64,000 bases of DNA from a virus (taxonomy: Duplodnaviria; Caudoviricetes). Made by a program: the position numbers and the translations under genes. This document shows, piece after piece, positions 1-64,000 of the stretch. Below the pieces are notes generated by a model that saw only the letters and a list, made by a program, of their open reading frames with translations, searched no databases and was not told the origin of the DNA. Positions within the stretch are counted from its first letter, which is position 1, and each line of letters begins with the position of its first letter. Where the stretch lies: the IMG/VR virus record IMGVR_UViG_3300017909_001085, positions 32,001-96,000 of that record; one strand, written 5' to 3'.

Positions 1-894
1 CCACTTGGTCAGTTTATCAGCAAAATCATCATCTGGTTTACCAACAGAGGTCAACTCTTTATTGATGATTTTTTTCTCTACTGCAACGGCAGGATAATCC
101 TGTTCGATACAGATTGGGAAACGCTCAAGGAACGCTTCGTTGAGAATATTAGTACCGATGAAACGACCGTCATCAGAACCTTTACCTTTAGTGTTTGCAG
201 TAGCAACAATCTGAAACCCAGGAGCAGGTTGTACATACTGATTGATTTTCTTCAGTAGAATACCTTTACCTTCGAGGATTGGTTGCAAACACATAATCTT
301 GTTTGACGCAAGGTCAATCTCATCAAGAAGCAGGACACCGCCTTGCTTCATTGCTTGAATAACTGGACCATCGAAAAAGACAGTCTCGCCATCAACAAGA
401 CGATAACCACCGAGCAAATCATCTTCATCAGTTTCGATGGTAATGTTCACACGGAAAAACTCACGCTTCAGTTGGGCGCAAATCTGTTCGACCATCATGG
501 TCTTACCGTTACCTGACAGACCAGTGATGAATACAGGATAGAACATTTTCGACTTGATAATGTTCTTTACATCACTGAACTGACCGAACGGTACATAGTT
601 GTCATACACACTTGGTATCAAATTTGTCACCGTACTGTCTAAGACTGCCAACTTCTTCTTCGGCAGTTCTACTACTTCAGCAACTTCTTGTTGCTGTACT
701 GGAGCAAGGTTTGAATTCGCAAACAACGAATACAGACCATTGCCAAGTTTGAACTCATCAGATTTTACAATCCATGAGGGAGCATATTTCATGCCCACTG
801 AATTCGCAACTTCGACAAGTTCTGCACGACTGAATTCAGTCTGCTTCGGGAACATTGCTGTTGCGGCATTCAGGAAAGTATCACGCTTATTCAT
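1..894 (-). CDS. cobS: MoxR/CobS-like AAA+ ATPase (C-terminus runs off the window start)
   Basis: Manually translated from ATG at 894: MNKRDTFLNAA...YPVFITGLSGNGKT (Walker A), NITIETDEDDLLGG, VLLLDEID (Walker B), ATANTKGKG, NEAFLERF. Lies next to a VWA gene. Not in the ORF track because it is truncated. Confidence 0.9.
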   Translation of the reverse strand, partial: MNKRDTFLNAATAMFPKQTEFSRAELVEVANSVGMKYAPSWIVKSDEFKLGNGLYSLFANSNLAPVQQQEVAEVVELPKKKLAVLDSTVTNLIPSVYDNYVPFGQFSDVKNIIKSKMFYPVFITGLSGNGKTMMVEQICAQLKREFFRVNITIETDEDDLLGGYRLVDGETVFFDGPVIQAMKQGGVLLLDEIDLASNKIMCLQPILEGKGILLKKINQYVQPAPGFQIVATANTKGKGSDDGRFIGTNILNEAFLERFPICIEQDYPAVAVEKKIINKELTSVGKPDDDFADKLTKW

Positions 895-927
895 AATATA
901 TACCTTTCTTTTTTCATCTTACGTTTC

Positions 928-957
928 ACTATAACATACGAAAACAAGTATTGTCAA
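928..957 (-). promoter_or_regulatory. Sigma70-type early promoter for cobS-like gene
   Basis: Minus strand reads TTGACA-18 nt (ending TATGT)-TATAGT, followed by an AAAGAAAGGT RBS. Confidence 0.8.
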
Positions 958-970
958 GCACTTTTTTCGT

Positions 971-3244
971 TTATGCGGCAATTTTTTCGATAAATTTGCT
1001 CAAGATTGCTCTGTTTTGCAACTTACCTTTCGCCGCTTTCTTGAATGCTGTAGTCAGTTTTTGCTTCGAAGCACCAACCTCAACATCAAGACCTTCATCG
1101 TCTACCTCAAGTGTCTTACCACCTTTGAGAATATACAGTTCATCAAGACCGCTGATTTTTGACACCGCACTCTTTTCTTTATTGAATTGCTTCTTCCAGT
1201 TCTCAAGTTCTACCCAAGCACTGGCGGCAGAAGAACCTGGTGTTTCAATATACTTGTTGAATGCATACTGAACATCAGAACGACCACTCGCAAGGAAGAA
1301 CCCCATAGTATTGAACCCGGTGCTTGCTTTAAGAGACATGTATAATGCTTTTGTCAAATCGCCACTATAATAATCGCTTGACTGACTTTTGATAGTCACA
1401 TTCTTAGATTTGTCACGGATGTAGAAGACACCTCTGGTGCTGATATCTGCTTCAGTTGAGTAGTACTCTTCACCATTGTATTTTTTGTCATACCCGATAA
1501 CTCCACTAGGTTTGTGACTTGAACCGTCTGTCAAGAAACATACGTTCATGACTTGGGCGCCAGTTGTCTTTTGAAACTTTTCAACCATCTTATGAGCAAC
1601 AATAACTGCGGCATCAAGTGGAGTACCACCAAGGTAGTATTTACGAGGCAGACCCATGTAAGCAAAGTCACCGTACCCATACTTTCTTGACCACATATGA
1701 GATAGTGCTACGCAAATCTCAACTGCTTGATTGAACTGCACTGTAGTCATTTTTGGACCAAACAGTTCTAACATAGTCACGCCTTTGACATTGAACTCAT
1801 TCAGATTAGTTGATTGTAAATCTTCTAAAGGTGTATTCACTGTTGAATGACGCTTGGCATATTCAGAAGAGAATGCATAAGCGGCGAAAGGTATTTGTGC
1901 TTTCTTACAGAACAATGCGAGACAAAGCAACTGCTCCATAGTACCTTTCATATTATCTGACATCGAACCAGACCAGTCAATAAAGAACATCATACCGTGG
2001 TTCTTACCATTCGGAAGATTAGTCTTTTTCATGAAGATATCTTCATTGTACTTGTATGAGTAAAGCAGATTTGAATTGATAACACCAGTCTTAGTAGTAT
2101 TTGCTCTGGCATAGATATCTGCCGCTTTCTTCATTTCAAATTCTTTATGAAGATAAGCAATCACTTTCTCATTTTTCTTTTTGAATTCTTTTGCGTTCTT
2201 AATGAGTTTCTCTTGAACGTCACTGACAGTCCAGTATTCCATCAGTTCTTTTCTAACTTCTGAAAAAGGAACTACAATCTTTTCGAAGTTGATAGTCTTC
2301 GGAATGTCATAGTACTTAGGAATCAAATCTTCGTTAGTCTCTACTAACTTCTTAGTACTTTTTTGAGATGCTTGGTCAGTGATAGACTTGACACCAGGAG
2401 CAGTACCGTCAGTATTTTCTGCTTTACCATCCATACCTTCTTTTGCTGGAGCAGGTGCTTTAGTCTCGGTCTTGTCTTCGCCATCATCGCCTTCTTCTTC
2501 TGGTGATGAAGCAGACTTACCTTCTTCTTCTGATTGTTCATCAGGAGTACCAGTAACAGCATTCATACCGTTACCTTGACCTTCTTGAGCATCGCCTTCA
2601 GACTGTTCATCATCTTGACCTTGTTCAGACTGAACTGGCATATTGTAAGCAGAAGTATCTTCTTGGTTCTGCTGTTTTTCTTCTAATTCTTTTTCGCAAT
2701 ACTCAAACAACTCTTTAGATAGTTCAATAACTTCTTCGAAAGTCTGAGTAGTCATTGCTCTATCGAAAAACTTCTGCTCAACATCATCGAATGTCAAATC
2801 AATTTGAGTACCGAGTTTTGCTTTCAGATTGAGACGGTCAATCAAAAGCATATCAGTGACAGGAACTTGTGAAGTACCGAAGAAATCTTTTTCTTGTAAC
2901 TGACCGTATGCCTGATAGAAAGGTTTCTTTAGACCAGGATACTTCTTTTGAATAAGACGCTCAATACGGGCATCTTCTACGACATTCACAACTGAATGAA
3001 AATTTTGTGTCTTGATTGGTAAGTTCTCCATACCGTCAAGAGGTGTATAGAGAGCATGAGCAACTTCATGACCAACAAACAAGTCTAGAGTTTTTGCGTC
3101 TAAGTCCTTCATAGTAGGAATACGCAATATACGATTTTTAACATCGAAACTAGCAGTATCGACATTCGCATACTCAACCGTCAAATTCTCTGTCGCTAGT
3201 AGTTTAGCGAGAGCAGACTTGACTTCTGTAATCTTGGTTGGCAT
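971..3244 (-). CDS. CobT-like protein: N-terminal HExxH metallopeptidase-like domain, acidic linker, C-terminal VWA domain
   Basis: GHEVAH, NVVEDARIE, MIDAS motif DWSGS and LTDG. Start placed at MPTK (3244) because of the GAGGTG RBS; the ORF track starts at 3268. Confidence 0.85.
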   Translation of the reverse strand: MPTKITEVKSALAKLLATENLTVEYANVDTASFDVKNRILRIPTMKDLDAKTLDLFVGHEVAHALYTPLDGMENLPIKTQNFHSVVNVVEDARIERLIQKKYPGLKKPFYQAYGQLQEKDFFGTSQVPVTDMLLIDRLNLKAKLGTQIDLTFDDVEQKFFDRAMTTQTFEEVIELSKELFEYCEKELEEKQQNQEDTSAYNMPVQSEQGQDDEQSEGDAQEGQGNGMNAVTGTPDEQSEEEGKSASSPEEEGDDGEDKTETKAPAPAKEGMDGKAENTDGTAPGVKSITDQASQKSTKKLVETNEDLIPKYYDIPKTINFEKIVVPFSEVRKELMEYWTVSDVQEKLIKNAKEFKKKNEKVIAYLHKEFEMKKAADIYARANTTKTGVINSNLLYSYKYNEDIFMKKTNLPNGKNHGMMFFIDWSGSMSDNMKGTMEQLLCLALFCKKAQIPFAAYAFSSEYAKRHSTVNTPLEDLQSTNLNEFNVKGVTMLELFGPKMTTVQFNQAVEICVALSHMWSRKYGYGDFAYMGLPRKYYLGGTPLDAAVIVAHKMVEKFQKTTGAQVMNVCFLTDGSSHKPSGVIGYDKKYNGEEYYSTEADISTRGVFYIRDKSKNVTIKSQSSDYYSGDLTKALYMSLKASTGFNTMGFFLASGRSDVQYAFNKYIETPGSSAASAWVELENWKKQFNKEKSAVSKISGLDELYILKGGKTLEVDDEGLDVEVGASKQKLTTAFKKAAKGKLQNRAILSKFIEKIAA

Positions 3245-3276
3245 TTCAGTCACCTCTTTTCTCATCATCTATAGTC

Positions 3277-3306
3277 ATAATAACATATGACATCAGGTTT
3301 TGTCAA
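3277..3306 (-). promoter_or_regulatory. Sigma70-type early promoter for the VWA gene
   Basis: TTGACA-18 nt (ending TATGT)-TATTAT on the minus strand. Confidence 0.75.
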
Positions 3307-3440
3307 GCGATAAAAGCACTAATTATGGTAAAAATGAGCAAAAAACTCATATAAAATGCAAAAAGTCCGACACAGAACAGAAACCCCCACCAAATTATTC
3401 TAAATGGGAGTGTCAGACCAAACCAAATCGCATTTAACAT
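3303..3440 (-). CDS. Small hydrophobic membrane protein, 45 aa
   Basis: Manual translation MLNAIWFGLTLPFRIIWWGFLFCVGLFAFYMSFLLIFTIISAFIA. Has a GAGAGG RBS and its own promoter. Below the ORF-track length cutoff. Confidence 0.7.
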   Translation of the reverse strand: MLNAIWFGLTLPFRIIWWGFLFCVGLFAFYMSFLLIFTIISAFIA

Positions 3441-3467
3441 AGATACCTCTCTCTCATCTCTATATAT

Positions 3468-3497
3468 ACTATAGCATGTAGGAATCTAATTTGTCAA
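3468..3497 (-). promoter_or_regulatory. Sigma70-type early promoter for the small membrane protein
   Basis: TTGACA-18 nt (ending CATGC)-TATAGT on the minus strand. Confidence 0.8.
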
Positions 3498-3995
3498 GCG
3501 TTTTCTCATAAAAATTTGTATTGTTCTTCTGACTGGTGCGCCAAGATTAACTGAAGTGACAGAGTGTCGCACACCACCTTCTTGAAATATTGCTCTATTA
3601 GGTTGAGGTTGAATTGCCTCTATTGTATCATCACTTTTTTCATACATGAAGTATCCACCATCATCTGCATCTTGTTCATTGAGATAAATTGTAAGTGCCG
3701 CTGAATGATTTCCATCATTATGCCACGGTATGTAACTAAACTGTGTCCAGTAATAAAACATAGGTGTGATATCATAGTGACCAAATTCTTCTTCTACTCT
3801 TGTTTGTAAGTAGTTCACAAGTTTGTCATCAGATATCTCATGTACAAGAACAGTATGACTTGTTCGCACAACATCAGAATCCCAAGATGCATTAGATTTT
3901 AGTGTGCATTCTGTTGAAGTATAAATTTCGTTTGATAGTGAAGTTGCTCTGAAAAATGTATCAGGTTCTAAAAAATTATCTATTAGTATTATCAT
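3486..3995 (-). CDS. 2OG-Fe(II) oxygenase, prolyl-4-hydroxylase-like
   Basis: WHND (HxD), LTIYLN, GGYF, distal H in VRHSV, and RRTIQ. Confidence 0.85.
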   Translation of the reverse strand: MIILIDNFLEPDTFFRATSLSNEIYTSTECTLKSNASWDSDVVRTSHTVLVHEISDDKLVNYLQTRVEEEFGHYDITPMFYYWTQFSYIPWHNDGNHSAALTIYLNEQDADDGGYFMYEKSDDTIEAIQPQPNRAIFQEGGVRHSVTSVNLGAPVRRTIQIFMRKRLTN

Positions 3996-4663
3996 CTCTT
4001 CATAATAGTTACATAGTATCTAAAATCATCATATCTAGATATTTTTGAACCTACACTTGCATATGGTATAGACGATGACCCGTCTGCAAAGTTTTCTAAC
4101 TTCTTAATACCACCTGCTACATGTGCAGTTATATCTGCATTATACAATTTTTTGAGACCATGTACTCTTTCTAAAATTTCAATAAAATTATTATATTCAC
4201 TTTCATGAGTTGAGTTCTGAACTATACACAAGATACCATCATCTGCTAGTGCTTGTGATAATCTAAGTAACAAAACACTCTTATTATCATATTGGTCAAA
4301 CGCATCGATAGATATAATTAGATTTGCGTCTTTCTGCTTTGATAAAATAAAATCTTTATAAAAAGAGATACCAGAGTGTCTATCTTTACATGCTTCAAGC
4401 ATGTTTTGGTCACTATTGTATCCTATACATTTTTTGAAGTTGTACTCACCTTTGAGACATGCTAGACCATATCCAAGACCACAGTTGATATCCATTGCTG
4501 TGATTTCAGAATGATTTGTTAAATAATCTTTGATAAAGTAACGATATGTTTGATATGAGTATTTTTCTATACTACACATCTCATCATAATCTTTTTGACC
4601 CCAATCTTCGAATTCGACTGGTACGTTACTAAAGATGTTTTTTGAATACGAATATTGGTTCAT
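3992..4663 (-). CDS. Class I SAM-dependent methyltransferase-like protein (atypical motif I)
   Basis: MDINCGLGYG, ANLIISIDAF, LADDGILCI, ADITAHV. Confidence 0.65.
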   Translation of the reverse strand: MNQYSYSKNIFSNVPVEFEDWGQKDYDEMCSIEKYSYQTYRYFIKDYLTNHSEITAMDINCGLGYGLACLKGEYNFKKCIGYNSDQNMLEACKDRHSGISFYKDFILSKQKDANLIISIDAFDQYDNKSVLLLRLSQALADDGILCIVQNSTHESEYNNFIEILERVHGLKKLYNADITAHVAGGIKKLENFADGSSSIPYASVGSKISRYDDFRYYVTIMKR

Positions 4664-6188
4664 ACTTTAACCAGATACCATTCACTTTGCAAAAATTCTT
4701 TGCTCGTGGTTTACCTGTCTCCTCATCAACTCTGTTACCGCCTGGCATCTGAGCGAGTGCCATCTTTAATGTAGTCACATACTCAAATCCAAGTTCTTTA
4801 CAGATACGAATGCTATCACCCTCAAGTGGCAACATCTCATTACCGAATTTTGCATCTGCAATATTCCATAGTAAGTATCTGTCGTTCTTTAAGTATTTAT
4901 ATGCATTTGTAAGTGTAGGTCTAAGAAAACCTTCTACCCACGTTTCATATTGATTGAATTTCTTGTACGATTGTTCCTCGTCATCAGAATACGCCTCTTT
5001 CGCAAAGTACGGTGGTGATGTGAAGACGAGGTCAAGGGTTTCATTCTCACATGAGAAATCTTCTGAACCGCATTGGTGTATTTCGTATGTGTTTGTATGC
5101 GGAAATAGACCTGTTCCTCTGTAAGTTTTCTCATTGAAAAACCTAGCGAGTTCATCATACTTTGTGCTTTTGGTACCGTCTTCTCTAATAACTGTATGGT
5201 CTGTATTAGGGTCGGTGCCAATATAGTGTATATTACGGTCGTCACTAACAGACATAGCACCGAGAATACGACCACCCCAACCAGCAGAGGGATCCCAAAT
5301 ACGAATAGTAGACTGTTCTTTGAAATGTTCAGTATATTTCTCATACAGATATTTAGCAGTCAGAGGCGGGAAATTAACAGCATATTGACACCATGATATA
5401 CGAAAGGGTTTGAACCCTAACGGAAAAATCTTCTGACCTTTTTTGAACAACATAATCTGATATACATCACAATCGTCTTTCATATTGACTTTGCAATTAT
5501 CAGGTATGTCTAGTTGCTCAATCTCTTCTCTAGTAACTTGCGCCCACTGTACGTTACGCAACTTGTCATCATAACCTGTGTACTCTTGTTCTTTATCAGG
5601 TTTTAACCAATAATCATGGGTATCATATTCTCTAGCATTATGCTCAAACCAACTGATAAAACTATTGCCATCACTAACCGTGTGTCGCTTAGTGCCAAAC
5701 TCCAAGAGTTCTTCTTTTTTAATAGGATTAGAATAGTGATAAAAACTATCACGCTTAAAATGCCTGTGACCATATGTGTATACCTTCTGAAACAAATCTT
5801 CATCTACGAAATGGTCATAGATAGACTTTGCTTTATTTATGTCATTATACACAATCTTCGTTTTCATCATTGTAGGAAACCACTGATTAGCGGCATTACC
5901 TACAACTGATGTGTTACGAATAACATCACACTTACCTGTCTCTTCATCAAGACACTCAAACTCATGAACAGGAAAACTTGACATCTGATTGAACTGGTCA
6001 ATAATCTTATCTTCTGACCAACCAACTCTTGGTGGTAGACCTAGTTCATCCCATGAGTATGCTACTTCTTTTCGCATATCACGCAACCATTGTCTAAATT
6101 CTTCATCTGACATCCACAAGACTTCTTCAAATGTCTTGTTTACTTCATGCTCTAACAGATAACTGTTTCGCTCATAAAAATGCTTCAC
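4629..6188 (-). CDS. Amino-type (N4-C/N6-A) DNA methyltransferase-like protein with a long N-terminal extension
   Basis: Motif I WDPSAGWGGR, YIGTDPN, motif IV DLVFTSPPYF, C-terminal EPIFVFKK. Confidence 0.8.
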   Translation of the reverse strand: MKHFYERNSYLLEHEVNKTFEEVLWMSDEEFRQWLRDMRKEVAYSWDELGLPPRVGWSEDKIIDQFNQMSSFPVHEFECLDEETGKCDVIRNTSVVGNAANQWFPTMMKTKIVYNDINKAKSIYDHFVDEDLFQKVYTYGHRHFKRDSFYHYSNPIKKEELLEFGTKRHTVSDGNSFISWFEHNAREYDTHDYWLKPDKEQEYTGYDDKLRNVQWAQVTREEIEQLDIPDNCKVNMKDDCDVYQIMLFKKGQKIFPLGFKPFRISWCQYAVNFPPLTAKYLYEKYTEHFKEQSTIRIWDPSAGWGGRILGAMSVSDDRNIHYIGTDPNTDHTVIREDGTKSTKYDELARFFNEKTYRGTGLFPHTNTYEIHQCGSEDFSCENETLDLVFTSPPYFAKEAYSDDEEQSYKKFNQYETWVEGFLRPTLTNAYKYLKNDRYLLWNIADAKFGNEMLPLEGDSIRICKELGFEYVTTLKMALAQMPGGNRVDEETGKPRAKNFCKVNGIWLKYEPIFVFKKHL

Positions 6189-6412
6189 TCAATAACCTCA
6201 ACTTCACTTTCTGTTTCTATTACTACTCTCGCACCGCAAGATAGAATAGGTTTCTCATTACCACCATATCGAACTACACTGTCGCCATGTATCTTTACAG
6301 CATGACAGTATGTGTTTGAGCGACCTTGCTTTATTGTAATAACAGGTTCATTTGTACCATGCTTCTTATTCGCTCTAATCTTATGCTGGTTTACATGTAT
6401 ATAGGTTTTCAT
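6185..6412 (-). CDS. Conserved T4-like phage hypothetical protein, 75 aa
   Basis: IHVNQHKIRANKK...EPVITIK...LSCGARVVIET. Stop overlaps the methyltransferase start. Confidence 0.75.
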   Translation of the reverse strand: MKTYIHVNQHKIRANKKHGTNEPVITIKQGRSNTYCHAVKIHGDSVVRYGGNEKPILSCGARVVIETESEVEVIE

Positions 6413-6421
6413 ATTACTCTC

Positions 6422-6451
6422 ACTATAGCATTATTGGACTGGTTTTGTCAA
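6422..6451 (-). promoter_or_regulatory. Internal sigma70-type promoter upstream of the 75-aa gene and methyltransferases
   Basis: TTGACA-18 nt (ending AATGC)-TATAGT, embedded in the 3' end of the 185-aa oxygenase gene. Confidence 0.65.
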
Positions 6452-6980
6452 ATACTAAATCAAAACTTTTCCATGTTAATGTCATTCGACAATTGTTTTT
6501 TACCGATGTTGACAGTCCTCGATGCGGCATCACAGAACTAAAAATCACAACTCGTCCCGGAACAAAGTCAACTACACCCATCTGAGTTTCAAATCCTCTA
6601 ATACCTTCATGATGATAATTTACCATGTAAAGTATCGTATAGTTCTCATCGAGGTTTTTTGTTCGATGTCTACTGTCAATGTGCATAGAACCATCTAGTT
6701 CATATGTCTGTCCATTGATATAGACATGTTGTTTATCTAAGTCTTTTTCTTTGACTTCAAACTTATAATATTCTTTAATTTTCTGAAAAATAAATTGTTG
6801 GTCAGGACAATCTAAAATATGAGTGTAATCATTCAATCTTGTGCTACACCAAAATATTGCATCATCTGGATTGTTTGACACATTACCATAGTAGAATAAA
6901 TTATCATGATACTTTGTTGCTACTCTTGCTACAAAATCATCATCAAACAAATTATCAACATAATCTATTCTTTTCATCAT
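6423..6980 (-). CDS. 2OG-Fe(II) oxygenase
   Basis: YINGQT, MHID (HxD), FVPGRVVIF, PHRG, CRMTLTWK. Confidence 0.8.
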   Translation of the reverse strand: MMKRIDYVDNLFDDDFVARVATKYHDNLFYYGNVSNNPDDAIFWCSTRLNDYTHILDCPDQQFIFQKIKEYYKFEVKEKDLDKQHVYINGQTYELDGSMHIDSRHRTKNLDENYTILYMVNYHHEGIRGFETQMGVVDFVPGRVVIFSSVMPHRGLSTSVKNNCRMTLTWKSFDLVFDKTSPIML

Positions 6981-7744
6981 GCCGCTACATTCCAGAATAA
7001 ATTGAGTTTACTTCTATCCATGTTTTCTTGTATCACTTTCCATGCTTTAGCATCATACTCAGGCGCACTTGGAAACGGTGGTGCTTCACTTTCTTTGACA
7101 GGTTTATCGAATTTATACGGTGATACCCACAACTTCGCACGCCCTTGTTGTCTTTCATCTAATTTATGTCCTGTCTGTATCACATGCACTTCTGCTTCTG
7201 GGAATGCAAGTTGCAACCCTCGGTTCAGAGTTCCTGATGACCCTACTGTCCAGATTACTTCTGGCATAACATCTAGCGACTGCGCTACTTTCACTATACT
7301 TCCTAGAACCCAATCGTGTTCTAGTCCTAAAGGCAACGTCCTTCGGGTTTGTGGACTCTCTCTGCGATATTGCTCTGCTTTTGACAGAGTGACATTTAAC
7401 ATACCCATCTTTACCCATTCAATACGACCTCCATACTCCATGTATTTCTGTTGATGCCATGTGGGTTCTTTTCTATCTGCCCAAAAACAAGTTGATTTCT
7501 TACCGTACTTTTGACAAACATATGCTAACGAGATTGGTCCCCATCCGACTTTGTTTGAACCTCCAAAGACCCACTCTTCACAGTCTGTGTCTCTGATAAG
7601 TTTATCGATGAACCTGATTTTGCTTCCTGCAGGAAGTACATCATCACGCACCACAATAACATCATCATGATTGACAAGCATAGGCGGGTCGTAAGGGTCA
7701 GACCAGTCACTTACTAACTCTAAATAATCTTCTGCAACTATCAT
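6977..7744 (-). CDS. PLP-dependent enzyme, fold type II (ACC deaminase / D-Cys desulfhydrase / TrpB-like)
   Basis: VVRDDVLPAGSKIR (putative Schiff-base Lys), VGSSGTL phosphate loop, YDAKAW, LFWNVA. Confidence 0.75.
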   Translation of the reverse strand: MIVAEDYLELVSDWSDPYDPPMLVNHDDVIVVRDDVLPAGSKIRFIDKLIRDTDCEEWVFGGSNKVGWGPISLAYVCQKYGKKSTCFWADRKEPTWHQQKYMEYGGRIEWVKMGMLNVTLSKAEQYRRESPQTRRTLPLGLEHDWVLGSIVKVAQSLDVMPEVIWTVGSSGTLNRGLQLAFPEAEVHVIQTGHKLDERQQGRAKLWVSPYKFDKPVKESEAPPFPSAPEYDAKAWKVIQENMDRSKLNLFWNVAA

Positions 7745-8849
7745 TCGCTTCTATATCCACTACTAAATGTATTCTTGTTTCATCACCATTGTTAATCGCC
7801 ATATGTGGTTTGCGAATATCTAGATACCACAACTCACCTTCTTTCATATTAACAACATGCTTCTCACCATGCATATCCCACGATGTAAACTCCATCTTCG
7901 GATTTGTAATCACTGGAATATGTAGTCTCATAATCTTACCATCTGCAACACCAAGATAAGGGTCAACTTGGTCAGTGTGTCTTTGCAGTTCACCACCGCC
8001 TGGAGCAAGTGACATAAATCTTATTCGTTCAATATTATCTGTAGGTATTCTTGATAGCAAGTCATTTACATACGGAAACTGTTCTCGCAAAGGTGTGTCT
8101 TCACACTCCCACTCTTCCCATGTGTCATTTTCTGCTTTCCATTTCTTGCTCATCTCTACAGGTTTTGCAATAAATGATGGGTCTGGTCTATAACCTCTCA
8201 ATGATATTGCTGACCATGAACCTTTTTTATTGTAATTTGAGTAATGATTAGTGTACTCAAGTGTTATTTTTTCTAGTTCTTTGCGTATAATCGATGTATT
8301 GATAGTGTCAAACATGCATTTACTTATAGAAACCGTCTCAGCGCCGTCTATGGGCGGATGAGAGCGTTCTTCGAATGAAGTGCTAGAATTACGAAAGAAT
8401 ACGCTATATATCTCTGCAAACGTAGTTATTTTACTACCAACATAGTCAAAACCTGCATCTTGTGCAAACTTGACTGCTTTTTCATCTTCTGACCACACAA
8501 ACAACCAGCAGTTTCTATCGCTATAGTGACTGATATAGTTCTTTACATTCTCTGTGTATGCAGATATATTCTGAATTACAACATCACCTGGTTCTTTATA
8601 ACCAATAATAGTCTCACCATGCATTGTAATCTTCGAACGGACTTTTGCTTCAGTGATGTTAATCCAAGCATCACCTGCTTTGCGTAGAGAACCTTTATCT
8701 AAAAAGTCTGCTACATTATTCTTCTTGAACTGTGCAAAAGGACTATCAGTGTATGAGTTGTAATGGTCATACTCTGCAGTAATTTCTTTTAGATAATCTA
8801 ACTGATAACCTTTTTGCCAGTCTTTCATTTCTACTTCTGTTTGTGTCAT
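7707..8849 (-). CDS. Two-domain protein: N-terminal GNAT-like region fused to an Asp/Asn beta-hydroxylase-type 2OG-Fe(II) oxygenase
   Basis: C-terminal half has LAPGGGELQRHTD, MRLHIP, PHMAINNGDETRIHLVVD. N-terminal half has WLFVWSEDEKAVKFAQDAGFDYVG, resembling GNAT motif B. The GNAT call is weaker than the oxygenase call. Confidence 0.7.
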   Translation of the reverse strand: MTQTEVEMKDWQKGYQLDYLKEITAEYDHYNSYTDSPFAQFKKNNVADFLDKGSLRKAGDAWINITEAKVRSKITMHGETIIGYKEPGDVVIQNISAYTENVKNYISHYSDRNCWLFVWSEDEKAVKFAQDAGFDYVGSKITTFAEIYSVFFRNSSTSFEERSHPPIDGAETVSISKCMFDTINTSIIRKELEKITLEYTNHYSNYNKKGSWSAISLRGYRPDPSFIAKPVEMSKKWKAENDTWEEWECEDTPLREQFPYVNDLLSRIPTDNIERIRFMSLAPGGGELQRHTDQVDPYLGVADGKIMRLHIPVITNPKMEFTSWDMHGEKHVVNMKEGELWYLDIRKPHMAINNGDETRIHLVVDIEANDSCRRLFRVSK

Positions 8850-9439
8850 ATATCTGACCTTTCTTTTACACTATCAAAAAAATCCTCTTCAATAGCAAAA
8901 CTAACTGAACATCTTGGACCCGTAATACTTGGGCAGTGTTTCCACCATTTTGGAATATATATCATATCATTTGGATATAGTGTAAACTCTTCTATCACAT
9001 CATCTTCATCTATTCCTTGCTGAACTTTCCAAAGGGTTTCGCCTTGTATTTGCCATATGTAAGTATGCATATCATCATTATGAAAATTAAGTCCATCACT
9101 TTCTGCAACAAGAGAAACAAATAAATGACAATTTACTCTATGTCTAGTTTTATCAATTAGATGTTTTTCTTCTATAATTTTTCTCACATATGCAACTTGA
9201 GGTATTAACTCTGCATTATGTGTAGCGAAAGAAGGAAATATATTAGTATCATTATCAACTTCAATTTGATTTTGTGATACTAATCTAACTGCACGACCTG
9301 ACTTAGAAATAACTTCTGACCATTCTTTTGAGTTTCTATAATCAACCGATGCCTGAAAATTCTGAACTATGTCAGACCAGTCAAATCGCTCAAACTGCAT
9401 TTGTCCTATCTCGCCAATTTTTGGTAACTCATGCCACAT
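8846..9439 (-). CDS. JmjC/cupin-4 type oxygenase
   Basis: FHNDD, IWQIQGETLWKV, LYPNDMIYIPKWWKH, RCSVSF. Confidence 0.8.
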   Translation of the reverse strand: MWHELPKIGEIGQMQFERFDWSDIVQNFQASVDYRNSKEWSEVISKSGRAVRLVSQNQIEVDNDTNIFPSFATHNAELIPQVAYVRKIIEEKHLIDKTRHRVNCHLFVSLVAESDGLNFHNDDMHTYIWQIQGETLWKVQQGIDEDDVIEEFTLYPNDMIYIPKWWKHCPSITGPRCSVSFAIEEDFFDSVKERSDI

Positions 9440-9962
9440 CTGGTAACTTTAACTTTCCCTCTTTAATGAGTTTCTTTATCTTCTTGTCTCTTGCTTTGAT
9501 GCCTCTATCAAGCACCAACTTAGATGCTCTCTGTGTAAAGTCAATACCCATCATGTGGTCCATCTCATGCAAGAATATTCGTGCAGTCAATCCTTCATAT
9601 TTCATTTTTTTGTTCTCACCATTCTCATCATGATATGATACTACGCAAAACTTAGGTCTACGAATAGATAAGAACAAACCAGGCCATGTCAAACAACCTT
9701 CTTTCAGATGTTCAAGTTCAGGACTCATAGTAAGCACTTGTGGGTTGAATACATTTACACGAAAATCATCTTTACCCATAACGAACACTTTAGCATCAAT
9801 ACCAACTTGATTAGCAGACAGACCTACGCCGTTGTAGTGTTTCATATTGAACCACAACTGGTCAGCAAGTTCTTTCGGATCCATAAATGGATTATCAAAA
9901 TCAAATGCCTTTGGTTTGTATAACGCATCATTTGGTGGCGTTAATTCTAAAACTTTACTCAT
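9429..9962 (-). CDS. def: Peptide deformylase
   Basis: All three PDF motifs present: GVGLSANQVG, EGCLT, HEMDH. Probable start is MSKVL at 9962. Confidence 0.95.
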   Translation of the reverse strand: MSKVLELTPPNDALYKPKAFDFDNPFMDPKELADQLWFNMKHYNGVGLSANQVGIDAKVFVMGKDDFRVNVFNPQVLTMSPELEHLKEGCLTWPGLFLSIRRPKFCVVSYHDENGENKKMKYEGLTARIFLHEMDHMMGIDFTQRASKLVLDRGIKARDKKIKKLIKEGKLKLPDVA

Positions 9963-10075
9963 CAAGATACCTGTACTGCAATATAAAGACAAATAGCAAT
10001 AATAAGTAATTTACCATAGTCTAAATCAAAATCAGTACCTTCACCAATTTTTTCTTTTATCTCACTAAACTTCAT
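9962..10075 (-). CDS. Small protein with C-terminal hydrophobic segment, 37 aa
   Basis: Manual translation MKFSEIKEKIGEGTDFDLDYGKLLIIAICLYIAVQVS. AGGAG RBS; TGATG overlap with the def start. Confidence 0.65.
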   Translation of the reverse strand: MKFSEIKEKIGEGTDFDLDYGKLLIIAICLYIAVQVS

Positions 10076-10499
10076 CGTTTTCTCCTTCTATAGTAATATT
10101 TAGGCCGGTGTTTATAAAGATTTCACAATCAGTGTCTTCCCAACCTAATTCATAAACACCATCAAAACTATCTTCATCAAATGCTGTTTCAAACTCATCA
10201 AGCATCTCTGCAGTTACATCTTTTGAACCTTCAAAGTCTAACCATACACCATCGTCAAGATAGTCCATCTCAAGACCTTCGTACATGTCAGGTTCACAGA
10301 CACCGTTTTCGCTGTCTTCTCTAAGTTCTTGCAGTTCGTCTGCAGTTACTTCACCAACCCATTTACCCCATCGCCAACCTTGGTCCATAGTAATCCAGTA
10401 TTTGTGTTCACCCTCTTCTTTATAAAAAGTAGTCAATTCACTGATTGCTTTTTTGTTGTCTGGTTCTACGCTAATTTTATACAATTTTTCTTCGCTCAT
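10065..10499 (-). CDS. Acidic hypothetical protein
   Basis: 144-aa ORF whose start overlaps the g46 stop; GWRWG motif. Confidence 0.7.
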   Translation of the reverse strand: MSEEKLYKISVEPDNKKAISELTTFYKEEGEHKYWITMDQGWRWGKWVGEVTADELQELREDSENGVCEPDMYEGLEMDYLDDGVWLDFEGSKDVTAEMLDEFETAFDEDSFDGVYELGWEDTDCEIFINTGLNITIEGENDEV

Positions 10500-12211
10500 G
10501 ATACTAACCTCGAATAGTTGTTTGGTTTGTCAAATCTCAATACATTTGTAAACTTATCAAACAAGGTGTCGCCTTTATGTGATATTACAAATGCGTTGAT
10601 ACCGTTATCCATAGTATTTAGGATTTTCAAAAACTCTTCTGTACCGTTTGCATCTAGCGAACTGTCGAATACTTCATCTAGAACAAGAAGGTTGGTATTA
10701 GTTGAGTTTTTCATCTTAGCAATAATACGCCAAGTAAATAGAAGTGACAAGTCAATACGCAACTTCTCACCTTCTGAGAATGATGCATAACTAAAGTCAT
10801 CTCTATGTCTAGACTTGATTGTTTCTTTGAATGAACCATCTAAATTGAACTGAACAAAGAAGTCAAGTGCTTGTAGAAAGTGATTTACATAATGATTAAT
10901 CACTGGTAGATACTGATTAATAATCTTAGTCTTGATACCAGTATCTTTGAGAAGATTTGCAGATATCTCTGAATAGTAACGCTGGTCGTTCAACTCGTTT
11001 TTCAAGTCTGATACTTTGCGTTCTTCTTCTTGCATATCGGTTAGTTTTTGAATATGTTCATCTGCATCTGTCAGTTGTGCATTAGCAGTTTCAATCTCTG
11101 TATTCCATTCTTCAATGCTACGATTATACGTCTGAATATGAATATTTCTTTCGTTGATATCATCTTGCAGAGTTTGTATTTGCGAGTGTACTTCTGTGAT
11201 TTCAGACATGCGTTTGCGAACTGCTTCAAGTTCTGACTTTAACTGCAATTGTGCAGTGTCAAACTCTACTAGTTTTTCTTTTCGTTCTGCAAGTATATTG
11301 CTTTTGAATGTCTCATCAATAGTTTGCTTACATGTGCCACACTCATCATTCTCATTATAGAATGTAATATCGTTTGCAACTTTTGTCGCATTTCTTTTTA
11401 ATTGTTCTCCGATTGAGTTGAACTTTTGATACCTTTTATCTGTTCTGCTTTCATCTTCAATAGTTCCTCGTAAGTCTCGTATCCTGTCAGTTCGTTCTGT
11501 GATTTGCTCTTGGTGTAGTTCAATTGCATCCTTCGCCTTGACAATTCGTTGTTTAATTTCCTCTGTCGATTTCTTACGCTGTTCATCTAGTCTCTCCAAG
11601 TAATCTTGCTGTAGGTCAATTTTTTGTCGAACCACCGACAGATTGCTTTCAGCATCTTTGTACTCTTGTGCTACTTCTAACAACTCACCTCGCAGAATAT
11701 CATTCATACGACTGAAGATTTGAATATCAAGTAAGTCTTCGATAATCTCTCTTCGTTGTGGTGCTGGTAGTTGCATGAAAGGAACAAAAGATGATGAACC
11801 AAGTACTACAATCTGAGTGAAAGACTTATAGTTCAATTTTAGAATTTGTTTTTCTAAGAACTCTTGATAGTCTTTTGTTGCGGCGTCTTGGTTCACCAAA
11901 ACATTATTTTGATAGATTTCAAAGATAGCAGGTTTCAACCCTCTTCGTACTTTATACTGTGATGAACCAATACTAAACTCGACTTCGACAAGTGCATCTT
12001 TTTGATTGATTGAGTTTACTAACTGACCAATCTTAATTTTACGAAAGGGTTTATTAAACAATGCAAAACATAATGCATCGATAAATGTTGATTTACCTGA
12101 ACCGTTTGAACCAACTACGAGTGTCGTTGGTGATTTACATATATCAATCTCGGTAAACGCATTGCCTGTTGACAGAAAATTGCGCCACCTTACATACTCA
12201 AATTTTATCAT
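10496..12211 (-). CDS. g46: Recombination endonuclease subunit gp46 (Rad50/SbcC-like)
   Basis: NFLSTGN, GSNGSGKST, coiled coil with CGTC zinc hook, FSEGEK, LLVLDEVFD, VISH. Confidence 0.97.
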   Translation of the reverse strand: MIKFEYVRWRNFLSTGNAFTEIDICKSPTTLVVGSNGSGKSTFIDALCFALFNKPFRKIKIGQLVNSINQKDALVEVEFSIGSSQYKVRRGLKPAIFEIYQNNVLVNQDAATKDYQEFLEKQILKLNYKSFTQIVVLGSSSFVPFMQLPAPQRREIIEDLLDIQIFSRMNDILRGELLEVAQEYKDAESNLSVVRQKIDLQQDYLERLDEQRKKSTEEIKQRIVKAKDAIELHQEQITERTDRIRDLRGTIEDESRTDKRYQKFNSIGEQLKRNATKVANDITFYNENDECGTCKQTIDETFKSNILAERKEKLVEFDTAQLQLKSELEAVRKRMSEITEVHSQIQTLQDDINERNIHIQTYNRSIEEWNTEIETANAQLTDADEHIQKLTDMQEEERKVSDLKNELNDQRYYSEISANLLKDTGIKTKIINQYLPVINHYVNHFLQALDFFVQFNLDGSFKETIKSRHRDDFSYASFSEGEKLRIDLSLLFTWRIIAKMKNSTNTNLLVLDEVFDSSLDANGTEEFLKILNTMDNGINAFVISHKGDTLFDKFTNVLRFDKPNNYSRLVS

Positions 12212-13275
12212 ACTACTGTATTACTCGCTTCTACATATAGTCTTTTCATATCTGTTTTTATTCTTTCTTTGTCTGCAGTTGTATCAACTTCATCGACATA
12301 TGTGTTAAGTAATGATAGTGTGTCATCTAACTGTAAGTTCTTATCATCAACAAATGTAGCATCAAAATCTGTAAAATCTTCTACAATTGTCAACTCATGA
12401 ACCCCAACAGTATACAACTTATCTATCACTTTGTCAAACTCTTTTGCGTTAATCTTGTTGATTACTACCACCTTTACATAGTGGTCTTTGAATTCTGTCG
12501 CATCAAAGTTTTCGTATGACTTATCTCTATCGTTGTATTCTAACTTCTTGAAAATACTGTATGGGTTTTCGATAAACTCTAACTCTCTAGTCTCTGTATC
12601 AAAAATATGAAACCCACGCTTGTCACCATAGTCAGACCAAGTCATCTGATATGGGTTACCTAGATATGTAATGTTGTCTTGCGTTGATTTGTGATGAAAG
12701 TGACCGCTGAATGCACAGTCAAACTTATTGAATAACTTTCTATCTAGACCGTGGTCAAAGTTTGTGAACCCACGATACATTGTAAAACCTTTGACTTCTA
12801 GATGACCCATGAGAACTTGTGCATCTGTCTTTTCAATCATCTGCATTGTTTCATCATAATTCTCAGGACAAATCCAAGGCACAAAAAGCATCTTACATCC
12901 ATCGAACTCTACTTCAGTTGATTTCTCATAAATCCAAGGTTCTAACTTACCATCGAATGAAGTGAATAAACTATTCATGCTGTTGACTTCATTTGTGTTC
13001 TTGTAGTAAGTATCGTGATTACCTATGATAACATGAGTATCTACACCCATGCTACCTAGTTTCCATACAAAGTCATGTCTAAACTTCTGTAGTGTTTTGA
13101 AGTTGATAAACTTTCGTCTATCTGTAATATCACCTAGATGAATACATGTGGTAATATTGTTCTCTTCTAAGTATGGAAAAAATGTGTTATCATAAAACTT
13201 AAAAAAGTAATCATTAAATACTTCACTATCATTTCTGGCACCAAAGTGTGTGTCAGTTATTAGTGCTATTTTCAT
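12208..13275 (-). CDS. g47: Recombination endonuclease subunit gp47 (Mre11/SbcD-like)
   Basis: ITDTHFG, HLGD, GNHD, SGHFH. Confidence 0.97.
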   Translation of the reverse strand: MKIALITDTHFGARNDSEVFNDYFFKFYDNTFFPYLEENNITTCIHLGDITDRRKFINFKTLQKFRHDFVWKLGSMGVDTHVIIGNHDTYYKNTNEVNSMNSLFTSFDGKLEPWIYEKSTEVEFDGCKMLFVPWICPENYDETMQMIEKTDAQVLMGHLEVKGFTMYRGFTNFDHGLDRKLFNKFDCAFSGHFHHKSTQDNITYLGNPYQMTWSDYGDKRGFHIFDTETRELEFIENPYSIFKKLEYNDRDKSYENFDATEFKDHYVKVVVINKINAKEFDKVIDKLYTVGVHELTIVEDFTDFDATFVDDKNLQLDDTLSLLNTYVDEVDTTADKERIKTDMKRLYVEASNTVV

Positions 13276-14698
13276 ATTCACTGTTCCATTTGTTAATCAA
13301 ATCTTTATGCTTCCATGTAGCATTATCTGTAAACTTATGTGCTTTCGGTAGTCTACCATACATGGATAGAAATTCTTCTACATTCTGTTTTGGCAACATA
13401 TCAAGTGCATAAAACACTTGATTAAAGTTGTCACTACCAAATATTCTCCAGTCCCAACCGACCTGTTCTCCTAAGTCTTCACATACTAACACACGGTCAC
13501 TGTTTATGTCAATAAGTTTTTGCAGATTTACCGGTAAAACTGAATTCTCTACATCTTGCCAGAATGGACTTGTTACTTCACAGTTTACATAATGCAAACG
13601 AATAAACATAAACATCTGTTCGAACATCTGTTGAATTTTATCATTATAACCCTTTTGTGCTTCAGATGTAGTTGAGTTTACATACTTCACTAACAGTTTT
13701 GCTTGTTGCAATCCAACACCAATAGCAGTTGCCTCTAAGGGTTCAAAAAAGTGTGATGATAAACCAATCAATACAACATTTTTATGAAAAGTCTTATTAT
13801 AGTGACCTGCTTCAAACTTAAATGTTCTACCTACTTTTGGTTCAAACCCTAATTTTTCTGTGACTTCTTTTACTGCATCTTCATATGAGATGTGCTTTGA
13901 ACTGTACGCATATCCATTACCCATTCTTTCAGATGTAGGTATACGCCACATCCATCCTGCAGACATCTTTTGTGCAGTTGTGAAAACAGGATAGTTATCA
14001 CCCTCATGAGGACACTGAAATGCAAAAGCACTATCTACAAACATGTCATCTTGCTTTGAAATGAACTGAAACTCTGAAATTTCATTTGCAATAAGTCTTT
14101 TGAATCCAGACGCATCGACAAATAATTCTGCTTGATATTCTGTAGTTTCACTTTCTATGCTTGTTACATGTCCATCATCATGATTTACTTTTGTAATCAA
14201 ATCATCGTAAAACGCAATGCCTAACATTTTACATCTCTTATGTAACCACTTATTCAGTTTTTGAGTATCAAAATGAAATTGATTAGGAAGACTATCTTTG
14301 TCATCTACACGCTGTTCTAGATAATTTGGTGGCAGTAGTTCTAAGTTAGATAACCCATATGCCATACCTGCCATTTGGTCAAAGTCAATACCTTGTTCAT
14401 TTGTATCAGTTACTAGAGAGTGTACATAATCTTCACCTTCTTTAACCCAGTCTTTGAAATGAACACCGAACTTAAAAGTTGCACCACACTCTTGAACTAT
14501 CTCTTTGTGTTCTACACCTAACAGATGCATAAACTGCATCACATGTTCAGTACTACTCTCACCAACACCTACAATACCAAGTTCTGATGAACCTACAACA
14601 TATACATCTAGACCAGGTAATGATTTTTTTAGATATATTGCGGCAAATAAACCTGCATTACCTGCCCCCAATACACATACAGTTTTTCTATTTAACAT
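13253..14698 (-). CDS. Flavin-dependent halogenase (tryptophan halogenase family)
   Basis: GAGNAG FAD motif, GVGES, GATFKFGVHFKDW (position of the catalytic Lys), FVDASGF, GWMWRIP (WxWxIP), FFEPLEAT. Confidence 0.88.
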   Translation of the reverse strand: MLNRKTVCVLGAGNAGLFAAIYLKKSLPGLDVYVVGSSELGIVGVGESSTEHVMQFMHLLGVEHKEIVQECGATFKFGVHFKDWVKEGEDYVHSLVTDTNEQGIDFDQMAGMAYGLSNLELLPPNYLEQRVDDKDSLPNQFHFDTQKLNKWLHKRCKMLGIAFYDDLITKVNHDDGHVTSIESETTEYQAELFVDASGFKRLIANEISEFQFISKQDDMFVDSAFAFQCPHEGDNYPVFTTAQKMSAGWMWRIPTSERMGNGYAYSSKHISYEDAVKEVTEKLGFEPKVGRTFKFEAGHYNKTFHKNVVLIGLSSHFFEPLEATAIGVGLQQAKLLVKYVNSTTSEAQKGYNDKIQQMFEQMFMFIRLHYVNCEVTSPFWQDVENSVLPVNLQKLIDINSDRVLVCEDLGEQVGWDWRIFGSDNFNQVFYALDMLPKQNVEEFLSMYGRLPKAHKFTDNATWKHKDLINKWNSEYENSTNN

Positions 14699-14700
14699 GA

Positions 14701-15249
14701 CTACTCCATAAATTCGTCTAACGCACCTCTGCGTTCTTTCTTTTCTTTCTGTATTTCTTTTATTTCTTCAACTTGCTTATCATCATACATGTTATCTTGT
14801 AGAAACTCTAGATACTGATTTGTATACTGACCATCATCATGGTCGTCAGTAAACAGACTTTCATCAACAACCATATTCTGAATAATCTTTTGCTTCAGTT
14901 CTGTTTGTTTCTTTTCTTTTTGTATTCTTCGTAGAAATGCATAGTAAATAATCTGTGTAAAATAAGCGAACGGATTCTTCGATTTCTCAGGATTAAAATT
15001 GTGTAAATACATTAAACAATTTTCGATACCATCAGATATCATATCATGTTTATATGTATAATTAATAAAGTTTGGTCGATATGATAAATGCTGTGCAATC
15101 TTCAAAAAACATTCGCCAATATATCTAGTTACTGGTGGTGTTTCTTTACCTGCTGATTTTGCCTCATCAACTTTTGCTCTATATTCGATTAGTGCTTCTA
15201 AGAACTCTTTGTTGTTGACATAGTGTTCTCGCTTCTTCTTTTCTGCCAT
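14701..15249 (-). CDS. g55: Late transcription sigma factor gp55
   Basis: HYVNNKEF, YRPNFINYTY, DGIENC, NPFAYFTQI, AFLRRIQKEKKQ. Confidence 0.97.
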   Translation of the reverse strand: MAEKKKREHYVNNKEFLEALIEYRAKVDEAKSAGKETPPVTRYIGECFLKIAQHLSYRPNFINYTYKHDMISDGIENCLMYLHNFNPEKSKNPFAYFTQIIYYAFLRRIQKEKKQTELKQKIIQNMVVDESLFTDDHDDGQYTNQYLEFLQDNMYDDKQVEEIKEIQKEKKERRGALDEFME

Positions 15250-15268
15250 AATATCTCCATAATAACTA

Positions 15269-15297
15269 TTGACAACACCTACTTAGGTGCATATAAT
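15269..15297 (+). promoter_or_regulatory. Perfect-consensus sigma70 promoter, antisense to the surrounding genes
   Basis: TTGACA-17 nt-TATAAT. The spacer holds the palindrome CACCTA-CT-TAGGTG. Confidence 0.65.
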
Positions 15298-15322
15298 AGG
15301 GGTGTTCCCCTTTCAGAATAAC

Positions 15323-15796
15323 TTAATGTTTTGTTATCTTGTGCTTGTTGTACATATATTCCTCAACTTGACTTGTTTCATCTAGACTATCATCTAGACC
15401 TAACCTCTCGTTAAGGTCATCAACAACGTCTTTCAACTTTCTCAATCTTCTTGCTTTCATTTCATAATCATCTTCAGGTTCATCCATTCTTTCAACAGGT
15501 GTTGATTTCAATCTTTCTATGATAGTATGATAGTAATTTATAACATCATCTCTAGGCATTGTCACGGTAATAATGTTACTCTTTGCAACATGAAATATTT
15601 GATTTTCTGAGAATGATTCCCAAGGTCCGAATGTTGCATTTTCAAATGCACCCTCACCATTATCTGATGGTGACATCCACTTATGAATTCTCACAGGTTC
15701 TATAATTGTAGCATAGTTCTTTTCTTCATCTACTCGTAATTTACATACGAGACTTTCACCATTTGTTAATTTTATGAGTTTAATTGGTGTTGTCAT
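15323..15796 (-). CDS. Conserved T4-like hypothetical protein between uvsW and g55 (Sm-like N-terminus)
   Basis: IKLIKLTNGESLVC...PW...; synteny with marine T4-like phages. Confidence 0.75.
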   Translation of the reverse strand: MTTPIKLIKLTNGESLVCKLRVDEEKNYATIIEPVRIHKWMSPSDNGEGAFENATFGPWESFSENQIFHVAKSNIITVTMPRDDVINYYHTIIERLKSTPVERMDEPEDDYEMKARRLRKLKDVVDDLNERLGLDDSLDETSQVEEYMYNKHKITKH

Positions 15797-17244
15797 ATCT
15801 TTACCTGTATAGTTTTATATTTGAACTTCTCTTCATTATATATCTTTATTCTTTCAACGGCATGTTCTAATGTGTAGTTTCTGTGATGTTTCCAACTCAA
15901 GTCATCTGATATATCAAATAAAGTTGCTTCATTTTTATTTTCACCTAACCTAAGACCACGTCCAATAGACTGTAGATTTCTGATTTTTGACTTACTAGGG
16001 GAAGCAAAAATGATATTATGCAAATTACGAATATTAATACCAGTAGAAAAAGTCCCGTAACTTGCAACGATAATAGCATCAGTTTCTTTCTCGGTAATAG
16101 CACGAATTTCTTCTCTATCATTTGCTGAGACACCTCCGTATACAAAGAATACTTTTCTATCAAGAGATTTGTCTTTGATGAGGTCATACAACACTTTACC
16201 ATGCTTCTCTACATACTGAAATAACAATAGAGAGTTACCTGATTGGTCTAATGCTAAGTTCTTAATAAAATTATTTCTTGGTGCGTATGATACTAAAAAG
16301 TCCATTTCTTCTTGATATGAAAACTTCTTACAATCTTTCTTCACTTCTTCTGAATAATTCAACATTAAGCACTTAATATTTAGTTTAGCAAGTTGACCAT
16401 CTTTCATCAATTGCTTCGATGTCGTAAATCTACGAACAGGTCCAAACAAACCCTCTAGCATCAACTTATGAGTTTTTGTACCGTCAAGAGTACCAGTTGT
16501 ACCGAAACGCATGACAGCATTCTCTGTTTTCTCCATAAGTGTTTTTAGACTTGTTGCTTTGAATAGATGTGCTTCATCACCAATTACCATTTTATACTCT
16601 GCGAACCACTTCTTTGGCAATTTATATACTGATTGCCATGTAGTGATTACAATTCTTTTGTCGGTTTCTTTGTCATGACCAGAATAAATTCTATGACAGT
16701 TTGCTTCTACGTCATACCCATAATCTGCAAAGTCTTTGTACATCTGTTCTACAAGAGATGTTGTAGGCACAATAATCAATACACGACCTGATGTACCTAA
16801 CTGTGTAAGACCATAGATGATGAGTGATTTACCAGAACCAGTAGGAGAAAGCATAGTCAATCTTTTATCATTGATACCATCACGAATAGCATCTACTTGA
16901 TAGTTTCTGGGATTGAAAGGTAGTTTCAAATCAACTAATGCTTTTACTACATCTTCTGTTGAAATGTTCTGCTTCGGTATGACACTATCTTGACCTACAA
17001 GATGATATTCTCTCTGCTTACAGAACTCTTCTAAGTGTGTCATCAACCCGATATAGAGTTGACTTGTCCACATATTGAACAAGCGTATCTTACCATCCCA
17101 CTGTCTAGTTCTAAAAGATGGCATGAACTCTGCGCCAGGAACTTTGAATGTAAAGTAGTCTGACAACTCGTATTTAATACCAGCGTCATCACAATCTACA
17201 GTCATGAACACTTCGTTAATTTTTGTGACGATTATTGTATTCAT
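15793..17244 (-). CDS. uvsW: UvsW DNA helicase
   Basis: PRNYQ, SPTGSGKS, DEAH, GTTGT, STGINI, QSIGRGLR. Confidence 0.97.
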   Translation of the reverse strand: MNTIIVTKINEVFMTVDCDDAGIKYELSDYFTFKVPGAEFMPSFRTRQWDGKIRLFNMWTSQLYIGLMTHLEEFCKQREYHLVGQDSVIPKQNISTEDVVKALVDLKLPFNPRNYQVDAIRDGINDKRLTMLSPTGSGKSLIIYGLTQLGTSGRVLIIVPTTSLVEQMYKDFADYGYDVEANCHRIYSGHDKETDKRIVITTWQSVYKLPKKWFAEYKMVIGDEAHLFKATSLKTLMEKTENAVMRFGTTGTLDGTKTHKLMLEGLFGPVRRFTTSKQLMKDGQLAKLNIKCLMLNYSEEVKKDCKKFSYQEEMDFLVSYAPRNNFIKNLALDQSGNSLLLFQYVEKHGKVLYDLIKDKSLDRKVFFVYGGVSANDREEIRAITEKETDAIIVASYGTFSTGINIRNLHNIIFASPSKSKIRNLQSIGRGLRLGENKNEATLFDISDDLSWKHHRNYTLEHAVERIKIYNEEKFKYKTIQVKI

Positions 17245-17374
17245 CTGTTATATCAACAAAACTTTGATATGTAGCACCACAATTGATACATACATAATCT
17301 TCAGTCAAAGGTCCTTCTTCACTCTCAAAATAATATTCGCCACATACTGAGCATTGATAAATTCTAGGTATCAT
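17216..17374 (-). CDS. Rubredoxin-like small protein, 52 aa (two CxxCG knuckles)
   Basis: Manual translation MIPRIYQCSVCGEYYFESEEGPLTEDYVCINCGATYQSFVDITDEYNNRHKN. TAATG coupling to the uvsY stop; fills the uvsY-uvsW gap. Confidence 0.75.
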   Translation of the reverse strand: MIPRIYQCSVCGEYYFESEEGPLTEDYVCINCGATYQSFVDITDEYNNRHKN

Positions 17375-17817
17375 TACATTACTCCGTTTGTAAACTTATG
17401 CCATTCAATAGCATGTTTGATGTCAAACCCTCTACTACTAATGCTACGCAATATTCTTTCTAGCGTATCTACTATAGTCTCCCAATATGCAATTCTATCT
17501 TTCTTCTTAATTAAATCAAAGTCGCCATCTAGTTGCTCATCCATTTCATTCTTGAGAGGTTTCGCACCTAGATATTGTTCCCATCCTAAATCATCTAATT
17601 CTTTTTGAGACAACTCACCACGATAATATCTCCACTTATATCTACGCAATTTGTAATAGTCGCTACGCTCTTTTTGTAGATTGAGTTTAGATGTGGATAA
17701 GATTGTCAGATACTTTGCATGAAGATTTGGCACATTCAATGCTTCTTTGTCGAGATTGATATCATCAATCTTAGCATCTTCTTGCCACATTGTTTGTATC
17801 TTATCTAAATCTACCAT
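17374..17817 (-). CDS. uvsY: UvsY recombination mediator
   Basis: W..DAKID, LHAKY, YYRGE, RGFDIKHAIEW. Start moved to ATG 17817 because of the GGAG RBS and the promoter position. Confidence 0.92.
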   Translation of the reverse strand: MVDLDKIQTMWQEDAKIDDINLDKEALNVPNLHAKYLTILSTSKLNLQKERSDYYKLRRYKWRYYRGELSQKELDDLGWEQYLGAKPLKNEMDEQLDGDFDLIKKKDRIAYWETIVDTLERILRSISSRGFDIKHAIEWHKFTNGVM

Positions 17818-17840
17818 TATTGCTCCATTCAAATGTACAT

Positions 17841-17869
17841 AATATAACACTAACTACATCAAATGTCAA
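17841..17869 (-). promoter_or_regulatory. Sigma70-type promoter for the uvsY-uvsW-g55 operon
   Basis: TTGACA-17 nt (ending TG-T)-TATATT at the boundary between late and early genes. Confidence 0.7.
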
Positions 17870-17870
17870 G

Positions 17871-18452
17871 TTAAATTTTGACTATTTCGTAGTGAGAGTA
17901 GGCAAATGATGCCGATGCGGTAAGATATGGCATTGTAGTATCAGTAATGTCAAACTGAATTGCTTCTAGTGAAGTAGGAAATAAGTCCTTAAATCTTACT
18001 TCTATATTGACTTTGTTGTTACTATCTGTAATACTCATTGTTGCATCTGTCATGGTAGGTGCGATAGGTTTTAGTGTTGCACTTCTTGCTGTTGGAAATT
18101 CTGCTTGTCTATTAATATAAGCATTATAATCGTCTGTGTCAAGGTCTGCAGTGATTTGTACCATCCAATCTTGCAATGCTTTGAAGTTTATCATGTTCTC
18201 ATCAATCAAGAATGTTATTAGCATATCACCAAATACCAGTGTATCACCAGGCAAAGGTGTATCTTTCATTCTGGTCGCCTGCAAAGATGATGACATAGAA
18301 ATGTTAGGTATGTTAGCAGTTTGACATGTGAATGCAACACCTTCTAGTCTTTGCATCGTGAATACGAATTGAGAGGGTGTCAAAAAGTTCAAATTAGATG
18401 CCGCTACACTATCGGTCCAATTTGTAATAGTTACGTTTGTATCATACGCCAT
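17871..18452 (-). CDS. g3: Tail completion / sheath stabiliser gp3
   Basis: NFLTPSQF, FTCQTANIP, PGD, FLIDE, FKDLFPTSL; position after g23. Confidence 0.9.
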   Translation of the reverse strand: MAYDTNVTITNWTDSVAASNLNFLTPSQFVFTMQRLEGVAFTCQTANIPNISMSSSLQATRMKDTPLPGDTLVFGDMLITFLIDENMINFKALQDWMVQITADLDTDDYNAYINRQAEFPTARSATLKPIAPTMTDATMSITDSNNKVNIEVRFKDLFPTSLEAIQFDITDTTMPYLTASASFAYSHYEIVKI

Positions 18453-18488
18453 AGTAGTTTCCTATCTTTATACTACTATTTATCCAAT

Positions 18489-18515
18489 AAAAAAGGGGAG
18501 CATTTCTGCTCCCCT
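18489..18515 (-). terminator. Rho-independent terminator after g23
   Basis: 9-bp stem AGGGGAGCA/TGCTCCCCT with a 4-nt loop, followed by a T run on the minus strand. Confidence 0.9.
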
Positions 18516-18546
18516 CTAAGTTTTCTCTCTCCCTTTAGGGATTATC

Positions 18547-19827
18547 TTACATCAAGTTAGTTACTGTTACCAATCTGTAGTAAGAGTTGCTATCTGCAGA
18601 GATAGAAGTGAATGGGTTTGACACTAGACCATATCTAGTCTTGAATCCAATCTTAGGTTGGAAAGTGTTCTCTCCCACTGCACGAACCATTTGCAGAGGC
18701 ACATATGGACAATAGAACAGACCAGCGTCATATGCGTTAGCGCCTTTGTAACCAACACAATAGAACTGATTGCTGTCACTGTCGTTTGCTGAGTATGGGT
18801 CAACGTACACTTTAATCTTACCGTTGATAGTACCAGCAAATGTGTTACCAGTATCATCTACGTTCAGATTAGTCTGAAGTGCAGGAGCGTAATCAAGTAC
18901 GCCTGCCATAGACAGTGCAGATGCTACATCACTTGAAGTGATGATGAAGTTACCCTTACCTCTACGAGTGTCTTGTGCGATAGTGTTCGCATCTCTTTCG
19001 ATTTGGAACAAGAGACCCTTAAATCTCTCTACGCTCCAACGACCGTTGGAATCAACGTCAAGGTCAAAAGTACCTGCACTTGCTACTGCACCAGACTGTG
19101 CGCCTGCTTTAGCAGAAGTGTATACAGTACGAACTACTTCACGGTTGATTTCAGCAAGAATTTCTGCTGAAAGGATGTTTGCGAGTTCAGTTTCAGCATC
19201 AAGACCATGAACTGCTTTCAAGTCTTGTGCAAGTTCAAGAGTGTATTCTGCTTTCAACGCTCTTGTCTTTGCTGTTACTGAAGTCTTTTCGATGGTGAAT
19301 GCCATCTCGTTGAACTGACCTGAGTTACCCATTGAGACTGCACCATCTCCAAGTGCTTCACCAGTACCGGTTCCAGCACCAGCGCCAGTTGCGTATGGTG
19401 ATTCCACTGGGTTACCGCCAGCATGTGCTGGGTTAACACCAGAGAAGTCTGTGTCTGCTTCGTTGTACAATGCTTCTGTACCACCCTGTGAAGAGTAGTT
19501 AGACTTCATTGCGAAAATCAGACCAGTTGGACCAGTCATTGGTTGCACACCACAGATGTCATATGCAATCAGATTTGGCATTGCTCTACGAACAAGCGAA
19601 ATCAGGATTGGGTCAAATTTTGCGATACCGCCTGTATCAGGCATTGTATCTGAATGGTTAGTCGGGATTGCTTCGTTAAGCATTCCACGCTCTTCACGCA
19701 TTGCTTTTTCTTGGTTCTCAAGAATTACAGTGGTGACTGCCTTCTTATAACTATCGCCGATTTGTGGTAAATCAGGATGGTCGAGGACAGGACCCCACTT
19801 TGATTGAAGGTTTTCTGTTAAAAACAT
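18547..19827 (-). CDS. g23: Major capsid protein gp23
   Basis: LISLVRRAMPNLIAYDICGVQPMTGPTGLIFAM, RALKAEYTLELAQDLKAVHGLDAE, FQPKIGFKTRYG. Confidence 0.99.
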   Translation of the reverse strand: MFLTENLQSKWGPVLDHPDLPQIGDSYKKAVTTVILENQEKAMREERGMLNEAIPTNHSDTMPDTGGIAKFDPILISLVRRAMPNLIAYDICGVQPMTGPTGLIFAMKSNYSSQGGTEALYNEADTDFSGVNPAHAGGNPVESPYATGAGAGTGTGEALGDGAVSMGNSGQFNEMAFTIEKTSVTAKTRALKAEYTLELAQDLKAVHGLDAETELANILSAEILAEINREVVRTVYTSAKAGAQSGAVASAGTFDLDVDSNGRWSVERFKGLLFQIERDANTIAQDTRRGKGNFIITSSDVASALSMAGVLDYAPALQTNLNVDDTGNTFAGTINGKIKVYVDPYSANDSDSNQFYCVGYKGANAYDAGLFYCPYVPLQMVRAVGENTFQPKIGFKTRYGLVSNPFTSISADSNSYYRLVTVTNLM

Positions 19828-19855
19828 TTTGTATCTCCTCGTTTCTTTCAGTTAA

Positions 19856-19863
19856 TATTTATA
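19856..19863 (-). promoter_or_regulatory. T4-type late promoter (g23)
   Basis: TATAAATA about 30 nt upstream of the ATG. Confidence 0.85.
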
Positions 19864-19870
19864 ATATTAT

Positions 19871-21151
19871 TTATTTGCCTAGTGTTCTGGAGATTGCAGA
19901 AACGTAGTCTTTCATCTCACCGGTTAGATTGACAGTTTCAGTTTGTTCTTCAACAGCAACCTCGTCCTCTTCGATAGGTTTGGCGACCTTTGGAAAGTAA
20001 CTCTCTTTGAGTGTTTCCAATTCTTGAGCGAAAGAATCCTCATCTTTGAATTCTACGCTTTCTACTAGTGACATGAACTTCTCTTTCTGAGTATCGGTCA
20101 AGTCTTTAGCAGATTCCTCAATTTTAATTGCTTTCTTTGCTTCGTTTACCAACTTAGCAGTTTCAGCATTCTTTTCGATTTGCTCATTGAGTTTCTCATT
20201 GAGTTCATCAATCTTTGACTGTTGTTCTGCCATCACATCATACTTGTCTTCTGGAACATCAATGTAATGCTCTTCAAATACTTTCTTCAGTGATACAATA
20301 AAGTCTTCTGTGATTTCAGACTTCAGACCACGCTCAACAGCGAGTTCGTTGTCTTGTGACCACTGCTCAACAACATATGAAAGATATGTGTCAACTTTAT
20401 CAGTCAAATCTTCAGCAATCTTAGAAGTTTCTTCTTCGATTTGTGTTTCGTAATGCTCTTCAAGTTCAACAATCTTTTCAGCAACTTTAGAGTTTACTGC
20501 CGCTTCAAATACAGTCTTTGCTTTTGCTTTGAATTCGTCATCAAACTCACCGCCTTCAGTCAGTGCATTTACATCATCTGACATATCGACTTCTTCATTT
20601 GCTTCTTTCTTTCCATGATAAGATGACTTCATATAACCGTAAGATGCTTTCATGTGCTTCATTTCTTTCATCTTATCGACCATGGCATGGAGTTTTTCTT
20701 TCATCTTCTCCATTTCTTCCATTTCTTTGTCATCATCGTCATCGTCATCGCCGTCATCGTCAGATGCTTCTTTTTCGTCATCTTCTTCTTTAGCGACAGT
20801 TTTCTTTGCTTCAACGATTTCGTCTTCTGATGCTTCTTCTTCAGCGACTACTTCTAAGTCTTCGTCTGTTTCGTCTTCTTCTTTAACTGGTGTAGCACCT
20901 GGTTTGATTTTTTGTTCGCCTTTGTTTGCTTCACCACCTGGTACTGCCGCTTTCTTGACTTTCTTAGTCATTTCAGCAGGACCATTCTTATCGTCTGGTG
21001 ATACAACAGCGGCACCAGCATCTTCAACGCCATCAGCATCGGCATCGATTTTTTTCATTGGTTCAGCGGCAACACCTTTACCACCAGGAGCAGTTGCTTC
21101 TTGCATAGATGCTTCAAGCAATTCTTTGATTTTGTCTTCTACATTTGACAT
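19871..21151 (-). CDS. g22: Prohead core scaffold protein gp22
   Basis: Acidic coiled coil; FKAKAKTVFEAAV, VDTYLSYVVEQW, FEEHYIDVPE, LKESYF. Confidence 0.95.
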   Translation of the reverse strand: MSNVEDKIKELLEASMQEATAPGGKGVAAEPMKKIDADADGVEDAGAAVVSPDDKNGPAEMTKKVKKAAVPGGEANKGEQKIKPGATPVKEEDETDEDLEVVAEEEASEDEIVEAKKTVAKEEDDEKEASDDDGDDDDDDDKEMEEMEKMKEKLHAMVDKMKEMKHMKASYGYMKSSYHGKKEANEEVDMSDDVNALTEGGEFDDEFKAKAKTVFEAAVNSKVAEKIVELEEHYETQIEEETSKIAEDLTDKVDTYLSYVVEQWSQDNELAVERGLKSEITEDFIVSLKKVFEEHYIDVPEDKYDVMAEQQSKIDELNEKLNEQIEKNAETAKLVNEAKKAIKIEESAKDLTDTQKEKFMSLVESVEFKDEDSFAQELETLKESYFPKVAKPIEEDEVAVEEQTETVNLTGEMKDYVSAISRTLGK

Positions 21152-21178
21152 TTGGACACTCCTTATTTGTTTGTCTAA

Positions 21179-21186
21179 TATTTATA
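21179..21186 (-). promoter_or_regulatory. T4-type late promoter (g22)
   Basis: TATAAATA in the intergenic gap. Confidence 0.85.
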
Positions 21187-21190
21187 TGTT

Positions 21191-21838
21191 TTATAGTTTT
21201 GACAAGAAATCGTTAAATGCGTTTAACTTTGCTTCTTGTAAAGAATTAAGTTTTGCTTTAGCAATATCTTGCTTATATCTTTCGATATTCACTTCTTTGA
21301 TGATGCCATTATCCCACACCCACTCTGCACCTTCCATGATGCCGTTTACAAAAGCATCTGGAGCAGACGGGTCTGCAACAATGTCGGCGGCGGTTGCAAG
21401 ATAGAAATCACCTTGCACTTCTTGGGCACCGTTACGTCCCTGTTTCAGAGACCCCATACCTCTAGAAGATACCCCCAATGTAGCGCCTTCATCCATCAAA
21501 TTCTTAACAATCTTACCATATGGAGTATCCATAATCTTTGCTTTGCCCATGACATTAGAACCATCCATTTTAAGTTCTGTAATCATGTGCGATACTCTTT
21601 CAAGATTGATTGTCGGACCATCAGGATGACCCAACTCACCAAACGCACGTTTGCGGTCGATATTATCTTTTGTATATCTCTTGACTTCTTTTTGCATAAC
21701 GTCAGATGGATATACTCGACCGTTTCTATTCTTGAGGTCGGACTGCATGAATACGCCCTCAATGAAATAATTTGACTTGCCATTCTTCTCTTCTACGAGA
21801 AAGTTAGCATCTTGAATTTCTTCTCTAATAAGTTTCAT
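21191..21838 (-). CDS. g21: Prohead protease gp21
   Basis: NRNGRVYP, GELGHP, VSH, GVSSRGMGS, DIVADPSAPDA. Confidence 0.98.
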   Translation of the reverse strand: MKLIREEIQDANFLVEEKNGKSNYFIEGVFMQSDLKNRNGRVYPSDVMQKEVKRYTKDNIDRKRAFGELGHPDGPTINLERVSHMITELKMDGSNVMGKAKIMDTPYGKIVKNLMDEGATLGVSSRGMGSLKQGRNGAQEVQGDFYLATAADIVADPSAPDAFVNGIMEGAEWVWDNGIIKEVNIERYKQDIAKAKLNSLQEAKLNAFNDFLSKL

Positions 21839-21840
21839 GA

Positions 21841-22197
21841 TTAGATACCTGCATAACCTGTTAGTTTTTTAAGTACTAGAACTGCAGTTCCGCCTGTTGT
21901 AATAGTTACTTTGATATCTTCGTCACTATCTGTGACCTCTAGTGCAGGTAGAATCCAATGACCAGAGGTTTCAACCGCCCCACTATCAAATTTGACTGTA
22001 CCAGTTGTAGCACTTTCAATTACTACATCTCCTGACCAGTAGATTTCTTTGATACCTACAGTAGGTGATGAAGCAGTTTGACCGGACACCCGAAAATTTG
22101 CACCATCAATATCAATTGTGGTATTTCCAGCACCGCCAGTCACACTGACTACGTTTGTCGTTTTGGTGACTTTTAGAAATTGTTGACCTATTGCCAT
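21841..22197 (-). CDS. Probable virion structural protein (beta-rich; paralog of 31215..31586)
   Basis: Has its own late promoter; C-terminal LKKLTGY matches LKKVSGF in the paralog. Confidence 0.7.
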   Translation of the reverse strand: MAIGQQFLKVTKTTNVVSVTGGAGNTTIDIDGANFRVSGQTASSPTVGIKEIYWSGDVVIESATTGTVKFDSGAVETSGHWILPALEVTDSDEDIKVTITTGGTAVLVLKKLTGYAGI

Positions 22198-22222
22198 TGC
22201 TTATACCCTTTTTATTTACTAA

Positions 22223-22230
22223 TATTTATA
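22223..22230 (-). promoter_or_regulatory. T4-type late promoter
   Basis: Intergenic TATAAATA. Confidence 0.8.
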
Positions 22231-22250
22231 AAAGTTTTACTTTTGTCTAC

Positions 22251-24590
22251 TCACTTACTTTTCATAAAATCTTTGAAGTTCATCGATGCTTTTAATACAG
22301 GATTAAAAGGTCGATTAATCTCCATATCTCCAACTTTTTGTGACATAGGTTTTTTCAACTTATGCACAACACCTTTATTTCGTCTTGCCATGTCTTTTGC
22401 ATCATCTGCTTTAGATGCGAACCCTATAATCTTACCTTTAGCATCTACTGCGACATGCGTATACTTGATTGCTTCATCAAGTTCAATTTCTTCTTTCACT
22501 CCTGCTAATTTATATGCCGCATTGGCAAGTTGAGTGACTTTCATTTTTCTCATTCTGTCTTGATTTTGTTTGTTTACTTTCTTAAAAATTTTCATAATTA
22601 ATGATGCAGTAAACATATCAACCATTACACCATCAATCTTCATTGCTTGTTTATCATCAACAACTTTTTGAATTTTATCAATCGTGCCACCAAACGCAGA
22701 ACCACCTACTTCATCTAGTTCAGTTTCTTCTTTTACTAAAAACTTACCCTCAATGGACAAATTATCATTACCACCAAAGTTGACTTTGAAATCTCCATCT
22801 TTATAATCTTTCATAATAGTGCCGACTGTTTTTTCATAATGACGCTGAGAGGGACTTTTCAAAGAACCTTTCTTCACCTTTACTTTGTCACCAACCTTAA
22901 ACTTTTCATCAAGTTGTTTGACTTCAGTTAAGTGATAACCTTTACCTTGGCAATGGTCACAACCTTCGCCTTTACACTGAGGACACTCTACTTTCTTTCC
23001 TACTTCTTCAGGAACTACTCTCAACGCACCCGAAACGTAAGCAGGATGCATCTTCAATGCTCTCTGAGCATCTTTCTCATCGTTACTATCAACGTATACT
23101 TTTATCTTTTTATTTCTACTATCAGCATCTACACGAAATTTGATACGACCCATTTTCTGAGCAATCTCTTTTCCAATACCATCACCCATCATTTTGTCAA
23201 AGACTTTTTGTTTCTTAGGGTCTTTGAAGTTTCCATCTTTATCAAACAGTTTTGCAAGATGTGGTGGTAGTGCTTCTTCTAGTTCAACTTCTTCCATATT
23301 GAGTTCTTTTCTTAACTTTGAGATTTCTCTTGAAAGAGCATCATGTTTTGGTGAACCAGAAGGAATCTTCATTGCTCTTGTGTACATCACCATAAGTGCT
23401 TTTAGTTTGTCAACATCCTTTTTGTCAATATTAAGTTCCTGTGCCATGCTCTTCATCTTACTTTCGTCTAGTTCGACTTCTTCAATCGCATACTTAGACC
23501 AAGAACCCTTAAAGTTTTTCTTCATCCACTTACTTACAATAGGACGGGCATCACCATTTGGATTCTTGTCGCCAGCAACACCTAAATCATCATATAACTC
23601 ATCATCACCGATGAACTCACCAACAACAGATATTGCATCATCTCCGCCTTTACCAAGTTTAATTGGTTTAGACATTGCTTTCTTCAGTCCTTGTTTCTTC
23701 TTTGAGGAATCAGGAAGCGCCCAAGTTCCTTCTTGTAGTTCTTCAAGCATCTCTGCGATATACCCTAATTCATCATTAGACAAAATCTCTTCACCCATAT
23801 TCAACAGACCTGCAACTTGCTTGCCCGGAATATAATCTGGTAGAATTTTTTCTAGTGATTTCTTAGGGTCTTTAGATTTCTGTGCATCTGCTTTGAATTT
23901 CTTTGCAAAAGGTTTCAATGTTCTGTCTTTATTCATAGCAGTTACGATGTCATCAATGTACATAGCAATCTGCTTCATCTTACCTTCTTCGATGCTTTCA
24001 TCAAAGTATTCGTTCTCTTTCAACTTTTGTACTGCTTTGTCAAAATCTCTTTTTGATTTTGCAAGAACTGTCTGTAGTTGTAACTTTGAAGCAGGTTTTA
24101 GTTTGTCGTAGATAGCAAGCAACTTCTCTGCATCTTTGGGATTTATTTTTGCTTTCTTACCATCAGCAAACTCAATAGGTTTCATACCTCTGAGCGATAC
24201 TGCTTTTCTCAATTGCATCATAATATTTTTATCTGCCGCTTTTCTATCGTCATCAGTAGCAAAGTCATCAATATCAGCGGCGTCTTTACCTCTTCTACGA
24301 CCCATTGCTCTCATTGCGTCACGCTTTGCACGATTTTCTTGCAACTCTTCACCCACAAGTTTCAAGTAATCTTTTACGACTTTTTGAGCATCTTTCTCGT
24401 TACGATACGAACCAGCATATTTTTCTCCATCAAAGTATACAAAGAACTTACCACCTTTTGTAGAGATAGTAACTTCTATATTTTTCTTTCGACCGACTTT
24501 ATCGGTCTTGACAATTTTCTCTCCACTGTCTACTTTGACTTTTTCAGCGAGATTTAATGTCTGTGATAGTTGGGTGAATGTGACTGACAT
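22251..24590 (-). CDS. Modular internal head / prohead-core protein (putative polyprotein), 779 aa
   Basis: Occupies the g67/g68 position between g20 and g21. Lys-rich modules are separated by EELQE, ESIEE, EEVELDE, EEVELEE, KQLDE, EETELDE and EEIELDE linkers. Confidence 0.7.
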   Translation of the reverse strand: MSVTFTQLSQTLNLAEKVKVDSGEKIVKTDKVGRKKNIEVTISTKGGKFFVYFDGEKYAGSYRNEKDAQKVVKDYLKLVGEELQENRAKRDAMRAMGRRRGKDAADIDDFATDDDRKAADKNIMMQLRKAVSLRGMKPIEFADGKKAKINPKDAEKLLAIYDKLKPASKLQLQTVLAKSKRDFDKAVQKLKENEYFDESIEEGKMKQIAMYIDDIVTAMNKDRTLKPFAKKFKADAQKSKDPKKSLEKILPDYIPGKQVAGLLNMGEEILSNDELGYIAEMLEELQEGTWALPDSSKKKQGLKKAMSKPIKLGKGGDDAISVVGEFIGDDELYDDLGVAGDKNPNGDARPIVSKWMKKNFKGSWSKYAIEEVELDESKMKSMAQELNIDKKDVDKLKALMVMYTRAMKIPSGSPKHDALSREISKLRKELNMEEVELEEALPPHLAKLFDKDGNFKDPKKQKVFDKMMGDGIGKEIAQKMGRIKFRVDADSRNKKIKVYVDSNDEKDAQRALKMHPAYVSGALRVVPEEVGKKVECPQCKGEGCDHCQGKGYHLTEVKQLDEKFKVGDKVKVKKGSLKSPSQRHYEKTVGTIMKDYKDGDFKVNFGGNDNLSIEGKFLVKEETELDEVGGSAFGGTIDKIQKVVDDKQAMKIDGVMVDMFTASLIMKIFKKVNKQNQDRMRKMKVTQLANAAYKLAGVKEEIELDEAIKYTHVAVDAKGKIIGFASKADDAKDMARRNKGVVHKLKKPMSQKVGDMEINRPFNPVLKASMNFKDFMKSK

Positions 24591-24596
24591 TTTTTT

Positions 24597-24779
24597 CTAC
24601 TGCTCCGCTTTTTCTATTTCTAGTTCACCTTTATCATTAAATAGAGTTTTTGATAGACGCTCTTTTGCTTGTGCAAGTGCATCTGCTACTTTGTCATTCA
24701 TTACTGACTGAAACTTATTTTCAGCATCTACAAAGTTTTTATCGTTAATATCTTTAATCATTGCGTTAATTTTTTTCAT
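24597..24779 (-). CDS. Small prohead core protein (gp67-like)
   Basis: 60 aa, directly after the portal gene; helical A...F...M..KV..AL pattern. Confidence 0.7.
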   Translation of the reverse strand: MKKINAMIKDINDKNFVDAENKFQSVMNDKVADALAQAKERLSKTLFNDKGELEIEKAEQ

Positions 24780-26290
24780 TAGAATCCACCTTCGTCATCT
24801 TCTTGTTCAGGCGCCGCTTCCGCTTCTGCCTCTATTTCACTATTTAGTGCTTCAATTTCATCGTCAGTTTGCTTCAGAATATTCTTACGAATCCATAACT
24901 GACTGTAGTATTGACCAGCATACTCTGCCGCATCTCTTACAAGTGCAAGACGCTCTCTAAGTATCTCTTGGTCTTTCAGTTCTGAGAACTGATTATCTTT
25001 TACATAATCATAACGAATATCTTCTTTCATCAGTTCCCAGTCTTCTTCAGTTATTACGCCTTTCAGCAATAACTGTGTACGCAACAAGTCTTGAAATAAT
25101 TCATTAAACTTCTTACGCAAACGACCTACGAACTTCGTAAATTTCAATTCATCACGATTAATCTCTGTTGCTCGACCTAACTGAAAACCACTTTCAGGTT
25201 GCATACGAGATTGTGGCACATTAAGTGCTAAGAACATCTTCTTCTTAAAGTACTCAATATCTTCAATCTCACCAAGGTTCTGACCACCACCTAATGTAGT
25301 AATCTCTGTACCTCTGCCGCCTTCTCTTCTTGGCATCCAAAAGTCTTCTAGCATGTTCATGAACTTACGGTCATCTTTAACTTCACCAGTATCACCATCA
25401 TACACTAACTTATTCTTAAAGTTATTCATGATATCTTTTAGATACTGTTCTGCTTTCAACTTAGGTAAGTTACCAACATCTACATAAAAAACTCTACGCT
25501 CAGGTGCCCTTGCAATACGATAGATGACTAGTGCATCTTCCATCATACGCAACTGATTGACTGGTTTGATTGCTTTGTGCAAATAACCTACAACCATATT
25601 ATTGTTCAAATCAGTTTGTCCAGATGGTACATAGCAAACACTATCTTTAGTTAGTGCTACTGCAGATGATTGTTTCATCTGTGAGATATTACCCATGACT
25701 TGACCTTCAGTATACAGGAAGTATTCTTTTATTTTTTTAATACCACCGATACCTTTAGATATCTCTTGTTGTTCATCTTTCTGAACTTCACGAACAAATT
25801 TTATTGAGCGTGGGTCAATAATTCTTAATTTTTGTATACCGTCTTTTTGATTTTTGGTATCTACAACTTTATGAAAGTATAGACGACCATCAATATACCA
25901 ACGCTTAAAGAGTTCATGAGAACGCTTGTTAAAGTCAAGCATTCTTAGAACTTCCTTAAACTCTTCATTTATTTTCTTCTTGATTGAACTTGAAACCTGA
26001 ACATCATCTAGAGTTATAGATACTTGTCTATCATCGTCAGACACGATTGCTTCATTGATGATATCATCAATTGCCGCTTCGCATTCTGGATGCATAGAAA
26101 TCTCACGATACTTCTTAATTAAGTCGTATTCGCTTTTTGCTTTATAATCCTGATTGACGAAAGTACCAAATGCGCCACCAGAGACGGTAGCGACACCATC
26201 ATCTGGTGAAGGAAGAATTATATCCTGCTTGCTTAAATTCTTCTCTTCTCCAGCACGACTGATTTCAAATCCGAAAAGTTTTACTGCCAT
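24779..26290 (-). CDS. g20: Portal vertex protein gp20
   Basis: LFGF, WYIDGR, YLHKAIKPVNQLRMMEDALVIYRIARAPERR, EDFWMPRREGGRGTEITTL. Confidence 0.99.
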   Translation of the reverse strand: MAVKLFGFEISRAGEEKNLSKQDIILPSPDDGVATVSGGAFGTFVNQDYKAKSEYDLIKKYREISMHPECEAAIDDIINEAIVSDDDRQVSITLDDVQVSSSIKKKINEEFKEVLRMLDFNKRSHELFKRWYIDGRLYFHKVVDTKNQKDGIQKLRIIDPRSIKFVREVQKDEQQEISKGIGGIKKIKEYFLYTEGQVMGNISQMKQSSAVALTKDSVCYVPSGQTDLNNNMVVGYLHKAIKPVNQLRMMEDALVIYRIARAPERRVFYVDVGNLPKLKAEQYLKDIMNNFKNKLVYDGDTGEVKDDRKFMNMLEDFWMPRREGGRGTEITTLGGGQNLGEIEDIEYFKKKMFLALNVPQSRMQPESGFQLGRATEINRDELKFTKFVGRLRKKFNELFQDLLRTQLLLKGVITEEDWELMKEDIRYDYVKDNQFSELKDQEILRERLALVRDAAEYAGQYYSQLWIRKNILKQTDDEIEALNSEIEAEAEAAPEQEDDEGGF

Positions 26291-26332
26291 ATTTTCTCCA
26301 CCTAATCATTATACCACGAACTTCAGAAAGAA

Positions 26333-26902
26333 TTAAGCAGTTGTATCTGCGGTCACATTACCGCCGAAACGACCACCAACACTTTCAAAGAACTGGTAAG
26401 TAAATTCACATGTAAACTCTGCAATTGCATCGTTTGTTCCAAAGTCTAGAGCAATCTCACCAATATTGGTTGGATATGCATCTCTGATTATGTATGACTT
26501 TAGAACATCATCATTTCTGTCAAGATGGTCAACTCTCAAGTCAACGAGATATTCTGCAGGAAACACTCTACCTCTGTTTGTGACTACGTTGTTGATACCA
26601 TTCTGCCAGATTTCTAATGCGTCACGAATTGCAAAAGAAGTGTCATTATAGACAGTTACGGTCCATGGAGTGAAAGTTCTTTCACCGCCAAAGTTTACTA
26701 CACGACCCCTATAGTTGACTGGAGTGTTACCGATTGTTGAACCAGGTAGTGCGGCGCCTCGGCATAGAAACTCACTGTCTCTGCCTGCTACACCTGCTAC
26801 TGCACCTGAGACATACTCAGGAAACGTCAGTGTACACTTAAACTGGTTTGCTCTCGCACCCCCACCAATCATACGGGACTTAAAGTCTGAAATTGTTGCC
26901 AT
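26333..26902 (-). CDS. g19: Tail tube protein gp19
   Basis: GGGARANQF, LPGST, RTFTPWTVTVYND, AYPTNI. Confidence 0.96.
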   Translation of the reverse strand: MATISDFKSRMIGGGARANQFKCTLTFPEYVSGAVAGVAGRDSEFLCRGAALPGSTIGNTPVNYRGRVVNFGGERTFTPWTVTVYNDTSFAIRDALEIWQNGINNVVTNRGRVFPAEYLVDLRVDHLDRNDDVLKSYIIRDAYPTNIGEIALDFGTNDAIAEFTCEFTYQFFESVGGRFGGNVTADTTA

Positions 26903-26934
26903 TTGTTATGCTCCTATTTACCTTTATTTATCCC

Positions 26935-28854
26935 TTATACACCAGTCTCTTCGAAACTGATTCCAGTTCTTGTTGCAACGAATGTTAAAGTGATAAAGTT
27001 GATTGACCTTGCAGGTTTCACAAAGATATCTGCTCTAAATTCATTTGCATCAATTACAGCGGCGGTGTTATTCGTTTCGTCACACACAACTTTGAAATCA
27101 AAGATACCTCTACGACCTTGAATGTCTCTCAAGAAAGGTTCTACAAGATTTCTGAAGTTTGCTCTGGTGAATGTGTCGTTAAATTCAAACAACTGAAACT
27201 TCGCCGCTGTTGCAATTGCTTTCTCAAGAACAATGAACAATCTACGAACATTAATTCTATCGAATGCACTTGGTGCAGTCAGCATAGTTTTATCACCAAA
27301 GAGTGTAATTCCTTGTCCAGGGAATGCTACAACTGGGTTTACTTGACTTCTATAGAGAGTGTCTCTATCTGCTTTGTTCGGTGAGAACGCTACTTTTACT
27401 GCATTCTTAATCTGCCCTCTGTTAAATCCAGCAGGTGAGAAGAATGGATCAGCAACTAAGTCTGTTCTTACACAACATCCAGCAACATCAGCATTGAGTG
27501 GAATCCAACGATATACATCATTGTATCTGTCATACTGATACTTCCAACCACTGTCCATTACTGCAAATGAAGAGTTGATGTTTGCTGAAGCATCTCTAAA
27601 GTCTACAATATCTGTAGCGGCAGTTGTCGCCTGTGCGTCAGCAAGTTCAGGTGACAAGAATACCATACAGTCTTTTCTTATTTCTGCTACGTTATCTACA
27701 ACATACTTAGCAGTTGCTCCATCTGCAGGACCCATAACAATCAGTGAGATATCGTATTTCTCATCATTTGCAAATTCTGCATATGCTGTTTGTCTTTCGC
27801 CTGCTGATACAGCGGCACCATTTGAACCACCTGCTAGTGATACATATTGTGGTTTTCTGCCTGTGTGTGAAAATCCGTTACTTAGAAGACCTGTTGATGA
27901 ATTACCTACATCTGCATCTAAGTCACCATGATGGTCACCCCAATAGATATATGTTGAATACTCGTTAATGTGGTCTTTGTAGAAGTTTATAGTACCATCT
28001 GCTTTTTTCGCATCTGATGCTACTGAAAGATTTGAAAACTTCTCAAGTACTGTGTTTGCTGTACCACTGATATCGCCATCTTCATCGACAACAATAACGT
28101 GAACTTCATCACCTGAACCGCCTCTTGCAGTTGCTTGTGCAGAAGTTCCCGGTGCTGAATCAAATTCAGCATGATAGAACCATTTTACAGTTACATCAAC
28201 TGCTGTGCCACTTCCATCAACTGCAGAGGTTAGACCAGTAGTCTTACCTTTTTCTCTGATAGTTAGTGTGTTTGTTGATATTCCTGTTACTTCGTATTCT
28301 GTTGCATGATTAGCAAATACAATTAAGTCACCAACAGCAATGTTAGTGGCAGCGGTAACTGTAACAGATGTAGCACCTGCAGAGTTATTTGCTGTAGTAT
28401 TAGTTACTGCTGATTGACTGTATGAGTTTGCATTCATACAAAGTGAAATTCTTAATGAATTACCTAATGTACCTGGTGATTTTGCCGCCCAATCGCCAAC
28501 TCCTGCGGCGATTGCACTAGCACCCAATGTGTCATAGTGGTCATCATTTTTAATTTTGAATCCTGAACCGTCTTGTGCCGCATTCAGAAGTCCTGCTTTA
28601 TCTGCTCTAATTACTTGAAGGTTAGAACCATAAGACAAGAAGTTTGCCGCAGAGAAGAAATCTTCATATGTATCAGCATTCGGTTCACCGAAAACGGAAA
28701 CCAATTCATTTTCTGATGATACATTAGTTACTACGTCAACAGGTCCTGTCTGAAAATTACCTGCAAAGGCACCTGGAGAGGTTGCTACTGCTGGCACAAC
28801 CTGTGTCAAGTCCACTTCACGAACTAGAACGCCTGGTGAAATTTGAAATGCCAT
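26935..28854 (-). CDS. g18: Tail sheath protein gp18
   Basis: SPGVLVREVDLT, YQYDRYND, SPAGFNRG, FDRINVRRLF, KPARSINFI. Confidence 0.99.
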   Translation of the reverse strand: MAFQISPGVLVREVDLTQVVPAVATSPGAFAGNFQTGPVDVVTNVSSENELVSVFGEPNADTYEDFFSAANFLSYGSNLQVIRADKAGLLNAAQDGSGFKIKNDDHYDTLGASAIAAGVGDWAAKSPGTLGNSLRISLCMNANSYSQSAVTNTTANNSAGATSVTVTAATNIAVGDLIVFANHATEYEVTGISTNTLTIREKGKTTGLTSAVDGSGTAVDVTVKWFYHAEFDSAPGTSAQATARGGSGDEVHVIVVDEDGDISGTANTVLEKFSNLSVASDAKKADGTINFYKDHINEYSTYIYWGDHHGDLDADVGNSSTGLLSNGFSHTGRKPQYVSLAGGSNGAAVSAGERQTAYAEFANDEKYDISLIVMGPADGATAKYVVDNVAEIRKDCMVFLSPELADAQATTAATDIVDFRDASANINSSFAVMDSGWKYQYDRYNDVYRWIPLNADVAGCCVRTDLVADPFFSPAGFNRGQIKNAVKVAFSPNKADRDTLYRSQVNPVVAFPGQGITLFGDKTMLTAPSAFDRINVRRLFIVLEKAIATAAKFQLFEFNDTFTRANFRNLVEPFLRDIQGRRGIFDFKVVCDETNNTAAVIDANEFRADIFVKPARSINFITLTFVATRTGISFEETGV

Positions 28855-28905
28855 TTTATTTACTCCCGTATTTTTAATTCAAAGGTCTTAGTCATTTACA
28901 TTGAA

Positions 28906-28913
28906 TATTTATA
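28906..28913 (-). promoter_or_regulatory. T4-type late promoter (g18)
   Basis: Intergenic TATAAATA. Confidence 0.85.
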
Positions 28914-28916
28914 AGT

Positions 28917-30539
28917 TTACCAACTTCTGTCTTCTACTACGACCCATCTGTCACCATCTGCATCAGTGAAGGATTCGACATCGTTTGTATCCCCACTAAT
29001 AAATCCAAATGGTAATAATTCATCTTCTATTGCTTGCATTTTTTCTTTATAAAGTTTCTCTCGTATGTCATTTTCTGTTAATTCTTTGAAATACGGTTGT
29101 CCACTTAACCATGCAAACATCACCAAGCACATTGCTAAATCATCATGACTACCTTCTTCTGCTTCGTAAGAACCTTTTCTTGCTACAAAAGTAGATAGTT
29201 CGTTGATAATATCGAAATCTTGAATTATCAACTTGTTCTCTTCTATGAGATTTTTTAGATTACTACAACCCAATCTTTTCAGTTGACCTGTAGTTCTAGC
29301 ACCTAGTGTGGTGCCACCACCAAAACCTCCTCCTAAAACTTGTCCTGCTCTACCTTTCCATGTGGTAGACAATAAGTTTTCATATTCTATCTCACTATTT
29401 AGAATATCGGCGACTTGTTGACCTATGTCGTTTATCTCAACAAGTATGTATGCATCATTATAATGAGATGCCATACGATTAATTATTGTAGGATACATCA
29501 AAGGTGATATATCATTAGAGCGATACTTACATACAACTTTGAAAGGCATCTTTGTAACATCTAATATCACAAATGCGCTGTAGTCGATTCCTACGCCCCT
29601 TGAGACATCAACTGTGCAGACATATGTTCTACCTTCTTGTGCTTTCTCAAATACTGTTACACCCTCTTTATCATATTCAGGATGTTTATATGCCATATTA
29701 CGCAAAGCATTAGGATTAATAAGTGTATTGCTTGACCCTAAGAACTGACATTCAAACTCTTGTTGCCACTGTTCTTGTGATGTGTTCTTAATAGTCTCTT
29801 CTTTGAAACGTATACCTCGTCCCGGTATATCATTCCATTCAACTTCTATTGTAGCATAGTTGCTTCTCTTTTCTTCTGCATCTACCCACATTTTATAAAA
29901 GTGGTTCATACCATTAGGTGTTGATACTACCATAACTTTTGTATTTTTACCAGAAGTGATAGTAGGATATACTGACCTAAAAAAGTCTTCTGCTAGATTA
30001 AATGGAACGAATGCAAATTCATCTAGAAAAACTAAGTTATAAGAACCACCTCTAACTGCACTAGATGATGTTGATGATGCGATAATTTTACTATCATTCT
30101 CTAGTACAATAGAACCTTTGTTCCATTCTTTAATACCTTGTTGCAACCAAGGTGGCAATGCTTCGTAAGACATATGTATTTTTGCAAGCAAGTCTCTAGC
30201 AAGTGCGCCTTTGTTTGCAAGAATAGCACAGTTCACTGTAGGGTTGAACAATGCATACCATAGAATGTATGAACAAACTGTAGTTGACTTACCTGACTGT
30301 CTAGGTATTTTACATATAGAAAACCTGTTCTTGTGAAACGTCTTGACCATCTTCTTTTGAAATGGATACATCTCAAATGGCACAAAACCTTCATCAAGAT
30401 TAATAATCTTAACATACTTTTCGATGAAGTATGATGGGTCTTTAGAACACTTTACATACTCTTCGATTTGCTCTGCAGTGAACTCTTGCTGAACATTAGT
30501 CTTTTTAAGATTAGGGTTTCCTAAATAATTATCACTCAT
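28917..30539 (-). CDS. g17: Terminase large subunit gp17
   Basis: YLGNPNLK, PRQSGKST, FLDEFAF, STPNG, DVSRG, HDDLAM. Confidence 0.99.
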   Translation of the reverse strand: MSDNYLGNPNLKKTNVQQEFTAEQIEEYVKCSKDPSYFIEKYVKIINLDEGFVPFEMYPFQKKMVKTFHKNRFSICKIPRQSGKSTTVCSYILWYALFNPTVNCAILANKGALARDLLAKIHMSYEALPPWLQQGIKEWNKGSIVLENDSKIIASSTSSSAVRGGSYNLVFLDEFAFVPFNLAEDFFRSVYPTITSGKNTKVMVVSTPNGMNHFYKMWVDAEEKRSNYATIEVEWNDIPGRGIRFKEETIKNTSQEQWQQEFECQFLGSSNTLINPNALRNMAYKHPEYDKEGVTVFEKAQEGRTYVCTVDVSRGVGIDYSAFVILDVTKMPFKVVCKYRSNDISPLMYPTIINRMASHYNDAYILVEINDIGQQVADILNSEIEYENLLSTTWKGRAGQVLGGGFGGGTTLGARTTGQLKRLGCSNLKNLIEENKLIIQDFDIINELSTFVARKGSYEAEEGSHDDLAMCLVMFAWLSGQPYFKELTENDIREKLYKEKMQAIEDELLPFGFISGDTNDVESFTDADGDRWVVVEDRSW

Positions 30540-30789
30540 TTACAATTTTCTGTAATACTACTTCAAACTGGTCAATCTTTAATGTACGATTAGGCCAGTA
30601 GATGTAATCTTTCTCTGGGTTTGCTTTTAAGTTATTAAGTAAAGGTGTTACTGCTTCATGTAACTTTTTTACTTTTGCTTGTAGTTTAGTCACTTCTTCT
30701 GATGTAGATGATGCAGTCTGTGCTAGTTGTTGTACTGCTTCTAATTCATTCTCATCAACAGCGGTGAAACCAAAATCAAAATCACTCAT
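30532..30789 (-). CDS. Conserved hypothetical protein between g16 and g17
   Basis: DFDFGFTAVDE...PLLNNLKANPEKDYIYWPNR; overlaps both neighbours. Confidence 0.75.
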   Translation of the reverse strand: MSDFDFGFTAVDENELEAVQQLAQTASSTSEEVTKLQAKVKKLHEAVTPLLNNLKANPEKDYIYWPNRTLKIDQFEVVLQKIVNE

Positions 30790-31207
30790 GGTCGATTACC
30801 TTTTCTTCTTTCTCACCTTTAATCAACTTTTGTAATTCTGCAGTTGAACCAACGAACAATGCGTTTGTTACGTTTTGAGGTGCTTTTTCGTCTACTTTAT
30901 TTAACTCTTTCATATTCTTCTGCAATCTCATCAAATCTTGAGTTACATCACTAACTGTTTTAATTAATTGACCTGCTACTTCATATGAACGAGGATTTTC
31001 TGCTTCTCTTGCTAATTGAAGAATACCTTCGATTGCTGTATTACCTTTCTCAATAAGCATATGAAAGTTTTGTCTAGCAATCTCATAGTCTGCATCTGCA
31101 TCTGCTTTGTTAGGGTCAGGTGCTGGTAAATGGTCAGATGGTGTTACTGAAGTAGGCAACTGTTCTGCTATATCAAACACTCGATTTAATTTATCATCTA
31201 TACCCAT
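30782..31207 (-). CDS. g16: Terminase small subunit gp16
   Basis: DYEIARQN, PRSYEVAGQLIK, NALFVGSTAELQK. Confidence 0.95.
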   Translation of the reverse strand: MGIDDKLNRVFDIAEQLPTSVTPSDHLPAPDPNKADADADYEIARQNFHMLIEKGNTAIEGILQLAREAENPRSYEVAGQLIKTVSDVTQDLMRLQKNMKELNKVDEKAPQNVTNALFVGSTAELQKLIKGEKEEKVIDHE

Positions 31208-31214
31208 ATCACAC

Positions 31215-31586
31215 CTACAATTGTGTGAAACCGCTTACCTTTTTCAAAGTAATCGTCACAGTTCCATCTTCAATGAACACTCGTAAATCTTTGTCTGGTT
31301 CTGCAGATAAACCAAGTTGTCCTGTATTAATAATTGAACCTACTCCTGCACCAGTAAAAGTAAACACTGGTGTTAGATTTGGTTCAGTTACACGAAAAAT
31401 TTGTAAATCGCCTACATTATTATCATAATCAATTTGCAGAATGATACACTCAACATTTGTTGCAGTTTCATCTCTACCAAGTGTATCTACATCTATATCA
31501 AAGTCAATCGAACCTGGAGTAAAATCTCCTGATACTGCGAATGTTGCTCTTGTGTCTGTTGTGTTTAGAATTGTTTTAGTTGCCAT
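31215..31586 (-). CDS. Probable virion structural protein (paralog of 21841..22197)
   Basis: Similar length and pattern to the 118-aa protein; translationally coupled to g15. Confidence 0.65.
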   Translation of the reverse strand: MATKTILNTTDTRATFAVSGDFTPGSIDFDIDVDTLGRDETATNVECIILQIDYDNNVGDLQIFRVTEPNLTPVFTFTGAGVGSIINTGQLGLSAEPDKDLRVFIEDGTVTITLKKVSGFTQL

Positions 31587-32368
31587 TATGTATTCCCCGG
31601 AAAGTCAGTCCACACTTCTGTGAATCCAAAATCATCATTTGCATCTGCTGAAGTAGGATCAGGTGTAGTTGTTAATCTTGATGTAGGTCCTGTTGATGTA
31701 CCAATTGTCAATGCATTATTTTCTAAGAATGCATCTGCTTGCACCGTCTTGATAATACCTTGCTCCTTCACTGGTCCATAAAAATTCATTTTAACTGTAA
31801 ACGTCATAGTATATATGATACTTCTACGAGTGGCAAAATCACCCTCATAATCATCCTCATATGTTAGACCTTCTAATATCAGAGGAAAGTCATCTTTGAT
31901 ACCCATCTCTGGAACTGCGTTTATAGTTAGTGTATATGCTGGTGTAAAAAACGGCAATATTTGTTCAACTATTTGTAGTGCATCTTCTTGATTTTTCGCC
32001 ATGATAAAAAGACTAAAATTGAGATTATATGGTACAGATTGAAATTGTCTTTTAATTTCTGTGCTTGTAGCACCAACAGTCTTACGCACATTCATCTTAT
32101 TGACTTTACGCTGACCATCATACTGAAATCCAGATATCTCAAAACCCATTCTTGGTAGAGTGAGTTGATTTATATTTGTAAGATTAGGGTTCTCATAAAG
32201 TCTAGCAAGAAACTTTTGCTTAGGACCATACGCAAGAGGTACTTTCAAAGATTGTATTGCTGTACCTGTACCATCTTTTCTTCTTACATGAATATCGTTA
32301 AAAACGCTACCAAACGCAATAACACTTCTTCTAATTGTTTCGTGATAAAAGTGATTTTGTCCTAACAT
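31586..32368 (-). CDS. g15: Tail sheath stabiliser gp15
   Basis: FYHETIRR, VPLAYGPKQKF, LPRMGFE, QIVEQILPFFTP. Confidence 0.97.
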   Translation of the reverse strand: MLGQNHFYHETIRRSVIAFGSVFNDIHVRRKDGTGTAIQSLKVPLAYGPKQKFLARLYENPNLTNINQLTLPRMGFEISGFQYDGQRKVNKMNVRKTVGATSTEIKRQFQSVPYNLNFSLFIMAKNQEDALQIVEQILPFFTPAYTLTINAVPEMGIKDDFPLILEGLTYEDDYEGDFATRRSIIYTMTFTVKMNFYGPVKEQGIIKTVQADAFLENNALTIGTSTGPTSRLTTTPDPTSADANDDFGFTEVWTDFPGNT

Positions 32369-33150
32369 TATCTCTGTACCTCACCAAATGGATTGCCTTC
32401 ACTGAAATCTATAATATCATCAGCATTTAGACCAAAGTCAAAGTTTCTCGCAAGAGGTTCTGCGCTTTGTGTAATAGTTGTTGGAGTTGTAGTTGTTGAT
32501 AACTTATAGTCTTCTTTGATTAGTTTGAATCCGTTTTCAAGCAATAATGAACCTGAATTATCTTCAAGTGTGAGTTCATAGTTAAACATATCTGTTGAAC
32601 GTGAAGTTTCAAGTGCATCAACTGCAGTAATACCTGTACTGAGTTTTTCTTGACTGTATACAAATCTTTCAACATCTAATCTATATGTGTATATGTTGTT
32701 TGCTTGATAGAATATATTTTCATGCTCAACAAACGTAATTTCGAATAAACCTTTTGTTAGAGGAAAGTAAATTAAATCACCTTCGTTTGGTCTACCTTCA
32801 ACAATCAATGATGCGTTATCATCAACTGCAGACGACCAACGAGATTTTACTACAACAAAACTTGCTCTGTCTCGTATCTCAACACCAAACTTAGATAAGA
32901 AATCACCCTCACCCTCAAAACCATCTACGCTTTGAAGATACATCTCAATAGAATGTGATGAGGTGAACTTAGACAATTCATCTTCTTCAAAGATTTTGTC
33001 TACGTTTACAAGAGTTCTAGGAATATAGAAAACATCAAATCCATAAATCTTAATCGCTTCTGTATAAAGATTTTCGATTAGTTGTTGTTCTAAACTAAAA
33101 CCTGTACTATCTAATCCACCGCCTTGGTCGAAAAAAGGGTTAAGTGCCAT
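32368..33150 (-). CDS. g14: Neck protein gp14
   Basis: EAIKIYG, YIPR, SKFGVEIRD, RPNEGDLIYFP, FSEGNPFG. Confidence 0.97.
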   Translation of the reverse strand: MALNPFFDQGGGLDSTGFSLEQQLIENLYTEAIKIYGFDVFYIPRTLVNVDKIFEEDELSKFTSSHSIEMYLQSVDGFEGEGDFLSKFGVEIRDRASFVVVKSRWSSAVDDNASLIVEGRPNEGDLIYFPLTKGLFEITFVEHENIFYQANNIYTYRLDVERFVYSQEKLSTGITAVDALETSRSTDMFNYELTLEDNSGSLLLENGFKLIKEDYKLSTTTTPTTITQSAEPLARNFDFGLNADDIIDFSEGNPFGEVQR

Positions 33151-33154
33151 GTAA

Positions 33155-34099
33155 TCATCCTACCATCATGTTTACTGGTAATTCATATCTCAAAGACATC
33201 TCTTCTTCAATCTTTTGTATTTCTTCTCTTGCTTCTTGTAAAATTCTAGGTCCGTCAAGTGTAACACCACCAGGCATTTGTACTCCAGCAAATTTGCTCA
33301 AGTTTTGTCCCCATTGTTCTTTAAGTAAAGCAGTTAGATATCTTTTTAGAAACATGTCGTTGTACACATCAGCATATGTGCTAGGGTCTAGAATACGATA
33401 CACTTCAAATACAAGATATTCATCTGCTTGTATATCTTCATTCCAGTCCATATCGATGTGAATTCTATCTGAGTGACGATTAAACCTAATAGGTTTTTCT
33501 CCAACCAACATCTCTTCAATTAACGATAAGTGTTTTTGAACCATGCCATAATACATAACTGAAGTATTTGCTAAATCAAATATTTCATTCAGTCTCAACT
33601 GATAACGAACATCAAACATATCTAAGTTTGTTCTATTAGAAAATGGGAATACTTGCACAACACCTATAATATTGTCAGTGATAGTAACGTAACCATTTTT
33701 AATATCTCCTGCTGAGATTGCTGATACTGTTTGTGATGCAGAACTTGCGGAACCTGTGATTGTTTCATTTGCTTGAAAATCACCTAGTTCATTAAATACA
33801 CGAATAGTTGTTGATGTTGGAGCGTCAAAAATCTTTGCAGTAGCACTAGAAGTGCCACCGGTAATCTTCTCACCAACTGTAAATTGTGAGGAGTTTGAAA
33901 CTGTTAATGTTGTCGCAGTTACTTTGTGCTTGAGATATGTTTTCTCTACACCGTCAAAATGATATTCTTGAAAGAACTGTAATGCTTCGTCAGTTCTATC
34001 GTCAATCTGGTCAGTTGATACGTTAATATCAATAACACCTTTACCTAGACGACGGAGAGCATACTCTTGTAACGTGCTTCTGCTTGTTGGGTTCGCCAT
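33155..34099 (-). CDS. g13: Neck protein gp13 (with an internal beta-rich insertion)
   Basis: LRRLG..VIDINV, YHFDG, QWGQNLSKF, PGGVTLDG. Confidence 0.96.
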   Translation of the reverse strand: MANPTSRSTLQEYALRRLGKGVIDINVSTDQIDDRTDEALQFFQEYHFDGVEKTYLKHKVTATTLTVSNSSQFTVGEKITGGTSSATAKIFDAPTSTTIRVFNELGDFQANETITGSASSASQTVSAISAGDIKNGYVTITDNIIGVVQVFPFSNRTNLDMFDVRYQLRLNEIFDLANTSVMYYGMVQKHLSLIEEMLVGEKPIRFNRHSDRIHIDMDWNEDIQADEYLVFEVYRILDPSTYADVYNDMFLKRYLTALLKEQWGQNLSKFAGVQMPGGVTLDGPRILQEAREEIQKIEEEMSLRYELPVNMMVG

Positions 34100-34105
34100 A
34101 AAAAA

Positions 34106-34144
34106 TCTCCAAGGTATCTGTTATTAGTATTTATACCTTGGAGA
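34106..34144 (-). promoter_or_regulatory. Late promoter overlapping a 12-bp inverted repeat that covers the g13 RBS
   Basis: TCTCCAAGGTAT (34106-34117) and ATACCTTGGAGA (34133-34144); TATAAATA at 34128-34135. Confidence 0.75.
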
Positions 34145-34176
34145 AAATAGAGTTTGAAATTATGACTTTTTTATTG

Positions 34177-34572
34177 TTATGCTAGAACACACTCCACTTC
34201 GCCATGCTGTGCGGAGTTTGTGGTCAGTGCCAATGCTTTTACATTTTCAAATGCGGCGGCGTTATCTGTAACTAGCATTCCTTTATATGATGATAGTACT
34301 AGAGTATCACCTTTTGCTACAGTTCCTCTAACTTTTACGATGCATCTACCAGACAAAGCAACATATGGATTATTAGTTCTATCTAAAGAATAGATAACAC
34401 CAATTGCTTTATTGTCTGTTGAACCTGTTGTAACTTCAATTTCATAAGAACCTGTAGTTGCGGCACGAACAAAAGTACCAACAGATAAGAGATTGTTAGG
34501 GTCGACAGTAAATCGTTCTGAAAAGTCTGATACTTCTCTTTGTAGGATTAGTCTTCCGTTTTTAATTGGCAT
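34177..34572 (-). CDS. Tail-fibre-associated small beta protein, resembling the chaperone-associated C-terminal domain of marine phage fibres
   Basis: AIGVI...VALSGRCIVKVRGTVAKGDTLVLS...KAL...GEVE pattern; sits at the end of the fibre operon. Confidence 0.5.
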   Translation of the reverse strand: MPIKNGRLILQREVSDFSERFTVDPNNLLSVGTFVRAATTGSYEIEVTTGSTDNKAIGVIYSLDRTNNPYVALSGRCIVKVRGTVAKGDTLVLSSYKGMLVTDNAAAFENVKALALTTNSAQHGEVECVLA

Positions 34573-34586
34573 ATTCTAATCCTCCC

Positions 34587-35471
34587 TTACCCTGTGCTTT
34601 CTTCTGATGAAGTATCTGTTGAAGAACTCTCTTCTGCTTCTGCGGCGGCATCAAGTTCTGCTTGCTTTGCATCGACATCTGATAGATAGACTTTGTGGTC
34701 CAGAGTGTCTTCAACTGTATTACCTCTAGCATCCATCACTTTAGAAATTCTTTCTTCAAGTGAAAGTTTTGTAGACAATGGTAATGCATCTGCCGCTTCA
34801 AGATGTGGTGAGAATGCAATTTTCTTTGCTTGCTCTTCGTCAATATCTCTAAGAATATCTTCTGGAGAATTAGGATAAATTCTCATATATTCTTCTGATT
34901 GTACCATCCAATGTTTGTTTTCAGGTTTAGGGAAACGCTTCTTAACAGCAAGTCTTCTTGCTTGCAACGCATCAACACCTTCTCTATTACCTTCGATAAT
35001 ATACTCCCACAATGCTCTAGTCATTGCATCTTCTCTTGGATAGTTTGCCGCTCTCAAATCTAGATATGATTGCTGGTCAAGAATATCTTGAACATAAGGG
35101 CGCAACTTTTTTAATTCTGCGAATGTTGGTTTAGGTAGTGGATTATCTTCATCCCATTCTAGTGCTTCAACAGCACCAGGATGTAGTCCACTTGCCGCTA
35201 CTTCCCATTCTGCTCCTGGTACTGTATTAAGTGACCATTCGCAAGTTGGATAAAGAATACCCAAAATAACTGAGAGATTATCTGCTCTACGAATTCTAGA
35301 ATGATACTCTGTAAGAATTGCTTGTTCTTCATCAGTTGCAACCAATCCCAAAGCACCTTTTTCCATAATCGCTTCGATTTCATCTCTAGTAGGAGGACCT
35401 TTTCTAATCAGTTCGTCTACTGATTGCGGTCCAGCAGTTTTTTTAACTGCGGTTACTAAATCGTCTGCCAT
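34587..35471 (-). CDS. Putative tail-fibre assembly chaperone
   Basis: LEWDEDNPLPKPT..EL, YLDLRAANYP, VKKRFPKP pattern typical of fibre-adjacent proteins. ATG at 35471 with an AGGAG RBS. Confidence 0.55.
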   Translation of the reverse strand: MADDLVTAVKKTAGPQSVDELIRKGPPTRDEIEAIMEKGALGLVATDEEQAILTEYHSRIRRADNLSVILGILYPTCEWSLNTVPGAEWEVAASGLHPGAVEALEWDEDNPLPKPTFAELKKLRPYVQDILDQQSYLDLRAANYPREDAMTRALWEYIIEGNREGVDALQARRLAVKKRFPKPENKHWMVQSEEYMRIYPNSPEDILRDIDEEQAKKIAFSPHLEAADALPLSTKLSLEERISKVMDARGNTVEDTLDHKVYLSDVDAKQAELDAAAEAEESSSTDTSSEESTG

Positions 35472-35509
35472 TTTCAAACTCCTGTTAAAATTCTGTTAGA
35501 TAACATCTA

Positions 35510-35527
35510 TATTTATATCTATTTATA
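35510..35527 (-). promoter_or_regulatory. Two tandem late promoters
   Basis: TATAAATA at 35510-35517 and 35520-35527, 10 nt apart. Confidence 0.75.
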
Positions 35528-35528
35528 A

Positions 35529-36095
35529 TTAAACACCATCAAACTCTACTGAACCTGATTGTACTCCATATTCTGATAAAGCAATTTCTTTACAAATCAT
35601 GTAAAAATCATTTACTACAAAATCTCTATCATTGTTGTCGTTCTTAACTCTTACATCAAATGTTACTTTATTTGTTGATTGAGGTATAAAAGCATGATTG
35701 AGACCAACTGCACTTCTCATGTTTCTAGAGTGACCCAATCTTCTTGTCGGTGCAAGTCTGTCGTTTCTACCACCAGTATGTGAATATTCATTACCATATG
35801 GATGTAATCCGTTATATCCAGATTGTACATATTCTAGAATTCCGTTTGCATATAATGCCGCAGAGTATCTATCACTTGAGTTATCTGTACTACTACTGTC
35901 GCCTATTGTAAAGGATGCATTTGTTTCTAGAACACTATTTGGATATTGAGGAGTGATATCTAAAGTCTTATTACCAACAATAGCATATGAATTTGAAGTT
36001 GAACTATGAGTCCACGCACCTTCATTCTCAACAAATTTATATTGAATTAAAAGTGAACCTTTTACCGCTCTTTTTGTAATTTTTTGTAACGCCAT
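35529..36095 (-). CDS. Tail-fibre tip / receptor-binding-like protein, paralog 5
   Basis: MALQKITK, ITPQY, SHTGGRNDR insert. Confidence 0.6.
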   Translation of the reverse strand: MALQKITKRAVKGSLLIQYKFVENEGAWTHSSTSNSYAIVGNKTLDITPQYPNSVLETNASFTIGDSSSTDNSSDRYSAALYANGILEYVQSGYNGLHPYGNEYSHTGGRNDRLAPTRRLGHSRNMRSAVGLNHAFIPQSTNKVTFDVRVKNDNNDRDFVVNDFYMICKEIALSEYGVQSGSVEFDGV

Positions 36096-36119
36096 GATAA
36101 CCCTCGTAGAAAACTTATT

Positions 36120-36662
36120 CTACTGGCCACCAGAAGATGCTAAACCAATAGAAATTTCCTTTGCTAAGAAGAAGAAATCACGAATTCGAATATTTCTTGT
36201 TGTACTGTTCTTCACACGAACATCCATATCTAATTGATTTGTAGATGCTGGTGTATATGCATGACTAAGACCCATAGCGGCAGTGAAATTTCTAACATGA
36301 CCATGTCTTCTTGTTGGTGCTGTTCTATCGTTTCTACCACCTGTGTGTGAATGTTGGTTTCCGTATGGACCTACACCACGAACATCTGACTGTTCGTACT
36401 CATTTGTCCCATTAACAAATAATGCCGCAGAAAATACATCACCAATATTATCAGAATTACTAATATCTCTAGATGTCATACTTGCTTGGTTCTCAATAAT
36501 CGAATCCGCATATTGAGGTGTCATAAGAATATTCTTGCCGTTAATTTCTGTATATGTAGTTTGTGATGTAGTTAAATCAAAGTCTCCAGCATTTTCAGTA
36601 TACTTAAACTGGACTAAGAGTGATCCATGTACAATGTGTTTTGTTACTCTAGTTAGTGCCAT
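36120..36662 (-). CDS. Tail-fibre tip / receptor-binding-like protein, paralog 4
   Basis: MALTRVTKHIVHG, MTPQYADS, HSHTGGRNDR insert. Confidence 0.6.
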   Translation of the reverse strand: MALTRVTKHIVHGSLLVQFKYTENAGDFDLTTSQTTYTEINGKNILMTPQYADSIIENQASMTSRDISNSDNIGDVFSAALFVNGTNEYEQSDVRGVGPYGNQHSHTGGRNDRTAPTRRHGHVRNFTAAMGLSHAYTPASTNQLDMDVRVKNSTTRNIRIRDFFFLAKEISIGLASSGGQ

Positions 36663-36674
36663 TTTTTTCCTCTC

Positions 36675-37205
36675 TTATGTCAAGTTATAATGGTCGCCAG
36701 CAATTTCGCTGAGAGTTAAAAATCCTTCAGCAAAAGTGATAGACGGACCATCGTTTTCAACCGCTACATAAACTCCGACTGCTTGTGCATTTGTTGTTCC
36801 CGGAGCATGAAGATGGTTCATATAAATCGCTGAACTAAACCCATAGTGTCTCCAGTTTTGTCTACCATTGTTTTCACCAAACTGTTGATTTTGATGATTA
36901 TGACCACCACTTCTGTTCGGGTTGTTACCAATAATACCTCTATAGAAATATTCATCGCTACCATTCACAACAAATTTTGCGGCGCCTGCGTGATAACCAT
37001 TGGTGATGCCAGTTGCAGTTTGATATGCTGAACCAGTACATACTATTTCTAGATGACTATCAGTATACTGTGGTGTCATCGTCACATCTGAACCCCACTG
37101 ACCATAAGTCGATGATGTTTGCGACTTATCCGCCATATCTGCTCCGTAGTGTGCTACAAGAACGGATCCATACACAATATGTTTTGTTACTTTAGTTAGT
37201 GCCAT
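36675..37205 (-). CDS. Tail-fibre tip / receptor-binding-like protein, paralog 3
   Basis: MALTKVTKHIVYG, MTPQYTDS, HNHQNQQFGENNGRQN insert. Confidence 0.6.
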   Translation of the reverse strand: MALTKVTKHIVYGSVLVAHYGADMADKSQTSSTYGQWGSDVTMTPQYTDSHLEIVCTGSAYQTATGITNGYHAGAAKFVVNGSDEYFYRGIIGNNPNRSGGHNHQNQQFGENNGRQNWRHYGFSSAIYMNHLHAPGTTNAQAVGVYVAVENDGPSITFAEGFLTLSEIAGDHYNLT

Positions 37206-37449
37206 TTCTAAAACCCTTTTTCTATATCCTATTTATGTAAGATTATATCCTTCACCTGCGAGTTCAGTTAAAGTGATGAATCCTTCTGCAAATTCTACTG
37301 TAATACCATTTGAAGTTGCAACTTCACACTGTACAGTCTGTCTATTCAATCCTGGTCGATGCATATGGTTCATGTAAATTGTTGATCCTTGACCGTATAT
37401 CCGAAAGTTTTGTCGACCATTGTTTTCACCAAACTGTTGATTTTGATGA
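36864..37449. repeat. 34-nt exact direct repeat (36864-36897 and 37416-37449)
   Basis: ACCATTGTTTTCACCAAACTGTTGATTTTGATGA occurs in both paralog 3 and paralog 2. Confidence 0.9.
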
Positions 37450-37754
37450 CTATGACTTCCACTTCTCTGTTGATAACCCCCTATTACATCATTCATTATA
37501 TATTCTTCTTGTCCGTTTATATTAAATCTTACTTTACCATAACCAGTTCCTGCTGGCATATTTGCAGTTATTCTAGCACTACCAGTTAGCATTATCTCTA
37601 AATAACTATCATCAAACTGAATATCAATGTCATGAGCATTTCCCCATGATACAAAACTTGAACTTGAAGTATTTACATCTGTTAAGTCTGCTCCATAATG
37701 TGCAACTAACACTGCTCCATATACAACGGTTTTCTTCACCTTTTTCAGTGCCAT
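37233..37754 (-). CDS. Tail-fibre tip / receptor-binding-like protein, paralog 2
   Basis: MALKKVKKTVVYG, HSHQNQQFGENNGRQN insert. Confidence 0.6.
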   Translation of the reverse strand: MALKKVKKTVVYGAVLVAHYGADLTDVNTSSSSFVSWGNAHDIDIQFDDSYLEIMLTGSARITANMPAGTGYGKVRFNINGQEEYIMNDVIGGYQQRSGSHSHQNQQFGENNGRQNFRIYGQGSTIYMNHMHRPGLNRQTVQCEVATSNGITVEFAEGFITLTELAGEGYNLT

Positions 37755-37767
37755 GTTTTATACTCTC

Positions 37768-38295
37768 TTAGTTCACATAATTATTACTTGGTGTACCAAG
37801 TGTGATACCACCAGCGACTTCTTTCACCATCAAAAATCCACCTCTACATTCTAAGTTTCCGCCAGCATTATTATTAGTTCTATTACATTGAATAGTAGCA
37901 GTTTGTAAGTTTGTAGTTCCAGGTAGATGTCTATGATACAAGTTTATAGATTTACCTTCTCTACGACCAGCGGCACTGGAATATGACCTATCAAATACTG
38001 AAACGGATGCGGCATCATTTACCGTATATTCTGTACTTCCATTAATATCTAAATACAGATTTACTCGAGGACTATCATATACACCCTGGTTAGGTGCAGA
38101 ACTATCTGACTGATGTGACATAGTTCCACTGCAACGACATTCCATAATTGAATCCGCATATTCTGGTGTCATGGTAATGTTGTCCCATGCTACAGCAGTT
38201 GTGCTTGTTGTGTCTAAGTTCGACATATCTTTATAACGAACTTGAACGATAGTTGCTCCATATACAATGTGTTTTGTTAATTTTGTTAATGCCAT
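37768..38295 (-). CDS. Tail-fibre tip / receptor-binding-like protein, paralog 1
   Basis: MALTKLTKHIVYG, MTPEYADS, HLPGTTN, KEVAG. Confidence 0.6.
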   Translation of the reverse strand: MALTKLTKHIVYGATIVQVRYKDMSNLDTTSTTAVAWDNITMTPEYADSIMECRCSGTMSHQSDSSAPNQGVYDSPRVNLYLDINGSTEYTVNDAASVSVFDRSYSSAAGRREGKSINLYHRHLPGTTNLQTATIQCNRTNNNAGGNLECRGGFLMVKEVAGGITLGTPSNNYVN

Positions 38296-38307
38296 TTTCC
38301 TCTACCC

Positions 38308-40683
38308 TTAAATAAATCTTACAACTTCTAGTTTTGTAGCATCAACTGGAATCGTTGTCATATACAACTTATTACCAATAATGATATACTGTGTCGGGTC
38401 TTGCAATTCACCCTCTAAGTAAACCAAAAGTTTTTGTTCGTTATATGTATCTTGCACTGTACCAAACGAGTGCTTTTCAAATACAAGGTCACCCAAATCA
38501 AAAATCTGCTGAGACCCATTACATGTAAATATTAGTTTTCTAGTTTCTAAATCAGTTTCACTAGAAGTTCCTGTGAAAGTAGTGATATCAAAAATACCTT
38601 GAACTTCAATAAATGCATCTTGAGAAGGTGCAGTATTGAATGTTAATGTAGTGCCACTCAATGCATATTCTTCTTCTCTTAGAACTTTACCATTTACTAC
38701 TACCATAACACCAAAGTCTGCAGGTGTAGTTGTTGATGTGAACGGAAGCGTAAACTGTGTAGCAGAACCAGTGCCTCTAAACATTGCTTTTCTTCTGTTA
38801 GCGGCGGCAACTTGTGTACACTTCAATACTTTACAATCGATGATTGATCCGAACGCAGGATTTTCATCAAAGAAGCACAATTTATTTTTTTCTACAAAGT
38901 AGGAATCATCATTTTGATATACACCATTAATATAAACCATGACAGCATCATCTGATGATGGGTGCAGTTCAATCGTTCCAGTAGCGGCGTCCATTAGACG
39001 AAGGAACTGATGGTCACCAGCACCTGTTGATGCTACGCCAGTCATTGTCATTTGTTTAGCATCTTGTGTATTGTGTCCAGCAGAAGAGTTGAGATTATCA
39101 AAGAAAATCATTTCAACATTTACTGATTGGTCAGATGAACCTGGAGCACCTCCGAAGGTGAATCCACCGCCACCATTATATTGATATGTAGTTTTGTCCT
39201 GAATAATACCATCAATGATAACCATCAGCAGATTTTCATCACTAAGTTGACCAAAAGACCCTTGTTTTGCAACATTCGGTGTGTTGGTCAGATGAAAACT
39301 TGCATTTGAACCATTCGATGACCAAACTATTCTAGAAACACTAGTATCAGAGACAAGAACAGTATCGTCATTACCTACAATTTGGTCAATTCTTCTAATT
39401 TCAACTTTGGCCGCTTGGTCATCAACACCAACATACGAACCTAAATCAACAATTTGATTTGACGCTCCTGAACCTTCGTTAAAATTTGCAGACATTACAG
39501 TGTATTGACTAAACGGTTGAATAATACCATCTACTGATACAAGAATATCTTCTTCAGTAGCAGGCAGTGCATAAGTCGTTTCTTTTTGATATTCGTTATT
39601 TGTAGAATCCCACACATGATTGTTTATGTCAAAATATCTTTGTCCGTTTCTATCTGTGACTGCAGTAATAGTTACTGTTGCATCATTTGTAGAACCACTT
39701 TGAATAATAGTTAGTACTTCGTTATTTTGGTAATTGTAAGCGAAATCACCACCACCTAAGTCTGTATTAAGTGCAACTGCAGTTACAACACCGCCAGAAG
39801 CAGTGATGTTCACTCTCATGCCTTGACCAGAACCACCTCTTGCTTCTAGATTGTTTGCAGTTGCATATCCTGAAGTACCTGCGGCAGTTGGCGTTGTATT
39901 AATAGTTGTGGGTACACCAGAGATGTGCTTCGACATTTGTACTCGTCTACCAAGGTTACTGTACGTTGTACCTTTAAGACCTCTAAACTCAATCGGAGTG
40001 TTTTCAGTTAATGCACTTTCATGAACATACTTGTACTCGTTTACAATTGCATATTCATTATGATTAGACATTACTGATGCACTAGCACCCCCTCTAAATA
40101 CAAGAAGATTGTTCTCATTATCATTCTTTTGGTGCATAGGCACAATGTTTTGTAGACCATCTGTGATTGCTCTAGTTCTTTTAATTGATAAGTTATTAGA
40201 TGCTTGCACGTTACCTGATGGGTCAATAACATCATAGATACCACGAATTTCTATTTCTTGGTCAACAGATGGAGTTTGAGTTAATACAACTTTACTTCCA
40301 ACTACAACATAATCTTTATCTTGAAGGACATCACCATTCTTTGTTACGATGATTGAGTATTCATCTGGTGGAGTGAATCCACATGAGAATATTCTCTGAG
40401 AACCATCTGCTACATAAGTCTTGCTTCTTACTGATTGAAATTCAGATGCTTTAAGTGCTTGAATAATAACTTCTGCGCCGTCTGCTGGAGCGTCTGACAA
40501 CAGTATAGTATTTGGATGCTTAAATACGAAATCTTGGTCGTTTAGATAAACACCATCGATATATACAGACAGTTGATTATCGCTGATTGGGATAAATTCT
40601 GTTCTGTATATCTTTCTCACACCATCGGCAATAAACCTCTGGGTTCTGATATTATTTCCTTTAGTTCTTCCAATGTAAGGCAT
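38308..40683 (-). CDS. Repeat-built tail fibre / structural protein
   Basis: About 8 copies of a (A/G)DG...F...V.(I/V)(D/N)G..Q...Y...G..L....P.....(I/V)E module; MPYIG N-terminus. Confidence 0.75.
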   Translation of the reverse strand: MPYIGRTKGNNIRTQRFIADGVRKIYRTEFIPISDNQLSVYIDGVYLNDQDFVFKHPNTILLSDAPADGAEVIIQALKASEFQSVRSKTYVADGSQRIFSCGFTPPDEYSIIVTKNGDVLQDKDYVVVGSKVVLTQTPSVDQEIEIRGIYDVIDPSGNVQASNNLSIKRTRAITDGLQNIVPMHQKNDNENNLLVFRGGASASVMSNHNEYAIVNEYKYVHESALTENTPIEFRGLKGTTYSNLGRRVQMSKHISGVPTTINTTPTAAGTSGYATANNLEARGGSGQGMRVNITASGGVVTAVALNTDLGGGDFAYNYQNNEVLTIIQSGSTNDATVTITAVTDRNGQRYFDINNHVWDSTNNEYQKETTYALPATEEDILVSVDGIIQPFSQYTVMSANFNEGSGASNQIVDLGSYVGVDDQAAKVEIRRIDQIVGNDDTVLVSDTSVSRIVWSSNGSNASFHLTNTPNVAKQGSFGQLSDENLLMVIIDGIIQDKTTYQYNGGGGFTFGGAPGSSDQSVNVEMIFFDNLNSSAGHNTQDAKQMTMTGVASTGAGDHQFLRLMDAATGTIELHPSSDDAVMVYINGVYQNDDSYFVEKNKLCFFDENPAFGSIIDCKVLKCTQVAAANRRKAMFRGTGSATQFTLPFTSTTTPADFGVMVVVNGKVLREEEYALSGTTLTFNTAPSQDAFIEVQGIFDITTFTGTSSETDLETRKLIFTCNGSQQIFDLGDLVFEKHSFGTVQDTYNEQKLLVYLEGELQDPTQYIIIGNKLYMTTIPVDATKLEVVRFI

Positions 40684-40698
40684 CTGTTATCTCTCTCT

Positions 40699-41034
40699 TT
40701 ACGGTGTAAATTCTAGTACATTGACAACAACATCCAAAGAACTTGCTCTTGATGCTTTTACTTTCACTATTTCTCCATCGTTCAAATTGATTGGTCGCTC
40801 AAGAACCGCTCCCAAGTTTGCTTGAACAGGATATAAGTATGCTACATGAAATTCATTACTTGCGCCATCGTCAATAACGATATTCACATACAAATCTTCA
40901 AGGTTGTATGTATTTGTAATGTAAATTGAATGAATAACAGCATACTTACCACTCGGTACAGTGTACAATGTACTTCCTGACCCTGTGGCAGATGCTCCAC
41001 TCACTTTTGTATTTTTGAATATACCTGTTGCCAT
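40699..41034 (-). CDS. Small fibre-region structural protein (paralog of 42770..43105)
   Basis: LYTVPS...I..N...L...ASSLDV..VLE. Confidence 0.7.
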   Translation of the reverse strand: MATGIFKNTKVSGASATGSGSTLYTVPSGKYAVIHSIYITNTYNLEDLYVNIVIDDGASNEFHVAYLYPVQANLGAVLERPINLNDGEIVKVKASRASSLDVVVNVLEFTP

Positions 41035-41057
41035 TTCTAGTTCCTATCTCTTATTCA

Positions 41058-41065
41058 TATTTATA
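41058..41065 (-). promoter_or_regulatory. T4-type late promoter
   Basis: Intergenic TATAAATA. Confidence 0.8.
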
Positions 41066-41069
41066 ATAC

Positions 41070-42767
41070 TTACGACATCGCAATTGCAAAGAAACCTAAG
41101 TCTTCGCCAAGTGCAGGAGGTGCGACAAGACTTCGTGCAAGTTTCTTCAAAGCACCACCATCAGATGCGTCTGATATAACCAAGTCATCTGAATTTTGCA
41201 CTGATGTTGCTCTTGTTAGACCGTTAATCAAGTTAGTTACTGCACCTGTCTGGTCGAGAGATGCGGCGCCAACTGAACCACTTGCAATGCTTGTCGTTAC
41301 TGACATTGTAGTATCTTGTAAATCTGTCATTGTTGATGATACTGTACCAGTCACATCACCAGTCAAAGTAACTGTGAGTGATGGGTCGTTAAATGTAGCA
41401 TCGATATAAAATCTGTTATTTGCATCGTCATGATGCAATGTGATTGCATTACCTGTACCTTGTACTGTTCCACCAGTATTTGATGTATTTTCGAATGCGC
41501 CTATTCTATCTCTTAATGCTTCAAGACCCGTTACTGATAAGTTATCGAAATCTACATTTGTTTTACCTGCTAGACTTGTAGTCATAGTTGCGGCAAAGTT
41601 TGCATCATCTCCAAGTGATGCGGCAAGTTCATCAAGCGTATCAAGTGCGGCAGGTGAACTATTAATTAAGTTAGCAACTGCAGTTCTGACATATGCAGTT
41701 GAAGCAACTCTCTGTCCGTTATCTGTTTGTTCTGCAGTAAATACATTCATATCTACTGTATTAGGTATAGTAACTACACGTTGATTACCCTTTGTAATAG
41801 TTATTGTTGCGCCAGCACTTTCTGTCGCAGTTGAAGTTCCGTCTGCAGAACGAACTGTAAGAACATCGTTTGTTTTTGATATAACTCTAAATTCTTTATT
41901 ATTATTTGATTGAGCGGCACCAGTTACTTCGATAACATCACCATATGATACACTACCGAAAGATGATCCACCACCTGTGATTGTATTACTATTACTAAAT
42001 GATATATTTGTTACTGCAGTGACAATGTTAGTAGGGTTGGCATTCTTTGTCATGTCAATATAGAAACTATCAGCATGTGATGCTTTTGTTCCTTCTACAA
42101 TAGAGAAACCACCACCTGAACCTGTGACATTGTTATGAAGAATAAGTTTACCTGCACCCATACCAAAACCGCCTGCATTATTATTATTGTTATCAGTAAA
42201 TCTTACTTCTGTTCCAGCGGTTGCTTTAGGTGCGTTACTGTCTTTTATTGTAAGTAAAGGATTAGTACCAGTTTGTGTTATACTGTTATTATTAATTGCT
42301 ACAGCATCATTCAATTCTGTTTGACCAGTTACAGTCAGTTTAGTATTGAGTGTAAGTCCAACATCAGGATTATGTGTAAGCGTTACGTCTTGGTCATCGC
42401 CAAAATAGAGTACTGAACTGTCTGCAAAATATGCATCTGAGAAACCTTTTGATGCAGAACCTATAGTCGCACCATCGTTTGCGTCAGGTAGTAAATCAGT
42501 ACCAACATTAATCGTAGGAACAGTTAAAGACGTTGTTGCTACAACATCATCAATGTACAAGTTAGCAAATCTTGTTCCAGTTGCTCCAATATCATGTGTG
42601 CTATCTGCACTTGCTAGTATACTATTAGCAATAGTCGTTGATGCATCTGCAATTGTAATTTTAGTTGCTGTTGCGTTGTCATCAATACCTGTTGATGCAA
42701 ATGTGGTGATTGTACCACCATCTACTCTGTTACCTGATACTCTCGGTTGTGCGCCTACATACTTCAT
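41070..42767 (-). CDS. Tail fibre protein
   Basis: STGIDDNAT, HDIGATGTRFANLY, VASTAYV, SPAALDTLDELAASLGDDANFA (classic fibre motif), LTGDVTG. Confidence 0.85.
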   Translation of the reverse strand: MKYVGAQPRVSGNRVDGGTITTFASTGIDDNATATKITIADASTTIANSILASADSTHDIGATGTRFANLYIDDVVATTSLTVPTINVGTDLLPDANDGATIGSASKGFSDAYFADSSVLYFGDDQDVTLTHNPDVGLTLNTKLTVTGQTELNDAVAINNNSITQTGTNPLLTIKDSNAPKATAGTEVRFTDNNNNNAGGFGMGAGKLILHNNVTGSGGGFSIVEGTKASHADSFYIDMTKNANPTNIVTAVTNISFSNSNTITGGGSSFGSVSYGDVIEVTGAAQSNNNKEFRVISKTNDVLTVRSADGTSTATESAGATITITKGNQRVVTIPNTVDMNVFTAEQTDNGQRVASTAYVRTAVANLINSSPAALDTLDELAASLGDDANFAATMTTSLAGKTNVDFDNLSVTGLEALRDRIGAFENTSNTGGTVQGTGNAITLHHDDANNRFYIDATFNDPSLTVTLTGDVTGTVSSTMTDLQDTTMSVTTSIASGSVGAASLDQTGAVTNLINGLTRATSVQNSDDLVISDASDGGALKKLARSLVAPPALGEDLGFFAIAMS

Positions 42768-42769
42768 GA

Positions 42770-43105
42770 TTAAATGTCCTCTAATATACTAGCGATTACA
42801 TTCAGTGATGATGCTGTATTTGACGTTACTGCAAGTTTATCGCTCTCTGCTAGAACAATTTTCTGTCCACTAATAAATGAGAGTGTCGAGTTCGCTGGTA
42901 TGTTTAGATTGTTTCCAATCACAACATATGAAGTTGCAGAGTTATCATAAATTTCAACATCAACTGTAATAGCACTAGAATGAACATTAGCGAGTTCTAG
43001 ACTAATAATCATACTACGCTTTCCTGTTGCGGAAGGAGCAGTATACAAATCAGTTCTAGCGGTTCCAACGCCACTTGCTATACTATTTTGAAAGTCGTTT
43101 GCCAT
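42770..43105 (-). CDS. Small fibre-region structural protein (paralog of 40699..41034)
   Basis: MANDFQN, LYTAPS, IPANSTL, KIVL, ASSLNVIASILE. Confidence 0.7.
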   Translation of the reverse strand: MANDFQNSIASGVGTARTDLYTAPSATGKRSMIISLELANVHSSAITVDVEIYDNSATSYVVIGNNLNIPANSTLSFISGQKIVLAESDKLAVTSNTASSLNVIASILEDI

Positions 43106-43129
43106 TTTATTCCTCTATCTTTCTACTAT

Positions 43130-43471
43130 TTATTCAACAAATCCATGAGCATCAAAATCAGTAACATCTCCGAATGATGCCATAGGATGCATATCGTATG
43201 CTTGTGGTTCTGCTTCACTAATTCTAAAAGTATCAATTTCATCTTTTAGATTATTCATACTTTCTACTAGACTTTCTGAACCAGGACGGAGAGTTGCATC
43301 AATTGTTGATAAGTCGCCTAAATCACTTTTTATCAAATTAACACCACCGGTCAAGTTGTTACCTAAGTCTGTGTTAAGACCTGCTAAGTCTCCAACTTTC
43401 TGTCCGAGTGTGTTTGTATTATCAAACCACTGCTTCATACTAATTAATCTTGTAAAATCAATAATCGCCAT
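43130..43471 (-). CDS. Short fibre-like coiled protein
   Basis: QW..NTN...VGDL..L, LVESMN repeats; paralog of the adjacent 93-aa ORF. Confidence 0.6.
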   Translation of the reverse strand: MAIIDFTRLISMKQWFDNTNTLGQKVGDLAGLNTDLGNNLTGGVNLIKSDLGDLSTIDATLRPGSESLVESMNNLKDEIDTFRISEAEPQAYDMHPMASFGDVTDFDAHGFVE

Positions 43472-43473
43472 TT

Positions 43474-43755
43474 TTATGCAAACGCAATCAATACTGGTCT
43501 AGTCAATGCTGAAGAACCACTTAATGCATCAAAATCAGATTTGATTTCATTCATTGATCCCACAAGACTGGACTTCTGTGCAGTAGTTAGTTGCGTCAAG
43601 TCTCCTTGTTCGTTGTCTAGTTCGTTTAATCCACCCACTACGTTTGTAGCAGTTGTAGTGATTGTAGCAGTGTCACCAAGATTAGTAGAGATAGTATTAG
43701 TTTTACTTCTCCATTGGTCTAAACTGTCTGTTATATTTACTACTGTTACTGCCAT
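43474..43755 (-). CDS. Short fibre-like coiled protein
   Basis: TDSLDQWRSKTN (T4-like fibre N-terminal motif), TTAQKSSLVGSMNE. Confidence 0.65.
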   Translation of the reverse strand: MAVTVVNITDSLDQWRSKTNTISTNLGDTATITTTATNVVGGLNELDNEQGDLTQLTTAQKSSLVGSMNEIKSDFDALSGSSALTRPVLIAFA

Positions 43756-43756
43756 T

Positions 43757-43981
43757 TTATTTCTCCAAAACTTTTATAAGCATGTTTTTTATTTCACTCA
43801 TTTCATCTTTGAGAGTATTTATCTCATCACATAGAGTGGCAACTCTTTGCTTTTCTGCTTGCTTGTTTCTTTGTATAGTCATATATCTGCTATATTCAAC
43901 TCGGTTAGAATTAACAATACCTCCACTATGACGGTCTCTAAGTAAATCAGTATGTCCTTCAATTCTTATGTGTTTGCTCAT
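43757..43981 (-). CDS. Conserved small protein downstream of the large structural protein
   Basis: IEGHTDLLRD..SGGIVN and a coiled-coil C-terminus (EINTLKDEMSEIKNML). Confidence 0.8.
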   Translation of the reverse strand: MSKHIRIEGHTDLLRDRHSGGIVNSNRVEYSRYMTIQRNKQAEKQRVATLCDEINTLKDEMSEIKNMLIKVLEK

Positions 43982-43982
43982 A

Positions 43983-46900
43983 TTACAACGCCAATGCTAT
44001 AACTCTCAAGTTCTTTATCTTAGGTACAAACGATGTGTTTGTAGATTTCATAACAATCTTAATTGCTACTGCAGAAAACTCTGCTAATCCCTCTACTAGA
44101 TGAGTTCTCTCTCTAAAGACTGTAGGATCACCATCTGCACTATCAGACACTTCAGTATCAACTTTTCTAAATGGAATTGTTTCAAACTTTTGTTCAGTGC
44201 CATCAGTAATTACTTTATAGTACACATCAACAGTACAAGATGCAGGTCTATTCATTTCATACACTATCTTAATTGCTGTAGATGGATTCTCTAGAGTAAA
44301 TCTTCTAGTCACATAGTTTGCTAAGTTCGATGCTCCAGATGGTGCAATGTCACTCAAAAACTTTTCATGCTGTACGATTGTTACTGCATTAGAAGCACTT
44401 TCATTAGTAGCAGGTACTGGTGTTGTTGTAATAGTTGCAGTTGTGCCATCGTTCTTATAATTACTAATCAAATACTTTTGATTGTTACCAGCATTTGCGG
44501 CACCTGATATTGTGATAAATTTACCAATATCTAAAGTATCAAACAATGCTCTTGCGGCAGTGTTTGTTGTAGTAATGTTACCATTTGTATTTGAGAATGC
44601 TACAGTTGTATTTGCACTTACTGCAGTTCTATCATCATGAGTACTTAGATTAACGTCTGTCTCAACTCTACTATCAATTCTATTTGAAATAGCACACAGA
44701 GATACACGCTGGGAATCAATCATTGGTGATACGAAATCATTCAGTGTATTAAATGTTGCTCTAATTCTAGCAGAGTATCCAACAGTTGCATTTTCATTTT
44801 CTTTTGAATTGATAATCATAGGTTCATCATATTCTTGATTTTGATTTTCTTGAACTGGTTTGAATCCAGTGAAAGTTCCGCCTGCTTTTTTCTGAACATT
44901 CATATCATATGTCAAAGATGATTGTGCAAAACGAATATTTGTGAGCGTAGGTTGAATAAGGTCTGCAACAAAGTTTCTAGTTGCTTGAACATTTCCACCC
45001 CCTACTGTATCACTAGACAATCCAGAGATACCGTTCACAACATTAGACGCATTGACTTCGATAACATAAGTATCATTTGTTACAGGTGCAACAACAGTAT
45101 GTTGTTTATTAAATTCAGTATGAGGTATGCCATTTGTAGTCGAGTTTGCTCCATAGAATCCAGAAGCAACATTAGCAATCGTTACTTTATCGCCTGCTGA
45201 TAGACCATGATTTCTTTGTGTAACACGAACTTTGTTAGTGTTAGGTGCAGTTTCAAATGGATTGTTATTAAGAACAGTGAAACCATTTCTCACATTCTTA
45301 AAGTCCATTACTGCGACACTACCCGTGAACGATGCACGATATATTGTCATCTTAATATCTCTAGTTTGATGCGGTGTCCATGTATTACCATTCTGTGATA
45401 AGAACATAGTACCAGTCAATGGGTTTCTAGAAATTGTTCTGTTATCTCCAAGATTACTCTCGCCAATATCAGAGAAGAATACTTTACATCCAGGTTGGTC
45501 AACTTTAATCAGCAATGCATAAGTGACTTCACCCGCCATGAACACTGGACTATCGAATGTCACAGTTGTTGGTACAGATGCATCTGTAGATACATTCACA
45601 TCTGCAACGTCAATAATTTTTTGTTGAAGAATTTTTAATCCAGGGAATCCATCTTTTGTATTAACAAGTTGAATAATGATAGGTCTTGTTCCTGCTTCAT
45701 TAAAATACAAATCAACTTTAGTAACCATAACACCATCTTTTGCTTCGTTGATAACAAAAGTTTGTGCTAGTGGATCGTGCTGACCGCAACCGCCACCTGC
45801 GCCTGAACCGCCGCCATCGCCGCCGTCACCACCGTCTGCAGATGGTGGTGGTTGAACTCTTGAAGTTCTTTGGAAACGAGTTGAACCAGTAATATTTCTT
45901 GATATTTCTCTTTCTTCTTCTACACGGTCACGAACAAATTCTGCTTGTCTAAGAGATAGAATAGTTTCTTCTCTTGTTTCATTAATACCTGTTGCGTGAA
46001 ATATTCTCTCCGCTTTAGTAGTGTGAACCCCAATTTCAATATTGTTTGTATTATTATCAATAAATCTTAAAGTTCTATCACCAGTTCTGAATTTAAGAGT
46101 GTCGGTGTTAGGTACTACGAATACACCAGTATAAGTACCCTCACTGTCAGTAATGTTATCATCTCCAAACTGTTTCAAGTTTTTGTATACATCTGTAGAA
46201 GTTGCATCTGATACGCTATTAACTGCAGTAATTGTACACAAATTCTTTGCGCCTAATGCATTGTCAATTGTTCCTGTAAGGTCATCACCAATTGCAAATC
46301 CATTCTTGATATTTGAAACATGGAATGTATGAGGAAGTGTATCTGATGTTTCTGTGTTTAGGTGTCCAGCATAACTGACAACTCCAGATGCTTGCTGTCT
46401 AGTTACAGTACCACCAGAGGTGTATGCAGTTACAGTAGTGATTGGCGTACCGGTTGCATCAAAATTAACAATCGTAAATGTGTTTGCACTAGTATCTACG
46501 CTTTCAACTCTATACTTACCTTCATTCAGTTCTGTCGAACCTACAATACTATCAAAAGTCACGACATGACCAACTGAGATACCTGATACGGTAGATGCTG
46601 TAATAGTCACGGTGTTACCAACTTTCACTACATTTGATATTGAAGTTGCTGTGTGAACAGAGTTTCTTACAACATCTCCAAGAGCAAATGCAAGCGCAGG
46701 ATATGCGATATCGGAATCTGGGTCTACGAAAGTACCAAAGTAACGAGCATCATCTGTATCGAATTCAACTCCAGGGTCTTGTAGTGGGTCAAACTGAAAA
46801 TCTGTTCTGTTTGGTGCAGTTACAGTAAATTTATCATCTGGTTTTACATATGCATTGATGTTGACATTATCAAAGAACCCATTGATTTTAGTTCTAGGTT

Positions 46901-49900
46901 TCATGTTATCAATCTGAATATGAATTGGTATTTCACGCATGTATGGAATCATAGACATATCTACAATTCTATCACCCATCGCTTTATCAACTGTTGAATT
47001 TAGAAGTTTGGTTTCTACACCTTCACGAACTTGACCAACTTGTTGAGTGCCAACTTCTTGCATAATGTTACCATTCCATCCGCCTGATGTACCACTACCA
47101 ATTCTCACTTCGCCAGTAAAGATTTGTTCGCCAAACCAGTTGTCTTGCCATGATTCCCAAACTGTACCTTCAACACCAATCTCATCTGCTAAGAATTGAA
47201 TTGCATCAAAGTTGTTATCATCGACAACCACAAGGTCAGGTCTACGAGTTGTATCTTTCCAGTCATCTGAAGCAGGTGTCAAAATCATCTCTCCAGTATA
47301 TGGAGAAACTTTATATGCATTAACTTCCATACTATCAGAAGCATATTCATTCTCAATATATGGTAATTCAGTGTAATTTAGTGTTACAATACCATCTTTA
47401 TGTTTTCTATAATTTGCGGCAGTTCTTTGTGCGTCTGTAGAGTTTTCTTCAACCATCTTCACAATTTCAGTATGTGCCATTGGTCGAGCAATGTGTCGCT
47501 TCATATCAATCGCAACACGATAGTCAGGTGAACCTACATTACCGATTCCATGACCTTTGAAATTATCTACAATGAAACCATTTTTCAGTCTAGGATTACC
47601 GTCAGCATCTAATATCAGCAAATCAGTTGTTGCTTTCTCAAGCAAGTTGAGCGAACTGACTTCTTCAAGATTAGAAATTCTAGTCTCAAGTCTACCAATA
47701 TCTTTCATAGTGTAGCGTTTATTTTTAATCTTTCTCGCAACAACTTCAGAAGTATCGATAACATAAGGTTTATATGTCACTTCGAAAAGCGTCATTGCTT
47801 TACCAAGGTCGAGAGGTGGTCTTGGATTAATATCAGGAACACCAGGTATTCTGATAAACTTGCCATCAAAGTTCATTGCAATCTTATCAATACGCCCTAA
47901 GAAATATGTGAAGTCTGCATTGAAGTTTGTACCAATCATAGGAATTTCAGTTACAGAACCACCACTACCTGTGAATGATCCCCCACTATCTTGAATTCTA
48001 GGTCTAAAGTCTATGCAATCACGCAAGTCAAAAGTAGCACCATTTCCGTCAGGTGATGAATATTGCGGAATATCTTCGTAATCTACAACACCATCATAAC
48101 TGTCTACTGAGAAGTAGTCACCACCAGAATGTGTGAAGAAATCAAATGTTACTAGTAGACGCCCTGTAGGTGCAGGACGACCCGGTTTAAGAACAATTCT
48201 TGCTAAGTCATAGAATGCATCTCTTTGACCATTATCGAATGTAAATCTATCTGTGATGTCTTGGTCAGATGAAGTAGCATTAGTACTAAAGTCTGCCGCC
48301 ATTTTGACAGACTTGAGTGCAAATCCGTCTGCTTTACCTAAAGTAATTTCTGTTTTTTGCGCCTCTGCTTGAGTTGTAATCTGAACTGTTGAATTTGGTT
48401 GAAGTGCTTTCGTTTTTTCAGCACCAGCGGCACTAGAAATTTGAACTGAAGCAATAATTTCAACCGAATTACCATTTGTTGGATTCGCACCAGATGGTAG
48501 AGTTTTAGATAAAAGATTACTAATTGTTAATGTTCTGCCATTATTTGTTAGTGCTAAATCACCTGCTGTAATAGGTATGATTGCACCAACATCGGCAGTT
48601 GCAAGTGTAGAACCAGTTCCTGTAGCAGTCAAGACTACAATAAAGTTTTGTAAGTTTGATACAGATGCAAAGGATTCGTTGTCAGGAACAGTAAACTGTG
48701 CGGCACCTGCGGCAATATTGTATGATGGAGTAAAATGTCTTCTTACTGTGTAAGTAGATGACAATACATTGTCTGGATTCTGTGCATCAGAACCACGAAT
48801 TTTTCTCATTCTAAAGTATCCAGTAGGAAATACTAGAATTTTTTGGTCTGGTCTTAAAAGTTCTGCAGAGAAACGCTTGACAGTACCACCTGCTACAGCG
48901 ACAAGACCGTTACCAGTTAGTTCTAATTCTAAGTTATTTGTAACACTAGCAACTTCACCAATTCTAACATCACCTGTTGTGTTTGTCAAGAATAATACAT
49001 CACCTGCACGGACTTGAGAGTTGAATGCAGTACCAACACCAGTTACAGTAGGGTCTCCAGTACCGACTGTTGCAGTACCAGATAGCGCCACTAGTTTAGG
49101 TTCAACATTACATGAGAATGTAGCACTTGATGGTGTTGAACTATCACCGAATGCTCTAGCATCTCTAGCAAAATCTTTACCATCATTCATTTGAATGTCA
49201 AAAATACTAAGTTTATATGTTACATCATCAATATTTCCAGTATAGTCACCATCATGAAGTTGTATACCTCTAAGATTTGCACTACCAATTACTGCAGGTG
49301 ATCCACTTATGAAATCATCATAGATGAATACTTCTGCAAAATCATTGATATCTGCGGCACCAGTTAGTGTGTTTACTAGAACAAAGTTGCCAACATCTGT
49401 TTGAATTGGTGTATCAACTACACTGTTAAATGTTCTTGGTTTATCAACATTAAGAAACTGTGTGATTTTACTTTCGACTTCGTAACCTTGAACATATGCT
49501 TTACCAGGTTCAATACCAAGAGCAAGTTTTGCGGCATCTCCAGGTGTATCTGCATTTGAATCCCACACACCTCTGTTAGTGCCGTCATTCAGGTGTTCAC
49601 GAACATCAAGTCTAAATGGTTTTACCTCATAGTCACCGCTTTCATCGTATGTTCTTCTAGCAAACTCTTCTTGTAAGAAGTTATATGTTGCTTTCTCAAC
49701 AAGTTTAGAAATCTGTCCTTGTTCACACCTTGCAAGTTCAATAAAGTTTACATCATCTTTTGATGTGAGTGATTTTTTAGTTAGTGTTAGTGTAATTTTA
49801 TATCTGTGTGCGCCAGGAGCGGCAAAGTTAGACGCTCCTTGTGCGTTGTCTTTAAGGGACTCATCTTCTTCAGGTGTTATTGTAGTTTGTGATACTTGAA

Positions 49901-50660
49901 ACCCTACACGAAAAGATGGATAGTTATGATATGGTTCAAGCAGAATTCTTTGTGCTTCGTTTGCGACAAAGAACCCATTGATAAAATAAATACCTGCTTG
50001 AATTTGAATTGCTGAACCTCGACCAACAGTATCACTGTTACCTGCGGCGGTCATCACCGCAGGATCAAAGAAGTCGATGTCAGGCGTTCCTTCTGGTTGT
50101 GTAGACATGACAGTACCAGTTGTTAATAGTGATGCTGTCAGTTCTGTAGTTTGGTCTGCAGTCATATCAGGATTTTTAGCAACAGTATTATCTACATTCA
50201 AAGATGTAACATTCTCACCAATAGCATATCTTTTGGTTGAACCATCAGTTCCGCTATCTTCATACTTGATATACAGCGTTAAAGGTGTAGTAGAGGTGGC
50301 CGCTAAAGTTCCAATAACTTTCGCTTTAACGCCTGTCTCTGAACCTGTGATAATCTTGTTTACAAAATCTGTTCTATAACTTTCTACGTTCTGAGCATTA
50401 AATGTAGATTGAACTTTAATGAAGTCATATTCAAAGTCAAAGGCGATATCGCCTGGAATAACCATCGAACCTTCCTTAAAGACATGTCGACCATGTCTCT
50501 CAATCTGATTTTGTAAAATCGATTGAAGTTGGGTTAACTCTCTCGCCTGAACTGGAAATCCAGGACGAAAGAGTACTCGATGAAAATTCTTTGACTTGGC
50601 ACCGCCTGTACCTTCAAAATCATCATAATAAGGGTCTACATTAAAGTCTATAACTGCCAT
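43983..50660 (-). CDS. Large virion structural protein (DUF4815/VrlC-like), 2225 aa
   Basis: FNVDPYYDDF, LFRPGFPVQARELTQLQSILQNQ, APGAHR, RRTYDESGDY, RYTMKDIG, KNGFIVDNF, DPLAQTF, NLRVIAL. Confidence 0.9.
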   Translation of the reverse strand: MAVIDFNVDPYYDDFEGTGGAKSKNFHRVLFRPGFPVQARELTQLQSILQNQIERHGRHVFKEGSMVIPGDIAFDFEYDFIKVQSTFNAQNVESYRTDFVNKIITGSETGVKAKVIGTLAATSTTPLTLYIKYEDSGTDGSTKRYAIGENVTSLNVDNTVAKNPDMTADQTTELTASLLTTGTVMSTQPEGTPDIDFFDPAVMTAAGNSDTVGRGSAIQIQAGIYFINGFFVANEAQRILLEPYHNYPSFRVGFQVSQTTITPEEDESLKDNAQGASNFAAPGAHRYKITLTLTKKSLTSKDDVNFIELARCEQGQISKLVEKATYNFLQEEFARRTYDESGDYEVKPFRLDVREHLNDGTNRGVWDSNADTPGDAAKLALGIEPGKAYVQGYEVESKITQFLNVDKPRTFNSVVDTPIQTDVGNFVLVNTLTGAADINDFAEVFIYDDFISGSPAVIGSANLRGIQLHDGDYTGNIDDVTYKLSIFDIQMNDGKDFARDARAFGDSSTPSSATFSCNVEPKLVALSGTATVGTGDPTVTGVGTAFNSQVRAGDVLFLTNTTGDVRIGEVASVTNNLELELTGNGLVAVAGGTVKRFSAELLRPDQKILVFPTGYFRMRKIRGSDAQNPDNVLSSTYTVRRHFTPSYNIAAGAAQFTVPDNESFASVSNLQNFIVVLTATGTGSTLATADVGAIIPITAGDLALTNNGRTLTISNLLSKTLPSGANPTNGNSVEIIASVQISSAAGAEKTKALQPNSTVQITTQAEAQKTEITLGKADGFALKSVKMAADFSTNATSSDQDITDRFTFDNGQRDAFYDLARIVLKPGRPAPTGRLLVTFDFFTHSGGDYFSVDSYDGVVDYEDIPQYSSPDGNGATFDLRDCIDFRPRIQDSGGSFTGSGGSVTEIPMIGTNFNADFTYFLGRIDKIAMNFDGKFIRIPGVPDINPRPPLDLGKAMTLFEVTYKPYVIDTSEVVARKIKNKRYTMKDIGRLETRISNLEEVSSLNLLEKATTDLLILDADGNPRLKNGFIVDNFKGHGIGNVGSPDYRVAIDMKRHIARPMAHTEIVKMVEENSTDAQRTAANYRKHKDGIVTLNYTELPYIENEYASDSMEVNAYKVSPYTGEMILTPASDDWKDTTRRPDLVVVDDNNFDAIQFLADEIGVEGTVWESWQDNWFGEQIFTGEVRIGSGTSGGWNGNIMQEVGTQQVGQVREGVETKLLNSTVDKAMGDRIVDMSMIPYMREIPIHIQIDNMKPRTKINGFFDNVNINAYVKPDDKFTVTAPNRTDFQFDPLQDPGVEFDTDDARYFGTFVDPDSDIAYPALAFALGDVVRNSVHTATSISNVVKVGNTVTITASTVSGISVGHVVTFDSIVGSTELNEGKYRVESVDTSANTFTIVNFDATGTPITTVTAYTSGGTVTRQQASGVVSYAGHLNTETSDTLPHTFHVSNIKNGFAIGDDLTGTIDNALGAKNLCTITAVNSVSDATSTDVYKNLKQFGDDNITDSEGTYTGVFVVPNTDTLKFRTGDRTLRFIDNNTNNIEIGVHTTKAERIFHATGINETREETILSLRQAEFVRDRVEEEREISRNITGSTRFQRTSRVQPPPSADGGDGGDGGGSGAGGGCGQHDPLAQTFVINEAKDGVMVTKVDLYFNEAGTRPIIIQLVNTKDGFPGLKILQQKIIDVADVNVSTDASVPTTVTFDSPVFMAGEVTYALLIKVDQPGCKVFFSDIGESNLGDNRTISRNPLTGTMFLSQNGNTWTPHQTRDIKMTIYRASFTGSVAVMDFKNVRNGFTVLNNNPFETAPNTNKVRVTQRNHGLSAGDKVTIANVASGFYGANSTTNGIPHTEFNKQHTVVAPVTNDTYVIEVNASNVVNGISGLSSDTVGGGNVQATRNFVADLIQPTLTNIRFAQSSLTYDMNVQKKAGGTFTGFKPVQENQNQEYDEPMIINSKENENATVGYSARIRATFNTLNDFVSPMIDSQRVSLCAISNRIDSRVETDVNLSTHDDRTAVSANTTVAFSNTNGNITTTNTAARALFDTLDIGKFITISGAANAGNNQKYLISNYKNDGTTATITTTPVPATNESASNAVTIVQHEKFLSDIAPSGASNLANYVTRRFTLENPSTAIKIVYEMNRPASCTVDVYYKVITDGTEQKFETIPFRKVDTEVSDSADGDPTVFRERTHLVEGLAEFSAVAIKIVMKSTNTSFVPKIKNLRVIALAL

Positions 50661-50696
50661 TTATCGCTCCGATATCTTTCTATTCTACTATTTAGA

Positions 50697-52055
50697 CTAG
50701 AATTCAATAACTAATTTGATATCTTCAATCTGGTCAGACGCACGATTAATTGGTCGTCTATGCTCAAGATACATGATATCACCACTATCAGGTTCAACCT
50801 CAGGATTACCCAAACTTGCAATTGTTCCTGATGCAGATGAACCACCACCTGTAACAGTTTCAGAACTTGTAAATGCAGTAAATCCTGTATTGATGTCTTG
50901 ATAGTATCTCAAAACTCTTGTTGAAGCATTCCAATCAATCACTTTACCTGATGCAGATGAAGAACCACCTGTGATAGTTTCATCAACTACAAAGGTACCT
51001 GAAAGACCAGAACTGTTGAGCGTAAGTGACTTAGTAGCACTTCTTGTAGTATCTGTTGCAACTACAGTTGTACCAAAGTTCAATGGATCACGAACAAGAC
51101 CAATTCTACGATAATCGTTAGAAACTGGGAAGTCACCAGCACCATCACTGTATTCAAGTCTCACGTTATTCATTACATAGAATCCACCTAATTCATGAAT
51201 TGCATTAGATGAGTGACCACCTTCTGGACCGATGATTGCTTTAATCGCACCATTCGAACCACCACCGCCAGAGACAGTGATTGTTGCTTGAGTATATCCA
51301 GTTCCTGCGTTAGTGATTGTGAAACCATTAATCGCACCAGAGTTTACAGTTGCAGTTGCAGTTGCACCGGTACCATCACCAGTAATTGTTAGTGTTGGTG
51401 CAGATGAGTATCCAGAACCAGCGTTAGTAATTTTAAGTTGCTTGATGGCACCATCTACTGCCGCCCCTTGTGTATCGAACTGTTCTTTGTATGGTTGTCC
51501 AGAACCTGGATCAGAAGCGATAAACTTAACTGGCATAAAGTCTGTTGACAAGAACTTCAGCGCATCTGCCGCAGAAATAGTATACATATATTTCCAAATG
51601 TATCCATCTGCAGTTGTGATGTAACCAGTTGAAGTACCAGTTGGTTTAGTCGTTGATGCGCCATTGCTATTATTGCTAATAACTTTGTACACATTGTAAT
51701 CGTCTGTCAAGACGTAGAATGTTGCAGAGAACAGTGAAGTAGCACCACTATTAGCGGTGTTTGATGATGAGTAATCATGTGCATACTCATCGTACACTGT
51801 ACCTGATGTCCAATCTCTTCTTACTACTGCGTGAATAACATCTGATGCAGTCACACGCTTCATGGCGACCATGTCATCATAAGCGTTAAATGATGTATCA
51901 TTGTTATCAGTAGGAGTAGGAGGAGATGTATCATCGGTCCATGCTTGTGGACGACCGATGAACAAATAAATGTTTGTTCCAGAACTTTCACTAAATGCTT
52001 CAATGTACTGTTCAGCATTGTGAATACGGAACTTATTAGTAATGATTGCGGCCAT
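50697..52055 (-). CDS. g8: Baseplate wedge protein gp8
   Basis: MAAIITNKFRI, YLFIGRPQAW, VYKVISN, DGYIWKYMY, QIEDIKLVIEF. Confidence 0.93.
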   Translation of the reverse strand: MAAIITNKFRIHNAEQYIEAFSESSGTNIYLFIGRPQAWTDDTSPPTPTDNNDTSFNAYDDMVAMKRVTASDVIHAVVRRDWTSGTVYDEYAHDYSSSNTANSGATSLFSATFYVLTDDYNVYKVISNNSNGASTTKPTGTSTGYITTADGYIWKYMYTISAADALKFLSTDFMPVKFIASDPGSGQPYKEQFDTQGAAVDGAIKQLKITNAGSGYSSAPTLTITGDGTGATATATVNSGAINGFTITNAGTGYTQATITVSGGGGSNGAIKAIIGPEGGHSSNAIHELGGFYVMNNVRLEYSDGAGDFPVSNDYRRIGLVRDPLNFGTTVVATDTTRSATKSLTLNSSGLSGTFVVDETITGGSSSASGKVIDWNASTRVLRYYQDINTGFTAFTSSETVTGGGSSASGTIASLGNPEVEPDSGDIMYLEHRRPINRASDQIEDIKLVIEF

Positions 52056-52091
52056 TTTTTCCTCTCTTTAACTAATTTAAGTATATGACAT

Positions 52092-52099
52092 TATTTATA
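52092..52099 (-). promoter_or_regulatory. T4-type late promoter (g8)
   Basis: Intergenic TATAAATA. Confidence 0.8.
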
Positions 52100-52106
52100 A
52101 GACTTT

Positions 52107-55064
52107 TTAACTACTTCGCAGGAAGATTTCACTATCAAATGTAAAATCTAATTTTCTTCCCGGAAAGTTTACTAAGTCTTCAACAGACATCAACTCATTT
52201 AGATGTGCTATTTGCGTATTTGCATAAGTATCCCAATAAGTATCATTACTGGTATTACTACCAGAATAGTTTGATGTCAATACAGAACTATTATACGTTC
52301 CTCTATATATACGACCCCCACGGTCGATTTGTCTAGTTCCTGCGCTGTATGGCGGGAACAAGAACTTAAAGCGGTCTAGTGAATGCCCCGTAGGTCCAAG
52401 TTTTGCTGACCCATAGGATTCATGTAAGTGTGCATCTTCTAGACCAAGAGATGCAATTAAGTGTAGTTTCGATGTGGATACTGCAGTCAAATCATCTGTA
52501 GATGTAATTGTTGGCAACAGCAATGTGACAACATTCTGTACGCTTCGTGCAACTGTTGCAACTTGCTTATAAATTTCTATTTGATGTTTAACTGTGGTGT
52601 TAGCAGTCAAATTTTCTAACCATGTTTCGAATGTCTGAAGTATAATCATAATATCTGGTGTCTGTTTAGTTCTACCATGCTGATTACCATCTGCAGTTGC
52701 ATTATTAGGTGAGTTAGGTATATTGACACTCTCATCAAATGCAGTTTGACTTTCTCTCAAGAAAAGTGTGACTTGTTTTAAGAACTGTGTAGTTGCATCA
52801 ATGTTAGCGGCAGGTGTTGGATGCTGTGGGAACTGCAATGTAGGAATAACACCACCAGGTTCAGTTCCAATTAACTCATCTTCACCCTTTATGTAATTGT
52901 TACCTGTATTGGTCATAACTTCATTACTATTTTCTAGTAAGATGAAAGACCCATCTTCTTGAATAATTCTTGTTTCAAATAACATCGCTGATGCGACTTC
53001 AGTGAAAATTTCAAGTTCCATCTTCTGTTCTCTCGCAACAGGCGTTGCTTCTTTAAGAAGTGAAATCATAAACTCAATAGGTTTGAATATAAATCCACCA
53101 GTCAGTGCGTTTTGATTAAGTCTAAAGTTAGACCCACCCCATGCACTTGCTCTTGCAGTAGTTTGAACAGAAACTTCACCAAACAGTGCTAGACCAACTG
53201 GATGTAAAATACGTTTAATAGCATCACGCCAGACGTTGATTGACTGACCAACTTTAACAACATACGAGAAGTCTTGGTAGTAGAAACTATCTTGAATATT
53301 TTTAGAACTTTCTGAAAGACGACCATCTGCACCAAATAGAACACCTTCACTAGAAGATACTGTACCGTTTCTTGGATTAATAGTTGCAGAACCAACTTGA
53401 CATATAACTGCAGTTGCTCCTGAAGTTGTGCCTCTAATTCTAGACCTTCTTAAACAAATATCAGTTTTCTCAATTAGATTTGTTGGTATTTCAAAACTAT
53501 CATCTACAGTATTCAACTTTATCTTATATAAGTTTCTAGTAGTATCAATAGATTGAATAACACCATTTTCTACTGCAGTTATTTCACTTATTAAGTTATC
53601 ACCAGTTTCTAATAGAACATTGCTTTCATCTTCTTTGAGTATATGATATGGTTGAGATGTAACAGGTTCACCTACTATAAATGTACCGACTATATCTTCT
53701 AGAATTAAATTTTCTTGTACAATGACATCAGGTACACTATCATACCCACTACCTAAGTTAGTTCTAGTGACACCAGTTATACGACCTATATCTCTTGAGA
53801 CAGCATACAATTCTGCGCCTGTACCATTGGTAGTTGTTACTCCAATTGTAGGAAGTTGATTATAATTAACACCTTCATTAACAATTTTCAACTCATGAAT
53901 TTCACCAAGATGGTCGGAATCATCAGGACGTATCTTATCTCCATTCTCTAAGAGAAGTAAATCACCATCTTCTTTTGCTATTTCTCTGATATCACCAGCA
54001 AGAATGTTATGTCCATTTTCTAGTAGAATACCATCGCCACTTCCTTCATTTATAAGTCTACCCTCAACTCTAGCAACTACTGCAGAAGCATTTGCACCCA
54101 AACCACCATTTGCATATGTTAGTGGATCATCTAACGCATAATCTCTACCTCTTTGTTCAATAACATATTCTTGAACGCCACCTTTACCAACTGCATTAAT
54201 ATCAAACTGTGCAGAACTACCTATTTCTTCATGTATGGTAGTATCACCATTTTCTTGAAGAATTTTATCACCGTCTTCTTTGACAATGTTAGGAGTTTGA
54301 TTAGAAGTAACAAGTGGATCACCAGTAATATAGTATGCACCAGCAGTTGGTATGTCAACACCAGTAATAATATTATCAATGATACCTGTAACTGTACCGC
54401 TATCTGTTGGTATTGTAACTGTCTGACCAGCAACAAAAGCACCAGATAGAGAATTTTGAGTAAGAGTTAGTTGATAAACTGTATTTGCTCCAACAGCAAA
54501 TGCGATAAAGTTCTCAATCAATCCAGTTGATAAGTTAATATTAATATCACTTGGATTATTTGCTTGCGTTATCTGCTTACCTACAATCTGTGATATATTA
54601 GTTACATCACCAGAAATACTTTTGATGTTGATAATAGTATCTGAAGTAAATTTACCATCAGACACACGCAACATATCTACTTTTGGATAGTATACAGAAA
54701 CTTCTTCATTAAACAACATTCTGAATAATAGAATAAGTGCTTTATCTGTTCCCTTTGATTGATAAAATTCTTTAATATTTTTGAGAAGATTTCTCTTATC
54801 ATTAAGAATGGAATCTGGAATATCTACTAGGTAATTTTCTTTGAAATATGTTACAAATGCATCAAGAGTAGTATCAATGTCGTTGACTATTCTAGCACTA
54901 CGAGTTGCTTCAATAGCATTGCCTTGCAGTTCCATCCACTCATAGTATGCTTCAAGAAAAGTTACAAAGGTTGTATGGTCACTTTGAACAAACTCTGGTA
55001 ATTGGTCAGAGATTATTGCTGAGACTTGTCCTTTAATATTATCGTTAGAAAGACCATTGTACAT
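52107..55064 (-). CDS. g7: Baseplate wedge protein (gp7-like)
   Basis: QLPEFV, FLEAYYEW, FYQSKGT, IQDSFYYQDFSYVVK, LHPVG; lies between g6 and g8. Confidence 0.8.
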   Translation of the reverse strand: MYNGLSNDNIKGQVSAIISDQLPEFVQSDHTTFVTFLEAYYEWMELQGNAIEATRSARIVNDIDTTLDAFVTYFKENYLVDIPDSILNDKRNLLKNIKEFYQSKGTDKALILLFRMLFNEEVSVYYPKVDMLRVSDGKFTSDTIINIKSISGDVTNISQIVGKQITQANNPSDININLSTGLIENFIAFAVGANTVYQLTLTQNSLSGAFVAGQTVTIPTDSGTVTGIIDNIITGVDIPTAGAYYITGDPLVTSNQTPNIVKEDGDKILQENGDTTIHEEIGSSAQFDINAVGKGGVQEYVIEQRGRDYALDDPLTYANGGLGANASAVVARVEGRLINEGSGDGILLENGHNILAGDIREIAKEDGDLLLLENGDKIRPDDSDHLGEIHELKIVNEGVNYNQLPTIGVTTTNGTGAELYAVSRDIGRITGVTRTNLGSGYDSVPDVIVQENLILEDIVGTFIVGEPVTSQPYHILKEDESNVLLETGDNLISEITAVENGVIQSIDTTRNLYKIKLNTVDDSFEIPTNLIEKTDICLRRSRIRGTTSGATAVICQVGSATINPRNGTVSSSEGVLFGADGRLSESSKNIQDSFYYQDFSYVVKVGQSINVWRDAIKRILHPVGLALFGEVSVQTTARASAWGGSNFRLNQNALTGGFIFKPIEFMISLLKEATPVAREQKMELEIFTEVASAMLFETRIIQEDGSFILLENSNEVMTNTGNNYIKGEDELIGTEPGGVIPTLQFPQHPTPAANIDATTQFLKQVTLFLRESQTAFDESVNIPNSPNNATADGNQHGRTKQTPDIMIILQTFETWLENLTANTTVKHQIEIYKQVATVARSVQNVVTLLLPTITSTDDLTAVSTSKLHLIASLGLEDAHLHESYGSAKLGPTGHSLDRFKFLFPPYSAGTRQIDRGGRIYRGTYNSSVLTSNYSGSNTSNDTYWDTYANTQIAHLNELMSVEDLVNFPGRKLDFTFDSEIFLRSS

Positions 55065-57043
55065 TAGTATGAACTTCCACCGCTACCTGAACTTCCGCTA
55101 CTTCCACTACTACTTGAACTTCCACTACTTCCAGAACTTCCTGTTATCGCTGATGCGGCGCCAGCAAGACCAGACCCACCTGTGTTACTTAATTCATTAC
55201 TTGATGATGTTTGATAATCAACACCAGCAGAGGATTCACCAGTTGCAATCTTGTCTACAATAGTATTCACTGTAATATCACTCTCATTAATTTCTAATAG
55301 TACGTTACGAACACTTACAATATCGTTAGAGTTTAGTGTCACGAATATTTTAACTTGATTTTCATCTAGTACTGTACTAGTAATATTTAGTTGGTCAACA
55401 ATAATCTTACCTGTGGCATAATCAATCTGACCTTGTGTAGAATTCACATAAACTTTAGTTGATGAACCCTCTTCAAGATAATATGAACGAACATTACCTG
55501 CTCCGTCATCATCTAGATATAGAGTTTGAGTTCTACCTGCAATATTGAAACCTGTTGATGATATATTTGTAGGTGACCCTGCCCCTTGTGTAAAGATAGG
55601 ATTGTAAAAATTAATAGTATACTTACTTTCGTTATTTAATATTGCATCAAAATATCTTTGACATCTAATGGTAGTTACGTTAGAGACAATACCTTTATCT
55701 GCCCTATCAATGACATTAACAAACTTAGAATATCTGAAAACACTATCAAATGATTTTATCTCTGTGTTTGAATAATTTAGAATATCTTGTCTTACTTTTG
55801 ATGATATATCTGTGTAACTAGAACTTGTTACATTTGGATTCCAATATACATTTACTGTAGGAATAATATCAATGTACACCGGGTCAATAATTTCAGGTGT
55901 GATAGAGACCATATTCTTACCTGCTAAAACAGAATTTTTAATTCCGTCTTTTGTAGATGTAGTTAATGTTCTACCAGTTTTAGGTTTTATAGATAAGAAA
56001 ACTTTACCATAGATAGGCGGGTCATTATCTTCACCACCCCACACTTGCATCGTATCAACATTATTATATAACTTAGGAAGAATTATCTTATAATCTTCTG
56101 CTGTTACTGCACGATTTTGTGCAGAATATGACTTAGGAGCATTGAACTTAATACTTTCGATGCTTTCTCTCGCCGCACCATTCTGCGAATTGATAACAGT
56201 AGTAATTGTTGCATTTGTAGAACCACCAACTGAACTTTGTAGTGTAAATGCATTTGCACCATTTGCTTCATCTTCATTACAAACAATATACTCAATGATG
56301 ACTATATTACCATCATCTAGTGCTTTACCTAAAACATTATCACCAAAACTAAGTTCATAATATCCATTTTCAACAGCATCTAAGAAATATACTTCAGATT
56401 GAGAAGTAACCTCTAAGAAATCATTTGCTTTACTAAATGTTCTCTGTGTTACATCTGCTACTGAAGTTTGTACTTTTACAGCAATAGTTGATGTATCAAT
56501 ATTTTCATCTGTTAGTAAAAATCTTTGTGCAGGGTCTAAGGAATCTTTTGTATATTGTAAGTTAAGAAGAGTTCCCTCTTTAATATCAATATTTGTAAAC
56601 GTATACACACCCTCTGTTGGTACAATTGTTACGTCAGAAGTTGTTACAAATTGATAGTTGACATCATTAACACGACTTCTAAAAACAGTACCCTTAGGCA
56701 TCGTGAGTGTAGTGGGTGCGCCAGCAGGTGAATTGATTGTCACATTTATTCTTGCTTCTGATGATGTAGATGACCTTGGAGTATAACCTAAATGCTTTGC
56801 AAGTGATATAACGCTATCTCTCTTGACGGCACTATCAAGAAACATCTCGTTTGCTACCATGTTAGCATATACTGCATTATAGTGTGTATTATACGAAAGA
56901 ACGTCTAGCAATGTATTCATCGCTGAACCCTCAAAGTCATAATCTTTGAAAGTCTCTTGCGATTTCATATATGATTTCAGATTTGTTTTTATATCGTTGA
57001 AATCTAGTTCTGTAACTCTTAATCTTTTTGTAGTTTGTGCCAT
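55064..57043 (-). CDS. g6: Baseplate wedge protein gp6
   Basis: LDFNDIK, FKDYDFEGS, YNTHY, NEMFLDSA, QNRAVTAEDY, WGGE; Ser/Gly-rich tail. Confidence 0.97.
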   Translation of the reverse strand: MAQTTKRLRVTELDFNDIKTNLKSYMKSQETFKDYDFEGSAMNTLLDVLSYNTHYNAVYANMVANEMFLDSAVKRDSVISLAKHLGYTPRSSTSSEARINVTINSPAGAPTTLTMPKGTVFRSRVNDVNYQFVTTSDVTIVPTEGVYTFTNIDIKEGTLLNLQYTKDSLDPAQRFLLTDENIDTSTIAVKVQTSVADVTQRTFSKANDFLEVTSQSEVYFLDAVENGYYELSFGDNVLGKALDDGNIVIIEYIVCNEDEANGANAFTLQSSVGGSTNATITTVINSQNGAARESIESIKFNAPKSYSAQNRAVTAEDYKIILPKLYNNVDTMQVWGGEDNDPPIYGKVFLSIKPKTGRTLTTSTKDGIKNSVLAGKNMVSITPEIIDPVYIDIIPTVNVYWNPNVTSSSYTDISSKVRQDILNYSNTEIKSFDSVFRYSKFVNVIDRADKGIVSNVTTIRCQRYFDAILNNESKYTINFYNPIFTQGAGSPTNISSTGFNIAGRTQTLYLDDDGAGNVRSYYLEEGSSTKVYVNSTQGQIDYATGKIIVDQLNITSTVLDENQVKIFVTLNSNDIVSVRNVLLEINESDITVNTIVDKIATGESSAGVDYQTSSSNELSNTGGSGLAGAASAITGSSGSSGSSSSSGSSGSSGSGGSSY

Positions 57044-57448
57044 TTATCTCGTCCTTACTAAAAAGGTCTCAAATACCTCGGACCCTGTGAAATTTACAAC
57101 ATAGAAAAAAATCCTCACTCTATAAGTATTAGTATCTGGTTCATCAAATACTTGTACATCTTCAATTCTCGCTCTAGGTTCATGATTATCTATGACCTCA
57201 CGAATTGACTTCTCTATTAATCTTCTTGTCATAGGAGTATTGTTCTCAAACAACAAGTCTGCAATCGATGAACCAAGATAAGGTTGAAAAGGTCTTTCAA
57301 AGTACCTAGTTTGAATAAGTGATTTCATAGACTGCTTTACTGCTTCTACATCACTCTTACGAGCAACATCTGATGTAGTAGACAGTCTAGTAAAGTTAAA
57401 GTCTAAATCCTTAAAATCTGCGGTTTTTCTTGTTACAGTCGTTGCCAT
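57044..57448 (-). CDS. g25: Baseplate wedge protein gp25
   Basis: FKDLDFNF, ERPFQPYLGS, LLFE, EPR. Confidence 0.95.
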   Translation of the reverse strand: MATTVTRKTADFKDLDFNFTRLSTTSDVARKSDVEAVKQSMKSLIQTRYFERPFQPYLGSSIADLLFENNTPMTRRLIEKSIREVIDNHEPRARIEDVQVFDEPDTNTYRVRIFFYVVNFTGSEVFETFLVRTR

Positions 57449-57453
57449 ACTAC

Positions 57454-57461
57454 TATTTATA
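57454..57461 (-). promoter_or_regulatory. T4-type late promoter motif (g25), very short leader
   Basis: TATAAATA ends 5 nt before the g25 ATG. Confidence 0.65.
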
Positions 57462-57465
57462 CCTC

Positions 57466-57768
57466 TTATCCGCCAGCAAATACGTTAGATGAACCAGTTG
57501 CAACTGATGTGCAAGAAGTTACACCATCACCAACTCTACCACAACCTTTATTGTTCACAAATACAGTTGTTGAACCTGTAGTTATAGGTGCCGCATGAGA
57601 AGGACATGGTGGTACATTAGGAGGAAGTTTATGAGTTGTATTATTATCTCCCTGTCTACTAATACCTGTACCATTGCAAAATACATTGCTACTTCTTTTG
57701 TCTCTCTTAGGAGTTGAACAATGTATTACATCTGCATCAACGCTGTCACCTCTACAAACTGCTGGCAT
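57466..57768 (-). CDS. PAAR spike-tip protein (gp5.4-like)
   Basis: MPAVCRGD, SNVFCNG, GSTTVFVN, RVGD, GSSNVFAGG. Confidence 0.92.
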   Translation of the reverse strand: MPAVCRGDSVDADVIHCSTPKRDKRSSNVFCNGTGISRQGDNNTTHKLPPNVPPCPSHAAPITTGSTTVFVNNKGCGRVGDGVTSCTSVATGSSNVFAGG

Positions 57769-57965
57769 TATAGTCTCTCTCTAGAAAATATCTCTCTGAA
57801 CTTTGTATGAAAAGTAGCAATCAAATCATGGTCTTCTTGTGTATGTGGTTCTGGAGGAAAGTCAGGTTCAAATCCAATCAAATTATCAAATGACGCAGGT
57901 ATATCATCGATATGACGATATGTATGAACTACACCACCAATTAGAACTTGAAACTTACCTGTCAT
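57768..57965 (-). CDS. Conserved small hypothetical protein upstream of PAAR
   Basis: DDIPASFDNLIGFEPDFPPEPHT; translationally coupled to its neighbours. Confidence 0.75.
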   Translation of the reverse strand: MTGKFQVLIGGVVHTYRHIDDIPASFDNLIGFEPDFPPEPHTQEDHDLIATFHTKFREIFSRERL

Positions 57966-58108
57966 CTTGTACTACCTTGACCTCTATACTTCTTAAAACT
58001 TCTTCTCTTATGTTTGTTCATAGTCGATGTGATAGGTTTTCTTCCTTGAGAAGTACCTTTGACTGTTTTTTCATATATTGGGGCAGACCCAAACTTTATC
58101 TTTGCCAT
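57962..58108 (-). CDS. Small very basic protein, 48 aa
   Basis: Manual translation MAKIKFGSAPIYEKTVKGTSQGRKPITSTMNKHKRRSFKKYRGQGSTR. GAGG RBS; ATGA overlap with the next gene. Confidence 0.8.
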   Translation of the reverse strand: MAKIKFGSAPIYEKTVKGTSQGRKPITSTMNKHKRRSFKKYRGQGSTR

Positions 58109-58117
58109 TTTATCCTC

Positions 58118-59020
58118 TTAGTTCAAATCAATTCTAGGTGCATCAGCATCAATATGCTTACCACCATTCAAGTCAATCGTATCAGACGCATCAACTCTAA
58201 AGTTGACACACTTCGCACGAATATCTTTTGTCGATTCCATATCAATGTTACCTTCTGCTTTCACGGTTGCAGTACCACTTACATAAATGTTGAAGTTACC
58301 TTTAGTGTGTTGATTATGGTCTTTCTCAATCAAAAGTTCATGTGTACCTTCGTTGAGAATTCTTATCGACCCGTCAGGATGCATCTCAATGAAACTACCC
58401 GACATATGTTGTATATTAATTCTTTCTCCGTTTGGTGTATCATCTACCTCAATGACATGACCACTCTCTGTTTGATTTACTCTATTGAATGGATAACGTG
58501 CGTTGTAGGGATTCGCCATTGTATTCCATTTGTCTGATGACCATGCAATAGGGTGCGGTGGATGTTCATCACTAGATAAATGTTCTTGCTTCTTCGTGTA
58601 GAGTTTAGATTTTTTATCACCTCTTGCTAAACGAGATGTGTCTGGTTCTTCAATTTCAACAGGATGGGTACCAGATGGGTCTGAGAACCCTAAATCTGTA
58701 TTTGGTCTTTCCATAGGATAACCATAAAATGAACCAATAACAACTGGTTCTTGACATTCATTACCATCTGTAAAAAATCCCATCACCCACGAACCTTTAA
58801 GAAGTCCTGACGGTGAGTTACCTATCTGTGAAACAGACGCACTTGTAGTAGGCATCATGACCATCGCCCAAGGTAAATCTTCAACAGGTAATGTTTCTTT
58901 ATCTTCTGTGTGAATACCTAGACATCGTACACGAACTCTACCAATCTGTTCTGGATCGTTGTGGTCTTCAACTACACCCATGAACCAAGTAAATCCGTTA
59001 AACCCCATAAAATTCTTCAT
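58118..59020 (-). CDS. g5: Baseplate hub / spike gp5 (OB-fold plus beta-helix, no lysozyme domain)
   Basis: WFMGVVED..DP..IGRVRVR, LPWA, GSWVMGFF, YPFN...TESGHVIEVDDTP, IDLN. Confidence 0.93.
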   Translation of the reverse strand: MKNFMGFNGFTWFMGVVEDHNDPEQIGRVRVRCLGIHTEDKETLPVEDLPWAMVMMPTTSASVSQIGNSPSGLLKGSWVMGFFTDGNECQEPVVIGSFYGYPMERPNTDLGFSDPSGTHPVEIEEPDTSRLARGDKKSKLYTKKQEHLSSDEHPPHPIAWSSDKWNTMANPYNARYPFNRVNQTESGHVIEVDDTPNGERINIQHMSGSFIEMHPDGSIRILNEGTHELLIEKDHNQHTKGNFNIYVSGTATVKAEGNIDMESTKDIRAKCVNFRVDASDTIDLNGGKHIDADAPRIDLN

Positions 59021-59038
59021 ACTATTTCCTTTTGGATT

Positions 59039-59046
59039 TATTTATA
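59039..59046 (-). promoter_or_regulatory. T4-type late promoter (g5)
   Basis: TATAAATA overlapping the upstream stop codon. Confidence 0.7.
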
Positions 59047-59428
59047 TCGACAAAGTTTGATTGCTTGTCTTGAACCCTTTTTTACGCATGACAGTTTTTG
59101 CTACAAGTTCAAACTCTTGACTTCTTTTATCATACTTGAGAACGAATGGCATATTTATATCAGTTTGCATATCTTTCAAAACTGCTTCAGCATCCGGACC
59201 AAGTTGAGGAATCTTTTTTCCATGTTTGTTATAAGTTTGCTTAAACAAACGAGTAAGTTCTGCAGTAGTAATCTGTTTCTTGTTACGCTCATCGTTCACC
59301 CTATCTAAAAAATGTCTTGTGAATTCTACATCAATATTTACCTTTGCAAATAATCTATCTGCAAATTTTTCAATGCCGTCTAAATCTCTTTGAGATATCT
59401 CTTCTCTTAATTCTGTAAACTTACGCAT
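59042..59428 (-). CDS. Hypothetical protein, possibly head-packaged
   Basis: N-terminus MRKFTELREE; VEFTRHFLDRVNDERN; KTVMRKK. Confidence 0.65.
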   Translation of the reverse strand: MRKFTELREEISQRDLDGIEKFADRLFAKVNIDVEFTRHFLDRVNDERNKKQITTAELTRLFKQTYNKHGKKIPQLGPDAEAVLKDMQTDINMPFVLKYDKRSQEFELVAKTVMRKKGFKTSNQTLSI

Positions 59429-60809
59429 TCCATCCGTCCTTTACAATATTCATGTCTACTTTATATGCAGTAGTATTGTTTGCAACAGGACTAAAGAAAT
59501 GCATACAGTCTCTAATTAAATATAGTCCTGAGTACTTTTTATTATAAACATCATCAGCATCTTCTACTTTTCTAATAGCAGGATAATTAAACTCTAATAG
59601 TCTACCACATTCGATAACAGGGTTACCAGGTGCTTCAAAGTTTTCTACAACTTCATCATCAATTTGCTTCATAACTTGATGTCTAAGTAGAGCATAATCT
59701 TCTGGGTAAATAGTTCTAAAACCCTCTTCACCTTTTTTCTGTGCATGTATTTTTGTTTGCTTAGAACTTAATGAAATACTTATGTTTGAACTTATTCTTT
59801 TTTCAGGTCTTTCAAAGTGTGGGGACTTTGCCAAACGCTTTAATTTATCAAAGTCCTCAAAATAATCCCATGTGTTTACTGAATAGTTTTTGTGAAAGAT
59901 ATCATATGTAATATGCTTTGCATTCATGTTGCCATTCAATATATCTTCCGCTATTTTTTGTCTTTCAAGAATTCTGAAATCATCTACGTTTTGCGTTGTC
60001 TCACTACCTACCATACCTGACTGTGGTTTGCCATCTGAACCAATTACAGGAACACCAGGAACTTTGTACATATACCCCTTTTTGATTTTACCACCTTTAT
60101 CTCTTTCGTTTTCAACATCACCCATAAGGTCAGTGATAACCATATTCTTTTCTTTATCTAAAAGTGTGCCTGTTGATAGAAGTCTAAAACCTAACATGCT
60201 CTCATAAAAAAAGAAACCAGGTAAGTCTTTTTCAGACGATATTGATTTATTCAAAACCCATCGTATCGCTTGACTAGGTCTCCACATAGGGCAGACTAAT
60301 TTTAGTCCACCTAAAGACTTTTCTGCAGTTAATTGCTTAACACCAGTTGAAAGATATTGTGAAAATATTTGAGATATAATAGAATGAGGTTCACCTGTAA
60401 ACGCAGATGATAGTGAAGTGTTCATATTCTTGTAACCTTCTTCACTAATCAATCTCATAGTAAATGCTTGTTTGCGTTCTTGTATAACTACATTCTCAAT
60501 ACCAATTACACGAAACCATAAGTCAACTTCAGTATCTATAGTACCTTCTTGCACATTGTATTTGATGTGCATGATATTAGCACCACCGATAGGATAGTCA
60601 GGCATCATATCATTACTGTCATTAATAGTAATACTACCTGTTTGAAAAGGTGTCAATATACTTTCACTGATAGTTAATTGAGAATATACGCTAAGTAAGT
60701 CTAGAAACTCTTTTGATTTTTTTGCATCATCGACTGTTTTTACTGAATTAGGAAACATATTCAATGCTTCCATTATTACCTCACCGCCACCCTTAGTACC
60801 GCCGCTCAT
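59421..60809 (-). CDS. Probable baseplate hub protein (gp27/gpD-like)
   Basis: Lies between g53 and g5; ISESIL...GSITIND, P.WRP..AI.W, FFFYE, PGN, YSGLYLI. Confidence 0.6.
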   Translation of the reverse strand: MSGGTKGGGEVIMEALNMFPNSVKTVDDAKKSKEFLDLLSVYSQLTISESILTPFQTGSITINDSNDMMPDYPIGGANIMHIKYNVQEGTIDTEVDLWFRVIGIENVVIQERKQAFTMRLISEEGYKNMNTSLSSAFTGEPHSIISQIFSQYLSTGVKQLTAEKSLGGLKLVCPMWRPSQAIRWVLNKSISSEKDLPGFFFYESMLGFRLLSTGTLLDKEKNMVITDLMGDVENERDKGGKIKKGYMYKVPGVPVIGSDGKPQSGMVGSETTQNVDDFRILERQKIAEDILNGNMNAKHITYDIFHKNYSVNTWDYFEDFDKLKRLAKSPHFERPEKRISSNISISLSSKQTKIHAQKKGEEGFRTIYPEDYALLRHQVMKQIDDEVVENFEAPGNPVIECGRLLEFNYPAIRKVEDADDVYNKKYSGLYLIRDCMHFFSPVANNTTAYKVDMNIVKDGWNA

Positions 60810-60813
60810 AATA

Positions 60814-61638
60814 TTATTCCTTTATAAGTTCTCTAAACTCTTCAACAAACTCTTGTAGAAGATTAGGTCTTAAAATATTAATCTGTCTTTTTGCTTCGTT
60901 AATTCTTTCTTCGTACACTCTATTAGTAATAGCATCAGTATTCTTAGTTTGCTCTGTGCCGGGACTTGTAATTTCAGTATATGTTGTTGCAGTTGTAATA
61001 ACTTTCTTTGTAGTATCACCAGATGCTTGAGGGTACTCATAATGATGTATACCATCAGGACCAGAGTTAGTTTTATATAATTTGTATATAGAAGTATCGA
61101 AAGATGATGTGCCGTGACCTCTTGTAGGACCGTCTGGCATATAGAACACTGTGTTAGGAAACTCTGAGAATGTATGAGTATGCGCCCCACCAGAAAACTC
61201 TTTTAATCTATCATAGTTTCTTGCTTCTTCAATTGATAGAAATAAAGGATAATAATATCCATTCACACCTGAGTAATAATTACCTGTGCTAGTTTCTGTG
61301 CCTTTGACTGCATAAGGTCCCATGCCACCATACTTTTTATTAATCATGTTTTTAAGTTCACGTTCAGTTCGTGGCCAGTCTTCGTATAAATCATGTATTT
61401 CATTTGTGACCATAATTACCCATGCAAATTTACTTGAATTATAAAACTGATGTGCTAAGATATCTGGACGCTCACCTTCTTGTATGTCATATGGATCATA
61501 TGAAAACGCACTGTTTGCAACACGACTATTTAATTTTACTCTACGAATAATATCTTTGGTGATTATAACATTCGTTTCAATATCACCAGGTTTTGTAACG
61601 TCATAGAACGTCACTGGAAAGGATTCAAAGTAACTCAT
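60814..61638 (-). CDS. g53: Baseplate wedge protein gp53 (with insertion)
   Basis: YFESFP, YDIQEGERPDILA, WVIMVTN, WP, IHHYE, YEERINEAKRQI. Confidence 0.92.
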   Translation of the reverse strand: MSYFESFPVTFYDVTKPGDIETNVIITKDIIRRVKLNSRVANSAFSYDPYDIQEGERPDILAHQFYNSSKFAWVIMVTNEIHDLYEDWPRTERELKNMINKKYGGMGPYAVKGTETSTGNYYSGVNGYYYPLFLSIEEARNYDRLKEFSGGAHTHTFSEFPNTVFYMPDGPTRGHGTSSFDTSIYKLYKTNSGPDGIHHYEYPQASGDTTKKVITTATTYTEITSPGTEQTKNTDAITNRVYEERINEAKRQINILRPNLLQEFVEEFRELIKE

Positions 61639-62696
61639 TAGTAACCCTCTTCAATTCTGTGTTTATGTAATGGTTCAATTTCTCTGAAGTTCATAGTACA
61701 TTGTATCTCTGTTGGTTGACCATCTCTGTTTGTAGCAAACACACCAGTAGAAGTATAGTTAGTTGTAAATGAAGTCAGATAACATGTTGATATTCTATGC
61801 ATGTATTTGTTCTCGTTATTTTTATGCATAACAGTAATATCAAACATAGAAGGATAATCAAAGAACAGTCCAGAAGGTATCAACTCTGGATGCATATGAA
61901 ATCTAAAAGTTTTAATAATATTATCAATTGCTCTCATTTCTTGTTCAGAACGTGCGGCAAACTCATAGACAAATTGAAACTCTCTAAAAGAAACACTTTC
62001 AAATCTTTGTTCGATATGAGGATTAGAAACTCTTCTTGTTGATACTTCCATAATATTTTGTAAGTTCATACCGAAAGCATCAGGAAGTGCCGCAAATGTT
62101 TCCATCGCAAGTCGTGCCGCTTGACCACCTAGATTTGCTATGTCTTGATTCCCTTGCTCACCAGCACCTATTCTAGATAGAAGACCTGCAACTGCACCTA
62201 ACTTTGCTTCAGTATAATTTGCGCTTGATGTAGCAGTAAAAGTATTAGGCACTGCAAGTGCAATAGACGCATTCAACTTCTTTAGATTTTGTGCGCCACC
62301 AAAAGCACCATTCTTAAACTTACCTACTGAAGATGTAACACCTTCAGGTATAGCATTAAGTGCTTTGTCTGCTAAACCACCTTCACCAACACCAGCAAGA
62401 TTTTTTACACCTTGTTCTAAATTCTCTATTGCTTTTGATGCTTTGTTGCCAACAATAGCAGAATGACCTTTCCATGCTTTAGGTTCATCTCTAGTTCCTT
62501 GAATATTAGTAAAAGACGTAGTTTCATCAAAATAGATATCAAAGATAATATGATTATCAAGTTCTGCAGGTGCATCTATACCCATGTCAATCGGATATGT
62601 TAATCCAGCAGAACCATAACGTCTACCCGTTTTCTTAGGTTCTCTTTTGACAGGTACTCTAGTGTATGTTTGTTCTGAGAATGAGTTTAGCGCCAT
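61638..62696 (-). CDS. g48: Baseplate tail-tube cap gp48
   Basis: LTYP, NPHIEQRFESVSFREFQF, FRFHMHP, YPSMFDI, CYLT, NYT, FREIE. Confidence 0.88.
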   Translation of the reverse strand: MALNSFSEQTYTRVPVKREPKKTGRRYGSAGLTYPIDMGIDAPAELDNHIIFDIYFDETTSFTNIQGTRDEPKAWKGHSAIVGNKASKAIENLEQGVKNLAGVGEGGLADKALNAIPEGVTSSVGKFKNGAFGGAQNLKKLNASIALAVPNTFTATSSANYTEAKLGAVAGLLSRIGAGEQGNQDIANLGGQAARLAMETFAALPDAFGMNLQNIMEVSTRRVSNPHIEQRFESVSFREFQFVYEFAARSEQEMRAIDNIIKTFRFHMHPELIPSGLFFDYPSMFDITVMHKNNENKYMHRISTCYLTSFTTNYTSTGVFATNRDGQPTEIQCTMNFREIEPLHKHRIEEGY

Positions 62697-62705
62697 GACT
62701 TTCCC

Positions 62706-62713
62706 TATAAATA
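62706..62713 (+). promoter_or_regulatory. T4-type late promoter (g4)
   Basis: TATAAATA on the plus strand. Confidence 0.8.
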
Positions 62714-62727
62714 GTAATTACAATGAT

Positions 62728-62735
62728 TATTTATA
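62728..62735 (-). promoter_or_regulatory. T4-type late promoter (g48)
   Basis: TATAAATA on the minus strand. Confidence 0.8.
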
Positions 62736-62747
62736 AGAGTTTTATGA

Positions 62748-63182
62748 ATGGCATACAAAGGAAGATATTCTCCAGTCAATAAAGAAAAATATCAAGGCAA
62801 CCCTAGTAATGTTATTTATCGTTCATTATGGGAACGAAAACTGATGAAGTGGTGTGACTTGAATCCAGATGTTCTGAAATGGGGTAGTGAAGAGACTGTC
62901 ATACCTTACGTTTCACCTTTAGATAACAAAATTCATCGATACTTTGTAGATTTCTATATTCAAGTACGCACACAAGAAGGCGAACTTAAATCATATCTAG
63001 TAGAAGTGAAACCTAAAAAATATACGAAAGCACCCCCTACAAATCCTAAGAAAAAGACTGCACGATGGTTTGGTGAAGTGAAAAGTTGGGGTGTCAATTC
63101 TGCTAAATGGAAAGCGGCAAGTGAGTATGCACAAGATAGAAACTGGGATTTCATAATTTTAACAGAAGACCATCTGAACTAG
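62748..63182 (+). CDS. g4: Head completion nuclease gp4 (TnsA-like)
   Basis: YRSLWE, WGSEE, HRYFVDF, VEVKP, NSAKWKAA, LTE. Confidence 0.95.
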   Translation: MAYKGRYSPVNKEKYQGNPSNVIYRSLWERKLMKWCDLNPDVLKWGSEETVIPYVSPLDNKIHRYFVDFYIQVRTQEGELKSYLVEVKPKKYTKAPPTNPKKKTARWFGEVKSWGVNSAKWKAASEYAQDRNWDFIILTEDHLN

Positions 63183-63195
63183 CATAAATACTAGT

Positions 63196-63783
63196 ATGGC
63201 AGAGATTAGAGTACTTGAAGAAATAAGAGCGGCGACCGGAGACCAAAGACGTTCGGCGCAGTGGTATCAAGACCAAGTTAAAAGACTGGTTGGTACGTCA
63301 TATCCTGGACCTCAATTTCAGCGTGAATATTCTGAGAACTTAACTAATAGAATGTTACCTGGTCGCTTATATCTTATTAACTACTCAAATCCAATAACAA
63401 AGGATAAGTTACCTTACTATGATATGTTTCCTCTAATACTACCTTTCAATATTGAGAGTAGTCTTGTCACTGCTATAAACTTTCACTACTTACATCCTAC
63501 TTCTAGAATTATATTACTTGAAAAGTTAAGTAGATTTAAGATTGGTGATACTGATATACAAACACGAATTCGTGCAGACTGGAACATACTGAGCAACTTC
63601 GCAAGATTTAGAGAAGTAAGACCTGCAGTAAAAAAGTATAGAAGAAGTCAGATAAAAGGTAGACTACTTTTTATACAACCAGATGACTGGACAACTGCCG
63701 CTATTTTGCCTACTGAACAATTTAGAGGTGCAAGTAAACAGAAAGTATATCTAGACAGTAACAGAAAAATGAGGCAACGATAA
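63196..63783 (+). CDS. g2: DNA end protector gp2
   Basis: PGRLY, LPYYDMFPL, INFHYL, VKKY, LPTEQF. A CATAAATA late-promoter variant lies just upstream. Confidence 0.93.
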   Translation: MAEIRVLEEIRAATGDQRRSAQWYQDQVKRLVGTSYPGPQFQREYSENLTNRMLPGRLYLINYSNPITKDKLPYYDMFPLILPFNIESSLVTAINFHYLHPTSRIILLEKLSRFKIGDTDIQTRIRADWNILSNFARFREVRPAVKKYRRSQIKGRLLFIQPDDWTTAAILPTEQFRGASKQKVYLDSNRKMRQR

Positions 63784-64000
63784 TGGCGATTAGAGAATTT
63801 CTAGCAACAGTAAAAAGCGCAGGTCTTGCAAAGTCTAGTAAATACATGGTAGTACTAGATTTACCAAAAGGACCTTCAGCAAACAATTTTGGGCGTTCAA
63901 ATGTTTGGGGTGGTCTTACTAGTGGTGGTAATCAATTTAGTAATTACTCTCAAATGGTAGAAGGACAAAGACTTGTTAGTTTATACTGTGAAGCGGCATC
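63783..64000 (+). CDS. Tail-tube-like baseplate protein (gp54-like), 5' part only
   Basis: Manual translation MAIREFLATVKSAGLAKSSKYMVV...SLYCEAAS; open to the window end; follows g2. Confidence 0.6.
   Translation, partial: MAIREFLATVKSAGLAKSSKYMVVLDLPKGPSANNFGRSNVWGGLTSGGNQFSNYSQMVEGQRLVSLYCEAA

Follow-up and report, generated by a model that had tools for sequence, protein, structure and literature searches.

A three-gene phage module built on an amino-methyltransferase and its possible role in DNA base hypermodification

Related systems and the locus

Several described systems bring together enzymes of the kinds considered here. Phage Mu Mom is a GNAT-fold enzyme that produces N6-carbamoylmethyl-adenine. 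In the maturation of microcin C, MccD, a methyltransferase-fold aminocarboxypropyl (acp) transferase, and MccE, which comprises a PLP decarboxylase and a GNAT domain, work on a SAM-derived aminocarboxypropyl group, the substrate being a peptidyl-nucleotide. The tailoring of wybutosine in the tRNA of eukaryotes and archaea involves acp transfer by TYW2, JmjC hydroxylation by TYW5 and methylation by TYW4. Phage thymidine hypermodification uses a 5-hmdU kinase, an aGPT-Pplase and PLP decarboxylases (Lee et al., 2018, PMC5889632; 2021, PMC8989533). CmoX of Synechococcus phage S-B43, which belongs to a carboxymethyl-cytosine system, works at C5 of cytosine and draws on carboxy-SAM (PMC12783734), and it has been shown experimentally that phage DNA base-modifying enzymes have ParB-like partners (PMC13229309).

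The locus described here lies in a 64,000-nucleotide stretch of IMG/VR virus record IMGVR_UViG_3300017909_001085, referred to below as the window. Eight open reading frames were found at positions 3486-9439, all on the minus strand, and six of the seven junctions between them overlap (by 4, 38, 4, 4, 35 and 4 nt), the exception being a 10-nt gap at 6412/6423. This bears out an earlier note on the same DNA, which described eight co-directional and mostly overlapping genes. The functional unit is not this eight-gene string but a module of three genes and four domains, encoding a GNAT-fold/oxygenase protein, a PLP enzyme and an amino-methyltransferase that are coupled in evolution.

As in Mu Mom, a GNAT fold in the module would be tied to exocyclic-amine modification of a DNA base; Mom acts alone, however, whereas the GNAT-fold domain of the module, which has no acetyl-CoA loop, shares a polypeptide with an oxygenase. 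The grouping of a GNAT fold and a PLP enzyme with a SAM-dependent methyltransferase fold recalls MccD/MccE, a likeness that would be one of logic only; the PLP domain of MccE is of another fold type and the microcin C substrate is not DNA. The window's JmjC gene and second methyltransferase, lying beside the methyltransferase-fold enzyme, may similarly invite comparison with the wybutosine route, although the TYW system acts on tRNA and has no PLP enzyme, and the JmjC and second methyltransferase genes are not conserved with the core. CmoX, a marine phage methyltransferase-fold enzyme, provides a precedent for the transfer of a non-methyl group to DNA, but its system includes neither a PLP enzyme nor an AspH-type oxygenase. 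With the thymidine pathways the module shares a phage origin, a probably post-replicative mode of action, presumed PLP processing of amino-acid-derived groups and a combinatorial gene content. It differs from them in having no kinase, pyrophosphorylase or 5-hmdU route, in its exocyclic-amine methyltransferase-fold scaffold and in its PLP enzyme, a compact protein of fold type II (PALP) with a physical fusion to the transferase. Finally, the pairing of a ParB-like domain with a DNA base-modifying enzyme is common to the module, the ParB-like–DNA methyltransferase fusions of phrog_498 and the ParB-dependent phage T-dioxygenases (PMC13229309). What sets the module apart from the phrog_498 fusions is a PLP domain that lies within the methyltransferase or next to it; in addition, the T4-like version of the module carries a different N-terminal domain of 260 aa in place of ParB.

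The three core proteins

The GNAT-fold/oxygenase protein (380 aa; 7707..8849) matches the Pfam family Asp_Arg_Hydrox at 60.6 bits against a cut-off of 22.6. Residues ~166-375 make up the C-terminal domain, an Fe(II)/2OG oxygenase of the AspH/proline-hydroxylase type in which the four residues of H291-x-D293, H349 and R359 are invariant among the homologues. In an AlphaFold2 model (pLDDT 89.7) the closest structural matches of the oxygenase are AspH (Z 16.1) and L-proline cis-4-hydroxylase (Z 15.6). The N-terminal half (~16-158), which had no match in Pfam, is GNAT at the level of the fold (2pc1_A; Z 11.3, rmsd 3.2 Å over 138 aligned residues), and the Q/RxxGxG/A loop that binds acetyl-CoA is absent from it.

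The PLP enzyme (255 aa; 6977..7744) scores 17.6 bits with PALP, below the cut-off of 35, while homologues clear this threshold at 40.6 and 46.3 bits; it is also matched by phrog_7093 (E 8e-35) and has viral PALP clusters as its neighbours in the ESM Atlas. K42 within GSKIR is the putative PLP lysine and VGSSGT (167-172) forms the phosphate loop, while a YDAK motif is conserved at the C-terminus. Across 26 sequences K42, S169-S170-G171, D231 and K233 are invariant, with Y230 and A232 present in at least 90%. The nearest NCBIfam models are those of Ser/Thr and 3-hydroxy-Asp dehydratases, the Ser/Thr models falling far below their cut-offs. The resemblance of this enzyme to dehydratases, and of the oxygenase to AspH and to free-proline hydroxylases, points to an amino-acid substrate for both.

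The amino-methyltransferase (519 aa; 4629..6188) matches Pfam N6_N4_Mtase at 30.4 bits (cut-off 26.7) as well as phrog_12517, phrog_498 and phrog_67. Motif I (WDPSAGWGG, at about residue 300) precedes motif IV (TSPPY, ~392), motif II being GTDPN, and both DPSxGWGG and TSPPY are invariant among 14 homologues. Residues 1-260 form a conserved domain whose fold was not recognised and which occurs solely alongside its methyltransferase domain. The structures closest to an AlphaFold2 model of the protein (pLDDT 78.8) are Trm11 (Z 14.4), TrmN/Trm14, lmo1582 and M.BseCI, with PrmC also listed. The methyltransferase domain also has free-standing homologues, which in Staphylococcus and Vibrio phages carry a DNA or N4-cytosine methylase annotation.

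Further evidence on the organisation of this protein comes from Erythrobacter phage vB_EliS-R6L, where a ParB–methyltransferase is interrupted by the PLP domain. When the methyltransferase of Microcystis phage Mae-JY30 (294 aa) was aligned with R6L gp1, residues 3-112 corresponded to 241-381 and residues 117-275 to 636-795, and the ~254 residues separating the two blocks in gp1 are the PALP domain. The insertion point falls between motif II and motif III, beside the SAM-binding half of the fold. In Mae-JY30 the PALP gene is the very next gene to that of the methyltransferase. A ParB-like N-terminal domain is found in both phages (phrog_620, E 3e-38), and R6L gp1 and the Mae-JY30 genes are assigned to phrog_498.

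Co-occurrence, fusion and the accessory genes

In 80 loci retrieved through the PLP enzyme, the three core proteins recur jointly down to 53% identity, and the five remaining genes do not recur with them beyond the window's subclade. The earlier note had raised the question of whether genes of these three kinds keep company across phages; they do so, whether adjacent, reordered or fused, while the other five assort independently, and the single eight-gene pathway that it envisaged is therefore unsupported. An HMM census confined to loci with enough flanking DNA (n=65) found all three core genes in 46. The methyltransferase was without partners in three of the 65 and in one Devosia isolate genome, and variants with the PLP enzyme only and with the GNAT/oxygenase only both occur, so that no partner is obligatory. 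The methyltransferase is the constant part, to which the other two are optional add-ons, and no simple linear pathway accounts for every variant.

Adjacency within syntenic T4-like genomes is weak by itself, and it is the fusions that carry the case. A triple fusion of ~1084 aa, methyltransferase–GNAT/oxygenase–PLP, was recovered from NCBI, JGI, ENA and Logan; it contains a full-length homologue of the 380-aa protein and is an intact ORF in contigs L181 and L182, being followed in the latter by a DNA methyltransferase and a helicase. Double fusions join methyltransferase to PLP enzyme (~680 aa) and oxygenase to PLP enzyme (444-547 aa). Among the best 150 representatives of the PLP family clustered at 50%, 30 are at least 380 aa long and at least 17 of these carry the methyltransferase. 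Some fusions are labelled 'TrmN6' by JGI. In diverged T4-like contigs the three genes remain neighbours, at times in another order. Reshuffling with adjacency kept is seen as PLP–methyltransferase in three contigs (L094-L096) and as split oxygenase, GNAT and methyltransferase in four (L119, L120, L125 and L126). A peptide deformylase gene adjoins the module in most loci.

The other five genes belong to the window's subclade as variable cassettes, which may contribute further tailoring or be unrelated. The gene for the JmjC-type cupin (197 aa; 8846..9439; JmjC_2, 37 bits against a cut-off of 22) separates the core from the peptide deformylase gene. It is confined to loci in which the PLP enzyme shares 63-91% identity with that of the window, though not to be found in all of those, is often a 29-44% identical allele and is missing from more distant loci. 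The putative 2OG oxygenase of 185 aa (6423..6980), encoded between the PLP enzyme and the methyltransferase, is a weak assignment resting on phrog_274 (E 2e-18) and an HxD...H pattern discerned by eye, with no Pfam match and no similarity by BLAST to the other oxygenases; its slot in other loci holds 2OG-FeII_Oxy_3/5, dCMP deaminase or DUF4326. The 75-aa protein (6185..6412; phrog_8676, E 7e-21), to which no function is assigned, was seen in close relatives only. The assignment of the 223-aa protein (3992..4663) as a probable class I SAM methyltransferase is also weak (Methyltransf_23 at 22.8 bits, under the cut-off of 27; PDB 3l8d, E 9e-4), and this protein is limited to the subclade, at 23-92% identity. 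The 169-aa 2OG-Fe(II) oxygenase (3486..3995; 2OG-FeII_Oxy_3, 33.8 bits against 27) is kept in just a few close relatives.

Proposed function and competing explanations

With about even confidence we propose that the module carries out a post-replicative modification of a DNA base on its exocyclic amine, involving amino-acid-type tailoring and an undescribed chemical group. The methyltransferase-fold enzyme would bind SAM and flip out a base, whose exocyclic amine (cytosine N4 or adenine N6) would enter the S/C-PPY pocket, and the PLP enzyme and the GNAT-fold/AspH-type hydroxylase would be its partners in processing an amino-acid-like group. The base might receive a side chain from SAM, as the 3-amino-3-carboxypropyl part, which the hydroxylase, PLP enzyme and GNAT-fold domain would then tailor; alternatively, the hydroxylase and PLP enzyme might convert an amino acid to a PLP-bound electrophile that is captured by the flipped-out amine. 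By either route the product would be a hypermodification shielding phage DNA from host nucleases. Base modification around an SPPY methyltransferase, as the earlier note suggested, remains the best reading in view of the ParB fusions, the DNA methylase family, the phage restriction and the DNA methyltransferase and helicase neighbouring the fused form; its extension to eight genes is not supported.

The canonical SAM-binding motifs I, II and IV make plain methylation the default expectation, and it may be that the module installs m4C or m6A in DNA while the PLP enzyme and oxygenase service the cofactor, degrading inhibitory S-adenosylhomocysteine (SAH) or supplying or recycling methionine or SAM in nutrient-poor hosts. 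This would suit the occurrence of the methyltransferase by itself in some phages and bacterial contigs, the position of the PLP insertion beside the SAM-binding half and the fact that SAM and SAH are alpha-amino acids. We nevertheless consider it unlikely, as the GNAT-fold domain and the AspH/proline-hydroxylase-type oxygenase are left without an obvious role and a diffusible by-product needs no repeated covalent fusion, here in at least four topologies; we know of no methyltransferase with a PLP domain for cofactor turnover. A lower probability attaches to a target in RNA (tRNA or rRNA) or protein (for example a translation factor or virion protein). The best structural matches are tRNA m2G (m2G10 and m2G6) and m1A enzymes, and an RNA target has therefore to be entertained, but this match does not discriminate because the fold is common to all amino-methyltransferases. 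Weak NCBIfam matches to PrmC/HemK and L3 glutamine methyltransferase, the adjoining deformylase gene and the usual action of AspH-, proline-hydroxylase-type and JmjC enzymes on amino acids and proteins would also fit. Against such a target are the ParB-like DNA-binding domains that R6L and Mae-JY30 have fused to this methyltransferase or beside it, the Pfam match to a DNA N6/N4 methylase family, the neighbours of the fused form and a window in which no tRNA genes were found.

That all eight genes make up one dedicated hypermodification pathway is improbable. They are tightly packed, all five accessory genes are retained in two of the closest relatives (L015 and L018) and four of the five in L019 and L020, and in wybutosine synthesis JmjC hydroxylation is followed by SAM-dependent methylation of the acp side chain. 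Beyond the subclade, however, all five are absent, their slots being held by dCMP deaminase, DUF4326/SLOG or other 2OG oxygenases, and within it their alleles are often 23-51% identical against 82-96% for the core. That the genes lie side by side in a hypervariable T4-like region while being unrelated and having no common function is scarcely credible. Marine T4-like phages often carry mobile 2OG oxygenase cassettes and synteny alone is enough to hold genes together, but for the three core genes this is contradicted by the triple and double fusions, by the inserted domain and by the shuffled order across unrelated phage backgrounds.

In the literature no paper was found describing this family, which is without a name. 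The PLP enzyme is encoded on 455 IMG/VR contigs and a relative of the methyltransferase on at least 593, and the prokaryote genomes of 185,579 species yielded only six loci, each of them on a MAG contig; the family is all but confined to phages. Phages in which the module could be tested are available in culture.

Proteins of the conserved core

The 519-aa protein encoded on the minus strand at 4629-6188 scored 30.4 bits against N6_N4_Mtase (PF01555; cut-off 26.7) and 34 bits in a search of the whole genome. Motif I (WDPSAGWGG, of the form DPSxGWGG), motif II (GTDPN) and motif IV (TSPPY) are canonical and invariant in 14 homologues, with motif I preceding motif IV, an arrangement permuted with respect to the Pfam model. 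On these sequence features the protein is a putative exocyclic-amine enzyme of the N6/N4 amino-methyltransferase group. A Ser or Cys preceding PPY is typical of N4-cytosine enzymes. The AlphaFold2 model (pLDDT 78.8) has a class I Rossmann-like methyltransferase fold and matched Trm11 (Z 14.4, rmsd 3.1 Å, 179 residues aligned), TrmN (Z 13.6) and, by Foldseek, M.BseCI (E 2e-6), with further matches to Trm14, the m1A58 enzymes, lmo1582, METTL5 and PrmC, that is, to amino-methyltransferases generally. Single-sequence and profile searches of PDB sequences returned nothing for this protein. A homologue search restricted to the N-terminal 260-aa domain showed that it always accompanies the methyltransferase domain; no relatives of it were recognisable in Pfam at E <= 1, and the ESM Atlas was uninformative (best score 0.81). 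Methyltransferase variants of 781-786 aa were observed on two contigs (L191:5869-8211 and L192:1911-4268); these carry a C-terminal extension of ~180 residues, for which the 781-aa variants gave no PDB sequence match.

The 380-aa protein (7707-8849, minus strand) had been described in the earlier note as a GNAT-oxygenase. The oxygenase assignment holds, as the C-terminal half scored 60.6 bits against Asp_Arg_Hydrox (PF05118; cut-off 22.6). In the AlphaFold2 model (pLDDT 89.7) this half adopts a cupin/DSBH fold whose closest structures are AspH (Z 16.1), L-proline cis-4-hydroxylase (Z 15.6, 25% identity) and proline 3-hydroxylase, and the iron/2OG residues H291, D293, H349 and R359 are invariant, so that the H-x-D...H...R set is intact. 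The N-terminal domain has the GNAT alpha/beta fold, residues 16-157 matching 2pc1_A (Z 11.3, rmsd 3.2 Å, 138 aligned) and 2fia_B (Z 10.3). The GNAT label applies to the fold but not to the sequence family or the acetyl-CoA loop: Pfam gave no GNAT match for this domain even at E <= 1, and inspection of the family alignment revealed no Q/RxxGxG/A loop after the predicted beta-4 strand.

The 255-aa PLP enzyme (6977-7744, minus strand) matches phrog_7093 (E 8e-35). It scored 17.6 bits against PALP (PF00291), below the cut-off of 35, which is passed by clear homologues, namely the insert in gp1 of Erythrobacter phage vB_EliS-R6L (40.6), the protein of Microcystis phage Mae-JY30 (46.3) and the homologous protein P0142 (44). 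A putative Schiff-base lysine, K42 (GSK), and the phosphate loop S169-S170-G171 are invariant in 26 sequences; the equivalent of GSK in R6L gp1 is GGTKRR. The enzyme did not group with the named fold-type-II subfamilies (Ser/Thr dehydratase, Thr synthase, CysK, ACC deaminase). Its best NCBIfam match was to NF006094, at 35.6 bits against a cut-off of 331, and the nearest named models, those for Ser/Thr dehydratase, Thr synthase, diaminopropionate ammonia-lyase and 3-hydroxy-Asp ammonia-lyase, were all far under their cut-offs. Nothing was found among PDB sequences by single-sequence or profile search. Because its profile retrieved only 1471 clusters at E <= 0.001 among 1.84 billion representative proteins, the enzyme forms a separate compact subfamily.

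Co-occurrence, fusion and distribution of the core genes

The co-occurrence of PLP, GNAT-oxygenase and methyltransferase genes across phages, a question raised in the earlier note, was borne out by a tblastn survey of 80 loci, an HMM census of 65 loci and the existence of fusions. More than 1100 unnamed homologues of the PLP enzyme are present in a metagenome protein set and 455 IMG/VR contigs encode it, the best 80 loci of which were surveyed by tblastn with all window proteins. Across these 80 loci the core is kept down to 53% identity, in the order (peptide deformylase), 380-aa protein, PLP enzyme, 0 to 2.8 kb of variable DNA, 519-aa methyltransferase and a 720-780-aa protein. A search led by the methyltransferase returned at least 593 contigs. 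In three T4-like contigs (L094-L096) the PLP gene and then the methyltransferase gene directly follow gp46, and the methyltransferase-PLP pair was found in yet other phage backgrounds (L026, L027, L030 and L031). In L026 and at L030:8337-12020 the neighbours of the pair are an FkbM-type methyltransferase, a 324-aa ORF that is conserved but matches no family, and a SET-domain protein of 98 aa.

The census covered loci with enough flanking DNA. The PLP enzyme and the full 380-aa protein stand beside the methyltransferase in 46 of the 65 and the PLP enzyme is the sole partner in nine, proportions that are biased toward the PLP enzyme because half of the loci were selected through it. Four loci without the PLP enzyme show a split and reordered arrangement (oxygenase, GNAT-fold ORF, methyltransferase), the sole partner is the GNAT-fold ORF in two and the oxygenase domain in one, and three have a methyltransferase without partners. 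In the methyltransferase tree one large clade consists almost entirely of full modules and the other is mixed, with the PLP enzyme gained or lost at least four times. The census and the tree together therefore indicate that the methyltransferase is the constant part of the module and that its partners are optional.

Synteny inside T4-like genomes is weak evidence for coupling; the fusions are decisive. A search for longer proteins identified fusion proteins of ~1084 aa from several sources. In one of these, P0123, the methyltransferase domain aligns at 159-397 (33% identity), the whole 380-aa protein at 435-808 (33%) and the PLP enzyme at 830-1084 (56%), and metagenome contigs L181 and L182 each contain an intact ORF of this type. 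Other architectures include methyltransferase-PLP (about 680 aa), oxygenase-PLP (444-547 aa), PLP-then-methyltransferase and oxygenase-YunG-PLP. Among the best 150 cluster representatives of the PLP family (50% identity), 30 are at least 380 aa long, and at least 17 of these 30 detectably contain a methyltransferase.

When 50,697 phage records were searched by tblastn with the PLP enzyme, only Erythrobacter vB_EliS-R6L, ZS04 and Microcystis Mae-JY30 were matched, the gene in each case being annotated 'DNA modification methylase'. Mae-JY30 has three consecutive genes encoding a ParB-like protein (244 aa), a methyltransferase (294 aa) and a PALP protein (236 aa). In R6L, gp1 (KY006853.1, L001, locus 4816-7238) is an 807-aa protein with a ParB-like N-terminus, which was matched in PHROGs (phrog_620, E 3e-38) but gave nothing significant for ParB in Pfam at E <= 1. 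The counterparts of motifs I and IV in gp1 are LDPFAGGS and SCPPY. The Mae-JY30 methyltransferase aligns with gp1 in two blocks (3-112 to 241-381 and 117-275 to 636-795) and the ~254 residues of gp1 between them are the PALP domain; the methyltransferase fold is therefore interrupted by the PLP domain between motifs II and III. In the paper that first described R6L (PMC5463345), ORF 1 was presented as a CcrM-like methylase of one domain. A homologue of the 380-aa protein was absent from the R6L and Mae-JY30 genomes in a search that recovers the window's own gene at E 3e-180, and the minimal unit is therefore the methyltransferase plus the PLP enzyme.

A search of genomes from 185,579 prokaryote species located the PLP enzyme at only six loci, all on MAG contigs, and the methyltransferase at 17. 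Full-length methyltransferase copies without partners occur in one Devosia isolate and two alphaproteobacterial MAGs. These copies (L195, on contig4 of Devosia epidermidihirudinis E84, L196 and L200) are 37-39% identical to the 519-aa protein, N-terminal domain included, with neither a PLP enzyme nor a 380-aa partner within 6 kb. Ocean, estuary and lake samples have yielded the module itself on hundreds of viral contigs, and 61-65% of sampled words from the core stretch were present in seawater or estuary metagenomes of nine studies from 2014-2025, a possible source study not being counted. Together the three proteins, with four domains, make up a coupled enzyme system that is restricted to phages and has an amino-methyltransferase fold at its centre.

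Possible target and chemistry

The target is likely to be DNA, because there are fusions to ParB-like domains, the methyltransferase matches a DNA-methylase family, and a DNA methyltransferase and a helicase adjoin the fused form in L182. Experiments have established ParB-like proteins as partners of the enzymes that modify bases in phage DNA (PMC13229309). Among Vibrio and Staphylococcus phages, stand-alone homologues of the methyltransferase bear annotations as N4-cytosine or DNA methylases. An RNA or protein target is a live rival to this reading, and the fold matches of the predicted methyltransferase structure do not separate DNA from RNA. Since both partner enzymes belong to families that act on amino acids, a group of amino-acid type is probably present in the product. 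Plain methylation accompanied by cofactor housekeeping is a live rival here, against which stand the fusions of methyltransferase and PLP enzyme in one polypeptide. In the databases queried the module proteins are named just 'hypothetical protein', 'DNA modification methylase' or 'TrmN6', and full-text literature searches found no description of the module.

If an amino-acid-like group is added to DNA, two routes may be envisaged. In one, the aminocarboxypropyl part of SAM would be moved to the base by the transferase, after which optional hydroxylase, PLP and GNAT-fold steps would tailor the side chain. This route is the better fit to the pattern of a constant transferase with optional partners, and microcin C (MccD/MccE) and wybutosine (TYW2/TYW5/TYW4) follow the same logic. 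In the other, hydroxylation and then PLP-dependent beta-elimination would generate an aminoacrylate-type electrophile that a flipped-out amine would capture, in a manner resembling the cysteine-synthase-type enzymes that make heterocyclic beta-substituted alanines. We tentatively propose, while judging it somewhat likelier to be wrong than right, an undescribed class of DNA hypermodification in which an enzyme of methyltransferase fold, its PLP site either built in or supplied by a partner, would put an amino-acid-type side chain on the exocyclic amine of cytosine or adenine, and the AspH-type hydroxylase and GNAT-fold domain would then diversify it. SAM could supply this side chain as aminocarboxypropyl, or a beta-hydroxy amino acid could supply it as an alanyl-type group.

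To our knowledge the characterised amino-acid-type hypermodifications are all on C5 of pyrimidines or on 7-deazaguanine, and we know of none built on an exocyclic-amine methyltransferase and a PLP enzyme. Among the genes in 3486-10499 there was no Pfam or PHROGs match to the 5-hmdU kinase or aGPT-Pplase families of thymidine hypermodification. Should the chemistry be as suggested, it would represent a new class of hypermodification. The enzyme would be the first nucleic-acid 'methyltransferase' to be PLP-coupled, and a widespread one among the uncultured T4-like phages of marine and fresh waters. Hypermodification of phage DNA influences the arms race with restriction and CRISPR systems and has been a source of useful enzymes. 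The hypothesis is directly testable because the minimal version is present in Erythrobacter and Microcystis phages already in culture and because natural single-polypeptide fusions exist.

The eight-gene string and its phage

Eight minus-strand ORFs lie in 3486-9439 as had been claimed, overlapping at six of seven junctions with a 10-nt gap at the remaining one. This observation is confirmed, and the interpretation offered in the earlier note is partly supported: a core of three genes is upheld and a pathway of all eight is not, the five other genes being confined to the window's subclade. In the 80-locus tblastn survey these five, all on the minus strand, were seen only there: the JmjC gene outside the conserved core (8846-9439; JmjC_2, PF08007, 37 bits against a cut-off of 22), the 185-aa 'oxygenase' (6423-6980), the 75-aa ORF (6185-6412; phrog_8676), the 223-aa 'second methyltransferase' (3992-4663) and the 169-aa oxygenase (3486-3995; 2OG-FeII_Oxy_3, above the Pfam cut-off). 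Their alleles in the subclade are often just 23-51% identical, against 82-96% for the core. The assignments of the 185-aa and 223-aa proteins are weak, and BLAST found no similarity between the former and the other oxygenases here. A methyltransferase split or frameshifted across 4629/4663 was considered and rejected, as the 519-aa protein already contains motifs I-IV and the C-terminal conserved blocks and stops where its homologues stop.

Elsewhere the slot between the PLP and methyltransferase genes holds 2OG-FeII_Oxy_3/5 oxygenases, a dCMP deaminase or a DUF4326/SLOG protein. The dCMP deaminase (PF00383, about 75-80 bits) directly precedes the methyltransferase homologue in L024, L041, L059, L064 and L083; its position in many related T4-like contigs may be a matter of synteny alone or have a connection with cytosine chemistry. 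The DUF4326 + YAcAr (SLOG-family) protein lies at L049:10741-11388, in one lineage. Downstream, a 765-aa protein at 971-3268 (phrog_459 'peptidase', E 1e-191, without a Pfam match) is a conserved neighbour in most related contigs.

The window comes from a 125.9-kb IMG/VR viral contig with a completeness of about 70%. The phage is a T4-like myovirus, with gp46/gp47-like SbcCD, a gp55 late sigma factor, a gp41-type helicase, a major head protein, CobS and peptide deformylase; no tRNA genes were found in the window. Its capsid protein is closest to those of Methylophilales phage Melnitz (67%) and Pelagibacter phage HTVC008M (65%), and nucleotide and tblastn searches of phage records showed the cluster genes to be absent from both isolates. 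Megablast of the whole cluster against the 50,697 phage records gave 0 matches.

Near-consensus promoter-like sites (TTGACA-N18-TATAGT/TATTAT with an extended -10 TG) lie on the minus strand at 6451-6422, 3497-3468 and 3306-3277, oriented along the genes, one of them immediately upstream of the genes for the 75-aa protein and the methyltransferase; in this stretch promoter- and terminator-like sites show no excess over shuffled sequence. Metatranscriptome contigs from two libraries of different studies match 5089-6352 and 8252-8827 at 95-100% identity, touching the methyltransferase, the 75-aa gene and the 380-aa gene. They cover only small parts of the stretch, the remainder being uninformative, and may derive from DNA carry-over, and so give only a weak hint of transcription. 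Further genes in the window include a tryptophan-halogenase-like gene (13253-14698; phrog_2928, E 5e-90) that adjoins the gp47 homologue and a phrog_471 ('methylamine utilization') gene (15323-15796) that adjoins the gp55 homologue. A second, weaker AspH-type cupin ORF of 194 aa is present outside the window in the same genome (G000:C1:120953-121387), matching the 380-aa family profile at E 6.5e-8.

What the first reader, a model, noticed from the sequence alone, without database searches (positions are those of the whole stretch)
22251..24590. Head-region polyprotein: about 10 unrelated basic modules joined by prohead-protease-type linkers
Seen in sequence: the 779-aa protein splits into Lys-rich modules of roughly 30-120 aa. 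These are bounded by acidic linkers: NLAE, EELQE, ESIEE, EELQE, EEVELDE (23463-23483), EEVELEE (23274-23294), KQLDE, EETELDE (22710-22730) and EEIELDE (22473-22493). Modules include a DnaJ-style zinc finger (CPQCKGEGCDHCQGKG), a KOW/SH3-like unit (KFKVGDKVKVKKG) and two loosely similar helical units (IEFADGKKAKINPKDAEKLLAIYDKL and MKIDGVMVDMFTASLIMKIFKKV). Established: T4 gp21 cleaves after (L/I)-x-E, the g20-g21 interval encodes prohead-core proteins, and T4 internal proteins such as IPI* are injected anti-defence factors. Inference: one gene is packaged into the prohead and cut into many small DNA-binding or effector proteins delivered at infection. The similar linker DNA could also let modules be swapped by recombination.
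Basis: partly seen in the sequence, partly recalled or inferred. Interest (0 to 1): 0.8.

Follow-up and report, generated by a model that had tools for sequence, protein, structure and literature searches.

The report
Shufflable polyprotein of phage head cargo
A marine T4-like phage carries, between its portal and head-protease genes, one 779-residue gene made of about ten small, mostly basic protein units joined by a conserved linker shaped like the protease's cutting site; related phages swap these units freely, so it is probably a cut-apart train of proteins packed in the head, though packing and cutting have not been observed.

Summary
ORF 22251-24590 (minus strand, 779 aa) lies between a gp67-like gene and a 118-aa gene next to the gp21 protease, in an uncultured marine T4-like phage.

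It has 14 [LI]-x-E sites against 6.7 expected, and four EE-x-E-L-x-E linkers against 0.00 expected. AlphaFold gives beads on a string (pTM 0.26). Twelve of the 14 sites fall in low-confidence inter-bead segments.

The family is large: 1,752 clusters at 50% identity. Among 119 relatives I counted 39 module arrangements, 21 of them out of order. The linker consensus is [IVM]-K-E-E-V-E-L-D-E. All four indel junctions against the nearest relative sit at linkers. One module with both its linkers is 97% identical in a genome otherwise 84% identical.

The 16-residue leader ends in an invariant L-x-E. Sister proteins at a second locus start with a leader matching the T4 capsid-targeting sequence. Their cyanophage relatives are annotated as virion proteins from mass spectrometry.

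Best reading (about 0.55): a packaged polyprotein cut by gp21 into internal-protein-like modules. Module exchange is shown. Packaging and cleavage are inferred. Module functions remain unknown. I rate it a new variant of a known kind. Two first-reader notes in this scan cover the same stretch.

The parts
24543..24590 (-). Leader, aa 1-16 (MSVTFTQLSQTLNLAE), a candidate capsid-targeting propeptide ending in L-A-E
   Evidence: In 34 unique leaders of this type, L14 and E16 are invariant and position 15 takes 6 different residues. pLDDT is below 50.
24336..24542 (-). Module M2, aa 17-85, beta sheet plus helix, pI 9.3, ends EELQE
   Evidence: Confident bead in the model. Found in 62 of 119 relatives. 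pI.
23985..24335 (-). Module M3, aa 86-202, helical with a hairpin, pI 9.6, ends ESIEE (also LKE at 190-192)
   Evidence: The commonest module, in 107 of 119 relatives. Also present in cytidylyltransferase fusion proteins of other contigs and in Melnitz gene 20.
23730..23984 (-). Module M4, aa 203-287, helical, ends EELQE
   Evidence: The DNA breakpoint against L005 is at aa 284.
23463..23729 (-). Module M5, aa 288-376, helical, ends EEVELDE
   Evidence: Absent from the nearest relative L005. Placed after other modules in P0019, P0069 and P0070.
23274..23462 (-). Module M6, aa 377-439, helical, ends EEVELEE
   Evidence: Absent from L005. In P0009 it lies after M7, 93% identical.
22986..23273 (-). 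Module M7, aa 440-535, alpha/beta, pI 9.7, ends in PEEV..., a remnant of the PEEVELDE linker seen in relatives
   Evidence: HSPs end at aa 528-530 in many relatives whose own sequence continues PEEVELDE.
22905..22985 (-). Zinc-finger unit, aa 536-562, CxxCxGxG twice, ends KQLDE
   Evidence: Motif read from the sequence. Pfam Anti-TRAP E=0.0024, below cut-off. tblastn hits in S-CAM9 gp096 and CRP-9. Low pLDDT.
22710..22904 (-). Module M8, aa 563-627, SH3-like (sub-threshold), ends EETELDE
   Evidence: Pfam SH3_15 E=1.9e-4, 22.1 bits vs cut-off 24. Absent from L005.
22473..22709 (-). Module M9, aa 628-706, helix-hairpin-three helices, pLDDT about 92, ends EEIELDE
   Evidence: With both flanking linkers it is 97.3% identical in L006, whose background identity is 84%.
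22251..22472 (-). Module M10, aa 707-779, beta-beta-alpha-beta, pI 10.2, followed by the stop codon
   Evidence: Present in 49 of 119 relatives, at varied positions.
21191..21838 (-). gp21-type prohead serine protease, the proposed processing enzyme
   Evidence: Pfam Peptidase_S77 4.9e-38; phrog_207 7e-83.
24597..24779 (-). 60-aa gp67-like prohead core gene immediately upstream; its stop lies 6 nt before the polyprotein's ATG
   Evidence: phrog_1064 'prohead' E=0.003. Same position as T4 gene 67. Junction read.
21841..22197 (-). 118-aa beta-rich gene between the polyprotein and gp21, conserved in relatives
   Evidence: 94-100% identical in L004-L011. S-SCSM1 genes in this slot are annotated 'virion protein'; the positional equivalence is my inference.
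19672..19680 (-). L50-N51-E52 of the major capsid protein, aligned with the T4 gp23 maturation site
   Evidence: In alignment A2, T4 L63 and E65 are invariant columns and the next residue is Ala.
28906..28913 (-). TATAAATA, a T4-type late-promoter motif ahead of sheath-tube-portal-gp67like-polyprotein; the next one is at 22223-22230, after the polyprotein
   Evidence: 15 sites in the window vs 5.5 expected, 14 of them on the minus strand.

Best explanation
The gene encodes a late-expressed polyprotein of internal-head-protein-like cargo. (1) A 16-residue N-terminal leader takes the whole chain into the scaffolding core of the prohead, as the capsid-targeting sequence does for T4 internal proteins. 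(2) The gp21-type protease encoded two genes downstream removes the leader after L-A-E and cuts the chain after the Glu of each L/I-x-E linker. This would release about ten folded pieces of 3-13 kDa, most of them Lys-rich and basic. (3) These pieces stay with the packaged DNA and enter the host with it. (4) Each unit is flanked by the same about 8-residue (about 21-nt) linker, so units can be added, lost, reordered and exchanged between phages and between loci without needing a promoter, ribosome site or targeting signal of their own. Step 4 is shown here. Steps 1-3 are inferred. What the individual modules do is unknown.
For: Context:
- Order is portal, gp67-like, this gene, 118-aa gene, Peptidase_S77 protease, scaffold, capsid protein, matching T4 20-67-68-21-22-23.
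- The gene is in the late unit behind TATAAATA at 28906-28913, and its ATG lies 6 nt after the gp67-like stop.

Protease specificity: the T4 gp23 site (L63, E65, then Ala) is conserved here as L-N-E then Ala. The T4 motif L/I-X-E is from PMC9026906; Alt sites ITE-6 and LTE-619 are from PMC5694885.

Sites:
- 14 [LI]xE vs 6.7 expected; EExE[LI]xE 4 vs 0.00.
- In 120 relatives, 1011 vs 583 +/- 22.
- Linker logo from 120 unique sites: P3 Leu 110/120; P2 is mostly Asp (90/120) with five alternatives; P1' varies among A/G/V/K/S/R. P1, P4 and P6 Glu were fixed by the search pattern, so their invariance is not evidence.
- The same peptide KEEVELDE occurs in cyanophage S-SCSM1 ORF92 with a TTA Leu codon instead of CTN, so selection acts on the peptide.

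Leader: L14 and E16 are invariant in 34 unique leaders, while position 15 takes 6 residues.

Structure: pTM 0.26 with separate confident beads. 12 of 14 sites lie in segments with pLDDT below 50 (P=4e-5) and the other two are within 3 residues of one.

Pieces: most have pI 8-10 and 7-13 kDa, like T4 internal proteins.

Sister proteins with leader M-[ST]-x-Y-x-x-x-M-x-E-A match T4 MKTYQEFIAE at Y4, hydrophobic 8 and E10. T4 residues 4 and 7 target, 8 and 10 process (PMC9026906). These proteins share modules and linkers with this family (PMC8442874).

Virion presence of relatives: S-SCSM1 ORF91 (homologous to this genome's cytidylyltransferase fusion, E=2e-41) and ORF92 (homologous to S-CAM9 gp096, E=1e-12) are annotated 'virion protein'. 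The paper reports the virion proteome (PMC9602691), and PMC10665884 notes frequent detection of cytidyltransferases in cyanophage virions.

Exchange:
- 39 arrangements in 119 relatives, 21 out of order.
- All four junctions vs L005 fall at aa 284, 439, 562 and 699, i.e. at linkers. L006 carries aa 620-707 at 97.3% against an 84% background.
- Similarity breakpoints lie within 4 aa of an [LI]xE in 49% of cases vs 12% at random.
Against: - No virion proteomics or cleavage data exist for this phage or for any protein with this leader.
- The leader differs from the T4 CTS: aromatic at position 5 rather than 4, and 16 residues rather than 10.
- No module matches a known internal protein, DNA-binding family or effector family.
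- The linker is conserved over 8-9 residues, more than the T4 L/I-x-E motif needs. It may therefore serve another purpose, or owe part of its conservation to common descent: the Leu codon is CTN in 15 of 15 unique linker DNAs vs 51% background, and one 21-mer makes up 13 of 37.
- Three pieces (203-287, 288-376, 536-562) are not basic.
- Acid-rich, low-confidence linkers would collect [LI]xE partly through composition alone.
- No clean free-standing single-module genes were found; the short hits look like frameshift fragments.
- The virion evidence is for distant relatives and comes from GenBank notes and paper text, not peptide data (one search found nothing in the supplement).
Confidence: 0.55

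Rival explanations
1. An uncleaved, flexible beads-on-a-string protein. It is packaged in the head (or binds DNA in the cell) as one 88-kDa chain. The acidic linkers are spacers that offset the basic modules and happen to serve as recombination junctions, but are not cut.
For: The linker is conserved well beyond L-x-E and has a strong DNA-level signature, so its conservation may have causes other than protease recognition. No cleavage data exist. S-SCSM1 ORF92 is annotated only as a virion protein, with no statement on processing.
Against: P3 Leu is present in 110 of 120 unique linker sites (P1 Glu was fixed by the search pattern). The leader shows the same L-x-E pattern with a freely varying middle residue. 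In T4, L/I-x-E in exposed segments of core-associated proteins is sufficient for cutting (PMC9026906), and this phage keeps the T4 gp23 site. An exposed chain with 14 such sites would be hard to protect inside a prohead with active protease.
Confidence: 0.2
2. An expendable prohead core or scaffold accessory, like T4 gp67/gp68/gp22. It helps build or size the core, is chopped by gp21, and the fragments leave the head, so nothing is delivered to the host.
For: It occupies the gene-67/68 slot between portal and protease. T4 core proteins are cut at many L/I-x-E sites (PMC9026906, PMC5694885).
Against: - It is hypervariable in module content between genomes whose flanking head genes are 96-100% identical, which is unexpected for an assembly factor.
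- It is basic, whereas the scaffold and the gp67-like protein are acidic (pI 4.3 and 5.3).
- Cuts are predicted only between folded domains, not within them.
- Modules are shared with proteins of a different locus.
Confidence: 0.12
3. A late cytoplasmic multi-domain protein that is not packaged. The N-terminal resemblance to targeting leaders and the position among head genes would then be incidental.
For: There is no direct evidence of packaging. No family assignment exists for any module.
Against: It is translationally adjacent to prohead core genes in a late unit. The leader is conserved with a protease-type end. Relatives that share modules or linkers are annotated as virion proteins.
Confidence: 0.08
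4. An artefact: several small genes fused by assembly or sequencing error, or by a mis-set reading frame.
For: Related phages have 3-5 small genes in this interval. Many short database hits are fragments.
Against: The frame is open for 779 codons. The identical protein is on record (P0007). Hundreds of independent contigs carry long open frames with the same linkers. The fragments are the error products, not the long forms.
Confidence: 0.02

Closest known systems
T4 internal proteins IPI, IPII, IPIII (and Alt): CTS-targeted, gp21-processed head cargo injected with the DNA
   Same: Small, basic, Lys-rich products. An N-terminal propeptide ending in L/I-x-E. A gp21-family protease encoded nearby. 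High diversity between related phages while the targeting leader stays conserved (PMC9026906, PMC3012670). The sister proteins' leader matches MKTYQEFIAE at Y4, hydrophobic 8 and E10.
   Different: In T4 each internal protein is a separate gene with its own leader and is cut once. Here about ten units share one leader and one reading frame and would need about ten cuts. There is no sequence or fold similarity to the T4 proteins. This gene sits inside the head-gene cluster. Nothing here has been shown experimentally.
Polyvalent proteins of phages and conjugative elements (Iyer, Burroughs, Anand, de Souza, Aravind 2017, PMC5512222)
   Same: Many (2-15) unrelated domains in one polypeptide. Variable architectures. 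A proposed role as cargo delivered with the DNA and processed into separate units.
   Different: Polyvalent proteins are defined by recognisable enzymatic and anti-restriction domains and usually carry their own MPTase-type peptidase. Here no module has a known family, there is no peptidase domain, and processing would be done in trans by the prohead protease at a repeated, conserved linker.
T4 prohead core proteins gp67, gp68 and gp22
   Same: Position between genes 20 and 21. Multiple L/I-x-E sites.
   Different: Those proteins are acidic or conserved assembly factors whose fragments are largely expelled. This protein is basic, built from folded modules and hypervariable. No homology was detected.
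Processed head and inner-body proteins of giant phages (phiKZ, 201phi2-1, SPN3US)
   Same: Many head-internal proteins are cut after Glu at a short motif by a gp21-related protease, some at several sites, and paralogous ejection proteins share leaders (PMC5694885, PMC9026906).
   Different: In those phages cleavage removes propeptides from separate proteins. A multi-module chain cut into independent domains has not been described there, and the motif is S/A-x-E.

Membership tests
T4-type internal head proteins (CTS-targeted, gp21-processed) | N-terminal propeptide ending in L/I-x-E | tested here: met
   aa 14-16 are L-A-E. L and E are invariant in 34 unique leaders while the middle residue varies.
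T4-type internal head proteins (CTS-targeted, gp21-processed) | Leader resembles the T4 CTS MKTYQEFIAE (aromatic at 4, hydrophobic at 7-8, Glu at 10) | tested here: inconclusive
   This gene's leader has Phe5, Leu8 and L14-x-E16, so the likeness is only loose. Sister proteins sharing its modules have M-x-x-Y-x-x-x-M-x-E-A, a close match (PMC8442874; PMC9026906).
T4-type internal head proteins (CTS-targeted, gp21-processed) | Cognate gp21-family protease with L/I-x-E specificity in the same genome | tested here: met
   Peptidase_S77 at 21191-21838. The gp23 maturation site is conserved as L-N-E then Ala. The specificity itself is inferred, not measured.
T4-type internal head proteins (CTS-targeted, gp21-processed) | Present in the virion and cleaved during head maturation | not testable with these tools
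   Support is only indirect: S-SCSM1 ORF91 and ORF92, relatives of the sister proteins, are annotated 'virion protein' (PMC9602691).
T4-type internal head proteins (CTS-targeted, gp21-processed) | Small basic mature products | tested here: met
   8 of 11 predicted pieces have pI 8.0-10.2, and seven of those eight are 7-13 kDa. Three pieces and the leader are acidic.
Polyvalent proteins (PMC5512222) | Several unrelated domains in one phage polypeptide with variable architecture | tested here: met
   About 10 beads in the model and 39 arrangements among 119 relatives.
Polyvalent proteins (PMC5512222) | Contains the characteristic enzymatic or anti-restriction domains and usually an MPTase-type peptidase | tested here: not met
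   No Pfam or PHROG family for the whole protein or any module. Relatives show only DUF5824 and CTP_transf_like.
T4 gp68 / gp67 prohead core proteins | Sequence homology to the gp67 or gp68 families | tested here: not met
   No PHROG or Pfam hit for the 779-aa protein. The separate 60-aa upstream gene takes the gp67-like hit.
DnaJ / Anti-TRAP type zinc finger (aa 536-562 only) | Two CxxCxGxG motifs and a family-level profile match | tested here: inconclusive
   Both motifs are present. Pfam Anti-TRAP scores 18.3 bits against a cut-off of 32. The model is low-confidence there.
SH3-like fold (aa 563-627 only) | Profile or fold match to an SH3 family | tested here: inconclusive
   SH3_15 scores 22.1 bits against a cut-off of 24. 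One short relative carries precomputed PF18346. The model is low-confidence.

The most novel reading that the evidence does not exclude
Marine T4-like phages run a protein-level cassette system for injected cargo. One targeting leader pulls a train of independent effector or DNA-coating modules into the prohead. A single conserved linker serves both as the protease cut site that frees each module and as the recombination junction that lets modules be gained, lost, reordered and traded between phages and between two or three loci. The result would be a rapidly reshuffled arsenal, possibly of counter-defence factors, in some of the ocean's most abundant viruses.
Probability: 0.35. Interest if true: 0.85.

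Novelty: new variant of a known kind. Interest (0 to 1): 0.74.

Why it matters
T4 internal proteins are the textbook case of proteins injected with phage DNA, and one of them is a proven anti-restriction factor. Outside the coliphages, however, their equivalents are almost unknown.

This family would extend the idea to the T4-like phages of marine bacteria, with cultured carriers among cyanobacterial and OM43 phages. It also suggests a different way of organising the cargo: many units on one chain, one address label, one repeated cut site.

The family is large (1,752 clusters at 50% identity) and changes between otherwise nearly identical genomes. That pattern is expected of genes in an arms race.

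The idea is directly testable, because sister proteins occur in cultured phages (Melnitz, S-CAM9, S-SCSM1), one of which already has virion mass-spectrometry data. The linker and leader could also be useful for loading foreign proteins into phage heads.

Tried and rejected
- Pfam and PHROG scans of the whole protein and of nine separate modules gave nothing above threshold.
- Foldseek of the whole model against PDB found nothing at E<=0.001. Against BFVD it returned only uncharacterised phage proteins.
- VIA-align wide search with the aa 529-779 model gave a best Z of 3.9, so no fold assignment.
- A second AlphaFold job did not improve the zinc-finger/SH3-like stretch.
- The ESM Atlas gave no usable feature hit, and all structure rows that span the protein had TM below 0.25.
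- The search for shorter proteins, meant to find free-standing modules, returned mostly frameshift fragments of long genes.
- The small g20-g21 genes of Mosig, Melnitz and HTVC008M were compared with 344 family members: no hits, so I cannot claim the polyprotein grew from them.
- BLASTP of modules M3 and M9 against each other was not significant.
- This protein has no paralogous module elsewhere in its own genome.
- Complex prediction of gp21 with a 45-residue linker segment gave 'no answer' (score 0.02). This is no evidence either way.
- The supplement of PMC9602691 held no searchable accession for ORF91 or ORF92.
- A literature search for the linker string and for 'polyprotein' with 'prohead protease' found no description of this family.
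Full report
WHAT IS THERE

The window comes from a 125,860-bp, 37% G+C contig of an uncultured marine T4-like myophage. Its nearest cultured relatives are Pelagibacter phages Mosig and HTVC008M and Methylophilales phage Melnitz, at about 70% DNA identity over the head genes.

On the minus strand the gene order is:
- sheath, 26935-28854;
- tube, 26333-26902;
- portal, 24779-26290 (Portal_T4, 1e-178);
- a 60-aa gp67-like gene, 24597-24779;
- the 779-aa ORF, 22251-24590;
- a 118-aa gene, 21841-22197;
- the gp21 protease, 21191-21838 (Peptidase_S77, 5e-38);
- scaffold, 19871-21151;
- major capsid protein, 18547-19827.

T4 itself reads 20-67-68-21-22-23. Cultured relatives carry 3-5 small genes of 60-130 aa in the portal-protease gap. 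The long ORF starts 6 nt after the stop of the gp67-like gene. It lies in the late unit behind a TATAAATA motif at 28906-28913, and the next such motif, at 22223-22230, follows it.

Against 5000 shuffles, [LI]xE occurs 14 times vs 6.7 expected, E[LI]xE 6 times vs 0.49, and EExE[LI]xE 4 times vs 0.00.

AlphaFold2, run with 66 aligned relatives, gives pTM 0.26. That means no global fold, but a series of separate confident beads at aa 20-80, 113-192, 198-252, 296-360, 376-430, 443-528, 636-696 and 710-765. Twelve of the 14 [LI]xE sites fall in the segments with pLDDT below 50, which make up 31% of the chain (binomial P=4e-5). The other two lie within 3 residues of such a segment. The sites are therefore between the domains and largely absent from their cores.

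Cutting at the sites would give a 16-residue leader and ten pieces of 3-13 kDa. Eight of the pieces have pI 8.0-10.2.

A LARGE, MOSAIC FAMILY

A word-indexed search found 497 relatives of 428-1364 aa. Many are 90-98% identical over only 10-40% of the query. An exhaustive HMMER search of 1.84 billion representatives found 1,752 clusters at E<=1e-3 and 639 at E<=1e-10, typically with 2-7 separate matched stretches.

I mapped this protein's modules onto 119 relatives. That gave 39 different arrangements, 21 of which (50 proteins) are not colinear with the query. For example, P0009 has M6 after M7 at 93% identity, and P0069 and P0070 hold the same three modules in different orders.

The linker is conserved across all of this variation. 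From 120 unique sites the consensus is [I/V/M]-K-E-E-V-E-L-D-E, followed by A/G/V/K/S/R. P3 is Leu in 110 of 120 sites. P2 is mostly Asp (90 of 120), with five alternatives. The P1, P4 and P6 Glu were fixed by the search pattern, so their invariance adds nothing. Across the 120 relatives [LI]xE occurs 1011 times vs 583 +/- 22 in shuffles. Internal breakpoints of alignments at 70% identity or more lie within 4 residues of an [LI]xE in 49% of cases, against 12% for random positions. The sequences are related to each other, so this is a descriptive contrast rather than a strict test.

EXCHANGE IS RECENT AND BOUNDED BY LINKERS

Eight IMG/VR loci (L004-L011) belong to the same phage lineage and keep the gene in the same slot. 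Their version is 490-599 aa long.

L005 is 97.7% identical in DNA from the sheath gene to codon 284 of the ORF. The window then has two extra blocks, aa 285-438 and aa 563-698. A middle block (aa 439-562) is only 85% identical. From aa 699 onward identity returns to 95.9%. All four junctions coincide with linkers, which end at aa 287, 439, 562 and 706.

L006 is about 84-86% identical across the region, yet it carries aa 620-707 (module M9 plus both flanking linkers) at 97.3%.

At the DNA level one 21-mer, GAAGAAGTTGAACTTGATGAA, accounts for 13 of 37 linkers. The Leu codon is CTN in 15 of 15 unique linker DNAs, against 51% in the rest of these genes. The linkers therefore share descent, or are homogenised, and they offer microhomology for recombination. 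Synonymous variants do exist. The same peptide KEEVELDE also occurs in cyanophage S-SCSM1 with a TTA Leu codon, so the peptide itself is also under selection.

WHY I READ THE LINKERS AS PROTEASE SITES AND THE PROTEIN AS HEAD CARGO

(a) T4 gp21 cuts after Glu in L/I-X-E (PMC9026906; Alt ITE-6 and LTE-619, PMC5694885). The T4 gp23 maturation site aligns with L-N-E then Ala in this phage and its relatives, with the Leu and Glu columns invariant.

(b) The leader MSVTFTQLxQTIDL-x-E then KVKV has L14 and E16 invariant in 34 unique variants. Position 15 is A, S, Y, Q, F or T. That is the signature of an L-x-E requirement.

(c) A second set of family members carries the leader M-[ST]-x-Y-x-x-x-M-x-E-A-L-x-E (61 unique variants).
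- It matches the T4 capsid-targeting sequence MKTYQEFIAE (PMC8442874) at Tyr4, hydrophobic 8 and Glu10, followed by Ala. In T4, residues 4 and 7 target and residues 8 and 10 direct processing (PMC9026906).
- These proteins sit at another locus, next to a cytidylyltransferase-fusion gene.
- They share modules with the portal-side proteins. P0140, for example, has this leader plus aa 425-530 at 79% and aa 285-384 at 60%.
- Neighbouring genes at that locus start MKTFKQFIEA, MLTFKEFLLE, MKKFSEIIEA and MKSFLQFLKEA.

(d) This genome's own second locus lies outside the window, at genome coordinates 14251-17610.
- A 177-aa protein starts MTHYRKTMAQVLAE, and its aa 96-175 is a module found in family members at 72-82% identity.
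- An 859-aa cytidylyltransferase fusion starts MTLKFTDLQQRLKEA. Its aa 453-503, which follow F-E-I-D-E, form the C-terminal module of many portal-side relatives at 64% identity.

(e) In Synechococcus phage S-SCSM1 the equivalent cluster, ORF89-93, is annotated 'virion protein'.
- The paper reports a mass-spectrometric virion proteome that includes the NMNAT-like ORF91 (PMC9602691).
- ORF91 is homologous to this genome's 859-aa protein (E=2e-41).
- ORF92 is homologous to S-CAM9 gp096 (E=1e-12) and contains KEEVELDE.
- S-CAM9 gp096 shares the zinc-finger unit with the query.
- PMC10665884 notes frequent detection of cytidyltransferases in cyanophage virions.

LIMITS

Packaging and cleavage have not been observed for this protein or for any relative with its leader.

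The linker is longer and better conserved than the T4 motif requires. A hydrophobic residue at P9 with Glu at P7 could be a second, tandem site that would excise EVELDE, but that is speculation.

No module has a known family or fold. Pfam and PHROG gave nothing. Foldseek against PDB and BFVD was uninformative. VIA-align gave a best Z of 3.9, and the Atlas gave nothing usable. The zinc-finger and SH3-like assignments are sub-threshold and poorly modelled. 'DNA-binding' rests only on Lys-rich composition, read in the light of the T4 finding that Lys residues of internal proteins contact DNA (PMC3012670).

I found no clean stand-alone modules and no homology to the small genes that fill this slot in cultured relatives. 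The complex prediction returned no verdict.

COMPARISON AND NOVELTY

It works most like the T4 internal proteins: a leader, a trans-acting gp21, small basic products and hypervariability behind a conserved leader. It differs in stringing about ten units on one chain with a repeated cut site.

It resembles the 'polyvalent proteins' of Iyer et al. (PMC5512222) in concept. It lacks their defining domains and their built-in peptidase, so I do not file it there.

Literature searches for the linker string, and for polyproteins processed by prohead proteases, found no description of it. The pelagimyophage survey does not mention this locus (PMC7029224).

I rate it a new variant of a known kind:
- confidence that module shuffling at linkers is real: about 0.95;
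- confidence that the protein is packaged: about 0.7;
- confidence that it is both packaged and cut into modules by gp21: about 0.55.

Noticed in passing
own genome outside the window: genome 15031-17610 (-) and 14251-14784 (-); the window is genome 32001-96000: An 859-aa cytidylyltransferase fusion protein has a CTS-like leader (MTLKFTDLQQRLKEA) and C-terminal add-on modules. Beside it is a 177-aa protein with the T4-CTS-like leader MTHYRKTMAQVLAE. Both share modules with the polyprotein family.
   Followed up: partly
L018:1265-3808 (IMG/VR contig): An 847-aa cytidyltransferase protein whose C-terminal half matches four separate small PHROG families (phrog_16028, 7595, 4590, 28338; profiles of 50-100 positions). 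Small stand-alone phage proteins seem to be strung onto a larger one here too.
   Followed up: no
L041:1181-3331 (Synechococcus phage S-CAM9 gp096): This 716-aa mosaic protein uses a different repeated acidic linker, YEPEGEMVE followed by Ala or Gly (twice, plus the variant YEPEGDQIDE), and also WDE. Its leader ends KIAE then Ala. One of its modules occurs in 274 cyanophage records, sometimes inside the gene annotated as cytidyltransferase.
   Followed up: partly
window 17871-18452 (-): A second tail-tube-like gene (phrog_45, 7e-34) lies directly after the major capsid gene. It is conserved in relatives, where it is annotated variously as tail tube or tail completion protein.
   Followed up: no
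window 19871-21151 (-): The scaffold protein is 426 aa, much longer than T4 gp22. It has a highly acidic N-terminal extension that includes a run of Asp, and the T4_CASP domain covers only aa 190-419.
   Followed up: no
window, 15 sites (e.g. 19856, 21179, 22223, 28906): TATAAATA occurs 15 times vs 5.5 expected, 14 times on the minus strand, mostly just upstream of structural genes. This fits T4-type late promoters.
   Followed up: partly
L002:5407-5655 and L003:6017-6265 (Melnitz, HTVC008M): The 82-aa basic protein in the slot occupied here by the polyprotein begins VSKTLSQFKQELPE or MITLSNLRKLTTE, loosely like the polyprotein leader. No homology to any module was detectable.
   Followed up: yes
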